Positions 1 to 64,000 of a stretch of 64,000 bases of DNA are shown piece after piece. The translations under genes and the position numbers were made by a program. The number at the start of each line of letters is the position of its first letter. Positions within the stretch are counted from its first letter, which is position 1. The stretch spans positions 2,811,103 to 2,875,102 of the forward strand of contig CAWJET010000001.1 in assembly GCA_963842085.1 (NCBI GenBank), read 5' to 3'. The notes under the pieces are model-generated. The model was not told the DNA's origin, ran no database searches, and saw only the letters and a list, made by a program, of their open reading frames with translations. Source of the stretch: an uncultured delta proteobacterium. GTDB lineage: Bacteria; Desulfobacterota; Binatia; Binatales; Binataceae.

Positions 1-1
1 C

Positions 2-658
2 GTGCTGTTCATCCTGCACGCCGATCACGAGCAGAACTGCTCCGCCAATGCGATGCGCGCGGTGGGCAGCTCGCAGCCCGATCCGTATGCCTGCGCGGCG
101 GCGGCGATCGCCGCGCTTTACGGCCCTCTGCATGGTGGCGCGAACGAAGCCGCCATCCGGATGCTGATGGAAATCGGTTCGGTCTCAAATGTCCCCGCGA
201 TGATCAGGAAGGTGAAAGAGGGCGAGCGCCGGCTGATGGGTTTTGGGCATCGCGTGTACAAGAATTACGATCCGCGCGCGAAGATTCTCAAGGAGATGGC
301 GGCGCAGGTATTCGCGGTGACGGGGCGCAACCCGCTGATCGATATTGCGATCGAGCTGGAACGAATCGCCCTGCAGGACGACTACTTCATCATGCACAAA
401 CTGTATCCCAACGTCGATTTCTACTCGGGGATAATTTACCAGGCGATGGGTTTCCCGATGACGATGTTTCCCGTGCTGTTCGCGATTCCGCGGACTTCGG
501 GATGGATGGCGCAGTGGGCGGAGATGGTGCGCGATTCCGAACAAAAGATCGCCCGCCCGCGTCAGGTTTACGTCGGCGAATCGACCCGGCACTACACCCC
601 GGTAGAATCGCGCCCCAAGCCAACGCAGCGCGAAGATGCGGTGAGCGAAGCAATCTAA
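2..658 (+). CDS. gltA: Citrate synthase, C-terminal fragment (5' end outside window)
   Basis: Translation shows citrate synthase C-terminal motifs ([14 protein letters not shown], acetyl-CoA binding region). The ORF is open to the window edge. Confidence 0.85.
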
Positions 659-809
659 CGATAGTTAGATAATTTCAAAAGCGTCGCGCGGCCGCTGTTG
701 GCAACTGCGCAATCCAAGGTTGGCCTAAGGCGCAATTCCCTGCTATGAGTAGTGGAGGCGCTTCGATGAACTTCAGGGGCGCCAAATCAAGAAGGACGGC
801 GGTGCTGCG

Positions 810-1973
810 ATGGGAAAAAACGGCGGCAAGCCAGCTGATACCATCCTGACGCTTGAAGAAGCGCTTATGCGCTTCAAGCGCAAGAGGGAAGCTGGCGCAG
901 AAACCAGGAGCGAGGCGGTCCCGGACTCCAACGTCTATCAGGCTGACTTTTCTGCCACGGTCAAGCGTGAGGACCAGGAGATTCCGGCGGGCAGCCTTAA
1001 GGCGGCAGATGACAGCGCGAGTGCGAGTGCTTCCGCTCAGCACGACGAACCGAACGCCGCGATGCCGGCGGGCGAAGATATCGTCGCGGTGATCGAAGGC
1101 ATTCCGCGCACGCTCGAGGAACTCGAGCGAATCGCGGCTGCTGAACAGGCTTACGAGCAGGACTTTCCCGAGACAGCGCTCGTGAGTGCCGAGGTCGAAG
1201 ACGACGCAGAGCTTGGCGCGATGGACGGCGTGGCGCTCGCCGATCGCGGCGCCCTTATTCGCGACTACGCGTTCACCGCGATGGGCACGGCATTGATGGT
1301 GTTGGTCGCGTTCCTGATGACGCGCGTGCCAATCGTCAATAACCGGCCAACGTTGGTCGCGCAGAGCATCGCGACGCCGGCGCTCAAGGCATCCGAGCCG
1401 ATGAGCGCGGAGGACCTGATAGCGACCTGGGTCATAATCCCGGATTCCGACGTGCAACTGGCGTCGGCTTCGCACCGGCTCAAATCCGACGAGCTCGAGG
1501 CCCGGATCAAGGACACGCTCAAATCGGTTGCCTTCCCGGATATCGGCGTATCTGTGTCAAAGCACGGCGACGCGTACCTGGCGGGCGAAGTCTACAGCCT
1601 TGACGAGGCGCGCAGGATCAGCCAAATCGTGCACCGGGTAAACGGTGTGAACCGGGTTCACTTTCTGCATCCCGATGTTCGAGTCCCGGTGGGTCCCGCT
1701 TACTTTGGCGTGACGACGGCGTGGGCCCCCGACGTCTGGGGGGCGAAGGTGCGGGCCGTGTTCATCGGGTCGCCGGCGGACAAGGCCGGCATCCAGCCGG
1801 GCGACGTCATCAGCGAGTTTGACGGCCAGACGATCCCCGATGGGAAAACACTTAGTCATCTGCTCGCGCAGTATTCTCCCGGGCAGCGCGTGCAATTCCG
1901 GGTATGGCATGACGGCCAGCCCGAGTACCTGGTAGCGCGGATGGGCGAGCTGGCGACGGTGGCAAGCCGGTAA
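810..1973 (+). CDS. Membrane protein with acidic N-terminal domain, one TM helix, BON domain and C-terminal PDZ domain
   Basis: A hydrophobic segment (ALMVLVAFLMT) is followed by a BON-like block (LEARIKDTLKSV...VSKHGDAYLAGEVYSLDEARRISQIVHRVNGV) and a PDZ-like block (GIQPGDVISEFDGQTI). Confidence 0.55.
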   Translation: MGKNGGKPADTILTLEEALMRFKRKREAGAETRSEAVPDSNVYQADFSATVKREDQEIPAGSLKAADDSASASASAQHDEPNAAMPAGEDIVAVIEGIPRTLEELERIAAAEQAYEQDFPETALVSAEVEDDAELGAMDGVALADRGALIRDYAFTAMGTALMVLVAFLMTRVPIVNNRPTLVAQSIATPALKASEPMSAEDLIATWVIIPDSDVQLASASHRLKSDELEARIKDTLKSVAFPDIGVSVSKHGDAYLAGEVYSLDEARRISQIVHRVNGVNRVHFLHPDVRVPVGPAYFGVTTAWAPDVWGAKVRAVFIGSPADKAGIQPGDVISEFDGQTIPDGKTLSHLLAQYSPGQRVQFRVWHDGQPEYLVARMGELATVASR

Positions 1974-2033
1974 AGCAGCGGCGCTTTTCTTGTGAGTGAT
2001 TCAGGGGCGGTCTATCGACCGCCCCTTTTCTTG

Positions 2034-2840
2034 TCAGGCGCGCGGGGCGAAGCGCGGCTTGCGCTTCTCCAGGAACGCGCGGGCCCCTTCCTCGATGTAG
2101 CCGGCGCGAACGCAGAGCACCTGGTTGCGATCCTCGATGGCGAGCGCCTGCTCCAGGCTGCCGGCGTCGATGCTCATCGAGAGGCATTCCTTCGTCAGGC
2201 GCAGCCCCAACGGCGAAGTTTCCGTCATCTCGAGCGCCAGCTTGGCCGCCGTCGCCTCGAGCTCCGCATCCGGCACCAATTCCGAAACCAGGCCCGTGGC
2301 GAATGCGCGCTGCGCATTGATGAACCGTCCCGTCAGCATCAGCTCGGACGCAACCGAGCTGCCCACTGCCCGCGGCAGAAAATAGCTGACGCCCATGTCG
2401 CACGCGCTCAGCCCGATGCGGATGAATGCGGCGTTGAAGCGGGCCGACTCACCTGCGATGCGCACGTCGCAGGCGAGCGCCAGTGCAAAGCCGCCGCCCG
2501 CCGCGGGTCCGCGGACCGCCGCGATGAACGGCTGCGGTGCGCGGCGAATCGCGACGACCAGCTCGCTCATCCGGCGCTGGCTTTCCACGGTGTCGGTGGT
2601 TGAAGCGCCCAAACCGGTACCGCCGCGGTTCTGTTCCTTGAGATCGAGCCCGGCGCAAAAAGCGCGTCCCGCACCCTTCATCACGACCACGCGCGTCTCA
2701 GTCTGTGTCGGCAGCCCATGCAGGAAGTCCTCGAGCTCGGCGACCATCTGCGCGCTGAGCGCGTTGAGATTGTGCGGACGGTTAAGTGTCAGCCACACCA
2801 CTGCGCCGTCTCTTTTGATTTCAATATCTTGATATGTCAT
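2034..2840 (-). CDS. Enoyl-CoA hydratase/isomerase (crotonase family)
   Basis: Crotonase motifs are present (MTYQDIEIKRDGAVVWLTLNRP...GAGRAFCAGLDL). The ORF-track N-terminal extension was trimmed to the MTYQD start. Confidence 0.8.
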   Translation of the reverse strand: MTYQDIEIKRDGAVVWLTLNRPHNLNALSAQMVAELEDFLHGLPTQTETRVVVMKGAGRAFCAGLDLKEQNRGGTGLGASTTDTVESQRRMSELVVAIRRAPQPFIAAVRGPAAGGGFALALACDVRIAGESARFNAAFIRIGLSACDMGVSYFLPRAVGSSVASELMLTGRFINAQRAFATGLVSELVPDAELEATAAKLALEMTETSPLGLRLTKECLSMSIDAGSLEQALAIEDRNQVLCVRAGYIEEGARAFLEKRKPRFAPRA

Positions 2841-2966
2841 CGCAAGTCGGCTCCTTGACGCGCGGCATTCTTTTCTTTTGCCCGTCTTTCGCAAACCATA
2901 ACGCAACATGACGCACATTCGCCAAGCCTCTCAACCTCTGACAGGCGTGAATGGTCAGTATTGACT

Positions 2967-2983
2967 TAACCGTGGCACGGTTA
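2967..2983. promoter_or_regulatory. 17-bp perfect palindrome TAACCGTGGCACGGTTA next to a TTGACT hexamer, candidate operator upstream of the HTH gene
   Basis: The palindrome is read directly from the sequence, 95 bp upstream of the 3077 ATG. A second 14-bp palindrome CTCCCCGCGGGGAG (3052-3065) overlaps the GGAGG ribosome-binding site. Confidence 0.3.
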
Positions 2984-3076
2984 GAGGCTGAATATTGGGC
3001 TTTTGTGCGACATCGAGCGATACGGCTCGTTTAAGGGGGAACCGGTAAAATCTCCCCGCGGGGAGGTTGGACTACA

Positions 3077-3322
3077 ATGGCGTCCTCAATGGCATCCTCG
3101 GAAGAAATCCTCACCATCTCGGAGTTGTCGGAGCATCTGCGCGTCCATCCGACTACGATTTACCGGTTGCTCCGCGAAGGACGAATACCCGGCTTCCGCG
3201 TCGGCAGCGCGTGGCGATTCAGCCGTGCGGCGATCGAAATATGGGAGCACGGGCAAATCGATCCAATCGACGAAGATTCCGCGCGCACGCGCAAAGCCAA
3301 AGGCCGCAAGCCTCGCAAGTAG
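3077..3322 (+). CDS. Excisionase-family/MerR-type helix-turn-helix DNA-binding protein (HTH_17)
   Basis: An 81-aa protein with the motif ILTISELSEHLRVHPTTIYRLLREGRIPGFRVGSAWRF, typical of Xis/AlpA-like HTH, and a basic tail. Confidence 0.7.
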   Translation: MASSMASSEEILTISELSEHLRVHPTTIYRLLREGRIPGFRVGSAWRFSRAAIEIWEHGQIDPIDEDSARTRKAKGRKPRK

Positions 3323-3369
3323 CCCGCGCAGTATTCACGGCGCGCTTGTTTTTCTGTCATTCTCGACAG

Positions 3370-4185
3370 GTGGACTCCAACGAAGGCGAGCCCGCGCGGC
3401 ATCGCCCACATTCACAAATAGCAGCGTACTTCGTCCGTTTAGCCGACACTTACGGTGACGGCGCATACTACGGAAATCGGCGGCGCGCAGTGCTCGAGTC
3501 GATCGCGGGCGAAGTGGCGCAGGCGCGCGACGTGCTCGACGTCGGATGCGGCAACGGCGCGTATCTCGCGAACTTTGCGCAGGTGCCTGGAAATCGCCGG
3601 GTGACCGGCGCCGACATGTCAATCGACATGCTGTTGTCAGCGCGCAATCGGGTCGGTGCGAAATGCCGCCTGCTCCGCGCGGACGCGTCGCGACTGCCGT
3701 TCAAGCCGGAGTCGTTCGATTTGGTCTTCGCGAGCCACGTGCTTCAGTTCGTTGCCGATACCGATCTCGATGGCGTCGTGGCGGAGATCGCGCGATGCCT
3801 GCAGCATCCCGGGGTGCTAATCGCGACCGGGCAGCGTGACGACAGCGTTCGGCAGATGCTGAGCGCGATCGTCGGGCCGGAGCGCTGGCGCGAATATCGC
3901 GAGGTAATCTTCCGGCGCGCGCCGCGCCGCGAAGCCGATGCGCGTCCCAAGGATCGCTACCAGCAGGCGTTCGCCAAGGCCGGTCTGCGCGTCGAGGAAC
4001 GTGCCGCGCGGTTTACGGTCACGTGGCCGGATATCGCAGAGTGGATCCGGCTCAGATGGATCGCACTGATCCCCGACGCCGAGCGTGATCGGGCCGATGC
4101 GATGCTGGTGGAACTCGCGAAGGCGGGTGCGCCGCGGAGTTTGACCCTGCACGAGCCGCTGATCCTCGGCCGGCGGGATAGCTGA
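3370..4185 (+). CDS. Class I SAM-dependent methyltransferase (start codon uncertain, GTG at 3370 proposed)
   Basis: Motif I VLDVGCGNGAYL and the downstream methyltransferase fold motifs are present. The upstream part of the ORF-track frame overlaps the HTH gene in another frame and is Arg-rich, so it was trimmed. Confidence 0.65.
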   Translation: MDSNEGEPARHRPHSQIAAYFVRLADTYGDGAYYGNRRRAVLESIAGEVAQARDVLDVGCGNGAYLANFAQVPGNRRVTGADMSIDMLLSARNRVGAKCRLLRADASRLPFKPESFDLVFASHVLQFVADTDLDGVVAEIARCLQHPGVLIATGQRDDSVRQMLSAIVGPERWREYREVIFRRAPRREADARPKDRYQQAFAKAGLRVEERAARFTVTWPDIAEWIRLRWIALIPDAERDRADAMLVELAKAGAPRSLTLHEPLILGRRDS

Positions 4186-4241
4186 GCGCGCGGCCGTTTG
4201 ACAAGCGCGCGGTCAACCTAATACCTAACCCTCAAAAGCAC

Positions 4242-5084
4242 ATGGCGGAGAGTTTCGCGCCGATGCCAACGCAAACGAAATACACCGAGGTTAAGGGATA
4301 CGCGACTTACTATTACTACAGCGGCGCGACGACGCTGCCGGACGTGGTGCCGGACTTCTCGCGCGGCCGCAAAATTTTGTTCGTCCACGGCGCGGGCTCG
4401 AACGGCCACACGTGGCATCGGCAGATCGACGCGTTCGGCGGCAAGCACAGTCCGATCGCGCTCGACCTGCCCGGGCATGGCCGTTCGGCGGGCGTCGAGG
4501 GGCTGCGCACGGTTCACGACTACGCCGATTTCGTCGCCGCGTTTCTCGATGCGCTGAAGATCAAGTCGGCGGTGATACTGGGGCACTCGATGGGCGGCGC
4601 GATCGCGATGGATCTCGCGCTGCGGCATGCCGCGCGCGTCGAGGCCCTGATTCTCAGTTGCACGGCGGCGAAGTTTAACCTCACGCCCGATCGAATCGAG
4701 GCGCTGCGGGCGATCACGATGGGCCGTGCGCCGCAGGCCTTCAACACCGACGGCTACTCGCCCAAGACGGTGAAAGAAAACTTCGACGTCGTGCGCGAAG
4801 GCTGGATGGAGCAAATCAAGACCGACCCGCGCGTGCGCTATACCGACATCCTGGCGTGCTCGCAGGTCGATTTGCGCGACGCAATCGCGAAAATCGACAA
4901 GCCGGCGCTGGTGCTCGCGGGCGCCGACGACAAGGGCACCACGCCGACCGACGCGGAGTTTATCGCGGGCAAAATTCGCGGCGCGACCGCCAGGATTATC
5001 GCGGACGCCGGCCATCTCATCCCGCGCGAGCGTCCCGCCGAGTACAACGCCGCCATCGAACAGTTCATCACCGGACTGAAGTAG
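4242..5084 (+). CDS. Alpha/beta-fold hydrolase
   Basis: Contains an HGAGSNGHTW oxyanion region and a GHSMGG nucleophile elbow. TTGACA (4198-4203) followed by TAATAC forms a promoter-like pair upstream. Confidence 0.8.
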   Translation: MAESFAPMPTQTKYTEVKGYATYYYYSGATTLPDVVPDFSRGRKILFVHGAGSNGHTWHRQIDAFGGKHSPIALDLPGHGRSAGVEGLRTVHDYADFVAAFLDALKIKSAVILGHSMGGAIAMDLALRHAARVEALILSCTAAKFNLTPDRIEALRAITMGRAPQAFNTDGYSPKTVKENFDVVREGWMEQIKTDPRVRYTDILACSQVDLRDAIAKIDKPALVLAGADDKGTTPTDAEFIAGKIRGATARIIADAGHLIPRERPAEYNAAIEQFITGLK

Positions 5085-5093
5085 GAATTCGAG

Positions 5094-6257
5094 ATGAGTT
5101 TAAGCCGCAAGACCGCAGTCGCCGGAGTATTCGAGCATCCCACCCGCTTCGCGCCGGACAAAAGCCTGTTTCAGATAATGGCGGAGAGCGTGCGTGGCGC
5201 GCTGGACGACGCCGGCTTGACGATCAAGGACGTGAACGGGTTGTGCACGACCGGAATCGGCTTGAGTGGGATGGGAATCGTCGGCTTCTGCGACTACCTG
5301 AACCTGACGCCGAACTTCGTTGACTCGACTTCTATAGGCGGGTCGTCGTTCGTCGCGCACACCGCTCACGCCGCCGCCGCGATCCACGCCGGGATGTGCG
5401 ATGTATGCCTCGTGGTCTATGGCTCGACGGCGGCCTCGTCGCGGTTCGCGATTGGCACGGGCGGCGGGGGCGGCGGCGGAGGCGATCCGTGCGACCAGTA
5501 CGAGATTCCGTTCGGCCCGACTACGGTTGGGTCGTACGCGATGGTCGCGCAGCGGCATATGCATGACTACGGCACGACCTCCGAGCAGCTCGCCGAGATA
5601 GCAGTCACGATGCGGCTGCATGCGTCGATGAATCCGGCCGCGAAGTATCGCGACCCGATCACGGTGGAAGATGTGCTCGCGTCGCGAATCATCTCGTCGC
5701 CGCTGCATCTGCTCGATTGCTGCATCATCAGCGACGGCGGTGGCGCGCTGGTGATCACCTCGGCGGAGCGGGCACGCGACCTGAAGAAGAAGCCGGTCTA
5801 CATCCTCGGCACAGGCGAGACGGTGCGGCACGCGGCGCGTGGGCAGCGCGACTTTCTGGAGATCGCGGCGGCGCAATCGGGGCGGCTGGCGTTCGAGCGC
5901 GCGGGCGTAGCGCACAAAGACATCGACATGGCGATGATCTACGACTCGTTTACGATCACCGTGCTGTCCACGCTGGAGAATCTCGGCTTCTGCAAGCGCG
6001 GCGAGGGCGGGACGTTCGTGTCGGGCGGGCGGCTGCGCTTCGACGGCGAGTTTCCGATCAACACCGACGGCGGCGGTCTGTCGTCGAACCATCCAGGGAT
6101 GCGCGGAATCTTCCTGGTGATCGAGGCGACCAGGCAACTGCGCGGCGAATGCGGGCCGCGGCAGGTCAAGGACTGCAAAATCGCGCTCGCGCACGGCACC
6201 GGCGGCACGCTCGGCACCCGGCATTCGGGCGCGACGCTTATCCTCAGCAATCAGTAA
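5094..6257 (+). CDS. Thiolase-fold protein of the SCP-x/Ltp2-like type, lacking the N-terminal nucleophile cysteine (putative retro-aldolase)
   Basis: Thiolase C-terminal motifs are present (NTDGGGLS, HGTGG). At the position where thiolases carry C(A/S)SG the sequence reads SIGGSS, and there is a Gly9 run. Confidence 0.7.
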   Translation: MSLSRKTAVAGVFEHPTRFAPDKSLFQIMAESVRGALDDAGLTIKDVNGLCTTGIGLSGMGIVGFCDYLNLTPNFVDSTSIGGSSFVAHTAHAAAAIHAGMCDVCLVVYGSTAASSRFAIGTGGGGGGGGDPCDQYEIPFGPTTVGSYAMVAQRHMHDYGTTSEQLAEIAVTMRLHASMNPAAKYRDPITVEDVLASRIISSPLHLLDCCIISDGGGALVITSAERARDLKKKPVYILGTGETVRHAARGQRDFLEIAAAQSGRLAFERAGVAHKDIDMAMIYDSFTITVLSTLENLGFCKRGEGGTFVSGGRLRFDGEFPINTDGGGLSSNHPGMRGIFLVIEATRQLRGECGPRQVKDCKIALAHGTGGTLGTRHSGATLILSNQ

Positions 6258-6278
6258 CTCGAGGGCGGACGAAAAATC

Positions 6279-6707
6279 ATGGCGGAACAGACCCCAGCGA
6301 AGAAATACTCGAAGCCACTACCGCATCTCGACGAAGAAAACCGCCCCTGGTGGGAGGCTCTTCAGCGGCACGAACTGTACATCCAGAAATGCCGCAAGTG
6401 CGGCGACGTTCGCTACTATCCGCGCGCGTTATGCACCAACTGCCTGTCGTCGGATACGCAATGGATCAAGTGCAGCGGGCGCGGCAAGCTCTATACCTTC
6501 ACCACGACCTATCAGAACCAGGCGCCGGGCTTTCGCGAATCGCTGCCTTACATCATGGCCTATGTCGAATTGGACGAGGGCGTGAAAATGCTCACGAACA
6601 TTGTCGACTGCGCGCCGGATCAGGTTAAAATAGGCATGCCTGTCGAGGTCGTATACGAGGATGTCACGCCCGCGGTGACGCTCGCGAAATTTCGCCCGGC
6701 GAGGTGA
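6279..6707 (+). CDS. DUF35 zinc-ribbon plus OB-fold protein (partner of SCP-x-type thiolases)
   Basis: A four-cysteine ribbon (CRKCGDVRYYPRALCTNC) is followed by an OB-fold region. It sits 22 bp after the thiolase-fold gene. Confidence 0.75.
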   Translation: MAEQTPAKKYSKPLPHLDEENRPWWEALQRHELYIQKCRKCGDVRYYPRALCTNCLSSDTQWIKCSGRGKLYTFTTTYQNQAPGFRESLPYIMAYVELDEGVKMLTNIVDCAPDQVKIGMPVEVVYEDVTPAVTLAKFRPAR

Positions 6708-6720
6708 GGGCTCAATCCTG

Positions 6721-7404
6721 GTGAGTACAATCCTTGATCTGCACTCGCATAGCGAAGCATCGGAAGACAGCCGCGCACCGGTAGAGGCGTACCTCAACTG
6801 GATCAAGCTGCGTGCGACCGAGCGGCCGGTCGACGGAATCGTCTTGACCGAGCATCGCCAGTTCAATCGCGACGCCGACTACCGCGCGCTCGAGGACAAG
6901 TTCGGCACACTCGTGCTGCGCGCGTCGGAAGTCGAGACCAACTACGGACACATGCTGGTGTTCGGCGTGAACGACGACATGGTCAAGCGATTCGATTTTG
7001 CCGACGTGCGGCTCGACGCGCAGACACTGATCAACGAAGTGGCGCGGATGGGCGGAATCGTCGTCCCGTGTCATCCGGGGCGCCCCAATATCGGGCTCTA
7101 CGAGCATTACCAGAGCAAAGGGCCCCTGGAGAATGTAGTCGCGGTCGAGGCGCTGAACGGCGGATCGCGCAAAGGCGAGGACGAGCGCAGCGCGGAACTG
7201 ATCGCGAAGTACGGGTTTGCCGCGACCGGCGGCTCCGACAGCCACCTGGTCAGCCTGATCGGACTGTGCGCGACGAAGTTCAGCGCCGACATCAAGACGA
7301 TCGACGACCTGGTGCGGGAATTGAAAACCCGCAACTACGAACCGGTCGATTTCCGGCCGCGGCGCAAAGCCGTGCCGCACGCGGTCGCGATGGAAACCAG
7401 GTAA
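6721..7404 (+). CDS. PHP-domain metal-dependent phosphoesterase
   Basis: An N-terminal DLHSHS motif and later His/Asp motifs (TEH, GSDSH) are typical of the PHP family. The gene starts with GTG. Confidence 0.65.
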   Translation: MSTILDLHSHSEASEDSRAPVEAYLNWIKLRATERPVDGIVLTEHRQFNRDADYRALEDKFGTLVLRASEVETNYGHMLVFGVNDDMVKRFDFADVRLDAQTLINEVARMGGIVVPCHPGRPNIGLYEHYQSKGPLENVVAVEALNGGSRKGEDERSAELIAKYGFAATGGSDSHLVSLIGLCATKFSADIKTIDDLVRELKTRNYEPVDFRPRRKAVPHAVAMETR

Positions 7405-7420
7405 TAGCGAGACGATAACG

Positions 7421-7867
7421 ATGGCAGTCGATTACGATCCAGCCCTGATCAACAAGGTCTTCGAAGTGACCGAGCCCGTCGAGGTCAAGGCCGACAAGAT
7501 CAAACGGTACTGCGCGGCGCTTGGCGAGACCAATCCGATCTACACGGACGAGGAAGCGGCGAAGAAGGGGCCGTACGGGGGAATCGTCGCACCGCCGTCG
7601 TTCGCGGTCACGTTTCGCAACGGGCGGCATTTCTTCGAGAACGTGCCGCGCTTCGGACGCCGCGGTTTCGACGCCGGCAAGGACGTCGAGTTCGTGTCGC
7701 CGATAAGGCCGGGCGACAAGGTGACGCTGAGCTCGCACGTGAAGGAAATTTACGAGAAGACCGGACGGACCGGCACGATGGTGTTCGTCGTAATCCGCTC
7801 GACGCTGAAGAACCAGAAGGACGAAGTGCTGGCCCATATCGACCATCGCTTCATGAACCGCACTTGA
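7421..7867 (+). CDS. MaoC-like hot-dog fold protein (N-terminal half of a split hydratase)
   Basis: Hot-dog fold sequence. There is a 4-nt ATGA overlap with the next gene. Confidence 0.7.
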   Translation: MAVDYDPALINKVFEVTEPVEVKADKIKRYCAALGETNPIYTDEEAAKKGPYGGIVAPPSFAVTFRNGRHFFENVPRFGRRGFDAGKDVEFVSPIRPGDKVTLSSHVKEIYEKTGRTGTMVFVVIRSTLKNQKDEVLAHIDHRFMNRT

Positions 7868-8283
7868 ACAGTTTCGAAGAGATCAAGATCGGCGACACGC
7901 TCGGCCCGCTCGAGCTGTTCGTGAGCAAGGATCAGTGCCGCGCGTACGCGAAAACGATGGGCATGGGCGAGGGCGCGGGCCGCTTCACCGACGACGAAGC
8001 GGCGAAGAAAGAAGGGCTGCCCGGGATGATCATTCCGGGCAACATGAGCCTGGGCCTGCTCTCGAAGCTGGTGACGGATTGGATCGGGTCGAACAACGCG
8101 TGGCTGACGCAGATGAGCACGACCTACCGGGTGCCGGTGCAGCCCGATCACACGATCACGATTCACGGCTTTATCACCAACAAGAATCCCGCAGCTCGCA
8201 CCGCCGAGATCGACGTGTGGATAGAGAACGAGGAAGCGGAGCGCCTCGTCACCGGGACCGCAACCGTCGAGTTCAGAAAGTAG
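7864..8283 (+). CDS. MaoC-family (R)-specific enoyl-CoA hydratase
   Basis: MaoC dehydratase motifs are present (DDEAAKKEGLPGMIIPGNMSLGLLS). It is translationally coupled to the preceding hot-dog gene. Confidence 0.75.
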   Translation: MNSFEEIKIGDTLGPLELFVSKDQCRAYAKTMGMGEGAGRFTDDEAAKKEGLPGMIIPGNMSLGLLSKLVTDWIGSNNAWLTQMSTTYRVPVQPDHTITIHGFITNKNPAARTAEIDVWIENEEAERLVTGTATVEFRK

Positions 8284-8299
8284 CCGGCAGGATCGCGCG

Positions 8300-8593
8300 C
8301 TACCGCATCCCCCCTATCAGCAATGGGCCGTGGCCCGGAGTCTGGAGCGGCAGCGCCGGGTTTCTCGGATACGGCGTAGTGTCTTCCTGCATCTCGGGAT
8401 TCGTCGGGGCATTCGATTCCAATCCGTAGGGAGCTGCTCCCAGCGGCTTGGTCTGCGCCATCTGCATACACCACGGGTGCGGATTGCCGGCAGCGCACGC
8501 CTGAACCTGCTGCACGGTCTGATTGCCGGGCGTGCATCCGGTTGCGATCAGCAGGATCGACAGCGCGATTGTGGTCAATGCCAGCTTCTGCAT
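8300..8593 (-). CDS. Small lipoprotein
   Basis: A signal peptide with lipobox LIATGC is followed by a Pro/Gln-rich mature part. Confidence 0.5.
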   Translation of the reverse strand: MQKLALTTIALSILLIATGCTPGNQTVQQVQACAAGNPHPWCMQMAQTKPLGAAPYGLESNAPTNPEMQEDTTPYPRNPALPLQTPGHGPLLIGGMR

Positions 8594-8715
8594 CGGTTCA
8601 CCTTTCTCGACTGGGAACGTCTGTCGGGACCGGCGCGGAGGACTCGGACACGATCACAACTATTAGTGTGCCTGCGAGGACGCAAGCAGGAATTTGCGGC
8701 GAGGGGGGAATTGAT

Positions 8716-9068
8716 TTTAGGGAATTTAACTTTCCGCAGACGAAGCGATCCGCTCTAGAGCCAGAATCAACGGCGGCAAGTCGTGGCTGACGATCTGCCA
8801 TAGGATTTCGAAGTCCACCGAGTCGTAGCCGTGAATCAGCCGGTTGCGCAGTCCTACAATCTGGGCCCACGGTATGTCGCTGAGTGCGCTCGTCCAGCGG
8901 CGTCCTGCTCGCAGCTTCTCCTACGATTTCCAACAATCGGACAAGGGCGAGGTTCAGCATGCGATTGGTGCGGAGATCGTCGCGCGTCTTCCCCTTCGCC
9001 ATCGCAACCGCTTCGCGCGCGTGATCGAGCATGTGCCGAAGTCGCACCACGCTTTCATCGTGCGACAT
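8716..9068 (-). pseudogene. hepT: HepT-family (DUF86) RNase toxin, disrupted by a frameshift
   Basis: The N-terminal half (MLDHAREAVAMAKGKTRDDLRTNRMLNLALVRLLEIVGEAA) is in one frame. The conserved C-terminal half (DIPWAQIVGLRNRLIHGYDSVDFEILWQIVSHDLPPL...ES*) is in the -1 frame. The tracked ORF 8598-9068 runs on as low-complexity read-through. Confidence 0.6.
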
Positions 9069-9357
9069 ATTGGACCTCGGCGTCGGCGAGAACTCGGTCG
9101 CGGAAGTGTCTGCTCAAAAATTCGGGAGTGTTAAGGTCGACGGTCCGACCCAAAATACCCGACAATTCGTCCTGCATCGCGAAGAAGTCCAAGCCGGGAA
9201 CGTGTCCGGACTCGAATTCCACGATCACGTCCACGTCGCTATCTGGGAGAAAATCGTCGCGCAGAACCGAGCCAAAGAGCGCGAGCCTGCGGATGTGGTG
9301 GCGTCGGCAGAAACTGCGAACCCGTTCCGCAGGTACGTCAATTTTCGCGCGTCCCAT
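9055..9357 (-). CDS. mntA: MntA-type minimal nucleotidyltransferase antitoxin
   Basis: Carries the GSxxRxxxxxxSDxDxxV nucleotidyltransferase motif (LFGSVLRDDFLPDSDVDVIVEF). It overlaps the HepT start by 14 nt. Confidence 0.7.
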   Translation of the reverse strand: MGRAKIDVPAERVRSFCRRHHIRRLALFGSVLRDDFLPDSDVDVIVEFESGHVPGLDFFAMQDELSGILGRTVDLNTPEFLSRHFRDRVLADAEVQYVAR

Positions 9358-9454
9358 CTCCAATATCCCGCGCTGAAGGCAGATTAACTCGCTTAAATCT
9401 CCCAAACACATGCTATCGATTTCGACTACTGATCGCTATCGAAGAAGTGAAACT

Positions 9455-10600
9455 TCAGACGGCGCGGAGTTCGGTTGAGATGTCGCCGCGGGTGGCGAGA
9501 GCTGCCGGGATGAAGCCGCTGGCCGCTCCGATCGCGGCGGCTATCAGAAAGCTGTAGGCGATGATTCGCGGTTCCAGCGTCATGGCGAGCGCCAGCGGGC
9601 CGAGCGCTCCGGCGACGTGCGGCAACAGGTCGAAGCCGCAGTACGCCAGGGCGCATCCGAGCACGCCGCCGGTCACGCCTACTATCAGTCCCTCGACCAG
9701 GACTCGCGCAACGATCGAGTTGCGCGTGAATCCAATCGCGCGCATCACTGCCATTTCGTGCCGCCGCTCCCGCACCCCCATCGCGGCCGTGTTGGCGGCG
9801 ACCAGCGCGATCGTGAACATGACGATCGCCGCGAGAAATTTTGCGCCGTTAAGCATGAGGCTCAGGTTGCTGCCGATTTCGTTCTTGATCAGCGCGACTT
9901 CAGTTTCGGTGGCCGTCTCGTTCGCCGAATTGGCGAACATTTCGTCGATTGCCGCGATCACCTCGGGCGCCGATTGAGAGCGGTCTATTTTCACCCAGAA
10001 CAGGTTGGCGGTGCCGGGTCTGCCCAGCAGTTCTTCCATGTAGTCGCGCCGGAAAATAATGCGGGGGCCGGCGGCTTCCTCGTTCAGCACGCCGACGATT
10101 GTCAGCTGCAGATCGACCGGATACATCGTGCCGCGCAGCATGATCGTCTGGCCGACTTTCCAGTCATAGACCTTCATCAGGTTGGTGGCGACGAGAGCCG
10201 CCGTGCGCAGGCTTTCGAATTCGTGTTCGGTTTCCGCGTTAACATCCCAATCGGGAAAGATGTCGCGGATGTGGTCGTCGTCCACCGCGAGAACGCCGAG
10301 CTGCTGGTTGGGGTCCTGGTAGGTTGCCATGAAGACGCTGTAGGCCGCGACCGCCTGGACGTGCGGCAGGGTTTCGATGCGCCGGCGGTAAGACTCGGGC
10401 AGCATGTAGAGGAGGCTGGCTTTGCTGTGGCAGATGAGGCGCAGCGAGTTGGCACGGTCGCGCAAGACCTGGTTGAGCAGCCCGGGCAAGCTGATCAACG
10501 ACGCGAAGATGAACACCGAGACGGTGATCGACAGGGTGGTGAGAATGGTGCGGCGCTTGTTGCGAGTGAGGTTTCGGAGCACGAGGGACAGGTAGTTCAT
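9455..10600 (-). CDS. FtsX-like (MacB-type) ABC transporter permease
   Basis: An N-terminal TM helix, a large periplasmic domain and three C-terminal TM helices give the typical FtsX/MacB topology. No ATPase gene lies adjacent. Confidence 0.8.
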   Translation of the reverse strand: MNYLSLVLRNLTRNKRRTILTTLSITVSVFIFASLISLPGLLNQVLRDRANSLRLICHSKASLLYMLPESYRRRIETLPHVQAVAAYSVFMATYQDPNQQLGVLAVDDDHIRDIFPDWDVNAETEHEFESLRTAALVATNLMKVYDWKVGQTIMLRGTMYPVDLQLTIVGVLNEEAAGPRIIFRRDYMEELLGRPGTANLFWVKIDRSQSAPEVIAAIDEMFANSANETATETEVALIKNEIGSNLSLMLNGAKFLAAIVMFTIALVAANTAAMGVRERRHEMAVMRAIGFTRNSIVARVLVEGLIVGVTGGVLGCALAYCGFDLLPHVAGALGPLALAMTLEPRIIAYSFLIAAAIGAASGFIPAALATRGDISTELRAV

Positions 10601-10618
10601 GGCGCGAACTTAATTGTA

Positions 10619-10658
10619 GTGAAAGCCGCCGTAGGTTTGCAGGGGTGACCCTGCACCC
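10619..10658. repeat. REP-like intergenic element, family 1 (GCAGGGGTGACCC...CTGCACCC core), copy 1
   Basis: Shares the GTGAAAxCCGCC...GGTTTxCAGGGGTGACCCTGCACCCAA string with copies at 36005-36057 and 39097-39160. Confidence 0.45.
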
Positions 10659-10704
10659 AACGCTAAGAAAATTGGCACCTCTGCGGGATCAGGACGGGGA
10701 GAGG

Positions 10705-11256
10705 CTACACCAGGAGGGAGCCGCGGAAGGGTTCGTCCCTTGGCGGGGGGAATTGGAGCAGGTTGATGGCCCATTTGCGGGCCTGGCGCAGCGCGTCCTC
10801 GGCGCGACGGAAGATTCGCTCGCGATACATCACCGACCACACGTAGGCGTCGACGGAGGGCTCGTCGCCGAGCGTTATGTCGAGCATCCAGTCCTGGAGT
10901 TGCGGTCCGCAGATTAGCAGGCGCACTACGCGGCCGTGATCGATCACGATTCCGCGCGCCTCGCGCGGGATGCGAAACTCGTCCTTGACGCGCTTGATGA
11001 CATTGGCCGGGGCGTGCTGCTCGGTCATCGCGACGTAGGCCCAATCGCCCTGCGGAGGATTGGCCGCGCGCGCGATGCGGAGGTTGTTGTCGGTCAAGTC
11101 TTCCTTGGCGCGATCCTGGTCGTAATCGCGCGCGACCTGGTAAAAGGCCATCGCGACCGGCAACTGCGGCATCTCGGTTTCCGACTTGGCCCGCTTGGGT
11201 TTCTTGAAGGTGGTTTCGACCCACCAGCGGTTTTCGACGTTGGGCTTCTGCGGCAT
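10705..11256 (-). CDS. Hypothetical protein (possibly the C-terminal part of the upstream gene)
   Basis: An ORF of normal composition whose start overlaps the stop of the upstream gene by 1 nt (TGATG). Its frame stays open for about 57 codons upstream of the ATG. Confidence 0.4.
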   Translation of the reverse strand: MPQKPNVENRWWVETTFKKPKRAKSETEMPQLPVAMAFYQVARDYDQDRAKEDLTDNNLRIARAANPPQGDWAYVAMTEQHAPANVIKRVKDEFRIPREARGIVIDHGRVVRLLICGPQLQDWMLDITLGDEPSVDAYVWSVMYRERIFRRAEDALRQARKWAINLLQFPPPRDEPFRGSLLV

Positions 11257-11849
11257 CAGGCGACCCGGCGAGCTTTGCGGCTGGCGCCACGGGCGGAGCG
11301 CCGCGATTTTCGCGCGATCGAAATACGCGGGCGGCGCCTGCGGATACGATTTGCGGCGCGGCGCGTGCTCGAGATTCCCGTGCGGGCCCGCGAGCGCGCG
11401 ACACGCCGGCGGACGCGACCCCTAAGCCCGGTTACCATCCGGCGCGAGAACAAGTCCGCCTTGCGCTCGGGGTCGCTCCAGAGCAGGAAGTGGCCCATCT
11501 CGTGGTAGATCATCTGAATCCACTTGCGCTCGGTGAAATAAATGCGTCCGCGTTTCCAGTTTTCGGGATGCACGAGATGGATGCGGCCGTCTTCGTAAGT
11601 GCGACCGGCGGTCTTGCCCCAATCGATGTACTCGAACCATTGTATGCGCGGGCGGCGCAGTTTGAAGTACCGGCACATCGTGGAGATGGCGCGGTTGAAA
11701 TGTGCGGCGCGATGGCCGCGAAAAAATTCGGCAAGGTTGCGATCAATTTCGCGGCGATGAGCGACAGGAGGAACAATCATTCGCACGAGCAGGCGACCTC
11801 CGGGAGACAGGTGACCAGGATCATACGGAGGCGCGTCGATCAGAGTCAA
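11256..11849 (-). CDS. Putative zinc metallopeptidase-like protein (HEMGH motif, SprT/DUF45-like)
   Basis: Contains ...RIHLVHPENWKRGRIYFTERKWIQMIYHEMGHFLLW. The last roughly 55 residues are almost pure Arg, suggesting frame run-on or a frameshift. Confidence 0.45.
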   Translation of the reverse strand: MTLIDAPPYDPGHLSPGGRLLVRMIVPPVAHRREIDRNLAEFFRGHRAAHFNRAISTMCRYFKLRRPRIQWFEYIDWGKTAGRTYEDGRIHLVHPENWKRGRIYFTERKWIQMIYHEMGHFLLWSDPERKADLFSRRMVTGLRGRVRRRVARSRARTGISSTRRAANRIRRRRPRISIARKSRRSARGASRKARRVA

Positions 11850-11949
11850 ACCAAGCCGGTGAAATGCCGGTTTATACCGACGTTTGATTGCTCCGAAAGT
11901 TCAAAATCGCCTGTCAGGAACCGGTTTGATGCGTTTCGGCAATTTGACG

Positions 11950-13185
11950 CTAACCGAGTGTCCCCGAGACTTTGAGACGCGCGATCTCGTCCCAGGTCAG
12001 GCCCATTTCGAGCGCAACTTCCTCGGTATGCTGGCCGAGTTCGGGCGCGGCGCGATGCGGTTGCAAAGGGGTGTCGCCAAACTCGACAGGGCTGTTCACG
12101 ACGCGGCATCCAGGAATGTTCGGATGGTCAACAGGCGCGAAAGCGCCGATGGCGGCGGCCTGGGGATCGTCGAGCACTTCGGCGTCGGTGCGGACGGGCG
12201 CCCAGACGAGATTGTAGCGGTCGAAAATCGGCGCCCACTCGTCGGAGGTTCGCGCGGCAACGGCGCGATCGATCTCGCCGGTGAGCGCGGCGCAGTTTTG
12301 CACGCGAGCGGTCGAGTCCTTGAAGCGCGGATCGTCGAGCCACTCCGGTTTGCCGAGCGCGCGGCAGAAATCCGGCCAGTGCCGATCGCTCTGGATCATC
12401 ACGAAGTAAATCCATCGCGCGTCGGCGCATCGATAGGAACTCCACAGCGGATTCACTCGCTGCGTGCGCGACTCGGATTGGGGCGAGCGGCCGGTCATGA
12501 GGCCGACGGTGAGATCGGACGCGTTCATCCAGAGGCCCATCGAGAACAGCGAGATGTTGACCTCGCGGCCGCGGCCGGTGCGCTCGCGCGCGAGCAGCGC
12601 GGCAGAGATTGCGCCCGCAAGGCCGAGGCCGACGGCGTGATCGATCATCGCGGGACGCTGCGCGGGCGGCGACTGTCCGGGCTCGGCGATCGTCGCCATC
12701 AGGCCGGAACGCGCCCACGCGGCGGCGTAGTCGTAGGCGGAGCGATTGCGGTCGGGGCCGCGATGCCCATAGCCGTTGATCGACGCATAGACGAGGCGAG
12801 GATTCTTCGCGGATAGAGTTGCGTAGTCGAGTTTCATCCGCTCGATGGCGTCGAGGCGCAGGCTGGTGACGAAGACGTCGGCGTGTTCGATGAGCTTGAG
12901 CGCGAAGCTGTGGCCGTCTGCCGTGCGCAAGTCGACGGCGACGGAGCGTTTGTTGCGATTGTCGAGCTCGAACGGCGGACGGATGCGGGCGTTGGGGTCG
13001 CCCATCGTGCGCGTGACAAAGCCGCGAATCGGATCGCCGGCAGTAGGGTCTTCGAGCTTGATGACATCGGCGCCCCAGTCGCCGAGCACGGCGGTGGTGG
13101 ACGGGCCGGCGACCCACATCGCAACTTCGACGACCCTGACGCCCTGCAGCGGACGCTCCATCGCATCGGTCTCCTTCGCCTGCAT
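11950..13185 (-). CDS. CoA-transferase family III (CaiB/BaiF)
   Basis: N-terminal motif GVRVVEVAMWVAGPSTTAVLGDWGADVIKLE and family-III length. Confidence 0.85.
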   Translation of the reverse strand: MQAKETDAMERPLQGVRVVEVAMWVAGPSTTAVLGDWGADVIKLEDPTAGDPIRGFVTRTMGDPNARIRPPFELDNRNKRSVAVDLRTADGHSFALKLIEHADVFVTSLRLDAIERMKLDYATLSAKNPRLVYASINGYGHRGPDRNRSAYDYAAAWARSGLMATIAEPGQSPPAQRPAMIDHAVGLGLAGAISAALLARERTGRGREVNISLFSMGLWMNASDLTVGLMTGRSPQSESRTQRVNPLWSSYRCADARWIYFVMIQSDRHWPDFCRALGKPEWLDDPRFKDSTARVQNCAALTGEIDRAVAARTSDEWAPIFDRYNLVWAPVRTDAEVLDDPQAAAIGAFAPVDHPNIPGCRVVNSPVEFGDTPLQPHRAAPELGQHTEEVALEMGLTWDEIARLKVSGTLG

Positions 13186-13276
13186 GAGACCAAATTGGTA
13201 TCAGGAGTGGGCGAAGGAATGAAACAGTGCGCGGACGTGTCCGCGCGCGGATCGAGCAGGCGATTGGATGAGAGCG

Positions 13277-13723
13277 CTAGCGGGCGCGGGTGGCGCGGTG
13301 CATCTTGCGCGGATCACGCCGGCGCACGCGATTGACGGTCAGGCGTTGCATCCGGCTCGCCTCCTTCAGGCGCAGGCGCATCGGATCGCCGCCGCGTCCT
13401 GCGACCAGCTCCGAAAGGCGCCAGCGCAAGCCCTGGGCGTCGATGCCGAGCGCGTCGCATACGTTGTCAAACGACAGCGGACAAGTGACGCCTTTGGTGA
13501 AAAACCAGTTCCAGGCTTCGTGGAACGAGTTGCGTTTGCGCAGGCTGTTCGAGCCGCCGAATTCCTGCACGATGTTGATCGCGTCGGCCAGCACCGCGAG
13601 CATCAGGCGCTGCTCGCTGGAAAGCGATCGCGTGCCGACCATCTCGAAGAACTGGCTGCGAAGTATAACGTCGGGAAAGGGGCGTGGATCGGCGGCGGCG
13701 ATAGTGGGGACGACGGTACTCAT
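13277..13723 (-). CDS. Hypothetical protein
   Basis: A 148-aa ORF of normal composition, co-directional with and 90 bp upstream of the CoA-transferase. No recognisable motif. Confidence 0.4.
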   Translation of the reverse strand: MSTVVPTIAAADPRPFPDVILRSQFFEMVGTRSLSSEQRLMLAVLADAINIVQEFGGSNSLRKRNSFHEAWNWFFTKGVTCPLSFDNVCDALGIDAQGLRWRLSELVAGRGGDPMRLRLKEASRMQRLTVNRVRRRDPRKMHRATRAR

Positions 13724-14099
13724 TGTTCAGCTTCCTCCCTCCCCCGAGCGAAGAGCTTGAACCTGAAAAATTTGAGGCACGAGATGGATCAACAGCAACA
13801 TCTCTTATGCGACGCCCCTTTCCGTCTAATAAACGGTGACGGAGAGCAAGAAACTTAGTGAGAACGGTGACTCATTGCAAGAGAAAAGTCAGAGCGTAAA
13901 TTCGCCGTTGCGAGCTTTGGATAAGCAAAATTTGTCCGGCGATAATGCCAAAATTAGCGTAAGAGCGACGCTGAGCATCGCCACAAGGTCGCCGGACGAT
14001 CGTGCGCAACCGCGCGAAGTGGCCTTGTTATCGATACCAGCGAGCGGTCTGCTATAGTTGCATTTACGACAACCAGCAGCAGCGACAGGAGCATCGACG

Positions 14100-14432
14100 A
14101 TGGCTGATTTCTACGGCAAGGAAACCTCGAAGTATCTCCGCAACCTGCGCCAGAATGCGCCCGACCAGTTCAAGGGCTTCCTGGACTTCGACAAGGAAGT
14201 CTTCAAGGACGGCGCGATTCCGAGCAAGACCAAAGAGCTGATGGCGATTACGGCGGCGCATGTTACGCAATGCCCGTGGTGTATCGAGGCGCACGTCGCG
14301 CGCGCGAAAGAGAAAGGATGCACCGACCAGGAGATAGCGGAGGCGGTGTGGGTTGCGGCGGCGATGCGCGCGGGCGCGGCGTTCAGTCATGGCGCGATCG
14401 CGATGGCGGTGGCGGAAGAGCACAAGCACTAG
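14100..14432 (+). CDS. Carboxymuconolactone decarboxylase family protein (AhpD-like)
   Basis: The CxxxH core (AAHVTQCPWCIEAHV) is typical of AhpD/CMD. The start was trimmed to MADFYGK. Confidence 0.8.
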   Translation: MADFYGKETSKYLRNLRQNAPDQFKGFLDFDKEVFKDGAIPSKTKELMAITAAHVTQCPWCIEAHVARAKEKGCTDQEIAEAVWVAAAMRAGAAFSHGAIAMAVAEEHKH

Positions 14433-14465
14433 CAAGCGTCGCACGCATTCGGCAGCATAGGTGGA

Positions 14466-15623
14466 ATGGATCAAGCGCGAAAAGATCGGAAGACACGGCA
14501 GATAGCGATCGGCAGCACCAAGGTTGGCGGCGACGCGCCGGTGGTGGTGCAATCGATGTGCGCGACGCGGACGATCGACGTCGACGAGACCGTCGCGCAG
14601 GCGCATCAGCTGGCGAATGCGGGCGCGGGAATCGTCCGGATCGCGATGGACAGCGAGAAGGAACTCCCGGCGCTGAAGGAAATCCGCAAACAGACGAAGG
14701 GAGTCGTGCTGTCGGTCGATTTGCAGGAGAACTACAAAATCGCAGACCGCGTCGCGCCCCACGTCGACAAGATTCGCTACAACCCGGGCCATCTGCACCA
14801 TATCGAGAAGTCGAAGACGATCGAGCAGAAGGTGAAATGGCTGGTCGATGTGGCGCGGGACAACGACGTCGCGATCCGGATCGGCGTCAACTGCGGGTCG
14901 GTGGCGCCGGCATTCCTGGACAAGTACCCCGGCGATCAACTCGCTGCGATCGTCGAGTCGGCCGCGTACCATTGCGCCCTGATGGACGAGCTCGGCTTCA
15001 CGCGCTTCGTCGTGTCGCTGAAGGATTCCGATCCGATCAAGGTGATGGACGTGAACCGGCGCTTCTCGAAACGGCGCCCTGACGTGCCGATTCACCTGGG
15101 CGTCACCGAGGCGGGATTGCCGCCCGACGGAATCATCAAGACGCGGATAGCGTTCGAGAAGCTGCTCGCGCAGAGTATCGGCGATACGATCCGCGTCTCG
15201 CTGACGTTGCCCAACGAGCGCAAGCACGAGGAAGTGCTCGTCGGGCATAAGATTATCGAGGACGTCGCGGCGGGCAGGTTCATCTCGGTGCCCGACTTCG
15301 GTGCGGGGCTGAATATCATCTCGTGTCCGTCGTGCTCCCGCGTCGAGAACATGAAGTTCGTCGAGCTGGCGCAGCAGGTCAAGGAACTCACGACCTACGC
15401 CGAGAAGTACAAGATCACGATTGCGATCATGGGATGCCGGGTGAACGGGCCGGGCGAGACCGACGACGCCGACCTTGGGTTGTGGTGCGGTCCGACGACG
15501 GTGAATCTCAAGAAGAAGGATCACAAGCTGGGTTACTTCGGCTACGAAGAAGTGCTGCCCAAGCTCCGCGCCGAACTGGACCGGCTGATCGCCGAGCGCA
15601 GTTCGGCTTCTACCGCCAGCTAA
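14466..15623 (+). CDS. ispG: 4-hydroxy-3-methylbut-2-en-1-yl diphosphate synthase (GcpE)
   Basis: Full-length IspG with a TIM-barrel N-domain and a C-terminal 3-Cys cluster domain (ISCPSCSR...MGCRVNG). Confidence 0.9.
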
Positions 15624-15634
15624 GCGCCCTCAAT

Positions 15635-16114
15635 TCAGCAAGACGACAGGAAGTCCGCGATCTCACGATCGCTGGTCAATCTGCGGACGGGGACGTTCGG
15701 CCCATATTTGATTCGCTGCGCTTCGATCTGCGGACGGTTGAGTCGGTCGAAACTCCGGATGAAGCGCAGCACCTTGGACAAGTCCCCAATTCGATGGTGC
15801 TCGCCGGGCTGAAACACGCGAGTGATCGCGCGCGCGGCGCAGAACAGCTTTGGGCGGTCGAGCCAGATCACGAGAGTGGCGCGAGTTAGACGGATGTCGA
15901 AGGTCGCGGCTGCAAAGTTACCGTCGCTGATCCACGTTTCCCCGGCGTGAGCTTCCTTGATCAATGTGCGGAAAGTGAGGACGTCACCTTTGGTCCAATT
16001 CGGCTGCCAGATTTCGTCGAGGCAAATCACGGGCGCACCAGTGCGCGCGCTGAGCCGTCGCGCGAAGGTAGTTTTGCCGCTGCCGGCGCGGCCGAGGATC
16101 ACGATTCGCGACAT
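15635..16114 (-). CDS. P-loop NTPase (adenylate-kinase-like / topology-modulation-type small kinase)
   Basis: Walker A motif ILGRAGSGKTT at the N-terminus; 159 aa. Confidence 0.65.
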   Translation of the reverse strand: MSRIVILGRAGSGKTTFARRLSARTGAPVICLDEIWQPNWTKGDVLTFRTLIKEAHAGETWISDGNFAAATFDIRLTRATLVIWLDRPKLFCAARAITRVFQPGEHHRIGDLSKVLRFIRSFDRLNRPQIEAQRIKYGPNVPVRRLTSDREIADFLSSC

Positions 16115-16211
16115 TAGAGATTGGGCTCACATCGCGGAACCCTCACCGCTGACCGCGTTGCGGTCAGCCGCCTCTGCCGTGAAATAACGGGTGAGGTGAA
16201 GACGCGGAACA

Positions 16212-16297
16212 AGAATCTTGAATCGCGCGCGGAAGGAATCGCGCGCTGAATAATGACCCTCACCTTCATCCTCTCCCTTGCAGGGAGAGGGGAAAAG
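16212..16297. repeat. Miniature two-hairpin repeat element, family 2, copy 1
   Basis: AGAATCTTgAATCGCGCG...GCGCGCTGAaTAAtGACCCTCACCTTCATCCTCTCCCTTGCAGGGAGAGGGGAA is about 85% identical to 46471-46552. It contains a CGCGCG hairpin and a 9-bp CCTCTCCCT/AGGGAGAGG hairpin. Confidence 0.5.
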
Positions 16298-16328
16298 TGC
16301 GAGCCAAATCCTGCCGCAGAAAGAGTTC

Positions 16329-16979
16329 TCAGATCTTCTGGTTGGTTTTGCGCCAGTCGGCGAGGAAACGCTCTAGGCCTAGATCTGTCAGTGGGTGATG
16401 AAGCGTCTGTTTGAGCACTGCGAACGGGACGGTTGCGATGTCGGCGCCGACCGCGGCTGCGCGCAGCAGGTGCGACGTGTTGCGCACCGACGCTACCAGC
16501 ACTTCGGCCGGGTAGTCGTAGTTCGACAGTATCTGCACCATATCCTCGACGATAGCGAAGCCATCCTGTCCGATGTCATCGAGGCGTCCGATAAACGGCG
16601 ACAGGAATGAGGCGCCGACCTTGGCCGCCGCCAGCGCCTGCAACGGCGTGAAGATGAGTGTAACGTTGACGCGGATGCCGCGTTTGGCGAGCGCGTGGGT
16701 CGCTTTCAGCCCTTCGATGATCATCGGGCACTTGACGACGATGTTCTTGTGGACCTTGGCGAGTTTCTCGCCTTCTTCGATCATGGCGGATGCTTCAGTG
16801 GCGACGACTTCGGCGCTGATCGGGCCGTCGACGATTTCGCAAATCTCGCGCAGCACGTCGTGGTACGGGCGGCCGGTTTTCGCCATCAGCGACGGATTGG
16901 TGGTGACGCCGTCGATGATTCCCCAACTGGCGGCCTCGCGAATCTCGGCGACTTCCGCGGTATCGATAAAATATTTCAT
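16329..16979 (-). CDS. tal: Transaldolase / fructose-6-phosphate aldolase (short TalC/FSA type)
   Basis: A 216-aa TIM-barrel aldolase with a Schiff-base lysine region (NIVVKCPMI), colinear with MipB/FSA. Confidence 0.85.
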
Positions 16980-17527
16980 CGGGATGCCTCTTTTTTGGAT
17001 GGTTGCGGCCTCAGCAGGTCTGCTCTTGCAAGAGTAACACGAAACGGCGACTTAAGTCCCGCGAGCATTTCGGAAATCGAGGCGTTGAGCTTGGGATGAA
17101 TCAGCGCGGGCGCCAGCTCGCTCATCGGAGCGAGCACGAAGCGGCGCTCATGCAGTCGCGGATGCGGCACTTTAAGGATCCGCGTGTCGATCATTTCTTT
17201 GTTGAAGAACAGCAGATCGAGGTCGATGATCCGCGCCCGGTATTTGCCGCGGGTCTGCTTGCGGCCCTTGACGCGCTTACGGCCCATGATTCGCTCGATC
17301 GCGAGCAGCCGGCGCATCAGGACTTCGGCCGGGAGCTCGGTCTCGACCTCGATAACGCCGTTGAGAAATGCGCCCTTGAGATCGCCCATCGGTTCGGTCT
17401 CGTAGATCGAGGATTGGCGCACGACCCTCGTGTCCGGGATCGCAGCGATCCGTTGAATCGCCTCGCGATAATTGGCGGCTCGATCGCCTAGATTACTGCC
17501 GATTCCGATGAAAGCCCGATGGGGCAT
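16976..17527 (-). CDS. folK: 2-amino-4-hydroxy-6-hydroxymethyldihydropteridine pyrophosphokinase
   Basis: HPPK motifs are present ([31 protein letters not shown]). There is a 4-nt overlap with tal. Confidence 0.85.
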
Positions 17528-17535
17528 CCTCGCCG

Positions 17536-18699
17536 TTACAACCGCAGCGCTTTTAGCCGGTCCACCGCCTCGACCAACCGTCCGCTCGTAAGTGAAAAGC
17601 GGACGTATCCCTCACCACCCTTGCCGAATCCGGAGCCGGGCGTGATTGCGACGCCGGCTTCCTTCAACACGCGCTCGGTAAATGAAACCGAGGTGTAACC
17701 ACGCGGAGCTCTGGTCCAGACGTAAAAGGTTGCGCGCGGCTTTTCGCATTCAAGGCCAAGCGCACGGAGCGAGCCGACCAGCAAGTCGCGGCGTTCCTTG
17801 TAGATTGCGCAATATTCGGCGAGCTTGTCGCCGTCGCCCCCTTCCAGCCCGGTGATGGCGGCTTCCTGCACGGCCTGGAAAACGCCCGAATCCATATTGG
17901 TCTTGACCCTGCCGAGCGCGCCGATCAACTGCGCGTTGCCGATGGCGAAGCCGACGCGCCATCCAGTCATCGAGAAGGTCTTGGACAGCGAGTGGAATTC
18001 GATTGCGCAATCGCGCGAGCCCTCGGCCTCGAACACGCTCGGGGCGCGATAGCCGTCGTAGGCAATTTCGGAGTAGGCGCTGTCGTGGGCCAGGATGACG
18101 TCGTGCTTGAGGCAGAATTTGACCGCGTCCTGGAAGAACGAGAGGTCAACCGTCGCGGCGGTTGGATTGTTGGGATAGTTCAGCCACAGCATCTTCGCGC
18201 GGCGCGCGATTTCAGCGGGAATCGAGGCGAGGTCGGGAACGAATCCGTTTTCCTTTCTGAGCGGCAGGAAATACGGTTCGCCGCCATTGAAGACGCATCC
18301 CGAGTAGTACACCGGGTAGCCGGGATCGGGAATCAGTACGATGTCGCCCGGATCGACGACGGCGGTCGCGAAGTTCGCGATGCCTTCCTTGGAGCCGATC
18401 AGGGCGCAGACCTCGCGCTGAGGGTCGAAGCTGACGCCGAAACGCCGCTGGTACCATTGCGCGGAGGCCTGACGAAATTGCGGCAGGCCTTCGTAGTCCG
18501 GATAGCGGTGATTTATCGGGTCGTCGGCGGCGCGCTTGAGACTCTCGACGATGTGACGCGGCGTGGGCAGGTCGGGATCGCCGATCGAGAGACTGATGAC
18601 GTCAACGCCTCTGCTTGCGACCTCCTTCTTCAGGCGGTCAAGTTCGGCGAAAAGGTAGGGCGGCAAAAGACCCAGTCGAGAAGCAGTCTTGATTTGCAC
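17536..18699 (-). CDS. PLP-dependent aminotransferase class I (LL-diaminopimelate/aspartate aminotransferase-like)
   Basis: Fold-type I aminotransferase with a lysine region SLSKTFSMTGWRVG; 387 aa. Confidence 0.8.
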   Translation of the reverse strand: MQIKTASRLGLLPPYLFAELDRLKKEVASRGVDVISLSIGDPDLPTPRHIVESLKRAADDPINHRYPDYEGLPQFRQASAQWYQRRFGVSFDPQREVCALIGSKEGIANFATAVVDPGDIVLIPDPGYPVYYSGCVFNGGEPYFLPLRKENGFVPDLASIPAEIARRAKMLWLNYPNNPTAATVDLSFFQDAVKFCLKHDVILAHDSAYSEIAYDGYRAPSVFEAEGSRDCAIEFHSLSKTFSMTGWRVGFAIGNAQLIGALGRVKTNMDSGVFQAVQEAAITGLEGGDGDKLAEYCAIYKERRDLLVGSLRALGLECEKPRATFYVWTRAPRGYTSVSFTERVLKEAGVAITPGSGFGKGGEGYVRFSLTSGRLVEAVDRLKALRL

Positions 18700-19080
18700 C
18701 TGTCGAAACAGCCTTTAGACCACAGTGACCAAGACGTAAGTAACATACTTTCCGAGGCGTCGGAACTACCTGTTGCGATAAATCGGCTTTCTCGCACAAT
18801 GGAAATCCACAGGTGGGCGCGACGATTCCAAGATTCAGCACGGCAAGCAACATTAATTTTGCTTGATTCAGAACGACCTTATTGTTAGAAATTTTTAATT
18901 CCCGAACGATGGCGCAGTGGCGCGGTTTGGGATTATTCAGTGAGAAACGCGTTTGCCTGGTTGAGTGGCATTGCCTTTTCTTAGGATACGGTTGGTTGTT
19001 CGACGATGAGTTCCGACTTGCCTGGCGTTTCATCGTTGAATCGCACTGAGCGGTCGTAGCCTCAGGGCCTGATCGTCAGC

Positions 19081-19599
19081 ATGAACCGGATATTGCTTGT
19101 ACTTGCCCTGTCGACGGTCCTTTTTGGCGGGGCCGTGATCGCGCTGTCGGAGCGGCCATGGGCGCCGCGCGCTGACGTAGTCCAGCCGATCCCGTTCAGC
19201 CATCGGATACACGCCGGGGAGAACAAGATTCCCTGTCAGTACTGTCATGCCGACGCCAGCCGCTCGTCCGAACCGGGGATTCCGGCGGTTAGAAGGTGCG
19301 TGGGATGCCATGGCGACCGCCTTGTGGGCGGCGGCGGAATCGAGCCGGTGACGCGGCCGTGGACGGACGACACGCCGGCGGCGTTCGAGATTCAGTGGAA
19401 TCGCGTTTACACACTGCCCGATTTCGTGCGGTTTACCCATCGGCCGCATATTCACGCCAAGGTGCAATGCCAGACTTGTCACGGCCCGGTGCAAACGATG
19501 GATCGGGTGGTGCCGGCGTTTGAAATCAACATGGGCTTCTGCGTGGACTGTCACACGAAAAAGAAAGCGACGCTCGACTGTGTGGACTGTCATCACTGA
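19081..19599 (+). CDS. actA: Alternative complex III subunit ActA (pentaheme cytochrome c)
   Basis: A signal/anchor helix and five CxxCH motifs (CQYCH, CVGCH, CQTCH, CVDCH, CVDCHH). Confidence 0.8.
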   Translation: MNRILLVLALSTVLFGGAVIALSERPWAPRADVVQPIPFSHRIHAGENKIPCQYCHADASRSSEPGIPAVRRCVGCHGDRLVGGGGIEPVTRPWTDDTPAAFEIQWNRVYTLPDFVRFTHRPHIHAKVQCQTCHGPVQTMDRVVPAFEINMGFCVDCHTKKKATLDCVDCHH

Positions 19600-22551
19600 G
19601 TGAGGAATCAGATGCGCGAGGGACCGTCGATTTCCAGGCGATCATTCATCAAGCTGGCCGCAACTGCGGGCGCGGCGGCGGCGATCCCTGGCTGCGAGCC
19701 GGCCGCGCGCAAGCTGATCCCATACGTGGTGCCCGATGAGAACGTAGTCCCCGGGGTCCCGAGTTTTTTTGCGACGACGTGTGCGGAGTGCCCGGCGGGA
19801 TGCGGCGTGGTGGCGCGAATCCGGGAAGGGCGGGTCGTCAAACTCGAGGGAAACCCCGCCGATCCGATCGGCCAAGGCACGTTGTGCGCGCGGGGGCAGG
19901 CGGCGCTGCAAGGCTTGTACAATCCGGACCGCCTGGCGCATCCGCAAATTCGCGGCGACAACGGCGCGCTGCGGACCGTGTCGTGGGACGAAGCGGAGAA
20001 AATGCTTGGTGACCGGCTGGCGGCGGCGTCGAAGGCGGGCAAGGATCGCGTCGCCTTCTTCGGTTCGCCGCATGGCCCGACTTTCAGGAAGATCGCACTT
20101 GCGGTGGTGGGCGCTTACGGTTCATCGCGCGCGATATTTTACGAGGCGGTCAATAATGAACCGGCGCGGGTCGCGGCGAAGACCCTCTTTGGCCGGCGCG
20201 ATCTGCCGGCCTATCGAATCGATCAGGCCGAAGTGCTGATTTCGTTCGGTGCGGATTTCCTCGAGACCTGGCAATCGCCGGTGGAACTGGCGCGCCAGTA
20301 CGCGCTGTTCCGCGCGCCGCAGAAGCGGCGCGGCACGCTGACTATCGGCCGCGCGACCTACGTTGGCCCGCGGCTCAGCATGACGGCGTCCAAGTGCGAC
20401 GACTGGATCGCGACGGCTCCGGGGGTGCAGGCCGACGTTGCGTGGAGTGTGCTCAACGTCCTGGTCAAGCAGCGTTGGATTTCGCAGAACTCGGGCTTCG
20501 ATCTCGACGCGCTGACCAGGGCGGTCGCGAATTTCGATCCGGCCGCCACCAGCACACGAACCGGCGTGCCGGTCGAGACTATTACCCGGCTGGGCGAGAT
20601 GTTCGGCAAGGCGGACGGCGCATTGGCGATTGCGGGCACCGACGATTCGTCGGCTCATCTGGCGGCGATGATCCTCAATGCGGTCACCGGCAACTTTGGC
20701 AGGACCGTAATGTTTTTCGAAGGCTCGCCGGCCGAAGAGACCAGCACGCCGGACGACGTGGACGCGGTGGTTGACGCGATGCGCGACGGCAATATCGATG
20801 TGGCATTGGTCGCGGGCGGGAATCCGGTCTTCACGATGCCGCCGTCGGCGCGAATGGCCGAAGCGCTACAGAAAGTTCCATTCGTCGTGTGGGCGGGAGG
20901 CGTGCCGGACGAGACTGCGGCGATGGCGAATCTCATTTTGCCGGCGCATCATCCGCTCGAATCATGGCGCGACACTGCGCCGCGCGCGGGAATCCGGGGG
21001 CTGGGTCAGCCGGTGATGCAGCCGGTGTTCGAGAGCAAGGCGGTCGGCGACATCCTGCTGGCGGCGGCGGCGAAATCGTTGAGCGCGAAGCTTCCGTGGG
21101 CGACTACGGCGGAAGCGGTCAAAGCTGAGTGGCTCGCGTTGGCTCCCAAAGCGGACAAGGCGGATCCCGAAGATTTCTGGGTGAAGGTGCGGCGCGAAGG
21201 CGGCCTGTTCGAGGAACAGCATCTTTCGGCGCTCAGCCTCGACACGTCTGCGTTCAAGGCGCCGGTGCCGACGGCGGCCCAGTCCGAACTTTCCGTTTAC
21301 GCCTACCCGCACATCTTCCTTTACGACGGGCGCGGCGCGGACAAGCCGTGGCTGCAGGAATTGCCCGAGCCGGTCACCCAGATCGTGTGGGACAGCTGGG
21401 CCGAGATCCATCCGGAGACCGCGCGCCAGCTCGGCGTCGCCAAGGACGACATTATCGAGATCAAAACGGAGCACGGCGCGATCGAGGCGCCGGTGCTGGT
21501 CGAGAGCACGGTGCGTCCCGGCGTGATCGCGGTTCCGCTCGGGCAGGGGCATCGCGCGTACGGCCGCTATGCAAAAGACGTCGGCGCAAATGCGTGGGCG
21601 ATAATGGCGGAGGGTGCGACCTATGCCGCCGCGACCGCGCGCGCGACCGGCAAGACGCGCACGCTCGTTTCGCCGCTCGGCAAGAGCGAGATGATGGGCC
21701 GTTCGATCATCGAGGCGATGAGTATCGAGCAGTTGGCGAACGGGGTGGTTCCCAAGAGCGAGGCGCAAGAGGTTACCGGGCCGTTCGAAATGTACCCGCG
21801 GTGGAAATATCCCACGCACAAGTGGGGCATGACCATCGACGTCAATGCGTGCACCGGTTGCAGCGCGTGCGTGACCGCGTGCTACGCGGAGAACAATGTT
21901 CCGTTTGTGGGCAAGCAAGGGGTTGATAACGGCCGAATCATGTCGTGGATCCGCATCGAGCGTTATTTCCCGGACGAAAAGGGCGCGGCGGAAGCGCCGC
22001 AACTCTACCTAGCGCCGATGCTGTGCCAGCAGTGCAATCACGCGCCGTGCGAGCCGGTCTGCCCGGTGTTCGCGTCGTATCACACCCGGGAAGGCCTCAA
22101 TGGCCAGATTTACAATCGATGCGTCGGTACGCGCTATTGCGAAAACAACTGTCCGTACAAGGTGCGCCGATTCAACTGGTTCGTGCCGGAGTGGCCCGCG
22201 CCGCTCAACCTGCAACTCAATCCCGACGTGACGGTGCGCGGCGCCGGGGTGATGGAGAAATGCACGTTCTGCATCCAGCGCATTCAGTTCGGCGAGCTCA
22301 ACGCGAAGACCGAGGATCGCCAGTTGCGCGACGGCGAGATCCTGACCGCGTGCCAGCAGACCTGCCCGACACGGGCAATCACGTTCGGCGACAGCGACGA
22401 TCCCGGCAGCGCAATGATGCGCCGGCGCGACGACAACAAGCTGCGCACCTATCGCGCGCTGGAAGAACTCAACACGCAACCGGCGATCACGTATCTGCGC
22501 TCTCTATCGCGAGAAAGGAAAGGCCTGAAGTGGCGGCGGCGCCGAAGGTAA
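19600..22551 (+). CDS. actB: Alternative complex III subunit ActB (molybdopterin-oxidoreductase-like domain fused to 4Fe-4S ferredoxin domain)
   Basis: A Tat signal (SRRSFIKLAATAGAAAA) and a molybdopterin-fold N-domain are followed by C-terminal poly-Cys ferredoxin motifs (CTGCSACVTAC, CQQCNHAPCEPVCP, CENNCPYK, CTFC). Confidence 0.85.
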   Translation: MRNQMREGPSISRRSFIKLAATAGAAAAIPGCEPAARKLIPYVVPDENVVPGVPSFFATTCAECPAGCGVVARIREGRVVKLEGNPADPIGQGTLCARGQAALQGLYNPDRLAHPQIRGDNGALRTVSWDEAEKMLGDRLAAASKAGKDRVAFFGSPHGPTFRKIALAVVGAYGSSRAIFYEAVNNEPARVAAKTLFGRRDLPAYRIDQAEVLISFGADFLETWQSPVELARQYALFRAPQKRRGTLTIGRATYVGPRLSMTASKCDDWIATAPGVQADVAWSVLNVLVKQRWISQNSGFDLDALTRAVANFDPAATSTRTGVPVETITRLGEMFGKADGALAIAGTDDSSAHLAAMILNAVTGNFGRTVMFFEGSPAEETSTPDDVDAVVDAMRDGNIDVALVAGGNPVFTMPPSARMAEALQKVPFVVWAGGVPDETAAMANLILPAHHPLESWRDTAPRAGIRGLGQPVMQPVFESKAVGDILLAAAAKSLSAKLPWATTAEAVKAEWLALAPKADKADPEDFWVKVRREGGLFEEQHLSALSLDTSAFKAPVPTAAQSELSVYAYPHIFLYDGRGADKPWLQELPEPVTQIVWDSWAEIHPETARQLGVAKDDIIEIKTEHGAIEAPVLVESTVRPGVIAVPLGQGHRAYGRYAKDVGANAWAIMAEGATYAAATARATGKTRTLVSPLGKSEMMGRSIIEAMSIEQLANGVVPKSEAQEVTGPFEMYPRWKYPTHKWGMTIDVNACTGCSACVTACYAENNVPFVGKQGVDNGRIMSWIRIERYFPDEKGAAEAPQLYLAPMLCQQCNHAPCEPVCPVFASYHTREGLNGQIYNRCVGTRYCENNCPYKVRRFNWFVPEWPAPLNLQLNPDVTVRGAGVMEKCTFCIQRIQFGELNAKTEDRQLRDGEILTACQQTCPTRAITFGDSDDPGSAMMRRRDDNKLRTYRALEELNTQPAITYLRSLSRERKGLKWRRRRR

Positions 22552-23888
22552 TCGCAGAGCCGACGTTCCGCGACATCGACCGCAGCGTGCGGCGAGTGAT
22601 GGAACCGGCGGGCCTCGCGTACTGGGCGTGGATCGGCTTCTGCTTCACGCTGGTGGCGATCGCGGCGGCTTTGTGGTTGCGGCAGATCTATACCGGGCTG
22701 GGCGTGACGGGTCTTCGCCAGCCGGTGATGTGGGCGATCTACATTACCAACTTCGTTTTCTGGGTCGGGATCGCGCATTCGGGAACGTTGATCTCCGCGA
22801 TTTTGTTCCTGTTCCGCACCAAGTGGCGCACCGCGGTTTATCGCGCCGCGGAGACGATGACGATATTCGCGGTCGCGACGGCGGGACTGTTCCCATTAGT
22901 CCATCTTGGCCGCGTGTGGTTTTTCTACTGGTTATTGCCATACCCCAATGAGCGATCGCTGCAACCCGATTTCCGCTCGCCATTGGTATGGGACGCTTTC
23001 GCAGTTAGTACCTATCTGACTATCAGCGCGCTGTTCTGGACGATGGGACTGATTCCCGACATCGCCAACGCGCGCGAGGCCGCGACCGGATGGCGCAAGA
23101 AGTTCTACACGGTGCTGGCGATGGGCTGGCAGGGAACCGACCGGCAGTGGCGGCATTACTCGATGGCGTACCTGCTGATGGCGGGCCTGGCGACTCCGCT
23201 GGTGATCTCGGTTCACTCGGTGGTGTCGTGGGACTTCGCGATGGCGCAACTGCCGGGCTGGCACAGCACGATCTTCGCGCCATACTTTGTCGCCGGCGCG
23301 ATCTTTTCCGGCGTCGCGATGGTTATCACGCTGCTGGTCCCGATGCGCAAGCTGCTGGGCATCGAGGACCTGCTGACCGAGTGGCATTTCGACAATCTGG
23401 CGAAGGTCATCCTGCTGACCTCGCTGATCGTTTCGTACTCGTACATTACTGAAACGTTCATGGCCTGGTACTCGGGCGACAAGATCGAGCAGATGACGTT
23501 TCACATGCGCTACTTCGGGCCGTGGGGTCCGCTGTTCTGGGTAATGGTTTTGTGCAACTGCCTGATACCACTGTTGCTATTTTCACCGCGCATCCGGGTT
23601 AACCTGACGGCGCTCTGGATAATCTCAATTTTCGTGAACATCGGGATGTGGCTCGAGCGCTTCGTGATCATCGCGGGCTCGCTCCGGGTGAACTTCGAGC
23701 CTTCGCAGTGGGGCCCCTACCATCCGTCGATCACTGAAATCATGATCACGGTCGGCAGCTTCGCGTGGTTCGTGGGGCTGTTCTCTCTGTTCTCCAGGTT
23801 CCTGCCGATCTTCTCGATGACGGAACTCAAGGAAGGAATCGTCTGGCTGCGGAAGGCGCTGAAGATGGATCGGGTCAAAGCCGCATGA
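22529..23888 (+). CDS. actC: Alternative complex III subunit ActC (NrfD/PsrC-like quinol-interacting membrane subunit)
   Basis: A polytopic NrfD-like membrane protein. A GTG start at 22529 is preceded by a GAAAGGAAAGG ribosome-binding site, overlaps the actB end, and lies in the same frame as the tracked ORF. Confidence 0.75.
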
Positions 23889-24397
23889 GCACGGTTGCGA
23901 TCATAAGTTCGTTCGCGGATGACGCTCAATGCGCGCAAGCGATCGAGGAGCTGCGCGCGGCGCAGGTTGGCGACTTCAATACCTTCTCGCCGATACCGAG
24001 CCATCGGATCGAGCATGCAATCGGCCGGAAAAAGAGCCCGGTGCGGTGGCTGGTGCTGGCGGGTGGAATTTCAGGCGTTCTGACCGGGCTCGCGATCACG
24101 ATTGGAACGACTTACGAGTGGCGCCTCAATGCGGGCGGCAAGCCGCTGCTGTCGTGGCCGCCGTTCATCGTGATCTGCTTCGAATTGATGGTCCTGCTGG
24201 GCGGAATCTTCGGCTTCTTCGGAGTGCTGGGGCTTGCGGGTGTGCCCACGACCGAGTCGGCGCCAGGCTACGAGGGGCGCTTCGGCGAGGATCGATTCGG
24301 GATCGTGGTTCGATGCGACGAGGCGGAAGCGGAGCGCGTCGAGTCGATGCTGAAGGAATCGGGTGCGGAAGAGGTCATGCGTGAAGGTGTCCGGTAA
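23885..24397 (+). CDS. actD: Alternative complex III subunit ActD (small two-TM membrane protein)
   Basis: The ATG overlaps the actC stop (ATGA). Two predicted TM helices, consistent with ActD size and position. Confidence 0.6.
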   Translation: MSTVAIISSFADDAQCAQAIEELRAAQVGDFNTFSPIPSHRIEHAIGRKKSPVRWLVLAGGISGVLTGLAITIGTTYEWRLNAGGKPLLSWPPFIVICFELMVLLGGIFGFFGVLGLAGVPTTESAPGYEGRFGEDRFGIVVRCDEAEAERVESMLKESGAEEVMREGVR

Positions 24398-24403
24398 ACC
24401 GCG

Positions 24404-25624
24404 ATGAGCACTAATCTTCAACCGGCGCATCGCGAGCGCGCAGAGACGAAGCCGCGGCCGGTGGAGTCGGTGGCCGGCGCGACAATGCAGACAGTCGCGG
24501 CCGCGATGATCGCGCTGGGTGCGATCGCGTTTGCGTTGGCGCTGACGCGGGGCGGCGCCGCTGTCGCATGGGAAGCCTATCTCGTCAACTTGCTGTTCTT
24601 CCTCGGCGTCGCGCAGGGTGCGCTGGTCGCATCCGCGGCGTTCTACCTGACGCAGGCGAAGTGGGGCGGTTCGACGCCGTATCGGCTCGGCGAGGCGTTC
24701 GCGCCATTTCTGTGGGTCGGATTTTTTCTGTTTTTTGGATTGTACTTCGGCCGCAGCCTGATTTTTCCGTGGGTGACGCATCCGATTCCGCAGAAGGCCG
24801 CGTGGCTGAACACTCCGTTTCTCTTCGCGCGCGATGGAATCGGGCTCGGCGCCATGGCTGCGGCGAGCTTCGCGTTTGTCCGCGTCTCGCGTGGCGATGA
24901 CGCACGGGCGTGGACGACTGCGACCGCCGACATCGAGTTGCCGCCGCATTCGATACGGGTGCTCGCTCCGCTGGTCGCGGTCCTGTTCGCGGTGGTCTAC
25001 TCGCTGATCGCATTCGATCTGGTCATGTCGCTCGCGCCGGTGTGGCGCAGCACACTTTTCGGCTGGTACTTTTTCGCCGGCGCATTCTGGAGCGGATTGA
25101 CCGCGATGGCTCTCACAGCGGTCGTGTTGCGCGGCCGCCTGGGCGAGAACAACCTGTTCACCAATCCCGTCGTCATGCACGACTTCGGCAAGATGGTCTT
25201 CGCGTTCTCCGTGTTCTGGATATACCTGATGTTCGCGCAGTACATCGTGATCTGGTACGGCGACATCCCGGTCGAAACTTTCTTCATCGTTCAGCGGGTA
25301 CATCATATGCCGTGGTCGCCGCTATCGGTGGCGTGCCTGGTGCTGATCTGGCTGATTCCGTTTACCGTGCTGATGAGCGTGCGGGCCAAGAAGGCGCCGG
25401 CGATTCTCGGCACAGTGGCCGGGCTGGGGCTGGTCGGGATGTGGCTCGAGCGTTACGTGCTGGTGGTGCCGTCGCTGTCGCTCGACGCGATCCCGTTTGG
25501 GCCGACGCAATTTCTGATCACGCTTGGTTTTTTGGGCGCATTTCTCATTTCGGCAGTGCCGGGACTGAACCGCGTCGCGCAGGCCGCGACCTCGGGCGAA
25601 CCCGTCGGAGATGATCCGGAATGA
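24404..25624 (+). CDS. actF: Alternative complex III subunit ActF (second NrfD-like membrane subunit)
   Basis: A 406-aa polytopic protein paralogous in architecture to ActC. No monoheme ActE gene lies between actD and actF. Confidence 0.7.
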   Translation: MSTNLQPAHRERAETKPRPVESVAGATMQTVAAAMIALGAIAFALALTRGGAAVAWEAYLVNLLFFLGVAQGALVASAAFYLTQAKWGGSTPYRLGEAFAPFLWVGFFLFFGLYFGRSLIFPWVTHPIPQKAAWLNTPFLFARDGIGLGAMAAASFAFVRVSRGDDARAWTTATADIELPPHSIRVLAPLVAVLFAVVYSLIAFDLVMSLAPVWRSTLFGWYFFAGAFWSGLTAMALTAVVLRGRLGENNLFTNPVVMHDFGKMVFAFSVFWIYLMFAQYIVIWYGDIPVETFFIVQRVHHMPWSPLSVACLVLIWLIPFTVLMSVRAKKAPAILGTVAGLGLVGMWLERYVLVVPSLSLDAIPFGPTQFLITLGFLGAFLISAVPGLNRVAQAATSGEPVGDDPE

Positions 25625-26649
25625 TCCGGCGCGGTTCAAACAAGTATTCGATCGCCTCAGTAGCTATGCGAGTGGCTATTGCACTGACTATTGCGGGATG
25701 CTCGGCGACGGACCGTCCGATGACAACGCTGGCGCCGAAATCGGACCTGGCGCAGTGGATTCACAGTCTCTTCATAGATGTGACGATCTGGGACGGGATC
25801 ATCCTGGCGATCGTGGTCGCCGCATTCATCCTCGCGGTGTTCGTCTTTTCTTCTCGCGTAGGCGAAGCGGCGCCACCCTCGACCGCGTCGTCCGACCTCG
25901 GCCTGGAAATAGCGTGGACGGTGGGCCCCGCGCTGGTGTTGTTGATGATCTCGGTGCCGACGATACGGACGATCTTTCGCTCGCAGCCGGCGGTTGCGCC
26001 TGCTGGAGCGCTGGAGATCAAAGTAGTCGCGCATCAATGGTGGTGGGAGTTCGACTATCCGGACGGCGTGAAGACCGGTAACGAACTGCATATCGCCGTC
26101 AACCGGCCGATTCGCCTGTCACTGGAATCGGCCGACATCATCCACAGCTTCTGGGTGCCGCAACTGGGCGGCAAACGCGACGTGGTGCCGGGCCAAATCA
26201 ATGAGCTGACATTCGTCGCGACGGTAACCGGAATGTATCCGGGGCAATGTGCCGAGTTTTGCGGCCTGTCGCATGCGAACATGCGCTTTCGAGTGTTCGT
26301 CGATTCGCCGGAAGGGTTCGCGATGTGGGACAAGGCGCAACTTGCCGGCCCGGTCGCGCCACCGGCGAGCGATCAGTTGGCGTCGGACGGCGCGAAGATT
26401 TTCGCCGACAGTCCGTGCACGACCTGCCACATGATCAAGGGCGTCTCGAAGGGATATATCGGCCCTGACCTGACGCATTTCGGCAGCCGCACAACGCTGG
26501 CCGCCGGAGTGCTGAAGAACACGCCCGAGAACGTCGCCCAGTGGATCCAGGATCCGCAGGAAATCAAGCCGGGCGCGAATATGCCGGCGCTGCTGTTGCC
26601 AGGGCCAAAGATGAACGCCCTGGTCGCGTATCTCGAGAGTCTCAAATAG
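25621..26649 (+). CDS. coxB: Cytochrome c oxidase subunit II fused to a C-terminal cytochrome c domain (caa3-type)
   Basis: A CuA site (HSFWVPQLGGKRD, CAEFCGLSHANM) and a C-terminal CTTCH heme c motif are present. The ATG overlaps the actF stop. Confidence 0.9.
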   Translation: MIRRGSNKYSIASVAMRVAIALTIAGCSATDRPMTTLAPKSDLAQWIHSLFIDVTIWDGIILAIVVAAFILAVFVFSSRVGEAAPPSTASSDLGLEIAWTVGPALVLLMISVPTIRTIFRSQPAVAPAGALEIKVVAHQWWWEFDYPDGVKTGNELHIAVNRPIRLSLESADIIHSFWVPQLGGKRDVVPGQINELTFVATVTGMYPGQCAEFCGLSHANMRFRVFVDSPEGFAMWDKAQLAGPVAPPASDQLASDGAKIFADSPCTTCHMIKGVSKGYIGPDLTHFGSRTTLAAGVLKNTPENVAQWIQDPQEIKPGANMPALLLPGPKMNALVAYLESLK

Positions 26650-26659
26650 GGAGCGTCCA

Positions 26660-29134
26660 ATGGCCGCCCAGCCGAAACCATTGCCAGTGCGTCAGCCGAG
26701 CTACCTCGAAGGTGGCGGAATACTCGGATGGCTGACGACGATCGATCACAAGCGCGTCGCGGTCATGTACCTCGCCAGCGCGCTGTTCTTCATGGCGTTC
26801 GGCGGACTCGAAGCGATGGCGATTCGCGTACAGTTGTGGCGTCCCGACAATCACGCGCTGTCGGCGGCGACCTACAACGCATTTTTCACGATGCACGGGA
26901 CGACGATGGTCTTCCTGGTCGTCATGCCGCTGCTGCTCGGCTTCATGGGCAACTTCCTGATCCCGCTGCAGATCGGCGCGCGCGACGTGGCGTTTCCGCG
27001 GCTCAACGCGCTGAGCTTCTGGCTCGCCCTGAGCGGAGGCATACTGCTCCATCTCGGCTGGATTCGCGGCGGACTTCCCGATGCGGGATGGTTCGGTTAT
27101 GCGAACCTGACCGAACGGTACTTCACGCCGGGCCTGGCGATCGACTGGTGGGTGATCGGGCTGCTGGTGTTAGGCACTTCGACCGTCCTTACGGGCCTGA
27201 ACTTCCTGACGACGATCATTGCGATGCGCGCGCCGGGCATGACGTACATGCGGATGCCGATGTTCATCTGGGCGCAATTGGTGACGTCGATCCTGATCTT
27301 GATCGCGTTTCCCCCGCTCACGATCGGGCTGATCTTTCTGCTCTTCGATCGCTTCTTCGGCACGCATTTCTACATCGCGACGGCGGGCGCCACGCCCATC
27401 CTGTGGCAGCATCTGTTCTGGCTGTTCGGTCATCCCGAAGTGTACATCATGGCGCTGCCGGCCTTTGGAGTCATCTCGGAAGTCATTCCGGCGTTTTCGC
27501 GCAAGCCGCTGTTCGGCTATCCGATGATGGCCTATTCGATTTGCCTGATCGCATTTCTGTCGTACGGCGTGTGGGGCCATCACATGTTCGCGACCGGGAT
27601 GGGCCCGGTTGCGGACTCGGCATTCGCGATCACCTCGATGCTCATCGCGATCCCGACCGGGGTGAAAATTTTCAGCTGGATCGCGACGGTCTGGGGCGGC
27701 TCGCTGCGCATGACGACCGCATTCTATTTCGCGCTTGGGATGATCCTCGAGTTCACGATCGGCGGACTCAGCGGAATCATGCACGCGTCGGCGCCGATCG
27801 ATCTTCAGCAGACGGACTCGTACTTTGTCGTCGCGCACTTTCACTACGTGCTGTTCGGCGGGGTGATGTTCGCGATCCTGGCGGGGTTCTATTACTGGTG
27901 GCCGAAGATAACCGGCCGCATGCTCGGCGAGCGGCTTGGCAAGTGGCAGTTCTGGGTAACGGTAGTCGGATTCAACCTTACGTTTTTCCCGATGCATTTT
28001 CTCGGGATGTGGGGGATGCCGCGGCGCACCTACACCTACGGCGCCGACCTGGGCTGGACGCAGCTCAACCAGCTCGAGACGATCGGCGCGTTCATTCTCG
28101 GCATCGCGTTCCTGCTTTTCTACTTCAATATTTTCAGGAGTCTCGCCAGTGGAGAGCAGGCGCCCGCGGATCCATGGGACGGACGCAGCCTCGAATGGTC
28201 CACGCCGTCGCCGCCGCCGGCGTACAACTTCGCGACCCTTCCGCAAATCCGCGGCCGCGACGCGTGGTGGGTTCTCAAGTACGGGCGCGCCGGCTCGCGC
28301 GGCGTTGCCGCCTACATGTCGGGGCAGGCGCCGTCGCAACCGCGGTCGGGCGAGCCGCCCTCCGTCGAGCACATCCACATGCCGGCGCCTTCGATCTTCC
28401 CGCTGGTACTGAGTCTTGGCGTCGGGATGATGGGCCTTGGTCTCATCATCGACTGGTACCGCATCGTGCTCATCGGCGCGGCGGACGTGGTCCTGTCGAT
28501 TATCGGGATGGGATTCGAGTACGCGAACTTCGGCGAAGAATCGCACGACCCCGAGCACGCGCCCTCGTCTGGTGGAATCGACGTGCGCAAGATCGGCATC
28601 TGGTCGTTCATCGGCTCGGAGTGCGTGTTCTTCGCCAGCCTGATCTCGACCTTCATCGTTTACAAATCGCGCAGCGTTACCGGGCCGGGGCCGGAAATCC
28701 TCAACATCCCGCTGACTTCGTTCAGCACCTTCATCCTGCTGATGAGTTCACTGCTGATGGTGCTGGCGCTGGCGGCCACCCAGCGCGGCGACAAGCTATG
28801 GACGCGAATCTGGCTCGGCGGCACGGTCACGTTCGGGCTGATTTTTCTTTGCGGGCAGGTTTACGAGTTCACCAGCTTCTACCGCGAAGGCATGGGACTG
28901 ACGACCAACCTGTTCTCGCAGTCGTTCTTCGTCCTGGTCGGATTTCACGGTGCGCACGTTGCGATCGGAGTGATGTGGCTGTCGGTCCTGTTGATCGCGG
29001 CGATGACGGGCAAGCTCGGCAAGTCGCGCGCGCTGTCGGTCGAGCTCGCGGGACTTTACTGGCATTTCGTCGACGTCGTGTGGATCATCATATTTACTCT
29101 CGTCTATCTGATGCAGGCGGTGCCCGGAGCATGA
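26660..29134 (+). CDS. coxA: Cytochrome c oxidase subunit I fused to subunit III (caa3-type CoxA/CoxC fusion)
   Basis: At 824 aa it carries COX1 motifs (WFFGHPEVY region, HHMF) followed by a COX3-like seven-TM C-terminal domain. Confidence 0.9.
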   Translation: MAAQPKPLPVRQPSYLEGGGILGWLTTIDHKRVAVMYLASALFFMAFGGLEAMAIRVQLWRPDNHALSAATYNAFFTMHGTTMVFLVVMPLLLGFMGNFLIPLQIGARDVAFPRLNALSFWLALSGGILLHLGWIRGGLPDAGWFGYANLTERYFTPGLAIDWWVIGLLVLGTSTVLTGLNFLTTIIAMRAPGMTYMRMPMFIWAQLVTSILILIAFPPLTIGLIFLLFDRFFGTHFYIATAGATPILWQHLFWLFGHPEVYIMALPAFGVISEVIPAFSRKPLFGYPMMAYSICLIAFLSYGVWGHHMFATGMGPVADSAFAITSMLIAIPTGVKIFSWIATVWGGSLRMTTAFYFALGMILEFTIGGLSGIMHASAPIDLQQTDSYFVVAHFHYVLFGGVMFAILAGFYYWWPKITGRMLGERLGKWQFWVTVVGFNLTFFPMHFLGMWGMPRRTYTYGADLGWTQLNQLETIGAFILGIAFLLFYFNIFRSLASGEQAPADPWDGRSLEWSTPSPPPAYNFATLPQIRGRDAWWVLKYGRAGSRGVAAYMSGQAPSQPRSGEPPSVEHIHMPAPSIFPLVLSLGVGMMGLGLIIDWYRIVLIGAADVVLSIIGMGFEYANFGEESHDPEHAPSSGGIDVRKIGIWSFIGSECVFFASLISTFIVYKSRSVTGPGPEILNIPLTSFSTFILLMSSLLMVLALAATQRGDKLWTRIWLGGTVTFGLIFLCGQVYEFTSFYREGMGLTTNLFSQSFFVLVGFHGAHVAIGVMWLSVLLIAAMTGKLGKSRALSVELAGLYWHFVDVVWIIIFTLVYLMQAVPGA

Positions 29135-29460
29135 GCGAGATTGCAGATACCCACGGCGGGCAGGTTCATCATCCCGGCGCGGCGACGTATCTGATCATCG
29201 CCGCGTTCCTGGTGGTGTTGACGGCGATGGAGGTCACCGTGTTCTACCTGCACGCACTGCGTCCCGTGCTGGTGCCGGTATTGATCGTTCTGGCCGCGGC
29301 CAAGTTCGCATTGGTCGCGATGTTCTATATGCACTTGAAGTACGACGGATGGCTGCTGACGGGCGTGTTCATCTTCCCGCTGATGATGGCGACGCTCCTG
29401 CTGATCTCGCTGATCCTGCTCTTCGCGTATTTGTTGCATCACATGGCGCCGATCGGATAG
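29131..29460 (+). CDS. coxD: Cytochrome c oxidase subunit IV (prokaryotic small subunit)
   Basis: A 109-aa three-TM protein. The ATG overlaps the coxA stop (ATGA). It is hidden in the ORF track inside a 910-aa wrong-frame ORF. Confidence 0.65.
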   Translation: MSEIADTHGGQVHHPGAATYLIIAAFLVVLTAMEVTVFYLHALRPVLVPVLIVLAAAKFALVAMFYMHLKYDGWLLTGVFIFPLMMATLLLISLILLFAYLLHHMAPIG

Positions 29461-29467
29461 GGCAGTT

Positions 29468-30280
29468 TTGGCGATGGACATTCTGGGAGAACATCCGAGC
29501 ATACCGATAGGCGTCGCGTTTCTGATCGCGATTTACCTCGGCGCGTGCCGCGCGGCCGGCCGCAGACCGACGCGGCGTCAGGCGATGTGGTTCGCGTTGG
29601 CGATGGGCGCGATTCTATTCACGCACACTGAGCTCGACGAACTCGCGGACGCGCGAATCTTTTCGATGCACATGCTGCAGCATCTGATGCAGACCCTTGT
29701 GATTCCGCCGCTGCTGCTGATGGGTACGCCGGGCTGGATGCTGAGGCCCTGGCTCCTCAGCCGGCCGCTCAAGCCGATCGCGCGCCTGCTCACGCAACCG
29801 GTGGTGGCGTTCCTGATTTTTTCGGCGGTGTTCGTCAGCGCGCACTTTCCGCCGATCTTCGATCGGATGTGCCGCGACGAGGACTTTCACATTTTCCTGC
29901 ACCTGCTGTTCATGGCCTCCGGCGTGCTGCTATGGTTCCCGATACTGAGTCCGCTGCCCGAGCTGCCGCGGCTCTCGTACCCGGCGCAAATCCTTTACCT
30001 GTTCCTGCTGATGATCCCGATGACTGCGGTGGCCGCGCCGATCACGCTCGCGACCCGCGTGATTTATCCATGGTATACCGAGGGCGCGCACGGATGGGGC
30101 CTCAAGCCGATCGACGACCAGGTGCTGGGCGGGCTGATCATGTGGATCGGGCAGGGCACGTATCTGATGTTCATTTTCACATTCATCTTCTACAAGTGGC
30201 AGCAGCGCGAAGACCGCGACATCCCGGTTCTGCCCGCATCGACGACGCCGGAGCTGCGCGTGCTGCGAGCCCGCTCGTGA
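29468..30280 (+). CDS. ctaG: caa3-type cytochrome oxidase assembly factor CtaG-like membrane protein
   Basis: A 270-aa polytopic protein immediately after coxD. The size, position and conserved His-containing loops are consistent with Caa3_CtaG. Confidence 0.6.
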   Translation: MAMDILGEHPSIPIGVAFLIAIYLGACRAAGRRPTRRQAMWFALAMGAILFTHTELDELADARIFSMHMLQHLMQTLVIPPLLLMGTPGWMLRPWLLSRPLKPIARLLTQPVVAFLIFSAVFVSAHFPPIFDRMCRDEDFHIFLHLLFMASGVLLWFPILSPLPELPRLSYPAQILYLFLLMIPMTAVAAPITLATRVIYPWYTEGAHGWGLKPIDDQVLGGLIMWIGQGTYLMFIFTFIFYKWQQREDRDIPVLPASTTPELRVLRARS

Positions 30281-30357
30281 CGCTTGCCGGGTCCGGATCT
30301 TCTGGGCTACTAGTTGCGTAGTCGCGCGCCTGATTTTGGCCCGCCGGGGCCGGCTGC

Positions 30358-31410
30358 GTGACGAGGAAGATGCAGCATTCGAGGGCGCGGATCATCATCG
30401 ATGGAGCGGTTGCCGGGATCATCGGCGCCCTGGTTGTCGCCCTCTGGTTTCTGATCTTCGACGTAATTCGCGGTCACGCGCTTGAGACGCCGGCCCTGCT
30501 GGCGGCCACGATTCTGCACGGCTCGCACAATTACGAAGTCCTTCACGGGCTGAAGCTGCTGGCGCTGGAATACTCGCTGCTCCACTTCGCCGCCTTCATC
30601 GCGTTCGGCATCGCCGGAGGATTGCTGCTCGAAGCGTGCGAGAGCGAGTCGTCGCTGCTCTTTTCGCTGGCGATCTTTTTCGTCGCCTTCGAAGTTTTCT
30701 TTATCGCGGTCGTGCTGTTCCTGGGGCCGAACGTGATGGCGGAGCTGACCTGGTGGGGTATCATCGTCGGCAACCTGCTCGCCACGGCCGCGATGCTGTC
30801 GTATTTCTTCTGGCGGCATCCTGCCCTCGCGTTCAATCTGCTGGGCGGCTGGATTACGGTCGCGCGCGAAGGCGTGACCGCCGGACTGGTGGGCGGCGTC
30901 GTCGTCGCCATCTGGTTCATGTGCTACGACTTCGCCGCGGGCAATTCGTTTCACACGCCGGCGATTCTTGGTGCGATGGTCTTTGGCAGCGCGAGCGTAA
31001 CCAGTGGCATCCACGCGACGCTGCCGCTGGTGCTCGGCTACTCGATCCTGCATTTCTTTGCGTTCGTCGTGTTCGGGCTGGCGCTGGCGGTTTTGCTTGC
31101 TGCATCGGAATGGGAACCGTTCATGCTCCTCGGCGCGCTGCTGCTGCTTGCAGTGTTCGAGGTATTCTTTGTCGGATTCGTTTCGCTGATCGATGCGTCA
31201 GCGCTCGAAGCCCTGGGATGGTGGAAAATCGTAGCGGGAAACATCCTGGCGCTGATCGCGATGGCGACGTACTTCATCCGCGGCCATCACGGACTCGGTA
31301 TCAAACTGGTTGAGCGATGGGCGATGCTCGACCACGAGGGCGCCGAGATGGGCGATCTGCCGCCCGCGCCGTCCAACCACGAGCCCGACAATCATCCATC
31401 GCATCTTTGA
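30358..31410 (+). CDS. Polytopic membrane protein of unknown function with internal tandem duplication
   Basis: Residues ~15-170 and ~175-330 are clear paralogous repeats (…LHGS/…TSGIHATLPLVLGYSILHFFAFVVFG versus …LHFAAFIAFGIAG…). Each ends with FEVFF(I/V) and a WWGII/WWKIV helix, and there is a His-rich C-terminal tail. Confidence 0.55.
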   Translation: MTRKMQHSRARIIIDGAVAGIIGALVVALWFLIFDVIRGHALETPALLAATILHGSHNYEVLHGLKLLALEYSLLHFAAFIAFGIAGGLLLEACESESSLLFSLAIFFVAFEVFFIAVVLFLGPNVMAELTWWGIIVGNLLATAAMLSYFFWRHPALAFNLLGGWITVAREGVTAGLVGGVVVAIWFMCYDFAAGNSFHTPAILGAMVFGSASVTSGIHATLPLVLGYSILHFFAFVVFGLALAVLLAASEWEPFMLLGALLLLAVFEVFFVGFVSLIDASALEALGWWKIVAGNILALIAMATYFIRGHHGLGIKLVERWAMLDHEGAEMGDLPPAPSNHEPDNHPSHL

Positions 31411-31417
31411 GAGCCGG

Positions 31418-32215
31418 TTAAATTCCAAGCACGTCGCGCATCGTGTAGAGCCCCGGCTTGCGGCTTACCAGCCAGCCTGCCGCACGCAGCGCGCCGCGTG
31501 CGAGCGAGTCGCGGCTCTGCGCGCGATGAATCAGCTCGAGGCGCTCGCCCTGACCGCCGAAAATCACGGTGTGATCGCCGACCGCGTCGCCCGCGCGCAT
31601 CGCGAGCACCGCAATCTTGCCGTCGGGCCTGATGCCCGTGATTCCTTCGCGGCCGTAGACCGCGTTGGAGGCGAACTCCACGCCGCGTGCCGACGCGATC
31701 GCCTTGCCGAGCGACAGCGCGGTGCCGCTGGGCGCGTCGATCTTGGTGCGATGATGAATCTCGAGGACTTCGGCGTCGAAGTCGGGAAGGATCGCGGCGA
31801 CTTCGGCGACGATCTTGGCAAGCACGTTGACTCCGATGCTCATGTTGGGCGCGATCACGGTGCGCGTCTTCTGCGCCAGTTCGCGCGCGCGGGTTTCCAT
31901 CGCGGGTGTAAAGCCGGTCGAGCCGATCACGATCGCGGCTCCGGCTTTCGACGCAATTTCGAGATGCTCCAACGAGGCGGCGGCGTTCGTGAAGTCCAGC
32001 GTGACAGTGTCGGGCTTTGCGAGCGACGCGTAGTCGTCGGTGATTTTCACACCGAGCGTGCCCACGCCGGCGAGCTCGCCGGCGTCGGCTCCGATCGCGC
32101 CGATGCCGTGCGCTTCGAGCGCGCCGACTATTTTATGCGCCGGCTCGCGCGACGCGAGCGCGACCAGCAGCCGGCCCATCCGGCCCGCTGCTCCAGCCAC
32201 GATTAGATTAGCCAT
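31418..32215 (-). CDS. dapB: 4-hydroxy-tetrahydrodipicolinate reductase
   Basis: An N-terminal Rossmann motif VAGAAGRMG and the DapB core (EVLEIHHRTKIDAPSGTAL). Confidence 0.9.
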   Translation of the reverse strand: MANLIVAGAAGRMGRLLVALASREPAHKIVGALEAHGIGAIGADAGELAGVGTLGVKITDDYASLAKPDTVTLDFTNAAASLEHLEIASKAGAAIVIGSTGFTPAMETRARELAQKTRTVIAPNMSIGVNVLAKIVAEVAAILPDFDAEVLEIHHRTKIDAPSGTALSLGKAIASARGVEFASNAVYGREGITGIRPDGKIAVLAMRAGDAVGDHTVIFGGQGERLELIHRAQSRDSLARGALRAAGWLVSRKPGLYTMRDVLGI

Positions 32216-32268
32216 CGCAATTCACTCTGCCCGCGTTACGCGGGCGCGATGCGGACGCTATTGCTGTA

Positions 32269-32535
32269 TCAGGAAGCCGGAGCCTCGGCCGCCGCCGCTT
32301 CAGCCGCGGGCGCTGCCGCCGCTTCTGCCGCCTTGCCGTGCTTGGCCTTGAAGTGTTCGTCGCACAGGCTCGAGGTGCCGTGGCGATGCTTGCGGCATTT
32401 CTCGAAGGTGCACGTTTTGTAGCGCGCCTTGGGCATCTCGCCGGCTTTCCAAAGCCGAAAATGCTGTCGGCAGTAACCCTTGCCGACCGCCTCGCGCGCG
32501 CAATCTTTCGCTTTGCAGTTTCCCTTGTTCGCCAT
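32269..32535 (-). CDS. Small Cys/His-rich protein with duplicated C-x4-C-x9-C-x2-H-F zinc-ribbon-like motif and Ala-rich tail
   Basis: Two tandem units (NCKAKDCAREAVGKGYCRQHF and TCTFEKCRKHRHGTSSLCDEHF) are followed by AAEAAAAPAAEAAAAEAPAS. The start was trimmed to MANKGN. Confidence 0.45.
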   Translation of the reverse strand: MANKGNCKAKDCAREAVGKGYCRQHFRLWKAGEMPKARYKTCTFEKCRKHRHGTSSLCDEHFKAKHGKAAEAAAAPAAEAAAAEAPAS

Positions 32536-32623
32536 GAATCCCTTCTTGGAAGCCGCTTCCCGACGCAAGCGCCGAAAATCGCGGCCGAGCAATTCATCTA
32601 CAATAGTGTGTGCCGCCGGTGCT

Positions 32624-33781
32624 TCATAGAGGGTGGGAATCAATCATTCGCAGTGAAAGTGCCAACGCTGCCATTGCGAGCGTGGCTGTCAGCGCGACCT
32701 CCATGCTTGCGCGCGGGCTTACGTCGGCGATCGCATGGCCCATTATCCAGGGCGCGACGATCCCGCCGAGCGCGCCGCCCGCCACTACGATCGCAGTCAT
32801 CCTGCCGACCTCGGCCGGGAAGCTGGCGGCGCCAATCGCGATCATGTTGGGGAAGACGGGGCCGTAGCCGAAGCCGATCAGAAACACAGCCGATGCCGCA
32901 AGGCCGCCGGCCGTGGGCGCCGCGATCAACATCACCAGCGCAGCGGAAGATAGCATAGAAGCCAGCATCGTGAATTGCGGCAATGCGATGCGATGCCCCA
33001 ATCGTCCGCCAAACGCCCGCCCGCACACCAATCCCAGCCAATAGAGCGAGACGCCCGACGACGCGAGCATCGGGCCGAGCGCGCCCGCCGTGCGCAAGTA
33101 GAGAAAGAGCCACGCGCCAATCCCGATTTCGGCGCCGACGTACAGGAACATCACTGCGCTGATCGCCCAAATCAGCGGTCGCGATAGCATCTTCAGAAAT
33201 CCGTGGCCGATGACCGGCGCCGTTCGGACTTCGATTGCTGCGCTAAGGCCTAAGCGAAACGCGATTGCGGCACACATGATCGCGCCGCCGCCGAACACCC
33301 ACCAGTACGGCACCCGGGCTGCGAAGGCGGCGCTGACCATCAGCGGCCCGAGCAGCGCGCCGACGCCGAACAGCACGTGCAGGTAGTTGAGCGCGGAGGC
33401 GAGCCGCTCGCGATTCAGCTCTACGATGAGCGCATTGGCGCCGATGTCGATGCCGCCATTGGCGACGCCGATCACAAATCCGGCCGATAGCAGTCCAGTA
33501 AGGCCACGAGCCACTGCGAGCCTCGTCAGCCCGGCCGTGAACAGCGCCATCGCACCGACGAGGATCTTCTGCGCGCTCATTTGTTGATTGATCTCGCCGG
33601 CGATCAGCACCGATATGAAATAACCGGCCGACGCGGCGCTGACGATCAATCCGGCGCGCTCGATCGGCAGATGCGTGGTACGAGAAATCTGGGGGATAAA
33701 GGGGCCGAGCCAGCCACTATTGATGCCCACCATCAGCAGGCACGAATACGCCAGCCGGGTGATCGTTCGCTCGCGGCTCAT
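32624..33781 (-). CDS. MFS transporter
   Basis: Twelve predicted TM helices with MFS-like loop motifs. The Arg-rich 150-aa N-terminal extension in the ORF track was removed. Confidence 0.8.
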   Translation of the reverse strand: MSRERTITRLAYSCLLMVGINSGWLGPFIPQISRTTHLPIERAGLIVSAASAGYFISVLIAGEINQQMSAQKILVGAMALFTAGLTRLAVARGLTGLLSAGFVIGVANGGIDIGANALIVELNRERLASALNYLHVLFGVGALLGPLMVSAAFAARVPYWWVFGGGAIMCAAIAFRLGLSAAIEVRTAPVIGHGFLKMLSRPLIWAISAVMFLYVGAEIGIGAWLFLYLRTAGALGPMLASSGVSLYWLGLVCGRAFGGRLGHRIALPQFTMLASMLSSAALVMLIAAPTAGGLAASAVFLIGFGYGPVFPNMIAIGAASFPAEVGRMTAIVVAGGALGGIVAPWIMGHAIADVSPRASMEVALTATLAMAALALSLRMIDSHPL

Positions 33782-33816
33782 CAACCGGCCGCCATCCAAT
33801 GTCCCGACGTGCAACG

Positions 33817-34440
33817 TCACGACGCGACCGAGCGGAGCACGCGGTAGAGCGGTTCGAGCTCGCGAAACGCGTCGAGTACTTCGGCGCGATCGACGGTCAG
33901 CGCGTCGCGCACAGGCCATCCGAAGCCGACGTCGATGCCGCCGGTCTTTTTCTCGAGCGCGTCCCCGAGTCCGTCGAAGAAATCGGCGCCGGCCGCACGC
34001 GAGCTCGGCAATTCGCGACAGTCCCAGTTTTGGTACTGTTGAATCTTTGTGCCGCGAAAAGATTTTTCCAGCTCCACTGACTTCGACTTGATCAGCCGCC
34101 CCATCTGGGACCGCTGGTCGGCGTCGGATTTCACGATCGCGCGCGCGTGGATGCCCACGCCGGAGATGCATAGCGCGAGATATCCGTAGCGCTTGTATCC
34201 GGCGCGCGACGGCCCGAACGCCGCCCACGTCTCATCGGGAGCATTCGCGGTGATGCGCATATGCTTGGCGACATGCGGAAAGAACTCCATGCGCAGTGTT
34301 CGCGACAGTTCCGGCGCCAGTTCGATCCCGAGCCGCATCAGGCGCGGCCTGATGTGCTCGTCGATCTTCGCCATGCGAGCGTTGAAACCTTCGATCGCGA
34401 ACACGTCGAAATCGCGGCGCGAAAACCCCAGCGTCGCCAT
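33817..34440 (-). CDS. DUF1054 (YktB/UPF0637) family protein
   Basis: The N-terminus FSRRDFDVFAIEGFNARMAKIDEHIRPRLMRLG matches the YktB family signature. Confidence 0.6.
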   Translation of the reverse strand: MATLGFSRRDFDVFAIEGFNARMAKIDEHIRPRLMRLGIELAPELSRTLRMEFFPHVAKHMRITANAPDETWAAFGPSRAGYKRYGYLALCISGVGIHARAIVKSDADQRSQMGRLIKSKSVELEKSFRGTKIQQYQNWDCRELPSSRAAGADFFDGLGDALEKKTGGIDVGFGWPVRDALTVDRAEVLDAFRELEPLYRVLRSVAS

Positions 34441-34456
34441 CAAGCTGACTCCGGAC

Positions 34457-34909
34457 TCACTTCGCGACTCGGTTGCGCTCGCGCTCCTGAAAGGCCTTCT
34501 CCCAGTTGCGCCCGTCGAAATGGGTGTGCTCGAGCTTGCTGGCATTCACACCTTCGAGGCATCGCACGTTGACGTCGAACGCGTCGGGATCGGAGCGTGG
34601 GATGTAGAATGGTGCGACGCCGCAATTCGGACAGAAGAGATGCCGGGCGGTTTTCGTATTGAACGCGTACGACGCGATATCGTCGGACTTCGTCAGCAGC
34701 CGGAACGCGCTGCGCGGAACGATCCAGTGCACGTAGCCCTTCTTCGTGCAGATCGAGCAGTTGCATTCCGAGACGCGGTCGAGCGCGCCCCTCACCTCGA
34801 AGCGGATGCGCCCGCAATGGCATCCGCCGCGGTAGGTCCGTTCGAACGGTTTCTTCTTCTCGGGCTCTTTTCTTGCGGGCAGTTTCTTTGCGGTCGCTTT
34901 TTTCTTCAT
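34457..34909 (-). CDS. GFA-family protein (glutathione-dependent formaldehyde-activating / CENP-V-like zinc domain)
   Basis: Cysteine arrangement CHCGRIRFE...CNCSIC...FCPNCG, preceded by a Lys-rich N-terminal tail. Confidence 0.8.
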   Translation of the reverse strand: MKKKATAKKLPARKEPEKKKPFERTYRGGCHCGRIRFEVRGALDRVSECNCSICTKKGYVHWIVPRSAFRLLTKSDDIASYAFNTKTARHLFCPNCGVAPFYIPRSDPDAFDVNVRCLEGVNASKLEHTHFDGRNWEKAFQERERNRVAK

Positions 34910-35021
34910 AGACGCTTTGTTTAGTCGAACGCCTTTGGCAAGGAAACGGGCGAGCGTGAGAGCGTTGGACCATTGAGATTTGCCGATGACGATTGCGCGA
35001 TGCGCGTGTTACAATCACTTG

Positions 35022-36008
35022 ATGGCCGCGACGTCAGAATCAGTCTCCAGTCCGCCCTTCGATGCGACGCTTGCGCGTCACGGGATTCGCGGGCTCACCC
35101 GCAAATCGCCCACGACCATCCAGGTAAACGTCGGCAAGTTGTGCAACCAGGCGTGCCATCATTGCCACGTCGACGCGGGCCCGCGGCGGACCGAACGGAT
35201 GACGCGAGCGACGGCGGAGCGCGTGCTCGAAGTGCTCGCGGCAAGTCCGCGGATCGAGGCGCTCGATATCACCGGCGGTGCGCCGGAGCTGAACCCGAAC
35301 TTTGCGATGCTGGTTGAGCGGGCGCGCGCGCTCGGCCGCAGGGTGATCGTTCGATGCAATCTGACGGTGACGCAGGAACCCGGGATGGAATGGCTGGTGG
35401 AATTCTACCGGCGCTCGGGCGTTGAGCTGGTTTGTTCGCTCCCGTGCTACACGGCCGCGAACACTGATCGTCAGCGCGGCGCGGGAGTGTTCGACAAAAG
35501 CATCGCGGCGTTGCGGCAACTGAATAGCGCAGGATTCGGGCGCGGCGAGCTGCGGCTGGATCTCGTGTACAACCCGATTGGAGCGTCGCTGCCGCCGCCG
35601 CAGGCGGAGCTCGAGGCGCAGTATCGCGACGAACTCGGGCGCAATTTCGGGATCATGTTCGATCGCCTGCTGACGATCACGAACATGCCGATCGCGCGCT
35701 TCGCCAACCAGTTGAGCGCCACCGGCAGCCATTCGGCGTACATGAGCCTGCTGGTGAATCACTTCAACCGGGCGACCGTGGACGCTCTGATGTGCCGCGA
35801 CCTGGTGAGCGTCGGATGGAACGGGCGGCTCTACGACTGCGACTTCAACCAGATGCTGGAAATCCCGCTCGGCGCCAGCGCCGCACAGACAATCTGGGAC
35901 ATCGACGACATCGGCGGACTCGCCGGCGCGCGCATCGCGACCGGCTCGCATTGCTTCGGATGCACCGCGGGCGCCGGCTCGAGCTGCGGCGGCGCGATCG
36001 CCATGTGA
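35022..36008 (+). CDS. Radical SAM/Cys-rich domain protein (ArsS-like, TIGR04167-type)
   Basis: A CNQACHHCHV radical-SAM cluster motif near the N-terminus and a C-terminal Cys-rich tail (GSHCFGCTAGAGSSCGGA). Confidence 0.75.
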   Translation: MAATSESVSSPPFDATLARHGIRGLTRKSPTTIQVNVGKLCNQACHHCHVDAGPRRTERMTRATAERVLEVLAASPRIEALDITGGAPELNPNFAMLVERARALGRRVIVRCNLTVTQEPGMEWLVEFYRRSGVELVCSLPCYTAANTDRQRGAGVFDKSIAALRQLNSAGFGRGELRLDLVYNPIGASLPPPQAELEAQYRDELGRNFGIMFDRLLTITNMPIARFANQLSATGSHSAYMSLLVNHFNRATVDALMCRDLVSVGWNGRLYDCDFNQMLEIPLGASAAQTIWDIDDIGGLAGARIATGSHCFGCTAGAGSSCGGAIAM

Positions 36009-36057
36009 AACCCGAGGTGGTTTCACACTTCCTTCGGCAGGGGTGACCCCTGCCCCC
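36005..36057. repeat. REP-like intergenic element, family 1, copy 2
   Basis: GTGAAACCCGAGGTGGTTTCACACTTCCTTCGGCAGGGGTGACCCCTGCCCCC forms two adjacent hairpins and overlaps the rSAM stop codon. Confidence 0.45.
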
Positions 36058-36148
36058 AGTGAAAAGAAAAGATGAGGGACTTCGTCCGTGTCAGAACTAT
36101 TTAGCGGAGAGCGCGAGATTTTTTCTCCTCGATTGTTCCCGCGCGGTG

Positions 36149-37372
36149 TTAGAAGGTCATCGGCAGAGACTGCAGGCCGCGCAGACTCATCGCGGGCCGC
36201 CATTTCGGGTTCGGGTCGGCGAGCGCCAGCTTGGGCATCCGGCGAAGAATCGTTTCGAATGCGATGCGCCCTTCCGCTTTTGCGAGCACTTCGCCGATGC
36301 ATCGATGGGGTCCGGCGGCGAATGACAGGTGATAGTTGTCGGGACGCGTGATGTCGAGCTTGTCAGGTTCCGGAAATCGCTCCGGGTCGCGATTGGCAGC
36401 GCCCAGGAACACGACCACGTGCTCGCCGCGCGGAATCGTCCTGCCAGCGAGTTCGATGTCTTCGCTGGCGGTGCGGAAAGTCACCTGCACCGGGCTGTCG
36501 AAACGCAGGAACTCATCGAGCGCGGACTCGATTAGTGACGGGTCGGATCTCAGGCGCGCTAAAGCGTCGGGATTGCGGAACAGCGCCAGCATCCCGTTGC
36601 CGATCATGTTCATCGTGGTTTCGTGGCCGGCCAGCAGCGTGAACATCGCGCTGAACACTAGTTCCTCCTCGGTCTTTAGTTCGCCGCGGCCTTCGGCGGC
36701 CACCATGATGCTGATCAAATCCTCGCGCGGATGCTTGCGGCGGTCGGCGGCCAGATCCGTGAAATAGCGGCGCACATCCGCGATCGCCTGGCGCACTTCC
36801 ACGCCCGGGTCGTTCGCACTGATAACGGGGTCGAGCGGCACGCCGAGCGTGCGCATCCAGTCGCGAAACATCGGCTTGTCCGCGTCAGTGGCGCCCATCA
36901 CCTCGGCGAGCACGTCGATCGGAAATGGAAACGCGACGTCCTTGATCAAATCCATCGAGCCGCGCGCCTGGACCGCGTCGAGCAGGTAATCGACGATGTT
37001 CTGAATCCGGGGCTGCAGTCCGTCCACGACGGGCGGCGAAAAAAAAGTGTTCATCAGCTTGCGCAGACGCGTGTGGTCGGGAGGATTGCGAAAAACGATC
37101 GCATGCTGCAGCGCCTCGCGCATCGACTTGAGGCCGTCGTCGGGCGGGAAGGCGTCGAGCGCGTTGAGATCGAAGGCGAGGAAGCGCTTGTCGCGCAGAA
37201 CGTCGAGGCAGTTGTCGTAGCGCGTAGAAAGCCAGAATCCAATCGGGGTCCGCAGGAGAGGGTGGCGCGTGCGCAGGAATCTGTAGAGCGGATAAGGATT
37301 GGCCGAGAAGAGACGGCCGTACATCCGGCTGGCAACGCGGCTAACGCGGGCAAAGGTAGTCGAGGAGGCCAT
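36149..37372 (-). CDS. Cytochrome P450
   Basis: The heme-binding loop FSAGPHRCIG, ExxR and the rest of the P450 fold; 407 aa. Confidence 0.9.
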   Translation of the reverse strand: MASSTTFARVSRVASRMYGRLFSANPYPLYRFLRTRHPLLRTPIGFWLSTRYDNCLDVLRDKRFLAFDLNALDAFPPDDGLKSMREALQHAIVFRNPPDHTRLRKLMNTFFSPPVVDGLQPRIQNIVDYLLDAVQARGSMDLIKDVAFPFPIDVLAEVMGATDADKPMFRDWMRTLGVPLDPVISANDPGVEVRQAIADVRRYFTDLAADRRKHPREDLISIMVAAEGRGELKTEEELVFSAMFTLLAGHETTMNMIGNGMLALFRNPDALARLRSDPSLIESALDEFLRFDSPVQVTFRTASEDIELAGRTIPRGEHVVVFLGAANRDPERFPEPDKLDITRPDNYHLSFAAGPHRCIGEVLAKAEGRIAFETILRRMPKLALADPNPKWRPAMSLRGLQSLPMTF

Positions 37373-37885
37373 TAGTTATGCGTCCGGCAGTATATTTGCA
37401 CGCGCTATTGATTGGAACTGCGGTAGATTCCGGTGGGTGGATCGGGCGGGGAAAGGGCATTTTATACCACCTGTTGTGGTTCACTGAAAGGCCAACCACC
37501 ATCGGTAGCTTCGTTCCGTCAAAATTAATATTTCTGAAGCGGAAGTTGCCTGATGGTGAAGCATGGGCAGCGGCGAGGAAGTTTTCGTGAGAGTGGCGTC
37601 CATACGCATTGATAGCACGTCGGGCGCGGCGCGGTCAGGCTGAATAGTTCATCGCTGAACTGGGGGGGCTCACAGGGGGAAGAGAAGATGCGGATTCTCT
37701 GCCGCTCAGCTTGAACACGGCTGGTTACCCGAAGCTCAATCGCGCGGCACAGTTGTCTCTCACGCTATCCCTCTCCCAACGAACGGGCGAGAGAACCGGA
37801 CGGCAGCGGCCAGCCAGTTCCGACTTGGTAGCGATCTGGATTGCGTGGTATGGGGTGAGTCGAAACGCGATACGAGGAGATAGAT

Positions 37886-39046
37886 ATGTCGGTGAAGATC
37901 GAAGGTACGTGCGAGCCGCGGTTTAACAGCGTGCGTGACATTTTTGCGAATAGCTTTGAACATGACCTCGAAGTGGGGGCGGCGGTTGCTGCCGTCGTGG
38001 ATGGGAAACCGATCTTCGATTTGTGGGGCGGGTTCGCCGACAAGGCTAAGACCAAGCCCTGGACGCGCGATACGCTCGTCAACGTTTACTCGACGACCAA
38101 GGGGATTACGTCGATTTGTGCGCATCGGCTGGTCGATCAAGGCAAGCTCGATCTTGACGCGCCGGTGTCGAAGTACTGGCCCGAGTTTGCGCAGGCCGGC
38201 AAGGAAAAGATCCCCGTAAATTATCTGCTGAGTCATCGCGCGGGACTGCCCGCCGTAAGAAAGCAGTTACCGATGGACGCTTATACGAACTGGCCCGTGA
38301 TGTGTGCGGCGCTGGCGGCGCAGGAGCCGTGGTGGGAGCCGGGCACTGCGCACGGCTATCACGCGATCACATTCGGCTACCTGGTCGGCGAAGTGATTCG
38401 GCGGATCACGGGCAAGACGCCGGGAACTTACCTGCGCGAGGAAATCGCGGGGCCGCTCAAGCTCGATATCCATATCGGCGTGGATGCGAGTTTCGACCCG
38501 CGAATCGCGGAGCTGATTGGTGCCCCGCCGCCACCGCCGGGCAAGCCCGATCAGATCGCGGCGATGAGCGCCGATCCGGAATCGATGACCTACAAGGCGA
38601 TCGCGAATCCACGGCCGGTGGTCGATCCCGCGCTGGTGAACAGCCGCGCGTGGCGCGGTGCTGAAGTTCCGGCCGCAAATGGGCATGCTACTGCGAGAGC
38701 GCTCGCGGCATTGTACGGCGCGCTTGCGACCGGCGGCGAACTCAACGGTTATCGCGTGCTGACGCCGGCGAGTATCAAGCGCGCGCATACGGAACAGGCC
38801 AACGGCCCCGATCTTATTCTCGGGGTTGTATCGCGATGGGGTTTGGGGTTTCAGCTCAATCAGCCGGTGGCGCCGCTCGGGCCGAATCCGCGGACGTTTG
38901 GACATTCGGGGGCTGGCGGCTCGATTGGATTTGCCGATCCGGACGCGCGCGTCGGTTTTGGCTACACGATGAATCAGATGGGCTCCGACCCGCTGATCGA
39001 CGGGCGCGCGGCGGCGCTGTTCAACGCGATGTTCGCGGCGTTGTAG
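37886..39046 (+). CDS. Serine hydrolase of the beta-lactamase/esterase (class C-like) family
   Basis: An S-x-x-K active site (STTKG), a YxN-like region and 386 aa. Confidence 0.85.
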   Translation: MSVKIEGTCEPRFNSVRDIFANSFEHDLEVGAAVAAVVDGKPIFDLWGGFADKAKTKPWTRDTLVNVYSTTKGITSICAHRLVDQGKLDLDAPVSKYWPEFAQAGKEKIPVNYLLSHRAGLPAVRKQLPMDAYTNWPVMCAALAAQEPWWEPGTAHGYHAITFGYLVGEVIRRITGKTPGTYLREEIAGPLKLDIHIGVDASFDPRIAELIGAPPPPPGKPDQIAAMSADPESMTYKAIANPRPVVDPALVNSRAWRGAEVPAANGHATARALAALYGALATGGELNGYRVLTPASIKRAHTEQANGPDLILGVVSRWGLGFQLNQPVAPLGPNPRTFGHSGAGGSIGFADPDARVGFGYTMNQMGSDPLIDGRAAALFNAMFAAL

Positions 39047-39096
39047 AACATTCTTCGGCGCGCTAGCGCCGGAGAATAAATCCGCTTTTATCTTAA

Positions 39097-39160
39097 GTGA
39101 AACCCGCCTTGGGTTTCGCACTTCCTTGGGCAGGGGTGACCCGGGATTATCCCTGCACCC
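39097..39160. repeat. REP-like intergenic element, family 1, copy 3
   Basis: GTGAAACCCGCCTTGGGTTTCGCACTTCCTTGGGCAGGGGTGACCCGGGATTATCCCTGCACCC combines modules seen at 36005 and 10619. Confidence 0.45.
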
Positions 39161-39252
39161 AAGGTTAAATAGCGGAAGATGCGGGCTCCAGATAAAACGA
39201 TGCCGCCCGTCTTACTTCGGCGGGCGGCCGTTTTGTCCCTCTTTGTCTGAGT

Positions 39253-40119
39253 TCAGACTCCGGCCGACTTGTATAGCGCGCAGCGCAACTTGAAGAAGTG
39301 CGCCATCGAGGTGAGGTAGCGGACGCGCCATGCCGCCGCCATCTTGCCCTTGCTGAGATCGAGGCCGTGGCGCGGTCCGATCATGTCGTAGGCCATCTTT
39401 ATCCGGTGGAACAGATCGTCCGAGGAACCCGGGTCGGGCTGCGTAACGCCGCCGATCAGTTTGATCGATTCCGGGCTGTAGGCTGCCAGCGCGACCAGGC
39501 TGTCGGCAAACAGCTCGTCCTCTTCCGCCAGGTGATTGGCGAACGCCCCTTCCATGAAGGCCGTGTGGTCGGCTTTCTCTCCGACCAGCGAGCCGTAAAT
39601 GTAGTGGCCCAGTTCATGGCCGAGAGTCGCTGCCACGGCGCCGGGATGATGGGCCGTGTTGACGAAGATCACGAACTTGCTTTTCTCGCCGACGTCGGCG
39701 CGGCAGTAAAATCCACGCAGCGACAGCCCCGCGCCCGTGCGATATGGCTCGGCACGCAGTTCGAGCTCGCGCGGACCGAACAATTTGCCGAGATGACCGA
39801 GCAGCTGCGGGCTGCCGAGATCCGCCAGGCTCCCGTATGTCGGTGTGTGCTGCTTGATGTCATTCTCGACGATCTGCGCCAATTCCTTGGCCAGAGGCTT
39901 GGACGGAAGCGCGGGCACATCCACGTAATCGGCGGAGAGAATCTTTTTCAGGTCGGAAAGCTGATGGAGGACCCGGGTCCCGAGCGAGTTGAACGGAACC
40001 TTGATCTCGCCGAGCAGCTTGGAAACGAGATGGTCAACTTCACGAGTTACCAGCGCGTCCGGTTCTCGCGACGATATCCGTCTCGCCAGGGCTGGCGATG
40101 AGGCCAATGCTGCGCTCAT
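39253..40119 (-). CDS. ImmA/IrrE-family (DUF955) zinc metallopeptidase-like protein with extended N-terminal domain
   Basis: HELGHYIYG (HEXXH) lies at about residue 177, preceded by a roughly 170-aa domain. No adjacent HTH partner gene. Confidence 0.55.
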   Translation of the reverse strand: MSAALASSPALARRISSREPDALVTREVDHLVSKLLGEIKVPFNSLGTRVLHQLSDLKKILSADYVDVPALPSKPLAKELAQIVENDIKQHTPTYGSLADLGSPQLLGHLGKLFGPRELELRAEPYRTGAGLSLRGFYCRADVGEKSKFVIFVNTAHHPGAVAATLGHELGHYIYGSLVGEKADHTAFMEGAFANHLAEEDELFADSLVALAAYSPESIKLIGGVTQPDPGSSDDLFHRIKMAYDMIGPRHGLDLSKGKMAAAWRVRYLTSMAHFFKLRCALYKSAGV

Positions 40120-40732
40120 AAAACGACCATCGGGACGACCTTACAAGCCCGTCGGCATGATCGGCACGCTATACTAAATGACTGGTACTGCTTTTCAAAA
40201 CCCATCTAACTCGCGTTAATTGAGCAAATCGTATGCCACACTACCTATAGATAGTGCGATTAAATGCCATACCAGTAATGGCGTGGAGAACTTCGTTATG
40301 CGGCGTTTCTGCAACCCAACAAGGGCACTTTTGAACCAAAGGCTCGACGGGGAGCCAGCCGGAGGTGTCCGAATGCTCCGGCCGCTCGCACCGCCGCAGA
40401 TAGGCGTCGAGGGCGACGCCGAGGCATGCTTCGACCGCGCCGGGGTCCAATCCGGCATCGCCGAAGTGATCTGACTCTCCCGCATCATCGCGCCCGTGGC
40501 GCTTTGCAGCGCGAATTTGCTTTGCCCGACGCGGCCATGAGCCACATTGTCTAACCGGTTACCTACAACCAGTCAAGCCCTTCACTACGAACTGTAGGAC
40601 AGTTTTAATAACCATTTTGATGCAGTCGGAACCCGGCGGCGTTATTCGCCGGCCGTTATCCGACCCACGAAAGCGCCCACAAATCGCAACGGTTGCCACG
40701 ATCGTTGCGGCTTGCCATTAGTGTTCAGTTTC

Positions 40733-42871
<2,139 letters not shown>

Positions 42872-42953
42872 CGAGATCTGATTGTTGAATCAGGGGGACT
42901 CGCACGGTCTATACTGCAACACAGGCAGCTGTTCCAGGCGGGAGAATCTCGGG

Positions 42954-44603
42954 ATGATCGACTTTCGAACCGAACCGTCCGCATACCGGCATTGGCGCTT
43001 GAGCTTCGCCGGGCCGGTCGCGACGCTGGCGATGGACGTGGACGAAAAGGGCGGCCTTGCGCCGGGCTACGAGCTCAAGCTCAACTCCTATGACCTCGGC
43101 GTCGATATCGAGCTCAACGACGCCGTGAATCGGCTTCGCTTCGAGCATCCCGAAATAAAATGCGTGATCGTCACGTCGGGCAAAGAGCGCGTGTTCTGCG
43201 CCGGCGCGAACATCAGGATGCTCGGCCTGTCGAGCCATCCGTTCAAAGTGAATTTCTGCAAGTTTACCAACGAGACGCGCAATGCGATCGAAGACGCGAC
43301 GCTCAACTCGGACCAGTACTACATGACTGCGATCGGCGGGGCGTGCGCCGGCGGCGGCTACGAACTCGCGCTCGCGACCGACTATATAATGATGGCGGAC
43401 GATGGTTCGACCAGCGTTTCGCTGCCGGAGGTCGCATTGCTCGGCGTGCTGCCGGGCACCGGCGGACTGACCAGGCTGGTCGACAAGCGCCGCGTCAGGC
43501 GCGACCGCGCGGATTTTTTCTGCACAACAGAGGAAGGACTGAGGGGCAAGCGGGCGGTGGATTGGCATTTGGTGGACGAAGTCGTACCGCGCTCGCAACT
43601 CATGGAGTGGGCGTCGCAGAGAGCGCTCGAATTCGCGGCGCGTTCAGCGGGTTCTACGCCTCCGCGTGGGATATCGCTCGGCCGGCTCTCGCGCGAGGTC
43701 GCGGAGCGACGGATTAAGTATGCGCACTTGACGATCGACATCGATCGCGACAATTCCACTGCGGCGTTCACTGTCGAGGGTCCGGAGAACCAGGCCCCGC
43801 GCCGGGTCGAAGATGCTCGCGCGATTGGAGCGGACTTCTGGCCGTTGGCGATTGCGCGCGAACTCGAAGACGCGATCCTGCATCTGCGCTTCAATCAGGA
43901 GACTGTCAGGACTTGGATCTTTCGCACGCGAGGCGATCCGGTGCTGGTGCAGTCGCACGACGCATTCCTCGACGCCAACGCTGATGACCGGCTGATCCGT
44001 GAAATCCGGCTCTACCTGAAGCGCACGCTGAAACGGCTCGATGTCAGCTCGCGCTCCGTCTTCGCGTTGATCGAGCCGGGTTCGTGCTTTTGCGGAACTC
44101 TGCTGGAGCTGGCGCTGGCGTCGGACCGCGCGTACATGCTGCGCGGACTGCGGGAAGGTGACGAGTCGATGCCGGCGAGCATCGGCCTCACGGAAATGAA
44201 CTTTGGCGCGACGCCGATGTGCAACGGCTTGACGCGGCTGGAGAGCAGATTCCAAGGCACGCCCGAGCGCGTCGAGGAGCTGCGCGGCAGGATTGGCGAG
44301 CAGATCGATGCATCGTTGGCAGAGCAACTGGGACTGGTTACGTTCACGCCCGACGATATCGACTGGGACGACGAGGTCCGCATTGCGCTCGAAGAACGCG
44401 CGGCGTTCTCGTCGGACGCGCTGACCGGGATGGAGGCTTCGCTCCGATTCGGCGGGCCGGAGACGCTCGAGTCAAAAATATTTGCGCGTCTGTCGGCGTG
44501 GCAGAACTGGATCTTTCAGCGCCCGAACGCGGTCGGTGAAAAAGGCGCGCTGAAACTCTATGGCACCGGAGCGCGGCCGGAATTCGATCCGAGGAGGGTC
44601 TGA
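42954..44603 (+). CDS. boxC: 2,3-epoxybenzoyl-CoA dihydrolase (benzoyl-CoA-dihydrodiol lyase) BoxC-like
   Basis: A double crotonase-fold protein of about 550 aa with an N-terminus (MIDFRTEPSAYRHWRLSFAGPVATLAMDVDE...KLNSYDLGVDIEL) matching my memory of the BoxC family signature. It is immediately upstream of boxB. Confidence 0.7.
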   Translation: MIDFRTEPSAYRHWRLSFAGPVATLAMDVDEKGGLAPGYELKLNSYDLGVDIELNDAVNRLRFEHPEIKCVIVTSGKERVFCAGANIRMLGLSSHPFKVNFCKFTNETRNAIEDATLNSDQYYMTAIGGACAGGGYELALATDYIMMADDGSTSVSLPEVALLGVLPGTGGLTRLVDKRRVRRDRADFFCTTEEGLRGKRAVDWHLVDEVVPRSQLMEWASQRALEFAARSAGSTPPRGISLGRLSREVAERRIKYAHLTIDIDRDNSTAAFTVEGPENQAPRRVEDARAIGADFWPLAIARELEDAILHLRFNQETVRTWIFRTRGDPVLVQSHDAFLDANADDRLIREIRLYLKRTLKRLDVSSRSVFALIEPGSCFCGTLLELALASDRAYMLRGLREGDESMPASIGLTEMNFGATPMCNGLTRLESRFQGTPERVEELRGRIGEQIDASLAEQLGLVTFTPDDIDWDDEVRIALEERAAFSSDALTGMEASLRFGGPETLESKIFARLSAWQNWIFQRPNAVGEKGALKLYGTGARPEFDPRRV

Positions 44604-46033
44604 TGCCGATCAACTATTCCGAGCGAATTCCCAACAACGTGAATCTCACCGACGACCGCCGCCTGCAGCGCGCGCTCGAAGCGTGGCAGCCCGGCTTTTT
44701 GCAATGGTGGAGCGAGATGGGACCCGAGAATTTTCAGGGCTGCGACGTGTATCTGCGGACTGCGACTTCGACCGACGCGCAGGGCTGGGCGACATTCGGA
44801 TACGTCAAGATGCCGGACTATCGATGGGGGATTTTTCTGGCTGACCCCGAACCCGATCGCCGGATTCCGTTCGGAGAGCATAAGGGAGAGCCGGTCTGGC
44901 GCGAGGTGCCGGGTGAACATCGGGGCGTCCTGCGCCGCCTTATCGTCACGCAGGGCGACACCGAACCCGCGTCGGTCGAGCAACAGCGGCACCTCGGCAG
45001 GACATGCCCGTCGCTCTACGACCTGCGCAATCTTTTCCAGGTCAACGTGGAAGAAGGGCGCCATCTATGGGCGATGGTCTATCTGCTGCAGGCCTACTTC
45101 GGACGCGATGGCCGCGAAGAGGCCGAGGCCTTGCTCCGGCGCCGGTCGGGGAACGCCGACAACCCTCGCATCCTCGGCGCGTTCAACGAGAAGACGCCAG
45201 ACTGGCTGTCGTACTTCATGTTCACGCATTTCACCGACCGTGACGGCAAGTATCAGCTCGCGAGCCTGGCCGAATCGGGATTCGATCCGCTGGCGCGCAC
45301 CTGCCGCTTTATGCTGACCGAGGAGGCGCATCACCTGTTCGTTGGCGAATCGGGAGTGAGCCGGGTAATCAGCCGCACCTGCCAACTGATGAAAGAGCAT
45401 AACACTGGGGTAGTAAGTGAGTACGGTGGGATCGACCTCGCAGTTATTCAAAAGTATATAAACTTTCATTACTCAGTCTCGCTTGATCTGTTCGGCTCGG
45501 AATTATCGACTAATGCAGCCAATTACTACAGCGCAGGTCTGAAAGGGCGCTTCAAGGAAACCGACAGAGACGACGACCATCAACTCAAGCGAAGCGGTTA
45601 CTCGGTATCGAAGCCGGTCAATGGAGTAATCATTCAGACCGAGCAGCCTGCGCTGATTGCGTTGAATGAAACTCTTCGCGACTCCTACATTGCCGACTGC
45701 GAGCGGGCGCTGGCGCGATGGAACAAGATTATTCGCGCGGCGGCGATTGGCTTCGAGCTCAAGCTGCCGCATCGGGGATTTCGGCGCTCGATAGGCGAAT
45801 TCGCGGGCGTCAATGTGACGCCGGACGGAAAGATAATCACCGAGACGGAATGGCAACAGCGCAAATCGGAGTGGATACCGACCCAGGCCGACCGCGAATT
45901 CGTGGCATCGCTCATGCAGCCTTTCACCGCGCCCGGTCAATTCGCGGGCTGGATCGCGCCGCCCGCGCGCGGCATCAACCATCAAGCGCTCGACTTCGAG
46001 TACGTGACCGCATTGCCAACAGAAGCGAATTGA
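44603..46033 (+). CDS. boxB: Benzoyl-CoA 2,3-epoxidase subunit B (diiron oxygenase component)
   Basis: The N-terminus MPINYSERIPNNVNLTDDRRLQRALEAWQP... and internal EEGRHLWAMVYLL / TEEAHHLFVGESG carboxylate-His diiron motifs match my memory of BoxB; 476 aa. It overlaps the boxC stop (TGATG). Confidence 0.75.
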   Translation: MPINYSERIPNNVNLTDDRRLQRALEAWQPGFLQWWSEMGPENFQGCDVYLRTATSTDAQGWATFGYVKMPDYRWGIFLADPEPDRRIPFGEHKGEPVWREVPGEHRGVLRRLIVTQGDTEPASVEQQRHLGRTCPSLYDLRNLFQVNVEEGRHLWAMVYLLQAYFGRDGREEAEALLRRRSGNADNPRILGAFNEKTPDWLSYFMFTHFTDRDGKYQLASLAESGFDPLARTCRFMLTEEAHHLFVGESGVSRVISRTCQLMKEHNTGVVSEYGGIDLAVIQKYINFHYSVSLDLFGSELSTNAANYYSAGLKGRFKETDRDDDHQLKRSGYSVSKPVNGVIIQTEQPALIALNETLRDSYIADCERALARWNKIIRAAAIGFELKLPHRGFRRSIGEFAGVNVTPDGKIITETEWQQRKSEWIPTQADREFVASLMQPFTAPGQFAGWIAPPARGINHQALDFEYVTALPTEAN

Positions 46034-46083
46034 TCGACACGCTTGACTCTGGACTATGGTCAAGGGTCTATCGTGAGGCACAA

Positions 46084-46503
46084 ATGACGATTGGCCGAGT
46101 AGCTAATGCGGCGGGAGTGAGCATAGACACGATCCGCTTCTACGAGCGGCGGGGTTTGATAGCAGGACCGCGGCGGAGCGTTTCGGGTTACAGGAACTTT
46201 TCCGAAGACGTGCTCGATCGCCTGCGTTTCATCGGCGATGCGAAGCGGCTCGGATTTACCCTGAAGGAAATCCGGGAGTTGCTGTCGCTGGGCGTGAAAT
46301 CGACGACCGAATGCGGCCCGGTCACGCGAAAAGCGGAAGCGAAGTTAGCGGAGATGAACCAGGAAATCGGCCGCCTGCAGCGCCTGCGGCTCACGCTGCG
46401 CCAGATGATCGAGGAGTGCGGCGGGAATTGTGCAGCGTCGTATAGGTCGGTTGGAGAAGCTCCCAGAAGCAGAATCTTAAATCGCGCGAAAAACGCGCGC
46501 TGA
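46084..46503 (+). CDS. MerR-family transcriptional regulator
   Basis: MerR N-terminal HTH (MTIGRVANAAGVSIDTIRFYERRGL), a coiled-coil region and a C-terminal Cys pair (ECGGNC). The last eight codons lie inside the family-2 repeat element. Confidence 0.8.
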   Translation: MTIGRVANAAGVSIDTIRFYERRGLIAGPRRSVSGYRNFSEDVLDRLRFIGDAKRLGFTLKEIRELLSLGVKSTTECGPVTRKAEAKLAEMNQEIGRLQRLRLTLRQMIEECGGNCAASYRSVGEAPRSRILNRAKNAR

Positions 46504-46552
46504 GTAAGGACCCTCACCTTCATCCTCTCCCTTGCAGGGAGAGGGGAAGAGA
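46471..46552. repeat. Miniature two-hairpin repeat element, family 2, copy 2
   Basis: About 85% identical to 16212-16297, with the same CGCGCG hairpin and CCTCTCCCT/AGGGAGAGG hairpin. It overlaps the 3' end of the MerR gene. Confidence 0.5.
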
Positions 46553-46592
46553 AGCGGCCCGGCCGCAGATCGGAGTGCGAGAGGAGACGCGC

Positions 46593-46820
46593 ATGGAAGT
46601 TGTTATTTACACGAATGCAGGGTGCTCGGCCTGCGCTCAGGCGAAAGAGTTTCTCACGCGGCACAACGTCAGCTACATCGAAAAGAGCATCGCCAAAGAT
46701 CCCTCGCTTATCGATGAGCTGGCCAGCCTTGGTTTTCGCGCGGTTCCCGTTATCCGCGTCGGCAACGAAACGATGCTGGGATTCAGCGCGGTGAAGTTGA
46801 GGAGGATGCTCGGACTGTGA
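46593..46820 (+). CDS. Glutaredoxin-like protein (NrdH/Grx family, CxxC)
   Basis: MEVVIYTNAGCSACAQAKEFL... is a thioredoxin-fold N-terminus with a CSAC active site; about 75 aa. Confidence 0.7.
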   Translation: MEVVIYTNAGCSACAQAKEFLTRHNVSYIEKSIAKDPSLIDELASLGFRAVPVIRVGNETMLGFSAVKLRRMLGL

Positions 46821-48144
46821 GGGACTGCGGCTCGAGCGCGAGCGGTTGCGCGGCCGCAGTCGCTTGCTGAATCGCGGAGACGGGATGGGCGCAGTCGGTC
46901 GCGAACCAATACGCTGCGATGTATCCGGTCAGCAGAGCGATGAAGCTGGTTTCCTCGAGCGCGCGCGCCAGCCATGGGAAGTCGAGCTGAAACCCGGTCG
47001 GCGGCGGCACCAGGAAGCGGTTGAAGACGCGCAGCGAAACCGCGCTGAGCATGTAGCACAACGCCGCCATCCAGACGGCCCGCGAGCCGGACCGTCCATC
47101 GGCCTCGGATGTGACCATTTGCACGAACGGAAGAGTCAGTAGCAGTAGATAGTGATGCCATCCGACAGGTGACAGCATGATCGCCGTCGCAATCCACAGT
47201 GAGTATATTCTCCAGTCAGAATCGCCGCGGTTCGTATCGGACAGCGTCGCACGAATAGTCACTCCAAATACTATTAAGTCTGCGACGGCGATGCAGGTGC
47301 GTCTGACCCAATCGGCCGGCGAGCCGGCGGCGGTACCAGTAATCGCCCAGAACATCCGCGACACGAATGGCGCGAGCGAAAGATTGTCCACCCGCTTCAT
47401 CATTGAATAGTCAGTGACCCACGCCGCGCCGTGAACGAAGCTGAGAGATTGCGCGAGCCCCAACGTCGCGACGGTCACGACTACCCCTGCCGCGACTCCG
47501 CACGTCGCAAACGCAACCGCCCGCCATTTCCGACGAATCGCAAAATAGCCGACGAGCAAAAGCGGATAGGCCCGCAACAGCCCGGCCGACGCGATTAACA
47601 AGCCCGCGGCGCCGTCGCGCCGGCGTTCCATCGCGCGCATTGCGCCGGCCATCAGCAGCAGGATTATGAGCTGCGACTGCCCCCAGTAAAGATTCAAATT
47701 CACCGGCGCCGACATCAAAATGAGTCCCGCCAGCAACCACGCCGTGCGCCCGGAAAGCCCGCGCCGATATGCCAGCAACAGGTACATCGCGGCTGCCAAT
47801 GCCGAAAAGTTGATTGCGGACCAGAGCCAGAATGCGAACCGTGGCCGCAACCAGGTTAGTGGCTCGAAGCAGACCAGAAACGTCGGCGTGTCGGAGGCGT
47901 AAATCAGACCGCCGGTCTCAAGGCCGAGCCGGGCGGCGATCGGCGTCAAATCGGAACGGTAAGGGTCGATTCCATGCCGGAGCGCCCACGCCGATTCGTA
48001 CTTGTCCGAGAAGTCGCGGCCACGCCATTGTGCGCGCATTTTCGTCAAGGTGCCGGTCAGGATCAGGAGCGCGCAGAGCCAGACGACAGCCAGGATCGCT
48101 GGCTGACGCATCGCGGCAGCGATTCGTTCACCGTTCACGCCCAA
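46783..48144 (-). CDS. Integral membrane glycosyltransferase, DUF2029/GT87-like (putative)
   Basis: A polytopic protein with the conserved N-terminal loop DFSDKYESAWALRHGIDPY, resembling the DFxxYYxAA...G..PY motif of GT87. Its 3' end overlaps the glutaredoxin gene by 38 nt. Confidence 0.55.
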   Translation of the reverse strand: MGVNGERIAAAMRQPAILAVVWLCALLILTGTLTKMRAQWRGRDFSDKYESAWALRHGIDPYRSDLTPIAARLGLETGGLIYASDTPTFLVCFEPLTWLRPRFAFWLWSAINFSALAAAMYLLLAYRRGLSGRTAWLLAGLILMSAPVNLNLYWGQSQLIILLLMAGAMRAMERRRDGAAGLLIASAGLLRAYPLLLVGYFAIRRKWRAVAFATCGVAAGVVVTVATLGLAQSLSFVHGAAWVTDYSMMKRVDNLSLAPFVSRMFWAITGTAAGSPADWVRRTCIAVADLIVFGVTIRATLSDTNRGDSDWRIYSLWIATAIMLSPVGWHHYLLLLTLPFVQMVTSEADGRSGSRAVWMAALCYMLSAVSLRVFNRFLVPPPTGFQLDFPWLARALEETSFIALLTGYIAAYWFATDCAHPVSAIQQATAAAQPLALEPQSLTVRASSSTSPR

Positions 48145-48303
48145 GTATGGGCAAACCGCGGCGCGCGAGACTACAAAAGTGCTGAGCCCTCTGCGTTACC
48201 TGGAGAACTCAAAATCGTTCGCTATCGGGTGTAACCGATGAGTAGCGACGCTTTTGTCGCAAAACCATGACTGCTTAATCCGTTCGGTTGCCAATAGATG
48301 ACG

Positions 48304-50058
48304 CTAGTCTGGCGACTCGTCGACGGTGCGCTGCTCGATCGCAATGGTGGTCTCGTAGGCGGAGGACAGTTCGATCACTCGGCTGTGAAATTTGCGCAGA
48401 CTTTGTCGGTGTCCGATGCTGATGAACGCAGTCGGCGAGTTCGCGAGCAGTGAGTACAGGCTTTCCTCGGCAGCCATATCGAGCGCGCTGGTGGCTTCGT
48501 CGAGAAAGGCGAAGCGAGGACGATTGAGCAGGAGGCGTGCGAACACAAGCCGCTGTTGTTCGCCGCCCGACAGCACGTCTGCCCAGTGAAGTTCGGCATC
48601 CAGACCTCCGAACTGATCGGGCAGATGCGCGAGACCGACCATGCGCAACACCTCGAGCAGCTCGTCGTCGCTTACTTCGCTTGCGCGCGGATATTGGAGC
48701 TGTTGGCGAAGCGAGCCGAGTATCAAGTACGGCTTCTGCGGCATGAACATGATCTGCTCGGTCGGAGGCCGCAAGATCCGGCCGCTGCCGAAATTCCAAA
48801 TGCCGGCGACTGCCCTCATCAGCGAGGTTTTGCCCGCGCCACTCGGTCCCGTGAGCAGCAGCGTGTCGCCGTACTTCACCTCGACGGACAGATTGCGCTG
48901 CAACTCCCGCTTCCAATCGGGCGTCATCAGGCTCACGTTGTCGAGTGAAACTCGTCCGTCCGCTTCGCCGACTTCGATGTGCGCGCCACCGTCCGCATTC
49001 TCGCTGCCGGCGTCGTCGCAACGCTCTTCGAACGCGGCGAGACGATTGACCACCGAGGCGTAGTCGGTGAGCCCCTGGAATTGATCGACCACGAGCGAGA
49101 GCGATCCCTGCAAAACCGAAAATGCGTACGCGGCCTGTGTGAATTCGCCCAGTTCGAACCGCCCCGAAAAGTACGCGCCGGCAAGCACAAAATAGGGCAC
49201 CAGGCCGGCCGCGTTGTCGTAAGCTGCGGTGAAGAACGTCAGATGGCGCTGCCAGAGAATCAGCAGTTTGAAATTTCTGATCACGTTGGCGAACCGCCGC
49301 CGCAGTTGATGCGCCTCGTCGCGCGCGCCGTCGTACAAGGCGATCGCTTCGGCGTTATCGCGCGCGTGGACCAACGCGAAGCGGTAATCAGCCTCGAATC
49401 GTTGCTGATTGAAGTTGATTACCACCAGGCGGCGTCCGATCACCGCGGCGAGCCAGGTGCCGATAAGCGCATAGCCGATCAGACACACCGCGAGCCGTCG
49501 CGAGATCAACCACAGGATTCCGAAAAATGTCACCGCGGTTACGACCGCCTGCAAGGCGGTCATGGAATAGTTGAGCGCGCCGCCGGTGAAGCTGTTGATG
49601 TCTTCGCTGATGCGCTGGTCCGGATTGTCGACCGAGTGATCGCGCATGATGTGGTAGAGCGCGTTTCGATGCAGCATGCGGTGAACGAACAATTCGGTCA
49701 TCCAGTCGCGCCAATCGATTCGGAGCAGTCCGCTGAGGTAGGGATAGAAGGCGGCGATCGGCACGAACAACACGACCCAGGTCGCGAACAACACCATCAA
49801 GTGGTAGAAGCGCGCAGAGTCTTTGTTCTGCAGCGAGTTCATGATGTCACGGGATACATAACTGAAGATAGCTTGCATCCCAATCGTGCCCAGGCTCAGC
49901 ACGATCAGCACACCGATAAGCAGGAGTGCTGTCCCGCGCCGCTCCGAACTCCAGTAAGGACCTGCGAGCCGCCACAGGCGCTTCCAAAATAGCCGATCGA
50001 AGCGATCTGAAGTGGCGCGGGCAAGGTCGCCGTTATCTGACGAGTCATTTCCGTTCAT
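48304..50058 (-). CDS. ABC transporter, fused permease/ATP-binding half-transporter (ABC_membrane_2 / YddA / ABCD-like)
   Basis: An N-terminal six-TM domain is followed by Walker A (GPSGAGKTS), the LSGGEQQR signature and Walker B (FAFLDEATSALD). Confidence 0.85.
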   Translation of the reverse strand: MNGNDSSDNGDLARATSDRFDRLFWKRLWRLAGPYWSSERRGTALLLIGVLIVLSLGTIGMQAIFSYVSRDIMNSLQNKDSARFYHLMVLFATWVVLFVPIAAFYPYLSGLLRIDWRDWMTELFVHRMLHRNALYHIMRDHSVDNPDQRISEDINSFTGGALNYSMTALQAVVTAVTFFGILWLISRRLAVCLIGYALIGTWLAAVIGRRLVVINFNQQRFEADYRFALVHARDNAEAIALYDGARDEAHQLRRRFANVIRNFKLLILWQRHLTFFTAAYDNAAGLVPYFVLAGAYFSGRFELGEFTQAAYAFSVLQGSLSLVVDQFQGLTDYASVVNRLAAFEERCDDAGSENADGGAHIEVGEADGRVSLDNVSLMTPDWKRELQRNLSVEVKYGDTLLLTGPSGAGKTSLMRAVAGIWNFGSGRILRPPTEQIMFMPQKPYLILGSLRQQLQYPRASEVSDDELLEVLRMVGLAHLPDQFGGLDAELHWADVLSGGEQQRLVFARLLLNRPRFAFLDEATSALDMAAEESLYSLLANSPTAFISIGHRQSLRKFHSRVIELSSAYETTIAIEQRTVDESPD

Positions 50059-50330
50059 GTCTTGTTAGACGTTAGCAACGAGCGAAGTGATTCCGATCTT
50101 GCCTCTGCAGCGCGCCTGAATTAGTTCGCCGAGGTTGAAGAATCAGGGCAATTTAACGGTTGAATTCCGGAACTTCCTGCATCGTCAACAAGATTAAAGA
50201 GACCTGGTTGGCCACCAACACGACCAGCCGTAACTGGTTCAGCGGGGCGATCGGACACTCTATACGGTGATCAATCCAGTTGCGTAGCCGCACTCTGTCT
50301 ACCAGATGCGCTCGAGGGAATGTAAGGATT

Positions 50331-50732
50331 ATGAAAAAGACTATGAAAAAGATGCACTTGCTCGGCGGCAGCTTCCTCCTCGTCACTGCGTTGACGCTGG
50401 GCTTCGCAATGCCAGCATTCGCGGAAACCGTGGTGGTGAAGATGTTCGACACACCATCCAAATTCGTTCCGAACCCGGTGAAGATCAAAGTCGGCGATAC
50501 TGTAGAGTGGGAAAATAAGGGTGAAACCATCCATACTGCCACCACCGATCCGTCCCAGGCGCCCGACAAAAGCTGGGCGTCCGTGCCGCCCGGGGCGGAG
50601 ACCTGGGACTCCGGTTACATGAACTCGGGGGACACCTGGAGCTACACGTTCAAGGTTCCCGGAGTTTACCACTACTTCTGCACGACGCACGTAAAAGAAG
50701 GAATGAAGGGCGAAATTGACGTAGAGAAATAG
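50331..50732 (+). CDS. Cupredoxin (type-1 blue copper protein, pseudoazurin/plastocyanin-like)
   Basis: A signal peptide and type-1 copper ligands His...Cys-x2-His-x4-Met (HYFCTTHVKEGMKGE). Confidence 0.8.
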   Translation: MKKTMKKMHLLGGSFLLVTALTLGFAMPAFAETVVVKMFDTPSKFVPNPVKIKVGDTVEWENKGETIHTATTDPSQAPDKSWASVPPGAETWDSGYMNSGDTWSYTFKVPGVYHYFCTTHVKEGMKGEIDVEK

Positions 50733-50913
50733 GCACTCGGGGCGCGACTGCTACCGTGGAGACCGACGATAGCAAACCGCAACCAGCCTGATCTTTGAAT
50801 GCGCAGCGAAGAGCGAAGGTGCCGACGCCGAAACCGACGGCCTAAAGTCCGCCCACGGCGGTGAGTCCATAGAGCGAGCGCGGTTGCCCCACACATCCTG
50901 GTATTTTTCAATA

Positions 50914-50996
50914 TGCCGAGGGCGGGACTTGAACCCGCACGTGGTTGCCCACGGAGGATTTTGAGTCCTCTGCGTCTGCCATTCCGCCACCTCGGC
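50914..50996 (-). tRNA. tRNA-Leu (anticodon CAA)
   Basis: The reverse complement folds as a class II tRNA: acceptor GCCGAGG/CCTCGGC, anticodon stem GAGGA/TCCTC with loop CTCAAAA, long variable arm, T-arm GCGGG-TTCAAGT-CCCGC. No encoded CCA. Confidence 0.8.
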
Positions 50997-51277
50997 ACTC
51001 GAAGAAGCTTGCAGACTCAGCCGGGTCATCTTAGCAAAGGTAGCGCGGCCGGCAATGGCGACGGATAGGGCCAACTCACGTATTGGTCGCGACCCCAGCA
51101 TTGATCGCTTGTTTGGTCTCGGGTGGCGCGACGCGGCGACCTCGATAGACAATCGACGGCGACTGCCGCACTAGCGTGATAGTCAAAAGGTAGTATAGAA
51201 CTGAATAGCAAGTACAATACTCACTTGTATCTTGCGATTGTTTGCTTAGTATAGTGTAGCGAGCGCACTATGTATTC

Positions 51278-51946
51278 ATGGAAGCGGTCGCCGTTGGCAT
51301 TCCCGCACCGGTCCCGGTTGCGCAACCGCGCGTCACACTCGCAGGCCTGAAGCATGCCCTTGGCGATTGTCTGCTGGCCGCGTCGTTCTTGCTCGCGACG
51401 TTGCCGGCCGGACGCGAGCTCAGCTTTACTCTGGCGGGAGCGGCGAACGTGGTATGGCTGGCGGGCGCCGCGATCATGGCCGTCATGTCGCTCGCGCGAT
51501 TTGCCCCGCGCACGGCCAGCGTAAATCTGCGCACGCTGACCGCGTCGGGCGGCATGCTGATCCTCCCGTGTTTCATGCGGCCGAGCGACCTTGCCACCGG
51601 CGCGCTGGCGACCACCGGACTTCTTTTCGAGTTGTTCGGCGTAGTGCTGACCCAGGTCGCGCGCGTCTATATGGGTCGCAGCTTCGGTGTGCTGCCCGCG
51701 AACCGCGGCATCGTGTCGAAGGGGCCGTTTCGATGGGTTCGTCATCCCATATATTTCGGATGGCTGATGCTTTCGATTGGCTACGCGATGTCCTACGCGA
51801 ACGGTCGCAATATCATGCTGGTCGTGGTGACGCTTCCGTTCATGGTCTGGCGAATCGAGCAGGAAGAAGTGCATTTGAGGGCGGATCCCGCATACCGCCG
51901 CTACATGGATCGAGTCCGGTACCGTTTGTGCCCGGGAGTTGTCTGA
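51278..51946 (+). CDS. Isoprenylcysteine carboxyl methyltransferase / phospholipid methyltransferase family membrane protein
   Basis: C-terminal motif GPFRWVRHPIYFGWLM...RIEQEEVHLRADPAYRRYMDRVRYRL typical of ICMT/PEMT. Confidence 0.75.
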   Translation: MEAVAVGIPAPVPVAQPRVTLAGLKHALGDCLLAASFLLATLPAGRELSFTLAGAANVVWLAGAAIMAVMSLARFAPRTASVNLRTLTASGGMLILPCFMRPSDLATGALATTGLLFELFGVVLTQVARVYMGRSFGVLPANRGIVSKGPFRWVRHPIYFGWLMLSIGYAMSYANGRNIMLVVVTLPFMVWRIEQEEVHLRADPAYRRYMDRVRYRLCPGVV

Positions 51947-51982
51947 GCCGAATTGGCTGCCGCAGGCGCGGACGCCTTCCAG

Positions 51983-54900
51983 CTACTCCCGCGGCGAACG
52001 AGCTTCGGTGCGGCCGCTGCCGCGCGTGCCCATCAGGTAGATTCCACCCGCGAGCGGGCTCGAAAGAATCATCGCGAACGCCAGTCCGCCGATCACGGCG
52101 ATTGCCAGCGGTTGCTGAACCTTGGCGCCCGCACCGTAGCCGAGCGCGAGCGGTAACAGCCCCGCCGCCGTGGCGAGCGTGGTCATGATGATCGGGCGCA
52201 GCCGCACCGTCGCCGCCTCGAATAGCGCCGCGCCCGGTCGTACGCCCGCGCCGACTTCGCGCTCGGCATGGTCGAGCAGCAGGATGCCGTTCTTGGCGGT
52301 GATTCCCGCGACCATGATGATGCCCATGAACGATGAGATGTTGAGCGTCATGCCGGTCACGGCGAGCGCGATGAAACTGCCCGCGAGACACGACATCGCG
52401 GCCACCAGGCATGCAACCGCGGGCGCGAGCCGCGCGAACTCCCAGACCAGGATCAGGAACATCATGATCGTACCCGCCACCAGCACCAGCGCGAGCTCGT
52501 GAAAGGCCCGCTGCTGCTGCGCGTAAAGCCCGCCGTATTCGAGCGACACGCCGGCCGCCAGCGGCATCCGCGACAGGCTCTGCTTGACCTGGCTGACGGC
52601 AGTGCCGAGGTCGATACCCTCCAGCCGCGCCGTGACGTGCACGACGGACCGCTGGCGCTCGCGCGCGATCTCGCTGGTCTCGCCGAGAAAGTCGATCTTC
52701 GTGACCGCCGACAGCGGCACACGCGCATTCGTGCTCGACTTGAGAATCACTTCCGACAGAGTCCCGAGATCTTCGTGGAATGCGTCCGGGTATCGCACCC
52801 GCACGCCGACCAGCCGATCGCCCGACAGGACGTTGGTGGCGACCGTCCCTTGAATCACCGAATCGAGCGCGGTGCGGATGTCATCGGCGCTCAGTCCGTA
52901 GTGCGCGGCCGAAGTGTTGTCGACGACGACCGCCTGCTCCGGGATGCTCTCGACGATTCCGTCGAACACGTCCACCAGGCCGTGAATCGAGCGCATCCGA
53001 TCAGCCACTTGCCGCGCCGTCGCCTCGATCGTCTTCTGGTCGGGGCCGAAGACCTTGACCTCGATCGGCTCCGGCACGCCTGAAAGATCGCCGATCAGGT
53101 CCTGCAACACCTGCGAGAACTCGATCGATACTCCCGGCACCGAGCTCAGGATGCGTTCGCGGATGGAATCGATGACCGTATCGATGTCGCGTTTGCGGTC
53201 CGGTTTCAGCCGCACGGACATGTCTCCGCGATTCGATTCGGTCAGAAAAAATCCAAGCTGCGTGCCGGTGCGGCGGCTGAACGCAACGACTTCGGGCGTC
53301 GTTTTCAGAATCGACTGAATCGAGTCGAGCAACGCAGTCGTGTCGGCCATCGTGCTCTGCGGCGGCGTTAGGTAGTCGAGGACAAACGCGCCTTCGTCGA
53401 GCGGCGGCAGATAGTCGGTGCCGATACTGTTGTAAACGAAGTACGCGACCAACATCGAAACCGCAGCACCAAGGATTGCCAGCGCGGGAATCCGGATGAT
53501 CGGCCGGATCGCAGTCAGAAACAGCGTCTGCACGCCGCGATAGATTCGTCCCGCCGCGCGCGCGCGCCCGCGAAACCGCGCCATCGCAAGTTCTATCGCG
53601 GGCGTGAAGTAGATGGCGAGTATCAGCGAAATCGCCAGTCCTCCGCCCAGCGTCGCCGCCAGTGAGCGGAAGAAAACGCCGGTCACACCCGAAATAAAAA
53701 CCAGCGGCCCGAATACGACGATCACCGTCATGGTCGCGGCGAACAGCGGGCGCCGGAGACGCTTGAGCGCTTCGGCCACTGCCGTACCAGCGGATTGACC
53801 CGACGCGAGTTCGCGATGAATCGCTTCGATCATTACGATCGCGTCGTCGATGAAAAGTCCGATTCCGGCCGCCAGCCCGCCCAGCGTCATCATGTTGAAG
53901 GTCAGTCCCGCGGCTTTCATCACGATGAATGTGATCGCAACCGTGCACGGCACCACCGTCGCCGCAACCAGCGCGCTGAGCGGACTCATCGTGAACACCA
54001 GCACCACCAGCACCGCCAGCGCGAGGCCGAGCAGGATCGCGTCGCGCACGCTGTTGAACGATTCGCTGACCAGTTCCGACTGATCGTACGAAACCGAAAA
54101 CTGAACGTCGGGATAACGCTGGCGAAACTCCGCGAGGATCTGCCGCGCCTCGGCCGCGATCGTCACCGTATTGCCGCTCGGCCGCCGCGAGATTCCGACC
54201 AGCACCGCCGCGCCGTTCTCGGACGCGGCCCTGATGTAGTCTTCGCGGATTCCCAATTCGACCGAACCCACGTCGCTGACGCGCACCGGTTGACCGCCAA
54301 TAGCCGACAGCGGCACCGCGGCAATCTGGCCGGCCTGGTGCAGATCGCTGGTCACCACCGTCAGCAGCATCCGGTGCGATTCGTTCATCCGGCCCGCCGA
54401 CGCGATGACGTTATTGTGCGCCAGGCCCGCGACGACCTGGGCCGGCGACATGTCATGCTGCAGCATCCGCGCCGGATCGAGCCGCACCACGAATTCGCGG
54501 TACTTGCCGCCGATTACGCCGACCCGGTAGGTGCCCTCGATGCGATGCAGGCTCGGAACGAGATCGTAGTTCGCGATGTCGGTCAGTTCGGGCAGGCTGC
54601 GAATCTTCGAGCTCAGGCTGAGATCGACGATCGGAAAGGTGCCGGTCGTCAGCAACAGCGCGTCGAGCGTCGTATCGTTCGGGAGCTGCGCGCGCGTATG
54701 CGCGACTGCGGCGTTCAGCATCTGGTAGCTGGTTTGTGGGTCGGCGTCTTCGCCGAACGTAACGTCTATCTCGGCGCTGCCGCGGGTCGTCGTCGATCGA
54801 ACCAGTTCCACACCGGGCACGGTGTATGCGCTTTCCTCCAGCGGCCGCGTTACCGACGCGAGCATCTGTTCCGCCGGCAGATCGCCGCTGTCGGCGAGAA

Positions 54901-55024
54901 TCGTCGCGCGGCGAAACGTCATCTCGGGAAATACCGCGCTCGGAATCGTTCGCGCCAGGATGACCCCGAGCACGCTCGCTGCCAGCACCGACAGCACCGC
55001 CAGCGTCGAGCTGCTGCGCGTCAT
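51983..55024 (-). CDS. RND efflux transporter permease (AcrB/CzcA/CusA superfamily)
   Basis: At 1013 aa it has the 12-TM RND architecture with two large periplasmic loops. Its start overlaps the MFP gene stop. Confidence 0.9.
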   Translation of the reverse strand: MTRSSSTLAVLSVLAASVLGVILARTIPSAVFPEMTFRRATILADSGDLPAEQMLASVTRPLEESAYTVPGVELVRSTTTRGSAEIDVTFGEDADPQTSYQMLNAAVAHTRAQLPNDTTLDALLLTTGTFPIVDLSLSSKIRSLPELTDIANYDLVPSLHRIEGTYRVGVIGGKYREFVVRLDPARMLQHDMSPAQVVAGLAHNNVIASAGRMNESHRMLLTVVTSDLHQAGQIAAVPLSAIGGQPVRVSDVGSVELGIREDYIRAASENGAAVLVGISRRPSGNTVTIAAEARQILAEFRQRYPDVQFSVSYDQSELVSESFNSVRDAILLGLALAVLVVLVFTMSPLSALVAATVVPCTVAITFIVMKAAGLTFNMMTLGGLAAGIGLFIDDAIVMIEAIHRELASGQSAGTAVAEALKRLRRPLFAATMTVIVVFGPLVFISGVTGVFFRSLAATLGGGLAISLILAIYFTPAIELAMARFRGRARAAGRIYRGVQTLFLTAIRPIIRIPALAILGAAVSMLVAYFVYNSIGTDYLPPLDEGAFVLDYLTPPQSTMADTTALLDSIQSILKTTPEVVAFSRRTGTQLGFFLTESNRGDMSVRLKPDRKRDIDTVIDSIRERILSSVPGVSIEFSQVLQDLIGDLSGVPEPIEVKVFGPDQKTIEATARQVADRMRSIHGLVDVFDGIVESIPEQAVVVDNTSAAHYGLSADDIRTALDSVIQGTVATNVLSGDRLVGVRVRYPDAFHEDLGTLSEVILKSSTNARVPLSAVTKIDFLGETSEIARERQRSVVHVTARLEGIDLGTAVSQVKQSLSRMPLAAGVSLEYGGLYAQQQRAFHELALVLVAGTIMMFLILVWEFARLAPAVACLVAAMSCLAGSFIALAVTGMTLNISSFMGIIMVAGITAKNGILLLDHAEREVGAGVRPGAALFEAATVRLRPIIMTTLATAAGLLPLALGYGAGAKVQQPLAIAVIGGLAFAMILSSPLAGGIYLMGTRGSGRTEARSPRE

Positions 55025-56028
55025 TGGTTTCCCTGCGCGACGCGAACGTGCAGGCCGTCGGACAGCGCATACCCGCCCGAAGTCACGACCAGTTCACCCG
55101 CTTTGATGCCGGCAGTCACCTGGACCAGATCGCGCTGGCGAAGTCCGACCGTTATATCCGTGCGATGCGCGCGGCCGTCGGCGCCGACCACAAACACGTG
55201 GTAACGATCCACGCCTTGGTCCTGAAACAGTGCCGGCGCGGGAATCACGATCGCGTCGGGGACGCTCGCGGTCTCGATCCGCACTTCGACTGGAGCGCCT
55301 GCCTCCGCGATACGCTCCGGGCCGGTGAAGTCCGTCCGCACCGACGAGGTCGCGCTCGATGCGTCAAAACTTGGCAGGATCGCCGCGATGCGCGCGGGAA
55401 ACTCAACCCCGGGACGAAACGGCGTCGTCACCGTCGCGGCCATCCCGGGCCTCAACAATGAGAGCTGGTTCACCGGGACCGAGGTATCGACGTAGAGGCT
55501 TGCCGGATCGATTAGATCGACCAGCGTGTCGAGGTCGGCAACCATCTGGCCGCTGGTGACCGGCGGTTGCGAGACGATTCCCGATTCCGGCGCGACCACC
55601 GGTATTCCCGCGCTGTGACTGTAGCGCTTGACGGACGCACTCAGCGCCGGCGCGTCCTGGGGATCGATCCTGCGCGCGACCGCGAGCCCGGCCTCCGCCG
55701 CTTCGATCTCGCGATTGACGACACGCGCGACGATCTGCCCCTTGCGCACGAAATCGCCGCTCGCCAGTTTCAGTCCCGTCACTCGGCCCGCCGTTGGCGC
55801 GCGGATGATCACGTGCCGCGTCGCGACGGTTTTGCCGAGCAGCCGAAGCTCGCTTGTCATCGGATGCACTTCGGCCCTTGCCGCGCTCACCAGCAGGACG
55901 GGCTCGGGCTGCGCCGCGATTTCGCCGCCGCCTTCTTTCGCGCCGCCGCATCCTGCGAGCAGCGCCGTCGCCACTGCCGCCGCGAAGATCGCGATGGCGC
56001 GGCGGTTCGAGCCCGCGCGCCTTATCAT
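55021..56028 (-). CDS. RND efflux periplasmic adaptor (membrane fusion protein, HlyD family)
   Basis: A lipobox/signal (LLAGCGG) followed by biotinyl-lipoyl-like and beta-barrel regions. The start was trimmed to MIRRAG. Confidence 0.8.
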   Translation of the reverse strand: MIRRAGSNRRAIAIFAAAVATALLAGCGGAKEGGGEIAAQPEPVLLVSAARAEVHPMTSELRLLGKTVATRHVIIRAPTAGRVTGLKLASGDFVRKGQIVARVVNREIEAAEAGLAVARRIDPQDAPALSASVKRYSHSAGIPVVAPESGIVSQPPVTSGQMVADLDTLVDLIDPASLYVDTSVPVNQLSLLRPGMAATVTTPFRPGVEFPARIAAILPSFDASSATSSVRTDFTGPERIAEAGAPVEVRIETASVPDAIVIPAPALFQDQGVDRYHVFVVGADGRAHRTDITVGLRQRDLVQVTAGIKAGELVVTSGGYALSDGLHVRVAQGNQ

Positions 56029-57284
56029 TGGATACGGCCGAGGAGCAGGTTCGTCTCCGCCACCGCCTCGCGCGCGTTGAACTCCTGGTCGTGCCGCTGC
56101 AGCCGCAATTGCTCGGCCTGCTGATACGCATCCAGCACTTCGAGCATCGTCACGGCGCCGCCGCCGAGGAAGCGCGTCCACGTCAGCGCGAAGTTATCGT
56201 CCGCGGTTGGCTGCGCGCGCGACAGGATGTCGAGTTGCCGATTCGCCTGGTCGTAACGAATCGACGCGTCCGCGATTCGCCGCTTCAGAATGTACTCGGC
56301 CTGCCGCGCCTGCGCTGTGGCCGAATGCTCTTTCGCCTTCGCCTGGTCGATGTGCGATGAAATCAGTCCGCCGTCGAACAGCGGTACCGACACGACGCCG
56401 TCGTATGAGCCGCCAAAGTTGTGCGAAATCGTCGCCGGCGGATCGATGCCGACAAATCCGGTCGTGAACGCGACCTGGAACGTCGGCAGACGCTCGGCCT
56501 TGGCCGCCTTGATTTGCGATTCTGCCGACGCGATCGCGCGCTGCGCCGCCTGCATTACGGGGCTCTGCGCAAGATCGCCCGACGGCTTCGGCGGAACGCC
56601 GGCGAGGCTCGCGATTTCGAGGTCGGGCTGATTCGGCTCGCCGATCAAAATGCCCAGCGCCGCGGTCGCGCGCTCGCTATTGCCGCGCGCCGCGTCGAGC
56701 GCAATCTCAGTACTGTCGCGCGCGGTGCGGAACTTCAGCACGTCATTGGTGATGACGCGTCCGCTTTTTTCGAGCGCCTCGATCGTAGTTACGTAGCGCG
56801 TCAAGCGTTCCAGGCTGGCCTGCAAATCGTGTTGCGCCCCCCGCGCGCGAAGCACATCGAAGTAGGCGATCGACGTATCGAAAACAATTTGCGCCCGCGC
56901 CGCAGCGACTCCCAGCCGCGAGGCTTCGTTGACGTACTCGGCCGCACGCAGCCGCGCCTGTCGCCGTCCCCAGTCCCACGCCGTGTAGTCGAGCGTCAGC
57001 AGACCGGCCGATAGTCCGCGGTTCGAAATGACCTCATTGTAACCCGGCGCCTGGTAGTACTCCGCGCCCGCCCCGACGGTCGGAAACAGCGGAGCACGCT
57101 GCTCGCGCACGTGTGCGACGCTCATGTCGCTCGCCGCGGCGGCGACGTCCACCGAAGGCGCCAGGTGCAAGGCGCGATCGATCGCGTCAGACAGAGTAAT
57201 GGTCGCGGCGGGCGCCACCGAAGCCCAACTCAAGAGCGCGGCAGCGAGCGCCGCCCTGAAGAGGTTGCGGCTAGTCTGCTCCAT
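56025..57284 (-). CDS. Outer membrane efflux protein (TolC-like OMF)
   Basis: A signal peptide and two TolC-type repeat halves. There is a 4-nt overlap with the MFP gene. Confidence 0.8.
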   Translation of the reverse strand: MEQTSRNLFRAALAAALLSWASVAPAATITLSDAIDRALHLAPSVDVAAAASDMSVAHVREQRAPLFPTVGAGAEYYQAPGYNEVISNRGLSAGLLTLDYTAWDWGRRQARLRAAEYVNEASRLGVAAARAQIVFDTSIAYFDVLRARGAQHDLQASLERLTRYVTTIEALEKSGRVITNDVLKFRTARDSTEIALDAARGNSERATAALGILIGEPNQPDLEIASLAGVPPKPSGDLAQSPVMQAAQRAIASAESQIKAAKAERLPTFQVAFTTGFVGIDPPATISHNFGGSYDGVVSVPLFDGGLISSHIDQAKAKEHSATAQARQAEYILKRRIADASIRYDQANRQLDILSRAQPTADDNFALTWTRFLGGGAVTMLEVLDAYQQAEQLRLQRHDQEFNAREAVAETNLLLGRIQ

Positions 57285-57354
57285 TCGCGAAAGAGTAACA
57301 GTGGTCCGCCGACCGGCCAAATTAATGGACGTTAAGCTGATTAATGAGCGGCGG

Positions 57355-58731
57355 CTATCGCAGCGGGACGGTCGCTCGGTGCGGATCTTCTTTGTGGAGC
57401 GCCAGCGTCACGACGAACGCGGATCCTCCCGTCGGAAGATTCGCGGCGGCGATGTCGCCACCATGCGCCCGCGCAATTTCCCGGCACAGGCTCAAGCCCA
57501 GCCCACTGCCTTCGCCGGGCGACCCTGCGCCGCGAAAAAATCGATCGAAAATGTGCGGCAGCTCAGCTGGATGGATTCCCTCGCCGGTGTCGGCGACGCG
57601 GATAATCGCGCGATTCGCGTCGCTCTTCAGCCCAACCTCGATCGAGCCGCCGGCCGGCGTGAACTTGAGCGCGTTGTCGAGCAGGTTAACGATCAGGCGG
57701 CGCAAGTGCGCCTCGTTGCCATTGACGAAAACGTCCGCGGGCGCATTGACCGTCAGTTTTAGCTCGCGCGCCTGCGCCAGCGGTCCGACCGTCGCGCCTA
57801 TCTCGCTCAACAGTGCGCGAAGATTCAGCTTCTGCCGATCCACCATTACTTCGCCATTGAGCCGCGACAGCATCAGCAGTTCGTCGGCAATCCTGCACAG
57901 CGACAGCGCCTCGCGATGCGCCGCGCCAAGGGCAGCGCGATTTTCCTCGGCCGTGCGATCGCGCGCGAGCGCTACTTCCAGCCCCGTGCGCAGCACCGCC
58001 AGCGGTGTCCGCAGCTCATGCGCCGCATCGGACGCGAACCGGCGCTCCGTAGCCGACGCGCGCTCCAGGCGCTCCAGCAATGCATTGATGACCGCGCTGA
58101 GCCGCGCGACTTCATCAGCCACCGGCGGGACCGTCAGCCGCGAGCTCAGATTGGTCGGCCCGATCGCGTCGAGCTCCGCCGTCACCGATTCGATCGGCCG
58201 TAGCGCCCGGGCCGCCAGCAGGTATCCGCCCCCGACGCAAAGCAGGAGCACGATCGGCACCATCAGCAGTAGCAGGTTGCGCAGGCTGCTCACCGATTCC
58301 TCAACCAGGCCCGCCTGCACTCCGCTTTGCAGGTACGCGAGCTCGCCGTTGTACATCATCGGAACGACCGCGAACCTGAAGGCTTGGTTGCCGACGATCG
58401 CCGGGTGCGTGGGGAGCGAGGGATCGAACGGGGGCGGGATCGTGTGGACAGCGCCGAAGTTCCCCACCTCGCCATGCGCCGTGACGATTCGCACGCGCCG
58501 GCCGGGCCCGATATCGGTCTCTAGGCTCAGCCGCTGCAGGATTCCAATCGCGCTTGACGAGCCGCTGCGCTGGATCTGATCGGCGGTGTTCTCGGCCTCC
58601 TCCAGCAGCGCCGCGTCCAGCGCGCTGAACTGCTGGCGCGCGAAAAGTTTCACCGCGGCGATCGCCGCGACCAGCAAAATCGCCGCCAGCACCGCGGCCC
58701 AGTAAATGGTCAGCCTGAGTCTGATCGTCAT
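57355..58731 (-). CDS. Sensor histidine kinase (HAMP-HisKA-HATPase; CusS/CopS-like)
   Basis: Two TM helices, a phospho-His box HELRTPL and the GLGLSL G2 box. Confidence 0.85.
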   Translation of the reverse strand: MTIRLRLTIYWAAVLAAILLVAAIAAVKLFARQQFSALDAALLEEAENTADQIQRSGSSSAIGILQRLSLETDIGPGRRVRIVTAHGEVGNFGAVHTIPPPFDPSLPTHPAIVGNQAFRFAVVPMMYNGELAYLQSGVQAGLVEESVSSLRNLLLLMVPIVLLLCVGGGYLLAARALRPIESVTAELDAIGPTNLSSRLTVPPVADEVARLSAVINALLERLERASATERRFASDAAHELRTPLAVLRTGLEVALARDRTAEENRAALGAAHREALSLCRIADELLMLSRLNGEVMVDRQKLNLRALLSEIGATVGPLAQARELKLTVNAPADVFVNGNEAHLRRLIVNLLDNALKFTPAGGSIEVGLKSDANRAIIRVADTGEGIHPAELPHIFDRFFRGAGSPGEGSGLGLSLCREIARAHGGDIAAANLPTGGSAFVVTLALHKEDPHRATVPLR

Positions 58732-58759
58732 CGGCGGCCAGCGTGCGGCGGCTGCGGCG

Positions 58760-59440
58760 TCATTCCGCGCGCATCGTGTATCCGACTCCGCGCACGGTGA
58801 CTATCAGCGAGCGATCGGCGCGCGGATCGATCTTCTGCCGCAATCGATTGACGAAAACTTCGATCAGGTTGGTCAGCGCGTTGTAGTTCGAATCCCAGAC
58901 GGTCTCCGCGATCATGTCGCGCGTCACCACCTGTCCGGCGTTTCGCATCAGCAATTCGAGCAGCATCTTTTCCTTCGGCGACAGGTTCAGATTGTGCTCG
59001 CCGATTTTCGCGCGCCGCTTAACGGTGTCGAATTCCAGGTCACCGACCTTGAGAATCGGCGATGCAGGGGTCCGCGGACGCCGCGCCAACGCCTTGATTC
59101 TCGCCACCAGCTCGGCAAACGCGAACGGCTTGACCAGGTAGTCGTCGCCGCCCGTGTCGAGTCCGGCCACGCGTTCCTCCAACGCGCCGCGCGCGGTCAG
59201 GATCAATACCGGCGTCTGATTGCCCGCCGCGCGCATCTCGCGCAGCAGGTCCAGCCCGTTTTTCCCAGGCAACCCCACGTCCAGTACGATTAGATCGAGC
59301 GCGCCGCGCGCGACTATCGGCTCGGCCTCCTCCGCACTCCCTGCCAGTTCGACCGCGAAGCCGTCCTCGACGAGTCCTTGCTTGACCGCGGTGGCCAGCC
59401 GAGTCTCGTCCTCGATCACCAGTATCCGAAGCGCATTCAT
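58760..59440 (-). CDS. OmpR-family response regulator (CusR/CopR-like)
   Basis: A receiver domain (LIVLDVGLPGKNG, conserved Asp/Lys) and a winged-helix output domain (VRGVGYTM). The N-terminal extension was trimmed to MNALRIL. Confidence 0.85.
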   Translation of the reverse strand: MNALRILVIEDETRLATAVKQGLVEDGFAVELAGSAEEAEPIVARGALDLIVLDVGLPGKNGLDLLREMRAAGNQTPVLILTARGALEERVAGLDTGGDDYLVKPFAFAELVARIKALARRPRTPASPILKVGDLEFDTVKRRAKIGEHNLNLSPKEKMLLELLMRNAGQVVTRDMIAETVWDSNYNALTNLIEVFVNRLRQKIDPRADRSLIVTVRGVGYTMRAE

Positions 59441-59493
59441 ACCCCCCGATGCTGGCACGCCGCCGCCTCCAAAAAAAGCGTGCGCCCACCCCG

Positions 59494-60129
59494 TCAGATC
59501 GCCAGCGAGAGTACTCCGGCTGCCACCAGCGCGCCTGCCCAGATTGTGTCCAGGTTGATCCAGGCGCTGCGCAGGATCGCCAGCCCGACCCACTCATAAA
59601 CCAGGATCGCGATTACCCCGGTCACCGCGATCATTGCGCCCGTATGCACCAGCACTACCGCTAATGCCTGCGCGACGGTATGCGCGTGAGCCGCAGTCAT
59701 GTGATGCGCGTGCGGAGAATTCGGCGTCATCCCGATCAATATCGGGAACAGCATCAGGCCCGCGCCATGCGCCGACGCCATCAGGAACGACCACAGCGCG
59801 AGCTCCGCCGCGTTCACCCGCATCGCAACCCAGCGCGGATGCGCGCGCGGCCAGAAAAAGCGGAACAGCCCGAACAGGATCAGCGCGGTCGCGCCGATTG
59901 GGCGAAGAAGATCGATGGCGAAGAACAGCCGCAGTCCGCCGATTATCGCAACGACGGCTGCGATGGACACGAGATGTCCCAGCGCGATTGGACCAAGCGC
60001 CCAAATGACCTTCGAGCGCCGCCGCTCCTGCAGCCCAAGCGCCACCGCGAACAGCCAGCCCATCGACGGATCGACGCCGTGATACGCGCCGAGCGCCGCG
60101 ACCGCGATCCACGGCCAAGCCGGCGTCAC
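59494..60129 (-). CDS. His-rich integral membrane protein (putative metal transporter/chaperone)
   Basis: About six TM helices and a His-rich loop (MTPNSPHAHHMTAAHAHT). A GTG start overlaps the stop of the upstream SBP56 gene (GTGA). Confidence 0.5.
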   Translation of the reverse strand: MTPAWPWIAVAALGAYHGVDPSMGWLFAVALGLQERRRSKVIWALGPIALGHLVSIAAVVAIIGGLRLFFAIDLLRPIGATALILFGLFRFFWPRAHPRWVAMRVNAAELALWSFLMASAHGAGLMLFPILIGMTPNSPHAHHMTAAHAHTVAQALAVVLVHTGAMIAVTGVIAILVYEWVGLAILRSAWINLDTIWAGALVAAGVLSLAI

Positions 60130-61517
60130 GGATAGCAGAACGAGTCGGACGACGAATCGCCGCCCTCGAGGCGAATCTGATGCGCCCGCTCGCCATCGAA
60201 GGTCGTGAAGAAGTTCGGATCGATCGTCATCCCGCCCGCCGGCGCGCAATCGATCTTCGCGACCCAGCCGCGCACACCCTCGGGATAGAACTGCGCGTCC
60301 CACGCCCCGTACAGCGAGTTCGACAGGTAAACGCGCCGCCCGTCGCGGCTCAGCTCGATCATCTGCGACGCGCCGTTGAGCGGCCCGCTCTTCGGATGCT
60401 TGCCGTGCGACACGATTCCGCCCAGCCGCACCGTGCCCGTCAGCTTGGGCTTGAACGGGTCGCTCACGTCGTATTGCTTCAGGTCGCCGGTGCCGAAGCA
60501 CGCGACGTACAGGAACTTGTCGTCGAGACTCAGGTTGATGTCGGTGATAAGCGGCGGCACCGCCTTGAACGGTTTGAGCGCCGGCGGCAACTGGCTCTCG
60601 TCAGCGGGCTCGGCGGGAATTTCGATCACCTTGCGGACTTTCCAGTCGCCGCCGTCGCGATGCCACAGCCAGATCGACGCCGACAAGTCCTTGGTCGAGA
60701 TCACCACGCCGACGAAGCCGTAGGTCTTGGTCGGATCGTGCGATGGGCGCAGCTCGAGCACCAGTTGATGCTCGGCGCCGAGGTCGAGCGCCTTCAGATG
60801 GCGGCGGTTGCGCAGATTCCAGATATGAATCGCATGTCCGTACTTGTTCCCGAGCAGCAGTTCGGGCACCACGCCGTTTTCGATCATGTTCGGCGTGCCC
60901 CATTCGCTGGTGATGGCCACGTCCCAGCCGAGATGCCACCAGAAATCGTAAGCGAACCACTGCGGCCCGCGCTCGACTTCCCATCGCCCGAGCACGTCGA
61001 AGCTTTCGTGGTCGAGCAGGAAAATTCCGCCAGGCCCGTCGCCCTTCGGATTGCCCAGCGCGCTCACGTAAATCGCGTCGGGTCCGCAATGCACCGTATG
61101 CGGCCGGCTGTAGCCCGCGCGCGCCGCGATCTCCTCGGCCTCGATCGTCTTCACCAGCTTCGGCTTGCGCGCGTCGGGCTTGGTGTCGAAAACGTAAATC
61201 CGCGACGAGCGCAGTCCCGGCACCAGCAGGTAGCGCCGCTCTATATGCGGATGCGGCGCATACGGACACAGCGCCGCGCTGCACGCGTTCCAGCCAAAGT
61301 GATGCAGCTCGTCGCCGGCGTTCGGCACTTCGGAGCGCCCGACCACGTGCGAGTAGGTCTTCGATTTCGGGTCGAGATCGAGCACGCACAGCGCGTCATG
61401 CTTGCCGTTGGCGGGCGTCGGGTTGAACGCCACGACGTAGCCGAGCTGCTCGCGCGGCGCCTGCATCGCCATTCGCGCCGAAGGATAAAACGTCTGATCG
61501 GGTTTCCATAGCGCCAT
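60126..61517 (-). CDS. Selenium-binding protein 56 family / methanethiol oxidase homolog
   Basis: Full-length colinearity with SELENBP1 as I recall it: HHFGWNACSAALCP, ITDINLSLDDKFLYVACFGTGDLKQYDVSDPFKPKLTG and a C-terminal GGDSSSDSFCYP. Confidence 0.85.
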   Translation of the reverse strand: MALWKPDQTFYPSARMAMQAPREQLGYVVAFNPTPANGKHDALCVLDLDPKSKTYSHVVGRSEVPNAGDELHHFGWNACSAALCPYAPHPHIERRYLLVPGLRSSRIYVFDTKPDARKPKLVKTIEAEEIAARAGYSRPHTVHCGPDAIYVSALGNPKGDGPGGIFLLDHESFDVLGRWEVERGPQWFAYDFWWHLGWDVAITSEWGTPNMIENGVVPELLLGNKYGHAIHIWNLRNRRHLKALDLGAEHQLVLELRPSHDPTKTYGFVGVVISTKDLSASIWLWHRDGGDWKVRKVIEIPAEPADESQLPPALKPFKAVPPLITDINLSLDDKFLYVACFGTGDLKQYDVSDPFKPKLTGTVRLGGIVSHGKHPKSGPLNGASQMIELSRDGRRVYLSNSLYGAWDAQFYPEGVRGWVAKIDCAPAGGMTIDPNFFTTFDGERAHQIRLEGGDSSSDSFCYP

Positions 61518-61688
61518 GTATTCGCACCGCCTTCCGGATGATGCTTCCGACCGTAGCCAACCCGCCGAGTCTCAGGCAAGCCTTACCACCAACACCGATG
61601 CGCGAAATCGTTGCCCTACGCGCCGTTGCTTGATGTAACATCGCGATGGCGCCGGCACGGCGACTACCCAATCGGGATGCAACGAAAA

Positions 61689-62504
61689 ATGCCGATGGAA
61701 GACAAAACCGTTCTCTACGAGAAGCACGACCGCATTGCCAAAGTCATCCTCAACCGCCCGCGCTACAAGAACGCGCAATCGCGGCGCCTGCTTGAGGAAA
61801 TGGACGCCGCCTTCGCCGAGGCCAACGCCGACGACGACGTCCGCGTCATCATTCTCGCCGGCGCCGGCGACAATTTCTGCTCCGGCCACGACCTCGGGAC
61901 GCCCGAGGAAAAAGAGGATCAGGCGCGCCGCCCGTTTCCCAAGGGCGTGCGCGGCGAGTACGCCCGCTCGCGCCAGATGTTCCTCGACAACACGCTGCGA
62001 TGGCGCGATCTGGACAAGCCCACCATTGCCCAGGTCCAGGGCTTGTGCATCTTCGGCGGCTGGATGTTCGCGGCCGCGATGGATCTCATCGTCGCTTCCG
62101 ACGACGCGAAGTTCCTGCCCGCGCTCCTGCAATACTTCTCCATCCCGTGGGACATTCCGCCGCGCAAGGCCAAGGAAATCCTTTTCCAGAGCCGCTTCGT
62201 CGACGCCGAAGAGGCCGCCCGCCTCGGCTTTGTCAACATGGTGGTGCCGCGCGCCCAACTCGAGGCTGAAACGATGGCGCTCGCGAATCGAATTGCGGAG
62301 AGCGACCGCTTCACGCTCCGCATGGTCAAGTGGGCGGTGAATTCCGCGCAGGACGCGATGGGCTTCAGCACCGCGATTCGTAACGCCCATTCGCATCACA
62401 TGATTCTCGGCATCGGCGGCCTGATTCAGGCCAAAATGCAGGGCAAGGAGCTGCCCAAGCGGATGCCGGGGGTCGAGCAGGCGCTCAAGAAAGTACGGAG
62501 GTAG
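61689..62504 (+). CDS. Enoyl-CoA hydratase/isomerase family protein
   Basis: Crotonase motifs (ILAGAGDNFCSGHDLG; GLCIFGGWMFAAAMDL). The start was trimmed to MPMEDKT. Confidence 0.8.
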   Translation: MPMEDKTVLYEKHDRIAKVILNRPRYKNAQSRRLLEEMDAAFAEANADDDVRVIILAGAGDNFCSGHDLGTPEEKEDQARRPFPKGVRGEYARSRQMFLDNTLRWRDLDKPTIAQVQGLCIFGGWMFAAAMDLIVASDDAKFLPALLQYFSIPWDIPPRKAKEILFQSRFVDAEEAARLGFVNMVVPRAQLEAETMALANRIAESDRFTLRMVKWAVNSAQDAMGFSTAIRNAHSHHMILGIGGLIQAKMQGKELPKRMPGVEQALKKVRR

Positions 62505-62596
62505 GGCGCCGATCCCGGCGCTTGGCTCGCTTACGGGAACTTGCTAGACTTTAGCGTCGCTGGAATGGACAGTCTGTTCCGTACTCGCGGGGATTA

Positions 62597-63139
62597 GTGG
62601 AAGTTTCGCGGCGTAGCTTTCTGAGAATGGGCGCGATTGCCGCTGCACAACTCGTTGTGCCAGCGGCCGCGCTTGCGCGCACGACCGTCCAGCTTCGTCG
62701 CCGTTCGCTCAAGTTCCACGCCCTGCACACCGGCGAGAGTCTGACCACGACCTACTGGGAGAACGGCCGCTACGTCCCGGAAGAACTCGACCGAATCAAC
62801 TACATCCTGCGCGATTTCCGCGCCAACGAAATAAAACCGATCGATCCCGCGCTGCTCGATCTGCTGACCCGGATCCAGTATGGATTAAGCACCAACGAGC
62901 CGTTCCAGGTGATTTCCGGATACCGCTCGCCGGTGACCAACGCGATGCTCCATGCGAACAGCGAAGGCGTCGCCGTCCACAGCCTTCACATCGAAGGCAA
63001 GGCGATCGATATTTCCGTCCCGGGGCGCACCCTCGAACAGCTCCGCGGCGCCGCTCTGGCGCAGCGCTCCGGCGGCGTCGGCTACTACCCGCGCACCGGC
63101 TTCGTCCACGTCGACACCGGCCGCGTCCGCTTCTGGTAA
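62597..63139 (+). CDS. DUF882 (YcbK-like, peptidase M15A-fold) protein with Tat signal
   Basis: A Tat motif SRRSFLRMGAIAAAQ and a C-terminal YcbK-like region with HxxxxxxD / H metal-binding motifs (AVHSLHIEGKAIDI...VHVD). Confidence 0.7.
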   Translation: MEVSRRSFLRMGAIAAAQLVVPAAALARTTVQLRRRSLKFHALHTGESLTTTYWENGRYVPEELDRINYILRDFRANEIKPIDPALLDLLTRIQYGLSTNEPFQVISGYRSPVTNAMLHANSEGVAVHSLHIEGKAIDISVPGRTLEQLRGAALAQRSGGVGYYPRTGFVHVDTGRVRFW

Positions 63140-63191
63140 CCATCTATTTTGGTTCCACTTCCACCTGGGGAAGGGGTTTAGGGTTAGGTTC

Positions 63192-63935
63192 CTACTTCGT
63201 CGCGACCGCTACCAGCCGCTCCGCGCGATTGTCGTACGGCGAACCGCTCAAGCTGCCGAATAGTTCAACTTCGCGGAATCCCGCCTGCTTCAACACTTCC
63301 CTGATCTCGGCGCCCGAGTAAGGCCGGCACGAGAACGTCAGCTCCATCCGCCTCTTTCGCCCGATCATCGTCCAATGACTCTCGAGCCAATCCCATCCGC
63401 TCCTGAGTTTGCGTTCCTGCAGCAGGATCGCGCCGTCGGGCAATCGCTCCCAGGTCCGCTCGTTAAAGTTGCGCGCCAAGACTTCCTTGCCCATCATTTC
63501 GATCACAAGGCGCGCGTTGGCTTTCAACGCATCATGAAGGTTCCGTGCGACCAGCAAGTCTTCGGCCTGGTCGGCAAAGTAGCCGAACGAGGTCACGCAG
63601 TTGATTGCGCCGTCGAAGGCGTTCGTCCGCCTGAACGTGCGCATGTCCTCCTGCACCCATTCGACGGTCACGCCTTCCTTGCGGGCGCTGGCTTCCGCGC
63701 GATCGAGAAATGCCCGTGTGCGATCGACTCCGGTTATGGCCAGCCCGCGCCGCGCCAGCGCGATCGAATGCCGACCGATACCGCAGCACAGATCGAGCAC
63801 GCTCTGGCCGGGCGCGACGCCGAGCAGTTTGATTAGTCCGTCGGCCTGCGCGCCGGAACTCTCGACCCGCTCAGGCGTGAAGAAGAAGGGTGCGAAGCTC
63901 TCCCAGAATTCGTCGTCTTCGTACCACTCGGGCAT
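63192..63935 (-). CDS. Class I SAM-dependent methyltransferase
   Basis: Motif I VLDLCCGIGRHS and post-I acidic residue; 247 aa. Confidence 0.8.
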   Translation of the reverse strand: MPEWYEDDEFWESFAPFFFTPERVESSGAQADGLIKLLGVAPGQSVLDLCCGIGRHSIALARRGLAITGVDRTRAFLDRAEASARKEGVTVEWVQEDMRTFRRTNAFDGAINCVTSFGYFADQAEDLLVARNLHDALKANARLVIEMMGKEVLARNFNERTWERLPDGAILLQERKLRSGWDWLESHWTMIGRKRRMELTFSCRPYSGAEIREVLKQAGFREVELFGSLSGSPYDNRAERLVAVATK

Positions 63936-64000
63936 TGCGCGCTACAGCGTCCGCCGCAGAAAATCGAACATCTTGTCGAGTCCTTGCCGGCAGCCCGACA

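Follow-up and report, generated by a model that had tools for sequence, protein, structure and literature searches.

A conserved six-gene module of Binatia that joins a thiolase-fold protein lacking catalytic cysteines to a PHP-family metallohydrolase and a hot-dog pair

Related systems

ChsH1-ChsH2-Ltp2 (M. tuberculosis and Thermomonospora curvata; 6OK1) is a steroid C3 side-chain hydratase-aldolase, and Shy-Sal (Comamonas testosteroni; 9MYR) is its bile-acid C5 side-chain counterpart. A Tyr is the catalytic base in both aldolases, Ltp2 and Sal, and the C304S variant of Sal is inactive (PMC12329534). Ltp2 carries this Tyr in a YDHF motif and uses Tyr344 as catalytic acid, whereas the essential Cys304 of Sal lies in YDCY. 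Shy is a homodimeric, dyad-containing MaoC fused to DUF35, the zinc site of which is Cys3His. In the steroid system the dyad is supplied by ChsH1, and the non-catalytic ChsH2 has a His-to-Tyr change (PMC11321319). DUF35 has been described as a scaffold that connects dimers of thiolase-fold proteins with hot-dog proteins or with other enzymes (PMC12329534, PMC11321319, and an archaeal FAS preprint). Archaeal DUF35 complexes include thiolase/HMG-CoA synthase/DUF35 and the KT/DUF35/ACR/MaoC-HCD fatty-acid synthase of Sulfolobus.

Further parallels come from outside these assemblies. The mycobacterial (3R)-hydroxyacyl-ACP dehydratases HadAB and HadBC are two-gene hot-dog heterodimers encoded by overlapping genes. 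Itaconate degradation by Ict-Ich-Ccl combines a family III CoA-transferase, a MaoC hydratase and an HpcH/CitE-type lyase. Finally, the uncharacterised 'thiolase' 4U4E of Sphaerobacter thermophilus is encoded beside a DUF35 gene in a beta-oxidation-like cluster, with a PimC/D-like acyl-CoA dehydrogenase pair, a dyad-bearing MaoC, an ADP-forming acyl-CoA ligase, two SDRs and an embedded metal phosphoesterase gene of the Metallophos family.

Gene order and conservation of the Binatia module

Within a window of 64,000 nucleotides (the whole stretch of DNA analysed) from an uncultured member of the Binatia, a class of uncultured bacteria from soil, five co-directional plus-strand ORFs are packed at 5094-8283. 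These encode a thiolase-fold protein without catalytic cysteines (THL, 5094-6257, 387 aa), a stand-alone zinc-ribbon and OB-fold protein (DUF35, 6279-6707, 142 aa), a short PHP-family metallohydrolase (PHP, 6721-7404, 227 aa), a HadA/ChsH2-like hot-dog subunit (MaoA, 7421-7867, 148 aa) and a HadB-like hot-dog subunit (MaoB, 7864-8283, 139 aa). ORF calls and Pfam matches agree with an earlier note on this DNA, which had described the same five tightly packed genes. Its gaps of 22, 14, 17 and -4 nt need a small correction, the last being right and the first three each one too high (21, 13, 16 and -4 nt); the negative value reflects the TTG start of MaoB, which overlaps the MaoA stop by 4 nt. GC3 of the five ORFs is high (0.75-0.86), and no plus-strand terminators occur inside the module. 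The note had left the plus-strand alpha/beta-hydrolase gene (ABH, 4242-5084, 280 aa) out of the cassette. Because ABH lies 9 nt upstream of THL and keeps its place as consistently as the remaining genes (syntenic in 73 of 80 Binatia loci), the conserved unit is six genes, of which ABH is the first.

Among 80 species-level Binatia genomes, the order ABH-THL-DUF35-PHP-MaoA-MaoB is retained on the same strand in 70, down to 63% PHP identity; seven more fit this order as far as their truncated contigs reach, and three have only PHP and the two hot-dog genes. As order and strand recur to this extent, the arrangement exceeds chance. The genes flanking the module differ between genomes, all of the contexts being from uncultured organisms, and the surroundings are housekeeping genes. 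The neighbours named earlier are located as claimed, namely an enoyl-CoA hydratase (ECH_1; 2034-2840/2918, minus strand), the alpha/beta hydrolase and a CaiB-type CoA-transferase (CoA_transf_3; 11950-13185, minus strand), although the ECH and CaiB genes do not stay with the module across the Binatia loci. No steroid-catabolic genes occur within 10 kb on either side of the module in the 80 genomes. In one sub-clade, co-directional TolC-like, MlaC, MMPL and 2-aminoethylphosphonate genes lie downstream (12-17 of 80 loci, depending on the gene), and in distant Binatia, Ppd and an AEP aminotransferase (above its cut-off) are found downstream. The PEP-mutase motif EDKxxxxxNS is absent from every locus and from the window.

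Catalytic residues and the PHP-MaoA-MaoB trio

Profile searches of the kind proposed earlier returned thiolase, DUF35, PHP and MaoC-type Pfam matches. THL matches Thiolase_C_1 (186 bits) and, in NCBIfam, PRK06158 (432 bits, exceeding the cut-off of 421). Against PDB sequences its closest solved relative is 4U4E (6e-114, 52% identity), followed at a distance by CtSal 9MYR (1e-64) and TcLtp2 6OK1 (8e-53). The motif SIGGSS spans residues 80-85, and Gly83 stands at the nucleophile position, as judged by the conserved distance of 17 residues from there to where the next helix ends, and by its alignment with Gly89 of CtSal (reference position from PMC12329534). The nucleophilic Cys is thus lost, as had been claimed, and so is the acid/base Cys, Y283-D-S285-F standing where thiolases have HDCF. 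With both catalytic cysteines gone, THL cannot carry out thiolysis. It does retain Tyr283, the counterpart of the aldolase Tyr. The proposed match to an Ltp2-type aldolase nevertheless breaks down at the second catalytic residue, as Ser285 aligns with Cys304 of Sal and the thiolase-type His333 (NHPG) occupies the position of Tyr344 of Ltp2. Across 78 Binatia orthologues, Gly83, YDSF and NHPG show conservation of 98% or more, and the GGSSF, YDSF and HPG motifs are common to THL and 4U4E. A poly-Gly run occupies THL residues 123-130.

The DUF35 protein (zf-ChsH2 and OB_ChsH2_C, 52 and 90 bits) has a Cys4 site (Cys38, Cys41, Cys52 and Cys55) and shares 47% identity with the DUF35 neighbour of 4U4E in Sphaerobacter. 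By analogy with the bile-acid and archaeal complexes (PMC12329534; archaeal FAS preprint), it presumably serves as the scaffold for the THL dimer. As in the archaeal complexes, a stand-alone DUF35 would link the thiolase-fold dimer with MaoC-type hot-dog proteins acting on CoA esters; the archaeal thiolases, in contrast, retain their catalytic cysteines and perform Claisen condensation, the MaoC dehydratase there is active, and PHP is lacking. ABH (Abhydrolase_6/_1) has a nucleophile elbow, GHS116MG, and His258, and is of the esterase or enol-lactonase type. Its best NCBIfam match is PcaD (149 bits, under the cut-off) and its best PDB sequence matches are the esterases 5EGN and 5FRD.

MaoA (FAS1_DH_region/MaoC, 96 and 36 bits) and MaoB (MaoC_dehydratas, 32 bits) find HadA and HadB, respectively, as best matches in NCBIfam and PDB, all scores being far under the family cut-offs. 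The Cys4 DUF35 protein and this HadA/HadB-style pair following THL bear out the parallel in layout to ChsH1-ChsH2(DUF35)-Ltp2. The earlier note's interpretation of the pair as a split MaoC hydratase does not hold, as the His/Asp dyad was found in the alignments of neither subunit. MaoA has Tyr at the catalytic His position (G-E36-T-N-P-I-Y41), the same change as in ChsH2 (PMC11321319). MaoB, aligned to HadB (Asp36/His41) and to the canonical Sphaerobacter MaoC, has Met/Gly and Phe41 in place of the Asp and His. Both subunits keep basic motifs, K113-T-G-R-T-G in MaoA (also given as K-T-G-R-S/T-G) and G-R40-F41 in MaoB, each invariant, along with a Y/F-R motif in the latter.

PHP (PHP_C, 48 bits) carries the full, conserved nine-ligand trinuclear set (H8, H10, D16, H45, E70, H77, H118, D173 and H175). 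Its best sequence-profile relatives are the pAp phosphatase and RNase AM group, including Cv1693, BAD_1165 and YciV (5e-17 to 3e-11 for BAD_1165, RNase AM and Cv1693), which act on nucleoside 3',5'-bisphosphates. The nearest fold is that of PsfC, an iron oxidase and not a phosphatase. Barrel and metal ligands are common to all of these, although PHP falls about 60 residues short of the pAp phosphatases in length and keeps two ligands that PsfC replaces by profile alignment (Lys at D16, Asn at H77). PHP, furthermore, invariably comes with hot-dog proteins, as a neighbour or in the same chain, a combination not known for Cv1693, BAD_1165, YciV, RNase AM or PsfC.

The PHP gene had been described as an unexpected element in the middle of the cassette. 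It is no insert but a constant partner of the hot-dog pair, syntenic in the Binatia and accompanied by MaoA and MaoB even where the thiolase is missing (L085, L088-L092 and three Binatia loci). The thiolase-free trio recurs in Chloroflexota and another lineage, with only a handful of loci seen outside Binatia, and >100 protein clusters from Dehalococcoidia carry PHP and MaoA as a single fused chain. An AF2 model of a natural fusion (pTM 0.62) has a disordered linker and no fixed domain arrangement. Neighbours of the trio vary. For instance, a split TPP enzyme overlaps PHP by 4 nt in L085, L096 and L097, the one in L085 being phosphonopyruvate/sulfopyruvate-decarboxylase-like; an HpcH/HpaI aldolase-lyase abuts PHP in L086; an ICL/PEP-mutase-family gene is adjacent, on the opposite strand, in L089; and MmgE/PrpD genes also occur. 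No lyase is adjacent in L088, L090 or L091.

Competing explanations and a proposed machine

The membership in steroid or bile-acid C-C cleavage put forward earlier, in which a true ChsH1-ChsH2(DUF35)-Ltp2-type hydratase-aldolase would act on the branched side chains of steroids, bile acids or the like, PHP being an accessory, is very unlikely. The domain set and its order match, as do the nucleophilic-Cys-less thiolase fold with its YDxF Tyr and the hot-dog pair with one His-to-Tyr subunit; Shy-Sal likewise has the nucleophile-position Gly, the Tyr and DUF35-mediated assembly. Against this, MaoB has no equivalent of the ChsH1 dyad, Tyr344 and Cys304 are both missing, DUF35 is unfused to a hot-dog subunit, PHP and ABH are integral, steroid context is lacking throughout the 80 genomes, and THL is far closer to 4U4E than to Ltp2 or Sal. 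A biosynthetic, lipid-related role, that of a DUF35-organised condensation and dehydration unit with an exported product (compare the archaeal CoA-based fatty-acid synthase and HadAB), strikes us as improbable, if less so. Here, the precedent is the Sulfolobus DUF35, which brings together a ketothiolase, a reductase and a MaoC dehydratase (archaeal FAS preprint), and the closeness of the hot-dog pair to HadA and HadB, the downstream export-type genes and the housekeeping surroundings all fit. Loss of the nucleophilic Cys, however, rules out the known acyl-enzyme route of Claisen chemistry, the module has no reductase, the dehydratase dyad is missing, and linkage to the export genes is confined to a single sub-clade. 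The idea that unrelated genes came together by chance, or that PHP was recently inserted, deserves virtually no credence: nothing but the missing literature precedent speaks for it, and it is refuted by the synteny, which persists while the flanks diverge, and by the PHP-MaoA gene fusion in another phylum.

Two readings centre on PHP. The trio alone could be the functional unit, an acyl-CoA- or acyl-carrier-directed phosphoesterase with the dead hot-dog heterodimer as ligand-binding adaptor, in which case the neighbouring C-C lyase would be lineage-specific and act a step before or after. The hot-dog domain of FapR, which binds malonyl-CoA, is a model for such an adaptor. We consider this unlikely but the strongest of the rivals, as the trio is the sole part conserved across phyla, both of its hot-dog subunits are dyad-less yet keep invariant basic motifs, and the adjacent gene varies from THL in Binatia to the TPP, HpcH/HpaI and ICL/PEP-mutase-family genes elsewhere. 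On the other side are the small number of non-Binatia loci, the opposite strand of the L089 gene, the loci without an adjacent lyase, and the searched literature, in which no phosphoesterase with a hot-dog adaptor was found. Alternatively, PHP could be a PsfC-like dinuclear-iron oxygenase, with the module acting on a malate- or citramalate-like (possibly phosphonate) hydroxy-acid or CoA ester. The recurrence of phosphonate and hydroxy-acid genes nearby (the L085 decarboxylase-like enzyme, Ppd with AEP aminotransferase, HpcH/HpaI and MmgE/PrpD) is in its favour, but the PHP family keeps all nine phosphoesterase ligands, two of which PsfC has replaced, and EDKxxxxxNS is absent. The sister cluster, moreover, has a Metallophos enzyme, from a family known only as phosphoesterases. 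This reading is improbable as well, slightly more so than the lipid role.

We tentatively prefer, at somewhat less than even confidence, to view the six-gene operon as encoding one multi-protein machine that acts on a CoA thioester. The conserved order, the varying flanks and the tight or overlapping junctions all support a single machine. The THL dimer, held by the Cys4 DUF35, would perform retro-aldol cleavage or formation of a C-C bond in a 3-hydroxyacyl-CoA, with Tyr283 as the base and His333 acting either as the acid or as an oxyanion partner. The hot-dog proteins and PHP would form a separate, older unit able to exist alone. Since the dyad is lost in both subunits, the hot-dog heterodimer may hydrate with non-canonical residues or merely bind and present the acyl-CoA. 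With its complete trinuclear site, PHP would remove a phosphate, either from the 3'-phospho-ADP moiety of the CoA ester (or from pAp) or from a phosphorylated substrate, and ABH may open an ester or lactone precursor or release the product. The logic of a hot-dog protein coupled to a 3-hydroxyacyl-CoA C-C lyase recalls Ict-Ich-Ccl, as do the CaiB-type transferase nearby in close relatives and the L086 lyase, which takes the place of the thiolase. The likeness does not extend to sequence membership; the Binatia lyase fold is non-homologous, the hot-dog pair is dyad-less, and PHP is present. Several observations count against parts of the scheme: Ser285 replaces the Cys essential in Sal, the nearest fold to PHP is an iron oxidase, and the AF2 fusion model does not favour a fixed PHP-MaoA assembly. 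Without a hydratase dyad, the step feeding an aldolase is unaccounted for. As the trio works without THL in other lineages, the two halves of the machine may act on different substrates.

The sister THL-DUF35 clusters independently support a place for a phosphoesterase in such pathways. The Metallophos enzyme of the Sphaerobacter cluster, which has neither hot-dog heterodimer nor ABH, is non-homologous to PHP, and in a second Chloroflexota cluster the Metallophos and acyl-CoA ligase genes share 4 nt. Most likely, the module encodes a new complex in which a C-C lyase for CoA thioesters is coupled to a phosphoesterase; because the catalytic residues of the steroid side-chain machinery are missing, it is probably an undescribed variant with a substrate other than a steroid.

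Operon structure and conservation across Binatia

Five tightly packed, co-directional ORFs occupy 5094-8283 on the forward strand, as the earlier note had described, and their Pfam domains are those it named. They encode the thiolase-fold protein (THL, 5094-6257; Thiolase_C_1, 186 bits), a DUF35 protein (6279-6707; zf-ChsH2 plus OB_ChsH2_C, the DUF35 architecture, above cut-offs), the PHP protein (6721-7404; PHP_C) and two hot-dog subunits, the HadA-like MaoA (7421-7867; FAS1_DH_region/MaoC) and the HadB-like MaoB (7864-8283; MaoC_dehydratas). GC3 values of 0.75-0.86 are typical of real genes in this genome, which is 62% GC. The gaps between the five genes measure 21, 13, 16 and -4 nt; the last agrees with the note, which had each of the other three one nucleotide too long (22, 14 and 17 nt). 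An alpha/beta hydrolase gene (ABH, 4242-5084) ends only 9 nt ahead of the THL gene, and no forward-strand terminator-like site was found inside 4242-8283 by a promoter and terminator scan that was otherwise uninformative. The components are all small soluble proteins. The locus is present in several MAGs; the organism stands as Candidatus Binatus sp. at NCBI, where the protein names are generic only.

Conservation was examined in a genome scan of one genome per species, queried with a four-sequence PHP alignment, from which the best 80 of 582 places with a PHP relative were kept. All of these best 80 belong to class Binatia, at 63-96% identity. The arrangement ABH-THL-DUF35-PHP-MaoA-MaoB recurs in identical order and strand in 70 of the 80 loci; another seven are compatible with the full module but interrupted by contig ends, and the remaining three (L023, L060 and L062) consist of PHP-MaoA-MaoB alone, with unrelated genes upstream. 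Compared with the window proteins by tblastn, the most divergent copies in these loci have identities of 65% for THL, 63% for PHP, 60% for DUF35, 49% for ABH, 44% for MaoB and 43% for MaoA. Since order and strand are kept across the Binatia loci, chance juxtaposition is ruled out, and so is a recent insertion of the PHP gene; absence of that gene from orthologous clusters, as after a chance insertion, is what the note had named as refuting its reading. All-against-all clustering of flanking ORFs revealed no other gene common to more than 32 of the 80 loci, so the enoyl-CoA hydratase (ECH), methyltransferase, FtsX and CaiB genes are lineage-specific neighbours. At L023 (1787-3532), the usual place of ABH-THL-DUF35 is taken by a 197-aa ORF and the gene of an AAA_21 (AbiEii-like) ATPase, and a Gp49-like gene lies 3' of the trio PHP-MaoA-MaoB, which suggests disruption of this operon by a mobile or defence element.

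Several features of the surroundings were also recorded. A 372-aa ORF at 3067-4185 is probably over-extended; on identical contigs it is split into an 81-aa HTH_17 protein (3077-3322) and a 231-aa class I methyltransferase (3490-4185), the latter having 59-74% identity in close relatives and missing from more distant Binatia. The module is separated from the FtsX gene by a HepT-like/nucleotidyltransferase (MNT) pair of toxin-antitoxin type (8598-9068 and 9055-9411, both reverse strand), whose HepT-like ORF scores slightly under the Pfam cut-off. Both genes are called in the near-identical L002, NTP_transf_2 only in L003, and neither in the matching stretch of L001, which may reflect a variable insertion. 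The module is otherwise surrounded by housekeeping genes, including citrate synthase, IspG, transaldolase, a molybdopterin/Fe-S fusion protein resembling alternative complex III (19600-22551) and a caa3-type cytochrome oxidase cluster (25621-30280; COX2-cytochrome c, COX1-COX3 fusion, CtaG), the last two being respiratory genes of an ordinary kind.

Active-site residues of the thiolase-fold and hot-dog proteins

The closest solved relative of THL is 4U4E, an uncharacterised Sphaerobacter thermophilus 'thiolase' (E 6e-114; 52% identity), followed by the bile-acid aldolase CtSal (9MYR; 1e-64) and then the steroid side-chain aldolase TcLtp2 (6OK1; 8e-53). THL also passes NCBIfam PRK06158 (432 against a cut-off of 421), a model with a generic name only. 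The thiolase Cys stands 17 residues ahead of the Gly that closes the next helix, and the same spacing in THL leads to Gly83, which lines up with CtSal Gly89. The loss of the nucleophilic Cys claimed from the sequence is borne out by this helix spacing and by the alignments with 6OK1 and 9MYR. One HMMER alignment sets Ser80 at the nucleophile position, via a 3-residue gap opened in the helix; we treat Gly83 as the correct assignment, with Ser80, Ser84 and Ser85 kept as a caveat. No aligned catalytic Cys occurs elsewhere in THL, its other ten cysteines lying away from both catalytic positions. The HDCF motif of SCP2-thiolases becomes YDSF in THL (Tyr283, Ser285), YDHF in Ltp2 and YDCY in Sal. 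Examined as an SCP2-type thiolase, THL has the GHP histidine and lacks both the nucleophilic Cys (CxSG) and the HDCF Cys. At the level of sequence, thiolysis by THL is excluded.

In both Ltp2 and Sal, the Tyr of YDxF is the catalytic base; the catalytic acid of Ltp2 is Tyr344, and Cys304 of Sal is essential, the C304S variant being inactive (PMC12329534). The Ltp2 base, Tyr294, has a counterpart in THL Tyr283, but within YDSF, with Ser for His, and the position of Sal Cys304 is Ser285. At the Ltp2 Tyr344 position Sal has Gln and THL has His333, which is the thiolase 'GHP' histidine (N-H333-P-G). Across 78 Binatia orthologues, conservation of these key residues (Gly83, YDSF and NHPG) is 98% or higher. 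Aldolase-type chemistry is plausible for THL on these alignments, with a residue pair (Tyr/His) that would be without precedent among the tested enzymes. Eight to nine consecutive glycines (GTGGGGGGGGD) at residues 122-130 of THL (5457-5483 in the window) fall in the region of CtSal's flexible, substrate-shaping beta4-alpha4 loop; the 4U4E sequence is ordinary there. The neighbouring gene encodes the DUF35 protein, a rubredoxin-like zinc ribbon (Cys38, Cys41, Cys52 and Cys55) plus OB fold, as a separate protein with no hot-dog fusion.

MaoA and MaoB are closest to HadA and HadB, although far under the family cut-offs. By fold and subunit composition they test as a two-subunit hot-dog pair, and their genes overlap by 4 nt. 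MaoC hydratases require a His/Asp dyad, which in ChsH1-ChsH2 is carried by ChsH1 only, ChsH2 having Tyr for His (PMC11321319). The corresponding MaoA motif, G-E36-T-N-P-I-Y41, likewise has Tyr for His (Phe in one orthologue), and that of MaoB, G-R40-F41, has Met/Gly and Phe41, with neither Asp nor His. Because the dyad seen in the reference motifs (GDLNPIH in HadB, GDHQYIH in the Sphaerobacter MaoC) is missing from both subunits, the 'split MaoC hydratase' of the earlier note fails its defining test. Basic motifs are retained, G-R-F and Y/F-R in MaoB and K-T-G-R-S/T-G in MaoA. The pair would have either new catalytic residues or the role of a binding module.

The layout of the module is like that of the DUF35-organised hot-dog/thiolase-fold complexes ChsH1-ChsH2-Ltp2 (PMC11321319), Shy-Sal (PMC12329534) and archaeal FAS (preprint). 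The likeness to ChsH1-ChsH2-Ltp2 drawn in the note thus survives as far as layout is concerned, but does not extend to family membership by the tested catalytic residues. The Ltp2 system has the dyad in one hydratase subunit and DUF35 fused to the other, whereas the module has no dyad and a separate DUF35. A steroid-catabolic neighbourhood was not found at the window, nor was any conserved flank across the 80 loci. With Tyr344, the hydratase dyad, the fused DUF35 and the steroid gene neighbourhood all lacking, a steroid or bile-acid machinery of Ltp2 type is not upheld. Judged by the catalytic residues aligned here, membership of THL and the hot-dog pair in the Ltp2, Sal, thiolase and MaoC-hydratase families fails.

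The PHP protein and its hot-dog partners outside Binatia

In an alignment of 24 sequences (30-90% identity), nine PHP residues either never vary or reach at least 90% conservation: H8, H10, D16, H45, E70, H77, H118, D173 and H175. We take them to be the nine-ligand trinuclear set known from PHP enzymes such as histidinol-phosphate phosphatase. AF2 models the protein with confidence (pLDDT 93), and fold searches confirm the PHP fold. No match to the PDB was found by phmmer, and relatives were reached by profile and fold searches. The top sequence-profile matches are BAD_1165, RNase AM and Cv1693 (5e-17 to 3e-11), a group that hydrolyses nucleoside 3',5'-bisphosphates; the fold searches place EndoQ, TM0559 and 3E38 ahead of these three. 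Since such relatives cleave 3',5'-bisphosphates and CoA contains a 3'-phospho-ADP moiety, CoA 3'-phosphate and pAp are still reasonable as putative substrates. The best fold match is PsfC, which uses a dinuclear non-heme iron site to convert 2-phosphonomethylmalate. In the profile alignment, D16 and H77 of PHP stand opposite Lys and Asn of PsfC. PHP is unlikely to be a PsfC-type dinuclear iron oxygenase; it does not have the reduced ligand set, and the PepM motif is in no locus.

PHP relatives outside the best 80 (39-49% identity) were sampled one by one, with L086, L087 and L098 on contigs too short to inform. At E<=1e-30 the whole sequence library contains 29 clusters of PHP relatives, rising to 377 at E<=1e-10, and a metagenome scan with P0121 returned two loci only, L096 and L097. 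At L085, a split TPP enzyme overlaps PHP by 4 nt and is followed by MaoA-like and MaoB-like genes, an arrangement retained in L096 and L097 at 77% identity. The TPP enzyme resembles the alpha and beta subunits of sulfopyruvate/phosphonopyruvate decarboxylase, at scores under the family cut-offs. In Dehalococcoidia/Chloroflexota, PHP and MaoA are fused into a single protein of ~400 aa, followed by a MaoB-like gene; over 100 protein clusters contain the fusion (down to 50% identity), and unfused forms also occur. No thiolase-fold or DUF35 gene lies within 8 kb of the examined trio loci of this group. An AF2 model of a natural fusion has two confident domains and a disordered linker (pTM 0.62), and because it predicts no defined interface it is no evidence for a rigid complex; the domains are predicted to be tethered without rigid contact. 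In L086 (43% identity), a HpcH/HpaI aldolase/lyase gene (1-600) abuts PHP and a MaoA-like N-terminus is next, and in L098 (39% identity) PHP is followed by a MmgE/PrpD dehydratase-family gene (1161-1526). Both hint at a general link between the PHP subfamily and lyase/dehydratase chemistry on hydroxy-acids or acyl-CoAs. P0138 (40% identity) has no hot-dog neighbour, which implies that the association is specific to the PHP subfamily of the module. The PHP-hot-dog trio is an older unit than the full module. Two Dehalococcoidia loci, L088 (708-10183) and L091 (241-9676), have the trio beside MenD, MenH, MenB, MenA and MenC, with MenE and a third MaoC-like ORF in L088 as well; neither stretch showed a separate gene for a DHNA-CoA thioesterase.

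A proposed phosphoester step and competing explanations

In Sphaerobacter thermophilus (CP001823.1; L093, 175-10574), 4U4E is encoded, together with a DUF35 protein 47% identical to that of the window, at the end of an uncharacterised, beta-oxidation-like co-directional cluster, which is also represented by L095 (786-11671). The solved 'thiolase' lacks both catalytic cysteines. The cluster further comprises two PimC/D-like acyl-CoA dehydrogenases, a canonical MaoC, an ADP-forming acyl-CoA ligase, a Metallophos protein (PF00149), two long SDRs and DinB. The gene set is identical in a second Chloroflexota genome, where the Metallophos gene overlaps the ligase gene by 4 nt. The presence of non-homologous metal phosphoesterases in two related clusters is the best argument for a phosphoester hydrolysis step in THL/DUF35/hot-dog pathways and for PHP being a hydrolase.

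Other roles are suggested by particular neighbours. In L057 (11643-19305), in L063, L068 and L069 and in ~12-17 distant Binatia loci, genes for a TolC-like OEP, MlaC and an MMPL transporter follow directly 3' of the module on the same strand, along with a split phosphonopyruvate decarboxylase (alpha and beta), a 2-aminoethylphosphonate aminotransferase (376 bits against an NCBIfam cut-off of 361) and, in some, a nucleotidyltransferase. The region may be a phosphonate-decorated lipid export locus, and these downstream genes, limited to one sub-clade, are what motivates a lipid or phosphonate role for the module. The phosphonate link is a minor rival, since the PEP-mutase motif was found in no locus examined and no PEP mutase is within reach of the L057-type loci. 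A menaquinone role, suggested by the men genes beside the trio in the two Dehalococcoidia loci, was rejected as a general explanation: other trio loci are without them, and the ECH and ABH of the window do not score as MenB or MenH. A biotin role, prompted by BirA beside the trio in L085 and by weak BioC and BioH matches, was rejected as well: the scores are far under cut-offs, the methyltransferase is no conserved companion of the module, and 'pimeloyl-ACP methyl ester carboxylesterase', the name given by JGI, is a label that COG applies generically.

We tentatively favor a two-halved model, which we hold to be somewhat short of probable, in which a CoA-thioester C-C lyase complex is combined with an autonomous PHP-hot-dog phosphoesterase unit. 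THL-DUF35, with its Tyr/His pair, would form the lyase complex acting on a CoA thioester, the PHP-hot-dog unit would supply the phosphoesterase step, and the esterase-like ABH would act at pathway entry or exit. A more specific and rather unlikely proposal is that the trio is an undescribed unit, a trinuclear PHP phosphoesterase whose acyl-CoA-binding arm is a dyad-less hot-dog heterodimer, and that this unit plugs into interchangeable C-C lyases (THL/DUF35 in Binatia, a split TPP enzyme or HpcH/HpaI elsewhere), the Binatia THL being a third (Tyr/His) type of aldolase. Such a unit might, for instance, remove the 3'-phosphate from a specific acyl-CoA, or a phosphate from the acyl group.

Searches for PHP with MaoC, for DUF35 with MaoC and a thiolase-like protein, and for Binatota with thiolase returned nothing relevant in the searchable library. 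To our knowledge, steroid side-chain degradation is the only setting from which aldolases derived from thiolases are known, and they use one of two catalytic pairs, Tyr/Tyr (Ltp2) or Tyr/Cys (Sal). The THL clade, which includes the solved structure 4U4E, would add a third pair and would do so outside steroid metabolism. That PHP is obligatorily paired, and in one phylum fused, with dyad-less hot-dog proteins is without precedent in the searchable literature; taken with the non-homologous phosphoesterase of the sister cluster, it points to a CoA-thioester pathway with a phosphate-removing step that has gone unrecognised. Binatia, an uncultured lineage abundant in soil, carry the operon as a core feature, and the trio has a wide distribution in Dehalococcoidia, so the reaction of this module is probably common in the environment.

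Follow-up and report, generated by a model that had tools for sequence, protein, structure and literature searches.

In Rhodothermus marinus, the genes actABCDEFG are followed by those of a caa3 oxidase, and ACIII (6F0K) reduces this oxidase directly; in the docked supercomplex, subunit IIc's cytochrome c domain lies beside the ACIII cytochromes (PMC5928083). In the ACIII-aa3 supercomplex of Flavobacterium johnsoniae (6BTM), ACIII hands electrons directly to an A-type oxidase with no soluble carrier in between, and experiments found ActE to be dispensable (PMC8552683). Superoperons of ACIII and caa3 genes have already been published (PMC8407424, PMC5928083), and the acidobacterial one, which includes an A2-type caa3, was interpreted as a respiratory supercomplex (PMC8407424). 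Clusters of act genes that lack ActE are also on record (Refojo et al. 2013, as cited in PMC8552683); according to that citation, Sphaerobacter thermophilus, Geobacter sp. M21 and Pelobacter carbinolicus resemble the organism studied here in that their act clusters, though otherwise complete, lack the monoheme subunit. Direct transfer from ACIII to an oxidase has been proposed for Binatota (PMC8262859, Text S1).

Here we describe a locus of Candidatus Binatus, an uncultured soil bacterium of the phylum Binatota, in a 64-kb stretch of DNA that was analysed at its full length (the window). Nine genes at positions 19081–30280 constitute a respiratory operon that encodes an ActE-less ACIII together with a caa3 oxygen reductase.

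Gene order and putative transcription signals

The nine genes are co-directional on the + strand, in the order actA-actB-actC-actD-actF-coxB-coxA/III-coxD-ctaG. All of the open reading frames that the initial annotation had read as ActABCDF, CoxB-cytochrome c, CoxA/III, CoxD and CtaG are present, and so are the overlapping or near-abutting junctions it had reported. The actA stop codon (TGA 19597–19599) is followed at once by GTG 19600, one of two candidate actB starts; the other, ATG 19612, is more likely, since GAGGAA stands before it and gene calling in the related locus L001 chose this start. The GTG start of actC (22530) precedes the actB stop codon (22549–22551), giving an overlap of 22 nt, and an ATGA is common to actC and actD (23885–23888), to actF and coxB (25621–25624), and to coxA and coxD (29131–29134). 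The gaps are 6 nt between actD and actF, 10 nt between coxB and coxA and 7–13 nt between coxD and ctaG. Because four junctions are overlaps and the remaining gaps measure 0–13 nt, there is no space for internal promoters within the operon, and we infer that the nine genes are read as a single transcript.

A candidate sigma-70 promoter (18863–18891, + strand; -35 TTGATT, a 17-nt spacer, TGT and the -10 TAGAAA) sits in the 381-nt divergent intergenic region 5′ of actA. When 17 Binataceae upstream regions were aligned, this block showed little or no variation, and a promoter-like conserved block was found only 5′ of actA. A consensus scanner made no call at 18863–18891 because position 6 of the -10 element is A; the block may function as a promoter. 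Between ctaG and the next gene, a consensus scan detected a weak terminator-like hairpin with a 5-bp stem and a T-rich tail (30315–30338, + strand), which to judge from its sequence is likely to be the end of the transcription unit. The next gene (30358–31410, + strand) encodes a Binataceae-specific, internally duplicated membrane protein with no assigned function, the halves of which are 37% identical to each other. Searches of Pfam and NCBIfam gave no match to it, and its 438 homologues are all hypothetical proteins, the named organisms being mostly Binatus or Binataceae. It lies 3′ of ctaG in most Binataceae loci, at varying distance; it is loosely linked, and its place in the system is uncertain.

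Subunits of ACIII and the caa3 oxidase

The best solved-structure match of every subunit is the corresponding chain of ACIII or of the Thermus thermophilus caa3 oxidase. The actA gene (19081–19599, + strand) encodes a protein of 172 aa with an N-terminal hydrophobic helix as membrane anchor and five CXXCH motifs, in agreement with the pentaheme cytochrome c that had been annotated; it matches Pfam Cytochrome_C7 (4e-11), and its top solved-structure matches are the ActA chains 6btm_A (1e-28) and 6f0k_A (9e-28). A sixth heme was found neither in this protein nor in its ActE-containing relatives. The product of actB (19612–22551, + strand, 979 aa; 983 aa from GTG 19600) is exported by the Tat route and joins a molybdopterin-like B1 domain to an FeS B2 domain in one chain. 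It matches TAT_signal, Molybdop_Fe4S4, Molybdopterin, Molydop_binding and Fer4_7 of Pfam within one protein, and both the Tat signal and the C-terminal FeS domain noted previously, the latter a 4Fe-4S domain, were recovered. In domain content it corresponds to the ActB of ACIII, defined as a Tat-exported molybdopterin-oxidoreductase-like B1 fused to a four-cluster FeS B2.

The two NrfD-like subunits that had been recognised at the locus are distinct in kind. ActC (22530–23888, + strand, GTG start, 452 aa), which has the quinol-binding site, matches PF03916 (NrfD; 2e-26) and the solved chains 6lod_C (3e-132) and 6f0k_C (4e-127). The quinol pocket of R. marinus ActC includes His139, Asp169 and Asp253, and proton half-channels accompany it. 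When 30 R. marinus residues of the quinol pocket, the proton channels and the cross-talk site (Ser245) were compared, 29 proved identical in Binatus, and the remaining one is a D-to-E replacement. ActF (24404–25624, + strand, 406 aa), without a quinol site, gave no match in Pfam or NCBIfam, and its best matches are the ActF chains 6f0k_F (2.5e-27) and 6btm_F (1e-22), with ActC chains behind at 1e-12; the alignment shows both Tyr284 and Tyr290 to be conserved. The initial annotation had singled out the identity of this gene as decisive for its reading, and sequence comparison confirms it as actF. Between these two genes, actD (23885–24397, + strand, 170 aa) encodes a two-helix membrane subunit that matches PF11821 (2.5e-44) as well as ActD chains of solved structures, and its E100 aligns with the R. 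marinus coupling glutamate Glu122. The features of ActA, ActB, ActC, ActD and ActF that mark an ACIII are thus all present, and what the cluster lacks is an ActE. ActABCDF is predicted to act as a quinol:cytochrome c / oxidase oxidoreductase.

Downstream, coxB (25621–26649, + strand, 342 aa) encodes subunit II with a CuA domain and, at its C-terminus, a cytochrome c domain with a single heme. The protein has a lipobox-like IAGC, the motif HSFW...CAEFCGLSHANM and CTTCH (CuA ligands, heme c); it matches COX2_TM, COX2 and Cytochrom_C of Pfam and NCBIfam CoxB (177 bits, above the cutoff), and aligns from end to end with 2yev_B, subunit IIc of the T. thermophilus caa3 oxidase (3e-59). The coxA/III gene (26660–29134, + strand, 824 aa), for fused subunits I and III, matches Pfam COX1 (1.6e-155) and COX3 and NCBIfam CtaD_CoxA (693 bits, above the cutoff), and aligns over its full length with the I+III fusion 2yev_A. 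The motif FGHPEVY at CoxA residue 256, which is the same in 33 of 33 Binataceae loci, places the oxidase in type A1; the motif definitions of A1 (helix VI glutamate, GHPEV) and A2 (YSHP) are those of the Pereira classification. Oxidase subunit IV is encoded by coxD (29131–29460, + strand, 109 aa; PF03626 COX4_pro, 2.8e-11), which is called as a 109-aa gene in the related loci L001 and L002. As had been pointed out, a wrong-frame open frame of 910 codons (26728–29460) masks it; this frame overlaps coxA out of frame, and coxD is its 3′-terminal 109 codons. The last gene, ctaG (29474–30280, + strand; 268 aa from ATG 29474, TTG 29468 being a possible start), encodes a caa3-type oxidase assembly factor (PF09678 Caa3_CtaG, 6e-53). 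The subunit II-cytochrome c fusion, subunit I/III, A1 motif, subunit IV and CtaG of a caa3 oxidase are therefore all encoded here. The profile searches that had been recommended for the Act and COX subunits matched every COX product and ActA–ActD to Pfam, and ActF was recognised by structure chains only.

Absence of ActE and conservation in Binataceae

An HMM built from 36 locus-derived ActEs found nothing in the six-frame translation of the 64-kb window. The only CXXCH-bearing open frames in the window are those of ActA, CoxB, a 98-codon frame (32657–32950) and a radical-SAM/DUF3641 protein. ActE is thus absent from the locus, as originally noted, and it is likewise absent from the 20-kb loci of relatives: the HMM had no match in any of the 35 Binataceae loci, none of which has another c-type cytochrome gene within ~10 kb of the cluster. 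In other lineages, an ActE-like monoheme gene was detected with the HMM in or beside the act cluster in 45 of 47 informative loci; the two exceptions, L068 and L083, have no downstream oxidase. In L037, L076 and L077 the ActE-like gene is 3′ of actF rather than between actD and actF. Because ActE is treated as non-universal (PMC8552683), its absence defines a subtype of ACIII, and the Binatus complex still belongs to the family.

In Binataceae, the ActE-less arrangement holds without exception (35/35 loci). Oxidase genes are directly 3′ of actF in all 33 loci that reach beyond it, and in the 32 other than that of the window coxB starts 0–408 nt after the actF end (tblastn coordinates). The heme c motif of CoxB is kept in 33 of 33. 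The invariant arrangement and the conserved heme c motif support the earlier proposal of a dedicated quinol-to-oxygen ACIII-caa3 unit. Outside Binataceae, cox genes are missing from the 10 kb downstream of the act cluster in most loci. The further suggestion that the CoxB cytochrome c domain may take the role of ActE does not hold in the strict sense: the domain is not specifically similar to ActE (E > 0.2) and R. marinus has both (PMC5928083), so that we prefer to say that ActE is bypassed.

The Binatus locus shares with R. marinus a pentaheme ActA, a fused ActB, ActF, the ActC quinol-pocket and channel residues, the ActD coupling Glu, a downstream oxidase cluster and a subunit II-cytochrome c fusion; subunits I and III are also fused in the fitted R. 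marinus supercomplex model (PMC5928083). R. marinus possesses ActG, ActH and an ActE that donates directly to caa3, whereas Binatus has neither ActE nor a recognisable ActG. Unlike in R. marinus, the act and cox genes of Binatus are translationally coupled through an ATGA overlap. The R. marinus oxidase is of type A2 (YS motif), unlike the A1 enzyme of Binatus (FGHPEVY). The IIc and I+III fusions of the T. thermophilus caa3 oxidase (2YEV) align over their full length with those of Binatus, and both enzymes have a small subunit IV. However, T. thermophilus relies on a bc complex in place of ACIII, its oxidase is A2-type, and in Binatus the CtaG gene is within the same operon. In the Acidobacteriota loci L078–L082, as in Binatus, the act genes are directly 5′ of the caa3 genes on one strand (PMC8407424), but an ActE-like gene stands between actD and actF, coxB follows actF after ~1.4 kb and the oxidase has the A2-type motif YSHPAVY.

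Proposed route from menaquinol to oxygen

It is rather probable, in our judgement, that the ActE-less ACIII and the caa3 oxidase form a complete, hard-wired membrane route from menaquinol to oxygen, with ActA as the direct reductant of the cytochrome c domain of CoxB. Quinol would be oxidised at ActC, and electrons would pass to the FeS clusters of ActB, through the five hemes of ActA, and from the last of these directly to the CoxB-fused cytochrome c domain, a step proposed because there is no ActE. They would then proceed via CuA and heme a to heme a3-CuB. Protons would be moved by the oxidase and probably also by channels in ActC and ActF. Translational coupling of the nine genes would yield matched amounts of ACIII and caa3, which may be expected together as a supercomplex. 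Here, the direct step and the supercomplex are inferred from gene content and from the behaviour of the R. marinus and F. johnsoniae systems. In F. johnsoniae, the bypass was ascribed to a mobile N-terminal domain of ActA that carries a sixth heme, and the oxidase there has no cytochrome c domain (PMC8552683). That sixth heme domain is absent from Binatus, which counts against a bypass there; Binatus has a five-heme ActA and an extra heme on CoxB.

A possible but rather unlikely alternative is that caa3 can receive electrons from ACIII only through a separate carrier whose gene lies outside the locus, such as a relocated ActE, another monoheme cytochrome c (membrane-anchored or soluble), a HiPIP or a cupredoxin, and that the loss of actE is mere genomic rearrangement. 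The search for ActE covered 64 kb of a multi-megabase genome and the 20-kb loci, the position of the ActE-like gene varies in L037, L076 and L077, and soluble cytochrome c and HiPIP are further electron acceptors of R. marinus ACIII (PMC5928083). In addition, Lorencik et al. speculated that an ACIII with a pentaheme ActA may be unable to do without ActE (PMC8552683), which likewise counts against a bypass. However, the ActE-like gene stays inside or next to the act cluster in nearly all other loci (45/47), where it is never missing from the ~10 kb of flanking DNA, no candidate carrier was found in the window or in the 35 Binataceae loci, few cytochrome c homologues are reported from Binatota genomes with an ACIII (PMC8262859, Text S1), and the oxidase already carries a cytochrome c domain of its own.

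It is improbable that ACIII and caa3 are mere neighbours, with the ActE-less ACIII mainly serving other acceptors or being a quinol:periplasmic-acceptor oxidoreductase of general use, while electrons reach the oxidase from elsewhere. Clusters of ACIII genes without an adjacent oxidase are indeed common, and partial bc1 genes have been reported in Binatales genomes, but these lack cytochrome c1 (PMC8262859, Text S1), no alternative donor to the oxidase is evident near the locus, and actF and coxB overlap in Binatus and lie close together in the other 32 loci. The reading of the first five genes as a different NrfD/CISM-type complex, for example a menaquinone reductase like Qrc, is effectively refuted and most improbable: the best NCBIfam matches of ActA, ActB and ActC include QrcA, QrcB, QrcC and QrcD, but with scores far under the curated cutoffs (64 vs 180, 281 vs 440, 209 vs 400 and 35 vs 570), whereas ActD and ActF, of which the four-subunit QrcABCD has no counterparts (PMC13059093), are present, every subunit has an ACIII chain as its best solved-structure match and the cluster is linked to an oxidase.

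The operon, with its probable direct transfer from ActA to CoxB, is a natural variant built of known parts and no new kind of system. What is mildly new is the combination found throughout the family: a cluster without ActE, an ActA with five hemes and a caa3 oxidase of type A1.

Organization of the act–cox gene cluster

Nine tightly packed open reading frames (ORFs) can be read on the forward strand from 19081 to 30280: actA, actB, actC, actD and actF of an alternative complex III (ACIII), followed by coxB, coxA/III, coxD and ctaG of a caa3 oxidase. The initial annotation had described nine co-directional genes with overlapping or nearly abutting junctions, and direct reading of the ORFs and junctions gives the same picture. 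The actA stop is TGA at 19597–19599. For actB a start at GTG 19600 is possible, but ATG 19612 is the better candidate; GAGGAA precedes this ATG, and the public assembly has the gene begin there. The GTG start of actC (22530) lies 22 nt upstream of the actB stop, the actC/actD, actF/coxB and coxA/coxD junctions each share ATGA, and the other intergenic gaps are 6–13 nt. The coxD gene (29131–29460), said to be masked by a 910-aa wrong-frame ORF, does form the end of an open frame of 910 codons, which runs out of frame over coxA. Every detail of the original observation that is readable from the sequence, including the GTG-start/stop overlap of actB and actC and the three ATGA overlaps, is thus confirmed. 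We infer that the nine genes are transcribed as a single unit.

The C-terminus of ActB is a poly-arginine tail (KGLKWRRRRR; 22500–22551). This tail is specified by the 22-nt overlap with the beginning of actC and could be no more than a side effect of the ribosome-binding and start region that overlaps it. The ctaG gene is intact in the window and in the related locus L002, and in L001, a locus from a 2-Mb ENA contig (15590–16397, corresponding to 29474–30280 of the window), it is called as two genes of 52 and 204 aa; the split is probably a frameshift error of that assembly.

The cluster is flanked by a divergent aminotransferase gene upstream and a convergent dapB downstream. The upstream spacer of 381 nt holds an AT-rich block (18852–18898; ATTAATTTTGCTTGATT...TGTTAGAAATTTTTAA) that is invariant or nearly so upstream of actA in an alignment of 17 Binataceae loci. 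Judged by its sequence, this block contains a plausible extended −10 promoter, with TTGATT as the −35 element, a 17-nt spacer and TGT-TAGAAA (18863–18891); a consensus scanner called no promoter at this site. More conserved blocks further upstream, such as TTCTCGCACAATGGAAATCCACAGG at 18789–18813, could be regulator sites or a divergent promoter. Of the aligned Binataceae sequences inspected, only the window, L001, L009 and L015 contain a 128-nt segment of the actA leader (18939–19066); its fold is a long hairpin (−37.6 kcal/mol), and no other copy occurs in the window or the loci. A riboswitch or other known RNA in this long 5′ leader was rejected, as an Rfam search gave no match. The consensus scan found a weak hairpin with a T-rich tail after ctaG (30315–30338). 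Functions encoded elsewhere in the window are unrelated and include an MFS transporter, a P450, a beta-lactamase-fold protein, an isoamylase-like protein, enoyl-CoA hydratases and RND efflux.

Just downstream of ctaG, on the forward strand, lies a gene for a multi-pass membrane protein of 350 aa (30358–31410). Neither Pfam nor NCBIfam gives a match for this protein, and its first and second halves share 37% identity, indicating an internal duplication. All 438 homologues in the database are annotated as 'hypothetical', and their named sources are mostly Binatus or Binataceae, apart from two misnamed metagenome-assembled genomes (MAGs). The gene is found downstream of the oxidase genes in most Binataceae loci, at a variable distance, and a Pfam scan of the genes inserted between it and ctaG in L007 gave nothing relevant. 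Given this position, the product is a possible accessory factor of the oxidase or of ACIII.

Identity of the encoded subunits

Profile searches gave matches for ActA, ActB, ActC, ActD and the COX subunits, and ActF was recognized by its matches to solved-structure chains. ActA matches Pfam Cytochrome_C7 and has five CXXCH motifs, in agreement with its earlier description as a pentaheme protein. ActB was correctly described as a Tat-signal protein with a C-terminal FeS domain, since the Pfam and NCBIfam models recognize a Tat signal, molybdopterin-like domains and a 4Fe-4S domain. For ActC the match is NrfD (Pfam/NCBIfam), and for ActD it is PF11821 (2.5e-44). In the oxidase, CoxB contains COX2 and Cytochrom_C domains and exceeds the cutoff of the NCBIfam CoxB model, CoxA contains COX1 and COX3 domains and exceeds that of CtaD_CoxA, subunit IV (coxD) matches PF03626 and CtaG matches PF09678, so that the proposed CoxB–cytochrome c and CoxA/III fusions, CoxD and CtaG all hold. 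CoxB aligns over its full length with subunit IIc of the Thermus thermophilus caa3 oxidase, and CoxA/III with subunit I+III.

The initial annotation had staked its reading on the gene at 24404–25624 being actF. The product has no family match in Pfam or NCBIfam, and its top solved-structure matches are the ActF chains of Rhodothermus marinus (2.5e-27) and Flavobacterium johnsoniae and those of two further entries, 8k9e_F and 6lod_F, with ActC chains ranking below them; the assignment is therefore upheld. The best solved-structure matches of ActA, ActC and ActD are likewise ACIII chains. A Qrc-like complex can be dismissed in favour of ACIII, because the scores against the QrcABCD models of NCBIfam are far below the cutoffs and both ActD and ActF are present. 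Sousa et al. (PMC5928083) list residues of the R. marinus quinol pocket and the two ActC proton half-channels, together with the cross-talk residue Ser245; 29 of the 30 listed ActC residues are identical here, and the remaining one is an Asp-to-Glu change. Conservation extends to two residues with a proposed role in coupling, Glu122 in ActD and Tyr284 in ActF (R. marinus numbering).

ActE and other c-type cytochromes in Binataceae and related lineages

By look-up of exactly matching proteins, the locus was placed on a metagenomic contig of 2.06 Mb and in a MAG. A scan of species-representative genomes with ActF yielded 80 loci, in which gene order was mapped by tblastn with the window proteins. 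Loci with 87–93% identity carry the names Candidatus Binatus, Binataceae or 'uncultured delta proteobacterium'; the lineage belongs to the phylum Binatota. For the monoheme cytochrome c subunit ActE, an HMM was built from 36 monoheme ORFs that related loci carry in the actD–actF interval; one of these ORFs matches 6f0k_E, the ActE chain of the R. marinus structure, at 3.7e-16. Run on all six frames of the window and of 83 loci, this HMM detected no ActE in the 64-kb window or in any of the 35 Binataceae loci. Together with a gap of 6 nt between actD and actF in the window, this bears out the claim that ActE is missing from the locus.

The two genes adjoin in all 35 Binataceae loci (gap ≤64 nt), and coxB, coxA/III, coxD and ctaG follow directly in all 33 that reach beyond actF. 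In 45 of 47 informative loci from other lineages, which include other orders of Binatia, Gemmatimonadales, Vicinamibacterales, Acidobacteriota, Planctomycetes and Bacteroidota, the HMM detects an ActE-like gene within the cluster or next to it. Since ActE is nearly universal elsewhere, its absence would most simply reflect a loss in the ancestor of Binataceae. In most loci outside the family no oxidase is found within 10 kb. Five Acidobacteriota loci (L078–L082) have both ActE and a downstream oxidase, and the ACIII-linked oxidases of Acidobacteriota carry the motif YSHPAVY, whereas those of Binataceae carry FGHPEVY. We take these motifs to represent oxidase types A2 and A1, respectively.

Could another heme protein stand in for ActE? 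A compensating sixth heme on ActA is rejected, since ActA has five CXXCH motifs in clusters with and without ActE alike. The cytochrome c domain of CoxB, which retains its heme c motif (CXXCH) in 33 of 33 loci of the family, gave the best, though weak, matches to the ActE HMM in the window and the Binataceae loci (E > 0.2); this is no specific similarity, and the reading of the domain as a captured ActE was rejected. Open frames with CXXCH in the 64 kb are, in full, ActA, CoxB, one short frame of 98 codons and the ORF at 34980–36005. Some 30 window proteins were scanned, and no further cytochrome c, heme A synthesis enzyme or bc1 subunit was found; beyond ActA and CoxB, no cytochrome-like frame with CXXCH was seen.

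The ORF at 34980–36005 was rejected as a cytochrome, being a radical-SAM/DUF3641 protein, the CHHCH of which can pass for a heme c site. Its gene (about 34980–36008, forward strand) adjoins a cytochrome P450 gene on the reverse strand (36149–37372) and is found again downstream of the oxidase cluster in L010, where a CXXCH ORF was rejected on the same grounds.

In a Udaeobacter MAG (L041, 1849–3204) and a MAG labelled 'Deltaproteobacteria' (L056, 8760–9953), the ActE homologues have a repetitive, His/Gly/Ala-rich extension of 250–300 aa (GHQHGTSAAGGHQHGGAAAKH...) ahead of the cytochrome c domain, which may bind metal or serve as a spacer. The act gene order is different in three MAGs, one of Planctomycetia, one of Prolixibacteraceae and one unclassified (L068, L076 and L077): a pentaheme ActA-like gene (about 11100–11900) follows actF (10001–11100) instead of preceding actB; L068 has no ActE-like gene, and in L076 and L077 such genes lie further downstream.

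Proposed electron path and the role of ActE

Menaquinol would be oxidized at ActC, and the electrons would pass to the ActB FeS cluster nearest the quinol pocket and then along the five ActA hemes. Without ActE, ActA would reduce the cytochrome c domain of CoxB directly, from which electrons would reach CuA, heme a and heme a3–CuB. The oxidase would pump protons, and ActC and ActF probably would as well. The gene arrangement suggests that electrons from the ActA heme wire can enter the oxidase at its own cytochrome c domain, and we infer both this direct step and a supercomplex. A stronger form, in which all Binataceae have an obligate ActE-free ACIII–A1-caa3 supercomplex with only six c-hemes in all, the terminal heme of five-heme ActA serving CoxB through no other c-type carrier, is a serious possibility, if somewhat short of probable. 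If true, it would represent the minimal wiring of a complex III–IV unit, and a natural counter-example to ActE being essential when ActA has no sixth heme.

Each element of the Binatus operon has a precedent. In R. marinus, ACIII reduces caa3 without needing a soluble carrier, ActE is the direct donor to caa3, and the docked supercomplex places subunit IIc's cytochrome c domain beside the ACIII cytochromes (PMC5928083). In F. johnsoniae ActE is dispensable, and Lorencik et al. speculate that it may be essential where ActA has no sixth heme (PMC8552683). There is ample documentation of act clusters with an oxidase cluster after them (PMC5928083), which in Acidobacteria have been named 'superoperons' (PMC8407424), and Refojo et al. 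(2013), as cited in PMC8552683, give ActE-less act clusters for Sphaerobacter thermophilus, Geobacter sp. M21 and Pelobacter carbinolicus. Binatota have previously been reported to have ACIII and complex IV, with the cluster given as actABCDEFG. Murphy et al. reported few homologues of cytochrome c in the Binatota that have ACIII and suggested direct transfer from ACIII to complex IV (PMC8262859 Text S1).

The initial interpretation is correct in the main: the locus is an ActE-less subtype of ACIII in an ACIII–caa3 superoperon, otherwise a standard aerobic respiratory operon. New here is the family-wide combination of no ActE, a five-heme ActA, an A1-type caa3 oxidase with a fused cytochrome c domain and the translational coupling of actF to coxB. 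It refines the published actABCDEFG statement for Binatota, provides a gene-level basis for the earlier remark on their scarce cytochromes c and bears on the speculation of Lorencik et al. about ActE essentiality. What ActE does in ACIII is still a matter of debate, and Binataceae, with a pentaheme ActA, no ActE at the locus and an ACIII hard-linked to caa3, are a natural test case for its function.

Follow-up and report, generated by a model that had tools for sequence, protein, structure and literature searches.

A four-helix membrane module, duplicated in a protein encoded after the caa3 oxidase genes of a Binataceae bacterium, defines a large family that is a candidate for an oxidase assembly factor

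The ORF that follows ctaG in a caa3 oxidase gene cluster of an uncultured Binataceae bacterium encodes a fused dimer of a four-transmembrane-helix module, and this module defines a large uncharacterised family. The gene lies in a stretch of 64,000 nucleotides, which was analysed as a whole and is referred to here as the window. Judged from sequence comparisons and gene neighbourhoods, the family appears to be a promising candidate for an oxidase assembly factor that has so far escaped description. We consider the chances about even that the paralogue of the window, built from such four-helix modules, acts as an oxidase biogenesis factor at the stage of cofactor insertion.

The features of the window that matter for this proposal are given below, with coordinates as positions in the window.

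19081..25624, forward strand: alternative complex III genes (ActA-like cytochrome c7, ActB, ActC/NrfD, ActD and ActF-like), assigned by Pfam matches, except that ActF was assigned by position and synteny alone, without a Pfam match
25621..29460, forward strand: caa3 oxidase structural genes, whole block
25621-26649, forward strand: CoxII with a cytochrome c domain (Pfam COX2 plus Cytochrom_C)
26660-29134, forward strand: CoxI-CoxIII fusion of 824 aa (Pfam COX1 plus COX3)
29134-29460, forward strand: CoxIV (Pfam COX4_pro)
29468..30280, forward strand: CtaG of the Caa3 type (PF09678, E 6.3e-53), an oxidase assembly factor encoded next to the ORF on its upstream side
30281..30357, forward strand: 77-bp spacer between ctaG and the ORF, with only a weak terminator-like hairpin at 30315-30328
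30358..31410, forward strand: ORF that encodes the family protein (350 aa when read from GTG 30358; stop codon 31408-31410)
30388..30837, forward strand: repeat 1 (residues 11-160), delimited by self-alignment, AlphaFold helices and family-wide conservation
30856..31305, forward strand: repeat 2 (residues 167-316), delimited by self-alignment, each residue lying 156 positions after its counterpart in repeat 1
31306..31407, forward strand: C-terminal soluble tail including the His-rich end; variable, pLDDT 54-64, conservation ending at about residue 330
31418..32215, reverse strand: dapB (Pfam DapB_N/DapB_C), convergent with the ORF and forming the downstream boundary of the cluster

The alternative complex III genes lie directly 5' of the oxidase genes, and ctaG closes the cluster ahead of the ORF. 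When the 77-bp spacer was scanned for promoters and terminators, no promoter-like site was found in it. The first-pass annotation of this DNA had placed the gene 77 bp after ctaG on the same strand, which was confirmed; the distance becomes 89 bp when it is counted from the ATG at 30370. This ATG (residue 5; 346 aa) is the probable true start, because P0001, a database copy of 346 aa that is 100% identical to the window protein, begins there, as do 12 of 16 aligned orthologues, which start at a Met aligned with residue 5. The remaining four begin more upstream.

Several further observations concern the immediate surroundings of the gene. The CoxI-CoxIII fusion of the window recurs in L001 and L129. 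On the downstream side, dapB was present in 11 of 128 loci and adjoins the family gene in nine Binatia-type ones (L013, L015, L050, L064, L071, L073, L085, L093 and L124); it is a conserved Binatia neighbour of the family gene. A Cys/His-rich ORF of 124 aa (CKAKDC...CRQHF...CTFEKCRKHRH...CDEHF; window positions 32272-32643, reverse strand) has no Pfam match and may encode a small zinc-binding protein; its relatives (cluster c15) adjoin dapB in the Binatia-type loci L064, L071 and L093. Insertions are concentrated where ctaG meets the family gene: in Binataceae relatives this hot spot holds a Y1 transposase plus DUF202 (L001, 8699-9716) or one or two other ORFs (L015, 3443-5630; L064, 4206-5223). 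The Binataceae family gene probably has its own promoter.

The protein had been described from its sequence as consisting of two paralogous halves with the same order of elements, and both points were borne out. In an ungapped local self-alignment, the halves matched at an offset of 156 residues with a score of 289, compared with 39 +/- 7 (maximum 75) in 300 shuffles. Alignment of half against half with hhalign, using profiles from 17 orthologues, gave a probability of 99.9%, an E-value of 2.7e-34 and 37% identity over 150 ungapped columns, in which residues 11-160 pair with residues 167-316. The G-x3-G first helix, the His-containing loop, LHFAAF/LHFFAF, FEVFF and WWGIIVGNLLA/WWKIVAGNILA were all found in this order in the two halves. 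The His-rich tail noted in the same description is present in the window sequence and lacks family-wide conservation: it differs even between Binatia orthologues of 66-88% identity, and it is absent in the Gemmatimonadota and Methylomirabilota members checked, which end soon after the last helix. Because the tail varies among orthologues, the idea that it has a function was dropped.

An AlphaFold model based on 36 sequences (pLDDT 83, pTM 0.71) gave each half a long TM1, a short helix, TM2, TM3, a second short helix and TM4. In repeat 1, TM1 carries G16/G20/G23 and is followed by the invariant Asp35 and then by the short helix with Thr44-Pro45; Tyr72 and His76 lie in TM2, Glu112 in TM3, and Trp132-Trp133, Asn139, Met146 and His154 in TM4. 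The equivalents in repeat 2 are Asp191, Thr200-Pro201, Tyr228, His232, Glu268, Trp288-Trp289, Asn295, Met302 and His310.

The statement that no described family has this repeat holds, since profile and fold searches were negative at every level. Neither Pfam-A (at E<=1) nor NCBIfam contained a match for the window protein; the same two collections provided no family for ten diverse members (Pfam at E<=1), and no weak Pfam match recurred among 38 members at E<=10. Two family profiles retrieved nothing meaningful from the PDB sequences. Foldseek found no significant fold match in the PDB (best E 0.65, TM below 0.25), and no oxidase or complex III chain was among the matches listed. Comparisons by hhalign were likewise negative for the family profile against CtaG, CoxIV, heme O synthase and DUF420, and against three uncharacterised families encoded by neighbouring genes. 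Placement in a known transporter family had been named in advance as evidence against an accessory role; no significant profile or fold match to transporter families (MFS, MATE, ABC-2, RND and others) was obtained. A published description of the family was not found in an incomplete collection of full-text literature.

The closest homologues (66-100% identity) all come from Candidatus Binatus or Binataceae and are labelled hypothetical. A profile search of 1.84 billion cluster representatives (clustered at 50% identity) yielded 1344 clusters at E<=1e-3 and 589 at E<=1e-10, so that the family comprises at least 1344 clusters. Its carriers are chiefly Gemmatimonadota, Binatia and Methylomirabilota. 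When copy number was determined in the best 150 of the 1344 clusters, 96 had one copy of the module, 27 two, two three and one four. One-copy proteins have about 165-180 aa, and the unit about 150 residues. Since most family clusters have one copy, the module can be regarded as a stand-alone unit and the window protein as a fused pair. The duplication described in the first-pass annotation therefore stands, with the qualification that the basic entity is the four-helix module of about 150 aa, which also occurs in one, three or four copies, and not the two-repeat protein. Single-module genes also occur in tandem (L088, L076 and L105), and several genomes have more than one paralogue (for example, L034 and L126; L018 and L091). 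Repeats 1 and 2 share 47% identity in Methylomirabilota, 33% in Binatia and 29% in Gemmatimonadota, and this difference between phyla suggests, without proof, that the modules were fused more than once.

Two fusions with other domains were seen in P0247 and P0170, one joining DoxX_2 and the other a Cys4 zinc-ribbon-like N-terminus to one module. Wherever a cluster is named, the name is hypothetical protein, except for the DoxX-fusion cluster, which is called 'putative oxidoreductase'.

Conservation was evaluated in 145 module sequences, with the residue numbering of the window protein.

Conserved in 99-100%: Gly16, Gly20, Asp35, Pro45, Leu48, His76, Phe80 and Gly84 (Asp35 and His76 in 100%)
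Conserved in 90-98%: Gly23, Ala28, Trp30, Phe31, Thr44, Tyr72 (90%), Asn139 (97%), Ala142 and Met146 (91%)
Conserved in 80%: His154
Conserved in about 77%: Glu112

Each module has on average 4.2 Lys and Arg residues in its two termini and the TM2-TM3 loop combined, vs 1.8 in the other two loops. This bias and the zinc-ribbon fusion support an N-in/C-in topology, and both termini of the module are predicted to be cytoplasmic. Given this topology, Asp35, Thr44-Pro45 and Tyr72 would be at the periplasmic face, His76, Asn139, Glu112 and Met146 would lie one third to one half into the membrane, and His154 would be located at the cytoplasmic membrane end. Residues of the His, Met, Asn, Tyr and Asp type are typical ligands of heme or copper, and the conserved set would suit a ligand site for either cofactor. 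No recognised heme- or copper-binding motif was detected in the family. Residues distinctive of oxidase-linked members were ruled out, as the conserved residues of linked and unlinked members are identical.

To describe the genomic neighbourhoods of the family, one genome per GTDB species was scanned with a degenerate DNA pattern for G..G....A.WF...D........TP..L., which matches both repeats of the window and has 0 matches expected by chance. The scan gave at least 120 loci from distinct GTDB species genomes, and all 120 were confirmed by tblastn; as labelled, they comprise 75 from Gemmatimonadota, 17 from Methylomirabilota/Rokubacteria, 10 from Binatia, 8 from Deltaproteobacteria and a few others. 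Genes in the GC-rich loci were called with a GC3-filtered ORF caller. CoxI, CoxII, CoxIII, CoxIV or CtaG was encoded no more than 3 kb away in 41 of the 120 listed loci, mostly at less than 300 bp, and ctaG was the nearest oxidase gene in 25 of these 41. Of the 26 Gemmatimonadota loci in which 2 kb or more could be seen on each side, 14 were oxidase-linked. Heme O synthase (248-286 bits, against a TIGR01473 cutoff of 210) was present in 11 of the 120 listed loci and HemQ in four.

Taken together, an oxidase or ctaB neighbourhood was found in 50 of the 120 listed loci, and eight further loci show a PBP4/c7 synteny that elsewhere runs on into cox genes. At an adjacency chance of 1%, which is assumed for illustration and not measured, the binomial probability of 50 in 120 would be about 1e-66; the loci are non-independent events, and the synteny within phyla is partly inherited. 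The linkage extends over Gemmatimonadota, Binatia and some Methylomirabilota, in at least six gene arrangements and on both strands. The remaining 70 of the 120 listed loci contain no oxidase or ctaB gene, many of them being visible only as 8-kb blocks. Thus, the co-occurrence with oxidase operons that had been proposed as a check was seen in several orientations, and about half of the family is located elsewhere. The arrangements observed were as follows.

ctaG, then the two-repeat gene, co-directional: Binatia (window, L073, L085 and L111); a co-directional gene after ctaG also in L102
ctaG convergent with a single-repeat gene: Gemmatimonadaceae (L023, L039, L051, L063, L075, L090, L116 and others)
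Family gene between coxIV and ctaG: L028
coxIV, then the family gene directly: L070, L106 and L113
ctaG, then a three-repeat gene: L029 and L091
Family gene upstream of coxII: L123
Family gene after ctaB: L010, L053, L078, L086 and L099
cox2-cox1/3-cox4-ctaG-gene, with an 8-bp overlap: L129, a Pfam-annotated metagenome contig
cox4-ctaB-gene, with a 4-bp overlap: L133, a Pfam-annotated metagenome contig
cox4-DUF420-gene-ctaB, with HemQ convergent and the gene between ctaM and ctaB: L132, a Pfam-annotated metagenome contig
cox4-ctaB::DUF420-orf-gene: L131, a Pfam-annotated metagenome contig

In the five annotated oxidase contigs (L001, L129 and L131-L133), no gene for Surf1, COX15/CtaA, Cox11 or Sco was found within +/-10 kb, and the polytopic ORFs of the 8-kb blocks included no candidate for a canonical ctaA. 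The visible stretch of the cox operons in L131-L133 also contains no ctaG. Away from oxidase genes, the main two-repeat clade of Methylomirabilota follows RNase D near an SDR/ketosynthase (polyketide-like) cluster, the two-repeat member of L130 lies in an unrelated gene context, and other unlinked members adjoin aconitase/PIG-L or ABC transporter genes.

Additional gene associations were noted in the course of this survey. In Gemmatimonadales, L088 (3368-7289) and also L062, L069, L074, L076 and L105 contain two tandem single-module genes with no oxidase genes nearby, in some cases beside genes for aconitase and a GBBH-like_N protein; a gene for a PIG-L deacetylase/NPCBM_assoc protein of 850-1000 aa comes after the tandem pair. 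This arrangement is a second recurrent context of the family; the grouping of the large PIG-L proteins themselves with the family was an artefact of single-linkage clustering. Two small proteins without Pfam or NCBIfam matches recur beside family genes, namely one of about 217 aa, encoded in five loci between the genes for HtrA and the family protein (L023, 3083-3733, and relatives), and a membrane protein of about 105 aa in four loci (L106, 2754-3104, and relatives), the latter twice between two convergent cox clusters. Heme O synthase (UbiA/TIGR01473) with a C-terminal fusion to DUF420 (CtaM) occurs in several Gemmatimonadota (L043, 1-1620; L099, 5126-6730; L131, 8205-9599). In three Gemmatimonadota contigs (L131, 1-4370; L132, 1-5487; L133, 1-5258), a cytochrome bd subunit I-like protein of about 605 aa is encoded directly 5' of cox2-1-3-4, with two to three multiheme cytochromes c (one with EB_dh) and a CarboxypepD_reg protein following the cytochrome bd-like gene; this set could form an unusual electron-input module from quinol to oxidase.

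The neighbourhood recurs in three phyla, on either strand and with several gene orders; this recurrence and the overlaps with ctaG and ctaB point to a functional tie to the biogenesis of A-type oxidases. We propose that each module would present a set of invariant polar residues in the half of the membrane that faces the periplasm: the Asp that ends TM1, the Thr-Pro pair of the short loop helix, the Tyr-x3-His of TM2, in most cases a Glu of TM3, and the Asn-x6-Met of TM4. Modules would act in pairs or larger sets, whether supplied by single genes, tandem genes or fusions of two to four copies. The paralogue of the window, like those of many Gemmatimonadota and some Methylomirabilota, would be dedicated to the A-type (caa3) heme-copper oxidase, where the protein may bind a membrane-embedded cofactor and then hand it on, together with CtaB, CtaM (DUF420) and Caa3_CtaG. 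Farnesylated heme O/A is favoured as this cofactor because of the neighbouring ctaB, ctaM and HemQ genes; copper is the alternative, since ctaG is a frequent neighbour. As unlinked members keep the same invariant residues, the underlying activity may be generic, with only some paralogues dedicated to the oxidase. The most economical picture is that of a generic carrier or channel activity, with one paralogue having been recruited for oxidase work. The accessory-factor idea of the first-pass annotation is thus supported by comparative genomics; the association is not specific to the operon of the window, and a part in metal or heme handling is what we infer. Counting against the proposal are the 70 listed loci without an oxidase or ctaB gene, the unrelated contexts of the main Methylomirabilota clade and of L130, the residues shared by linked and unlinked members, and the negative searches for a cofactor-binding motif or a structural analogue. 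In addition, the gene of Gemmatimonadaceae is convergent with ctaG and is not co-transcribed with it, and in some Binatia genomes the junction between ctaG and the gene is interrupted by a transposase or other genes.

Surf1/Shy1, whose gene lies in cox operons of proteobacteria and actinobacteria, is a chaperone for heme a in which two TM helices flank a large periplasmic domain. The family resembles Surf1 (PF02104) in its operon position after cox and ctaB genes and in its proposed handling of heme between synthesis and subunit I, but it has four TM helices per module with a loop of only about 28 residues and no soluble domain, and it displays neither homology nor a match to this Pfam family. 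Caa3_CtaG (PF09678), a CopD-like putative factor for CuB insertion, is likewise a polytopic membrane protein with a presumed role in metal handling. It is encoded by a separate gene, however, and hhalign against 26 CtaG sequences gave a probability of 0.3%, with no match to the Pfam family. CtaM (DUF420, PF04238) has four to five TM helices and is required for active aa3/caa3 oxidases in Staphylococcus aureus and Bacillus subtilis (PMC9145763). The family shares with it a small polytopic membrane protein of about four helices, conserved His and a gene beside ctaB or at the end of the cox operon; the precise late role in oxidase assembly is unsettled for both (PMC9145763). Unlike CtaM, the family has no Pfam match, and hhalign against two DUF420 sequences gave a probability of 0.3%. 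The two families coexist and do not replace each other, since operons with the present family (L131 and L132) also contain DUF420, either in a gene of its own or fused to CtaB. A neighbourhood of the kind seen for assembly factors, with oxidase and heme A pathway genes in distant lineages, was observed in 50 of the 120 listed loci and is accompanied by the ctaG and ctaB overlaps; further bacterial oxidase assembly factors are expected and still to be identified (PMC9145763). The present proteins can best be placed among the accessory membrane proteins of oxidase operons, a known class in which they form a new and unrelated family.

The main rival to a biogenesis factor is a purely generic role without oxidase function: the proteins would be general small membrane carriers or channels for an ion, a metal or a small lipophilic molecule, and their proximity to oxidase genes would reflect shared aerobic regulation or inherited synteny. 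About half of the loci lie in unrelated contexts (RNase D/SDR, aconitase/PIG-L and ABC transporters), several paralogues occur per genome, and linked and unlinked members have identical invariant residues, all of which would be expected of such a protein. The varying repeat number and the tandem genes recall small oligomeric channels and transporters, and the polar stripe of TM2 and TM4 (Tyr72-His76 ... Glu95; Asn139-Met146-Tyr149-His154) could line a permeation path. Chance or inheritance is nevertheless a poor explanation for linkage to cox and ctaB genes in at least six gene orders and three phyla, with overlaps and a ctaM-gene-ctaB order, and no transporter family or fold was matched; we regard this explanation as rather unlikely. 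That the protein is an additional structural subunit of the caa3 oxidase, or of a supercomplex of alternative complex III and caa3, seems decidedly unlikely. It is small and hydrophobic, as are many supernumerary subunits, its gene is co-directional with and the last of the cox operon in Binatia, L129, L131 and L133, and alternative complex III genes are adjacent in the window. However, the gene follows the assembly genes ctaG, ctaB and ctaM and stands outside the group of structural genes, it is frequently encoded on the opposite strand or transcribed separately, many paralogues are distant from any oxidase, and a range of one to four modules would be unusual for a stoichiometric subunit. These properties disfavour such a subunit, and the profile matched no PDB chain even though the PDB contains structures of oxidases and of alternative complex III.

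The comparison with CtaA/COX15 (PF02628) bears on a third explanation, namely that the protein is a non-canonical heme A synthase, or the obligatory partner of one, converting heme O from the adjacent CtaB to heme A. Like CtaA, the window protein has eight helices in two homologous four-helix halves, an invariant His in both TM2 and TM6, and stand-alone four-helix relatives, a form represented among the synthases by the compact archaeal CtaA (PMC8239418, Table 1). The gene sits beside ctaB, where ctaA commonly is (ctaB-gene, ctaM-gene-ctaB and HemQ-gene-ctaB), and no COX15/CtaA is encoded within +/-10 kb of the ctaB-linked operons. Against this, the family has no Pfam match (the window protein and 10 members at E<=1; 38 members at E<=10), and neither its sequence nor its fold is similar to that of CtaA, including the solved structure. 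In a test for the two His residues of the CtaA type, His76/His232 were invariant in TM2/TM6, but the second pair, His154/His310 (80%), was at the predicted cytoplasmic end of TM4/TM8, which would leave a single invariant intramembrane His per module. In addition, many members are far from any heme gene, and canonical CtaA has been reported elsewhere in genomes of Gemmatimonadetes (types 2.0 and 1.1) and Rokubacteria (type 1.5) (PMC8239418, Table 1; bioRxiv 10.1101/2020.03.01.968255). A synthase is therefore very improbable. A broader version, which we consider unlikely, is that Gemmatimonadota, Binatia and Methylomirabilota depend on the family for the handling of heme a, in which it would act as a membrane carrier of heme O/A with CtaB and CtaM in a Surf1-like role or, in some lineages, as a non-canonical heme A synthase.

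The delivery of heme a and CuB to subunit I in bacteria is still unsettled, and the helpers Surf1, Cox11, Caa3_CtaG and CtaM are patchily distributed. As a biogenesis factor at the cofactor-insertion stage, the family described here would be a concrete and widespread candidate for this step, with many members in Gemmatimonadota, Binatia and Methylomirabilota, which are soil phyla. Experimental handles are provided by five to six invariant intramembrane residues, natural forms with one to four modules, and operons in which the gene is translationally coupled to ctaG or ctaB. There is no Pfam or NCBIfam model at present, and a family model would improve the annotation of respiratory gene clusters in many metagenome-assembled genomes. 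If the proteins do carry heme O/A, the architecture of one to four modules would represent a new heme-binding membrane fold.

Follow-up and report, generated by a model that had tools for sequence, protein, structure and literature searches.

boxC and boxB without an adjacent boxA in Candidatus Binatus

We found that the soil bacterium from which the analysed stretch of 64 kb (the window) derives, a member of Candidatus Binatus, an uncultured genus, has intact and well-conserved boxC and boxB genes without an adjacent boxA, and that this arrangement is the usual one in many bacterial lineages. The data as a whole are probably best explained by a functional, vertically inherited boxC-boxB module whose partners are encoded elsewhere, with the merR-grx genes that follow it forming a separate unit.

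Identity of the boxC-boxB pair

The pair and the element preceding it comprise the following features:

42885..42915, forward strand: promoter-like element 5' of boxC (TTGAAT 42885-42890, 19-nt spacer, TATACT 42910-42915)
42954..44603, forward strand: boxC, 2,3-epoxybenzoyl-CoA dihydrolase (549 aa, double crotonase fold)
44603..46033, forward strand: boxB, diiron benzoyl-CoA 2,3-epoxidase oxygenase component (476 aa)

Both identities, proposed earlier from the letters alone, were confirmed by HMM comparison, since the scores exceed the cut-offs of the NCBIfam equivalog profiles: 878 bits for BoxC against TIGR03222 (cut-off 712) and 832 bits for BoxB against TIGR03225 (cut-off 499). BoxC, in which Pfam ECH_1 was matched, aligns end to end with BoxC of B. 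xenovorans (PDB 2W3P, E = 4.5e-207), and BoxB matches that of A. evansii (PDB 3PER/3PM5) with E = 4e-216. The corresponding NCBI records are MGA7871149.1, "2,3-epoxybenzoyl-CoA dihydrolase [Candidatus Binatus sp.]", and MGA7871148.1, "BoxB [Candidatus Binatus sp.]". The two proteins are clear orthologues of those of the BoxABC system of Azoarcus/Aromatoleum evansii and Burkholderiales; BoxB is about 66-69% identical to its Burkholderiales and Aromatoleum counterparts, and the boxC-boxB order is common to Binatus, Mycetohabitans and Paraburkholderia. The predicted translational overlap is likewise present, as the boxC stop codon TGA (44601-44603) and the boxB ATG (44603-44605) share position 44603 within a TGATG motif. 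Between glgX and boxC, both hexamers of the promoter-like element are invariant across five Binatus species and their flanks variable; this conservation, together with the hexamer similarity, suggests that the element may serve as the boxC promoter. It was missed by a standard promoter scan with 16-18-nt spacers.

The sequence-only reading had considered a substrate other than benzoyl-CoA. We regard such an acyl-CoA as quite improbable, even though a benzoate-CoA ligase is absent nearby and position 203, Phe in crystallised BoxB, is Tyr here, as it is in Binataceae and in some Rokubacteria-type sequences. BoxB retains E120, E150, H153, D211, E240, H243, Q116, T119, S123, F193, F206 and T210, so that every one of the six diiron ligands and all but one of the seven benzoyl-orienting residues (taken from the list in PMC5489048) are identical to those of the Azoarcus (A. 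evansii) enzyme, which was crystallised with benzoyl-CoA bound; F203Y is thus the sole difference from canonical BoxB among these 13 positions. Across 81 aligned BoxB sequences, 203 alone among these positions varies (F, Y or L). Relatives with F203Y adjoin benzoate-CoA-ligase homologues (e.g., loci L026, L032, L038 and L040), and the scores of both proteins lie far above the equivalog cut-offs. The diiron oxygenase of the phenylacetyl-CoA epoxidase PaaABCE belongs to the superfamily of BoxB, acts on an aryl-CoA thioester and, like BoxB, is relieved of product inhibition by a downstream enzyme (PMC4498308). Yet, the Paa oxygenase has several subunits and a reductase of its own, PaaE, whereas BoxB is monomeric and benzoyl-CoA-specific; BoxB matched the Paa-related structure 4MUD weakly, and no paa genes were found in the window.

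Given these identities, BoxB would epoxidise benzoyl-CoA at C2-C3, and BoxC would open the epoxide ring hydrolytically to yield 3,4-dehydroadipyl-CoA semialdehyde and formate, thereby removing the inhibitory epoxide. The overlapping stop and start codons would keep BoxC synthesis in step with that of BoxB, and the module would apparently be served by its own conserved promoter-like element, without a BoxR regulator.

Distribution of boxA and the missing partners

As reported, the window lacks boxA and bclA: BoxA, BclA, BoxR and the BoxD-position protein gave no tblastn match in the whole 64 kb (best E > 0.06), and its Pfam maps contain neither a Fer4-FNR reductase nor an AMP-binding ligase. 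Unlike the canonical cluster, the Binatus locus is not preceded by boxR and lacks the divergent bclA/boxD/DUF4863/hydrolase arm. We could not uphold the view of the pair as an unusual orphan, because boxA is not found near boxB in 55 of 83 BoxB loci from several phyla (Binataceae, Rokubacteria, Ferrovibrio, Reyranella and actinomycetes), of which 25 can be read for 8 kb or more to either side. In the other 28 loci boxA adjoins boxB, in every case 3' of it, and all 28 belong to one neighbour-joining clade, the canonical BoxABC clade, mostly betaproteobacterial. The 55:28 ratio is skewed towards the clade of Binatus BoxB itself, since 80 genome loci of the set are the best matches to this protein. 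The boxA-less loci nearly always keep boxC (54/55), while bclA is kept in 28 and boxR in 13; no candidate substitute reductase recurs beside their boxCB genes.

Clusters named as box clusters on the basis of boxB and boxC alone, with boxA unmentioned, have been published for Sedimenticola selenatireducens CUZ, SAR324 SMAR bins and UBA5794 actinobacteria (PMC4453571, PMC4782131, PMC12008989); these papers do not address the absence of the reductase. In Sedimenticola CUZ the BoxB and BoxC proteins were most abundant on benzoate with O2 (PMC4453571). The boxBC-only arrangement is therefore already known and Binatus represents a further case, with two differences: in published clusters a CoA ligase usually adjoins boxBC (SAR324), whereas the Binatus cluster has none, and the Binatus genes are flanked by glgX and by merR-grx.

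Most likely, the BoxB reductase and the CoA-activating enzyme that forms benzoyl-CoA are encoded elsewhere in the genome, which would be the usual state in the large clade holding Binatus BoxB. As electron donor, a dedicated BoxA orthologue is somewhat less probable than a ferredoxin/flavin reductase that is either general or paralogous, and a box pathway using another reductant, as suggested earlier, is possible. The chief alternative is an ordinary dispersed pathway, for which the Binatus chromosome would hold a genuine orthologue of BoxA, along with BoxD and a benzoate-CoA ligase, at other sites. BoxA-family genes do occur away from boxB, on a Rhizobium plasmid and on Cupriavidus chromids, and may lie far from it (PMC10803450), so that absence from the 64-kb window and the 10-kb flanks of relatives, which is the sequence covered, says little about the genome as a whole. 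Moreover, BoxR adjoins boxCB in other Binataceae (L012, L013 and L016), which means that the family does possess the canonical regulatory logic, and if a BoxA of Binatus exceeded 50% identity to proteobacterial BoxA, it would hide inside two BoxA clusters. Against this, boxA is within reach in none of the 55 boxA-less loci, despite the retention of bclA in 28 and of boxR in 13 of them; on the 11.85-Mb chromosome of Nonomuraea gerenzanensis boxB and boxC occur without any full-length BoxA; and the best 120 matches of a BoxA profile search all bear proteobacterial names. We consider the dispersed pathway possible, though rather doubtful. Divergent BoxA-like Fer4-FNR reductases also adjoin P450 and Rieske oxygenases; thus, this type of reductase is not specific to box systems.

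Synteny and selection

The order glgX-boxC-boxB-merR-grx-GT87 was found in eight further Binatus genomes, in one of them on a 4.58-Mb contig, with merR missing in two (L011 and L017). The dN/dS values are 0.075-0.09 for boxB and 0.09-0.13 for boxC (dS ~0.5-0.6), below those obtained in full-length comparisons of the flanking glgX (0.17-0.21) and GT87 (~0.21-0.25). Such strong purifying selection, together with synteny conserved across Binatus species, speaks against the earlier suggestion of a horizontally acquired fragment. A recently acquired or decaying piece of a box cluster without current function could be seen in the lack of boxA, bclA, boxD and boxR in 64 kb, in a mobile element integrated 5 kb away in one strain, and in frameshifts of boxC or boxB in some relatives (L018, L020 and L091). 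However, the long-read assemblies with these frameshifts also break up neighbouring genes, glgX and GT87 among them, which suggests indel errors; the GC content of boxC and boxB is typical of the window, the gene order is fixed across species, and the low dN/dS at dS ~0.5 largely refutes a decaying fragment, whose probability we place close to nil.

The merR and grx genes

Downstream of boxB we identified the following features:

46039..46074, forward strand: MerR-type operator/promoter (TTGACT 46043-46048, 20-nt spacer, TATCGT 46069-46074), function predicted
46084..46503, forward strand: merR-family heavy-metal-type regulator (139 aa; Cys77, Cys112, Cys116)
46471..46548, forward strand: double-hairpin repeat copy of ~80 bp (second copy 16212-16294)
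46593..46820, forward strand: grx, NrdH/YruB-like glutaredoxin-fold redoxin (75 aa, CSAC motif)

Pfam bears out the description of a MerR-type regulator followed by a glutaredoxin-like CxxC protein, with the domains MerR_1 and MerR-DNA-bind in the former and Glutaredoxin in the latter. The best NCBIfam matches of the regulator are MerR, ZntR and CueR (100-107 bits, all under the cut-offs), and its best PDB matches Tn501 MerR (5CRL) and Bacillus MerR (4UA1); in the PDB match alignment Cys77 and Cys112 correspond to MerR Cys82 and Cys117. As in the systems of MerR, ZntR, CadR and CueR, merR comes first in the operon and is preceded by a promoter that has a long spacer and a dyad operator, and the protein shares the N-terminal winged HTH, the dimerisation helix and the Cys triad 77/112/116. 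It differs in a shorter metal loop (C-x3-C), in scoring under every equivalog cut-off, in a C-terminal tail derived from a repeat, and in its predicted target, a small redoxin gene instead of a transporter or reductase.

A long spacer is typical of MerR-family promoters. The putative operator contains the dyad ACGCTTGAC / GTCAAGGGT, detected as inverted repeat I4 (arms 46039-46047 and 46059-46067), whose left half, CTTGACTCTGGA, presumably resembles the E. coli zntA promoter. In six Binatus loci this region hardly varies, and in L011 it was lost along with merR; the proposed assignment as an operator/promoter follows from this conservation and from hexamer similarity, and the standard promoter scan did not return the element.

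The redoxin has the size (~75 aa), thioredoxin fold and N-terminal CxxC of NrdH-redoxin/YruB-type proteins, and its PDB matches are glutaredoxin 7C10 and NrdH structures. Yet, it scores under the YruB and NrdH cut-offs (61 bits for TIGR02196, 59 bits for TIGR02194), lacks nrdEF nearby, and carries CSAC, where CVQC is the typical NrdH motif.

We do not count the two genes as part of the box system: merR and grx adjoin boxB in Binatus loci only, so their adjacency is most likely incidental, and with their own conserved MerR-type operator they appear to be a separate unit. We propose that this unit would be self-regulated, responding through a putative MerR effector to metal or thiol stress, its place beside boxB being a genus-specific accident of gene order. 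It is highly improbable that grx, possibly under MerR control, replaces BoxA in supplying electrons to BoxB. This role would fit the position of grx 3' of boxB in every Binatus locus reaching that far, its persistence 23 bp from boxB where merR is deleted (L011; also L017), and a dN/dS (~0.09-0.18) as low as that of boxB. However, a search of the other 47 boxA-less loci, with a threshold as lax as E = 0.01, placed no grx next to boxB, and the gene has a MerR-type operator of its own ahead of it; since glgX and GT87 are equally syntenic, proximity confined to a single genus says nothing about function. CxxC redoxins, moreover, exchange thiol-disulfide pairs, and we know of no case in which one reduces a carboxylate-bridged diiron centre.

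The merR terminus is indeed built from a repeat element, as had been noted: the copy at 46471-46548 contains the merR stop codon (46501-46503) and roughly the last 11 codons. It is 89% identical to the copy at 16212-16294 by blastn, the two also having been aligned pairwise, and an exact 21-mer is common to it and to 16270-16290, where none is expected by chance. No Rfam family matched the repeat, for which a fold of -41.3 kcal/mol (z = -3.3) was predicted. The inserted stretch is absent from L009, L010, L018 and L020, and occurs only in the lineages of the window and of L008.

Organization and identity of the boxC-boxB locus

We found that the box genes of the window belong to a run of four co-directional genes, boxC, boxB, a merR-family gene and a small gene encoding a glutaredoxin-fold protein (grx), which lie on the + strand after glgX, while grx is convergent with a GT87 glycosyltransferase gene on the opposite strand:

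40712-42871, located 5' of boxC: glgX, glycogen-debranching (ORF map and sequence)
42954-44603, + strand: boxC, dihydrolase (TIGR03222, 878 bits)
44603-46033, + strand: boxB, diiron benzoyl-CoA epoxidase (TIGR03225, 832 bits)
46084-46503, + strand: merR-family gene (Pfam MerR_1 and MerR-DNA-bind)
46593-46820, + strand: small glutaredoxin-fold gene, grx (Pfam Glutaredoxin)

Both box proteins cover their family profiles nearly end to end, BoxC with residues 2-549 on positions 1-548 of TIGR03222 (equivalog cut-off 712 bits) and BoxB with residues 3-468 on positions 1-469 of the 471 of TIGR03225 (equivalog cut-off 499 bits), and both score above the cut-off. The stop codon of boxC and the start codon of boxB overlap in the sequence TGATG, read earlier as translational coupling. 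Both genes are already named BoxB and BoxC by NCBI, and the system is not of a new kind. BoxB (MGA7871148.1), BoxC (MGA7871149.1) and the redoxin (MGA7871146.1) are carried on contigs reaching 3.24 Mb in length, and the sequence of the window recurs in several metagenome assemblies from soil. Among species-representative genomes, the closest are MAGs of Candidatus Binatus or Binataceae; the deposited name of some is "uncultured delta proteobacterium", and that of one Candidatus Acidiferrales.

The usual partners of the pair were searched for by tblastn, with BoxA (the Fer4-FNR reductase), BclA (the benzoate-CoA ligase) and BoxR of the annotated Mycetohabitans cluster, BoxR of the Binataceae locus L012 and the BoxD-position protein of locus L060 as queries. 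Within the 64 kb, neither a BoxA homologue (best E = 0.065) nor a benzoate-CoA ligase, BoxR or BoxD (best E 0.67-0.80) was detected, and the Pfam maps of the window, in agreement with tblastn on boxA and the CoA ligase, contain no Fer4-FNR reductase, AMP-binding ligase or Aldedh domain. Set against the canonical cluster (boxR, boxC-boxB-boxA, bclA, boxD), the window has no boxA adjacent to boxB, and the ligase, BoxR and an in-cluster BoxD are missing as well; boxA is likewise absent at every Binatus-group locus examined. With the four-gene layout in place and the partners absent from the 64 kb, the sequence-only reading, which had described a boxC-boxB pair without boxA and a CoA ligase, followed by genes for a MerR-type regulator and a glutaredoxin-like protein, is confirmed in every particular. 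A family III CoA-transferase of the window (11950-13185) was considered as an orthologue of the one located beside boxB in L012 and rejected, the two being only 28% identical. The remaining Pfam content of the window includes citrate synthase, a thiolase/ChsH2/MaoC group, alternative complex III with a caa3 oxidase, a P450, a beta-lactamase-fold esterase, an SbmA/BacA-type ABC protein, a cupredoxin, SBP56 and an RND metal-efflux set with a two-component system; the Rfam search returned a tRNA alone.

Conservation of the catalytic residues

BoxB of the window aligns with the crystallized BoxB of A. evansii (3PER/3PM5) without large gaps (E = 4e-216). In the A. evansii numbering, the diiron center is bound by Glu120, Glu150, His153, Asp211, Glu240 and His243, and the benzoyl group is oriented by Gln116, Thr119, Ser123, Phe193, Phe203, Phe206 and Thr210 (PMC5489048). 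All six iron ligands are the same in the window protein (E120, E150, H153, D211, E240, H243), and so are six of the seven benzoyl-orienting residues (Q116, T119, S123, F193, F206, T210), the exception being a Tyr at the Phe203 position, which is shared with 17 sequences from loci without boxA. An alignment of 81 BoxB sequences shows variation at one of the listed positions only, 203 (F, Y or L). BoxC, a single chain of about 550 aa with two crotonase-like halves, aligns end to end (residues 2-549) with residues 11-556 of B. xenovorans BoxC 2W3P (E = 4.5e-207). Neither protein contains an additional domain able to replace a reductase. It had also been suggested that the pair acts on a substrate other than benzoyl-CoA; given the residue conservation and the full-length matches to crystallized BoxB and BoxC, a different substrate is unlikely. 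The BoxC-BoxB pair is real and correctly identified and, by all sequence criteria, predicted to be functional.

Linkage of boxA across BoxB loci

We searched 80 genome loci and two annotated records for BoxA, BoxC, BclA and BoxR, and tabulated 83 loci (Table). The boxA gene is adjacent in 28 of them and out of reach in 55, of which 25 have at least 8 kb on both sides; this proportion is biased, as the 80 loci were collected by best match to the window BoxB, whereas the clean split of the BoxB tree by boxA linkage is unbiased by the choice of loci.

Table. Genes found at BoxB loci with and without linked boxA.
Gene; boxA-linked loci; boxA-less loci
boxC; 23/28; 54/55
benzoate-CoA-ligase homologue; 18/28; 28/55
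boxR; 22/28; 13/55

In the neighbor-joining tree of BoxB, the boxA-linked loci form one clade of Burkholderiales, Rhodocyclales and a few Alphaproteobacteria. The boxA-less loci include those of Binataceae, Rokubacteria/Methylomirabilota, Ferrovibrio, Reyranella, Actinomadura and Nonomuraea, as well as one MAG each with the labels Dormiibacterota and Candidatus Cybelea. The chromosome of Nonomuraea gerenzanensis (11.85 Mb, filed among plasmids) carries boxB and boxC, and no full-length BoxA match was found anywhere on it. With boxC adjacent to boxB in 77 of the 83 loci, these data fit a tight boxC-boxB coupling and a reductase linkage that is loose or absent.

The same pair without boxA appears in the boxBC-only clusters of Sedimenticola selenatireducens CUZ (PMC4453571), SAR324 bins (PMC4782131) and UBA5794 actinobacteria (PMC12008989), and boxA is mentioned in none of these three papers. 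In CUZ, the peptide counts of the box pathway (BoxB and BoxC) were nine-fold higher with benzoate and O2 vs. benzoate and perchlorate (PMC4453571). Within its clade, a boxBC arrangement without boxA is typical, and published genomes already show it; the term "orphan" is overstated as far as it implied something unusual.

This bears on how genomes and metagenomes are scored for the box pathway: boxA as a required marker would miss most lineages outside Betaproteobacteria, and calls of an "incomplete box cluster" may be wrong. Uncultured bacteria of Binatus and related groups are abundant in soil, and benzoyl-CoA is a hub intermediate in the breakdown of lignin-derived and other aromatic compounds. 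The conserved BoxBC module suggests that these bacteria feed benzoyl-CoA into an oxygen-dependent CoA-thioester route.

Candidate electron donors of BoxB

The matter of wider interest is what reduces the BoxB diiron center where BoxA is not linked, a question of the clade rather than of this locus. When all ORFs of the 83 loci were clustered and the recurrent neighbors of the boxA-less loci were mapped with Pfam, no recurrent ferredoxin or flavin reductase was found beside boxCB. The recurrent neighbors, which are lineage-specific, comprise two types of regulator (HTH-cupin and PaaX-like), parts of ABC transporters, a three-subunit Mo-hydroxylase, a thioesterase, a family III CoA-transferase, RidA and a SnoaL-like protein. 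In more distant Binataceae (L012 11452-13211, L014 11447-14177), boxR-boxC-boxB is followed by genes encoding the SnoaL-like protein and the family III CoA-transferase, with no CoA ligase, which hints at CoA transfer as a possible benzoate-activating route in these bacteria. In Rokubacteria-type loci (L032 3838-7768, L023 3949-8314), boxCB is preceded by the HTH-cupin regulator and the molybdenum hydroxylase, with 2Fe-2S, Mo and FAD subunits and 4-hydroxybenzoyl-CoA-reductase-like by architecture, while RidA and a homologue of benzoate-CoA ligase come after boxCB. The PaaX-like regulator belongs to the Nonomuraea locus.

The BoxA profile gave 8000 matches in a set of 5.8 billion proteins, and among the best 120 of these 8000 every organism name is proteobacterial. 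Among 1.84 billion representatives at 50% identity, it retrieved two full-length BoxA clusters with high scores, in which the members that carry a name are proteobacterial (Bradyrhizobium), together with several full-length clusters that are divergent. Three of the divergent clusters, Fer4-FNR reductases scoring about 360-435 bits, were examined in their genomic context (L093 10001-11200, L094 8001-9176, L096 8001-9176) and lie beside oxygenase rather than box genes, namely those for Rieske oxygenase alpha subunits, or for a P450 and small ferredoxins. Given this adjacency, the Fer4-FNR type is a general oxygenase partner, a paralogue of which could serve BoxB. BoxA-family genes can also sit apart from boxB (PMC10803450), as we observed in other bacteria: the Rhizobium leguminosarum plasmid NZ_CP030763.1 (L090 5274-8218) carries a gene annotated as boxA, whose product shares 57% identity with Mycetohabitans BoxA, after a gene for an FAD-dependent oxidoreductase, and no boxB was found on this plasmid.

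Of the readings proposed earlier, a box pathway running on another reductant may hold. Judging from the clade-wide pattern and the Nonomuraea case, we lean modestly towards a donor other than BoxA for the Binatus BoxB. A farther-reaching reading, which we put forward tentatively and consider somewhat likelier to fail than to hold, is that a large multi-phylum clade of BoxB (Binataceae, Rokubacteria/Methylomirabilota, actinomycetes and many Alphaproteobacteria such as Ferrovibrio and Reyranella) has no BoxA orthologue at all and is fed by a general ferredoxin/FNR pair or by a BoxA-like reductase that P450 or Rieske oxygenases use as well. If true, the textbook description of BoxAB as a two-component system would hold for one mostly betaproteobacterial branch only.

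Maintenance of the module in Binatus

The pair had also been regarded as a possible horizontally acquired fragment, a view contradicted by conserved synteny, low dN/dS and ordinary GC content. The order glgX-boxC-boxB-merR-grx-GT87 is common to eight further Binatus genomes, in one case on a 4.58-Mb contig (ENA ERZ25039538 contig_6420), with merR absent in two of the eight (L011 and L017). In comparisons with relatives at dS of about 0.5-0.6, dN/dS is 0.075-0.09 for boxB and 0.09-0.13 for boxC, next to 0.17-0.21 for glgX and about 0.21-0.25 for GT87 (full-length comparisons), and the GC content of the box region is unremarkable. In some long-read MAG contigs, frameshifts split boxC, boxB, glgX and GT87 (L018, L020, L091; GT87 in L001), and the protein sequence is conserved on both sides of them. 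Such frameshifts in L018, L020 and L091 may reflect recent inactivation; since these are long-read assemblies and the neighboring genes are split too, they are probably assembly indel errors.

Upstream of boxC, the hexamers of a TTGAAT-19 nt-TATACT element (42885-42915) are invariant in five species while their surroundings vary, which suggests that boxCB has a promoter of its own; a standard sigma-70 scan of 40300-47000 returned no promoter.

The putative merR-grx unit

The MerR protein has the HTH and dimerization helix of its family and three cysteines (77, 112, 116), of which Cys77 and Cys112 occupy the alignment positions of Tn501 MerR Cys82 and Cys117. A search for homologues of this MerR gave close Binatus orthologues alone. 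Its effector cannot be named, as it scores below every equivalog cut-off: MerR (107 vs. 150.85), ZntR (105.7 vs. 143), CueR (100.2 vs. 147.4) and CadR (81.9 vs. 151.45). Directly 3' of the boxB stop codon lies TTGACT-20 nt-TATCGT with a dyad (46039-46074), almost invariant in six species. A long spacer (19-20 nt) with a dyad is the hallmark of MerR-family promoters, and from this conserved element in front of merR we read merR-grx as a putatively self-regulated unit. In L011, the putative operator is cleanly missing along with merR, and grx starts 23 bp after boxB; as this locus is nested among merR-bearing relatives in the BoxB tree, the loss is most simply read as a secondary deletion. Control of boxCB by MerR was considered and rejected: the operator is located 3' of boxB, no matching dyad occurs 5' of boxC, and L011 retains the element upstream of boxC without merR.

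The grx product matches Pfam Glutaredoxin (51.5 bits vs. 22.9) and appears NrdH/YruB-like, though it stays below the family cut-offs (TIGR02196, 61.2 vs. 88.55; TIGR02194, 59.4 vs. 85.75). Its position next to boxB invites the idea that this redoxin reduces BoxB, which we regard as a long shot; outside Binatus, neither merR nor grx was found beside boxB, even at E = 0.01. We conclude that the adjacency of the MerR and redoxin genes to boxB is most likely incidental. Downstream of merR-grx, the region 50280-59593 encodes a cupredoxin, a PEMT/ICMT methyltransferase, an RND pump (CusB-like membrane-fusion protein and outer-membrane factor) and a histidine kinase with an OmpR-type regulator, and these metal-flavored genes could be the wider setting of the MerR regulator.

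A repeat element and other features of the window

The terminus of merR is, as had been noticed, built from a repeat: about 11 codons at the end of the gene, together with the stop codon, fall within a stably folding double-hairpin element of about 80 bp (CGCGCG...CGCGCG and CCTCTCCCT...AGGGAGAGG), which has no match among Rfam families. The window holds two copies, the one that extends merR (46471-46548) and another (16212-16294) between a gene without known function and a transaldolase gene. The copy that extends merR is part of a stretch inserted between merR and grx, which occurs in the window and L008 lineages only.

A tRNA-Leu(CAA) gene (50913-50997, - strand) lies 4.9 kb downstream of boxB. 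The related locus L001 (GCA_052916045.1) is 99.94% identical to window positions 34603-50966 and from its position 16363 on diverges, within this tRNA, into ParG/ParA, NikA/MobC-like and TraG-type coupling-protein genes. This insertion, absent from the window and from locus L002, resembles an integrative mobile element located at the tRNA of a single strain.

Neither a ferredoxin gene nor one for a ferredoxin reductase lies near the P450 gene (36149-37372, - strand), which encodes a second oxygenase of the window, whose redox partner must be encoded elsewhere. At 60126-61517 (- strand), a full-length SBP56 (622 bits) is encoded, a selenium-binding protein of the methanethiol-oxidase-like family. 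The region 19081-30280 comprises an alternative complex III set (multihaem cytochrome, Mo-bisPGD-like ActB, NrfD-like protein and ActD), directly followed by the genes of a caa3-type oxidase (COX2 with a cytochrome c domain, a COX1-COX3 fusion, COX4 and CtaG).
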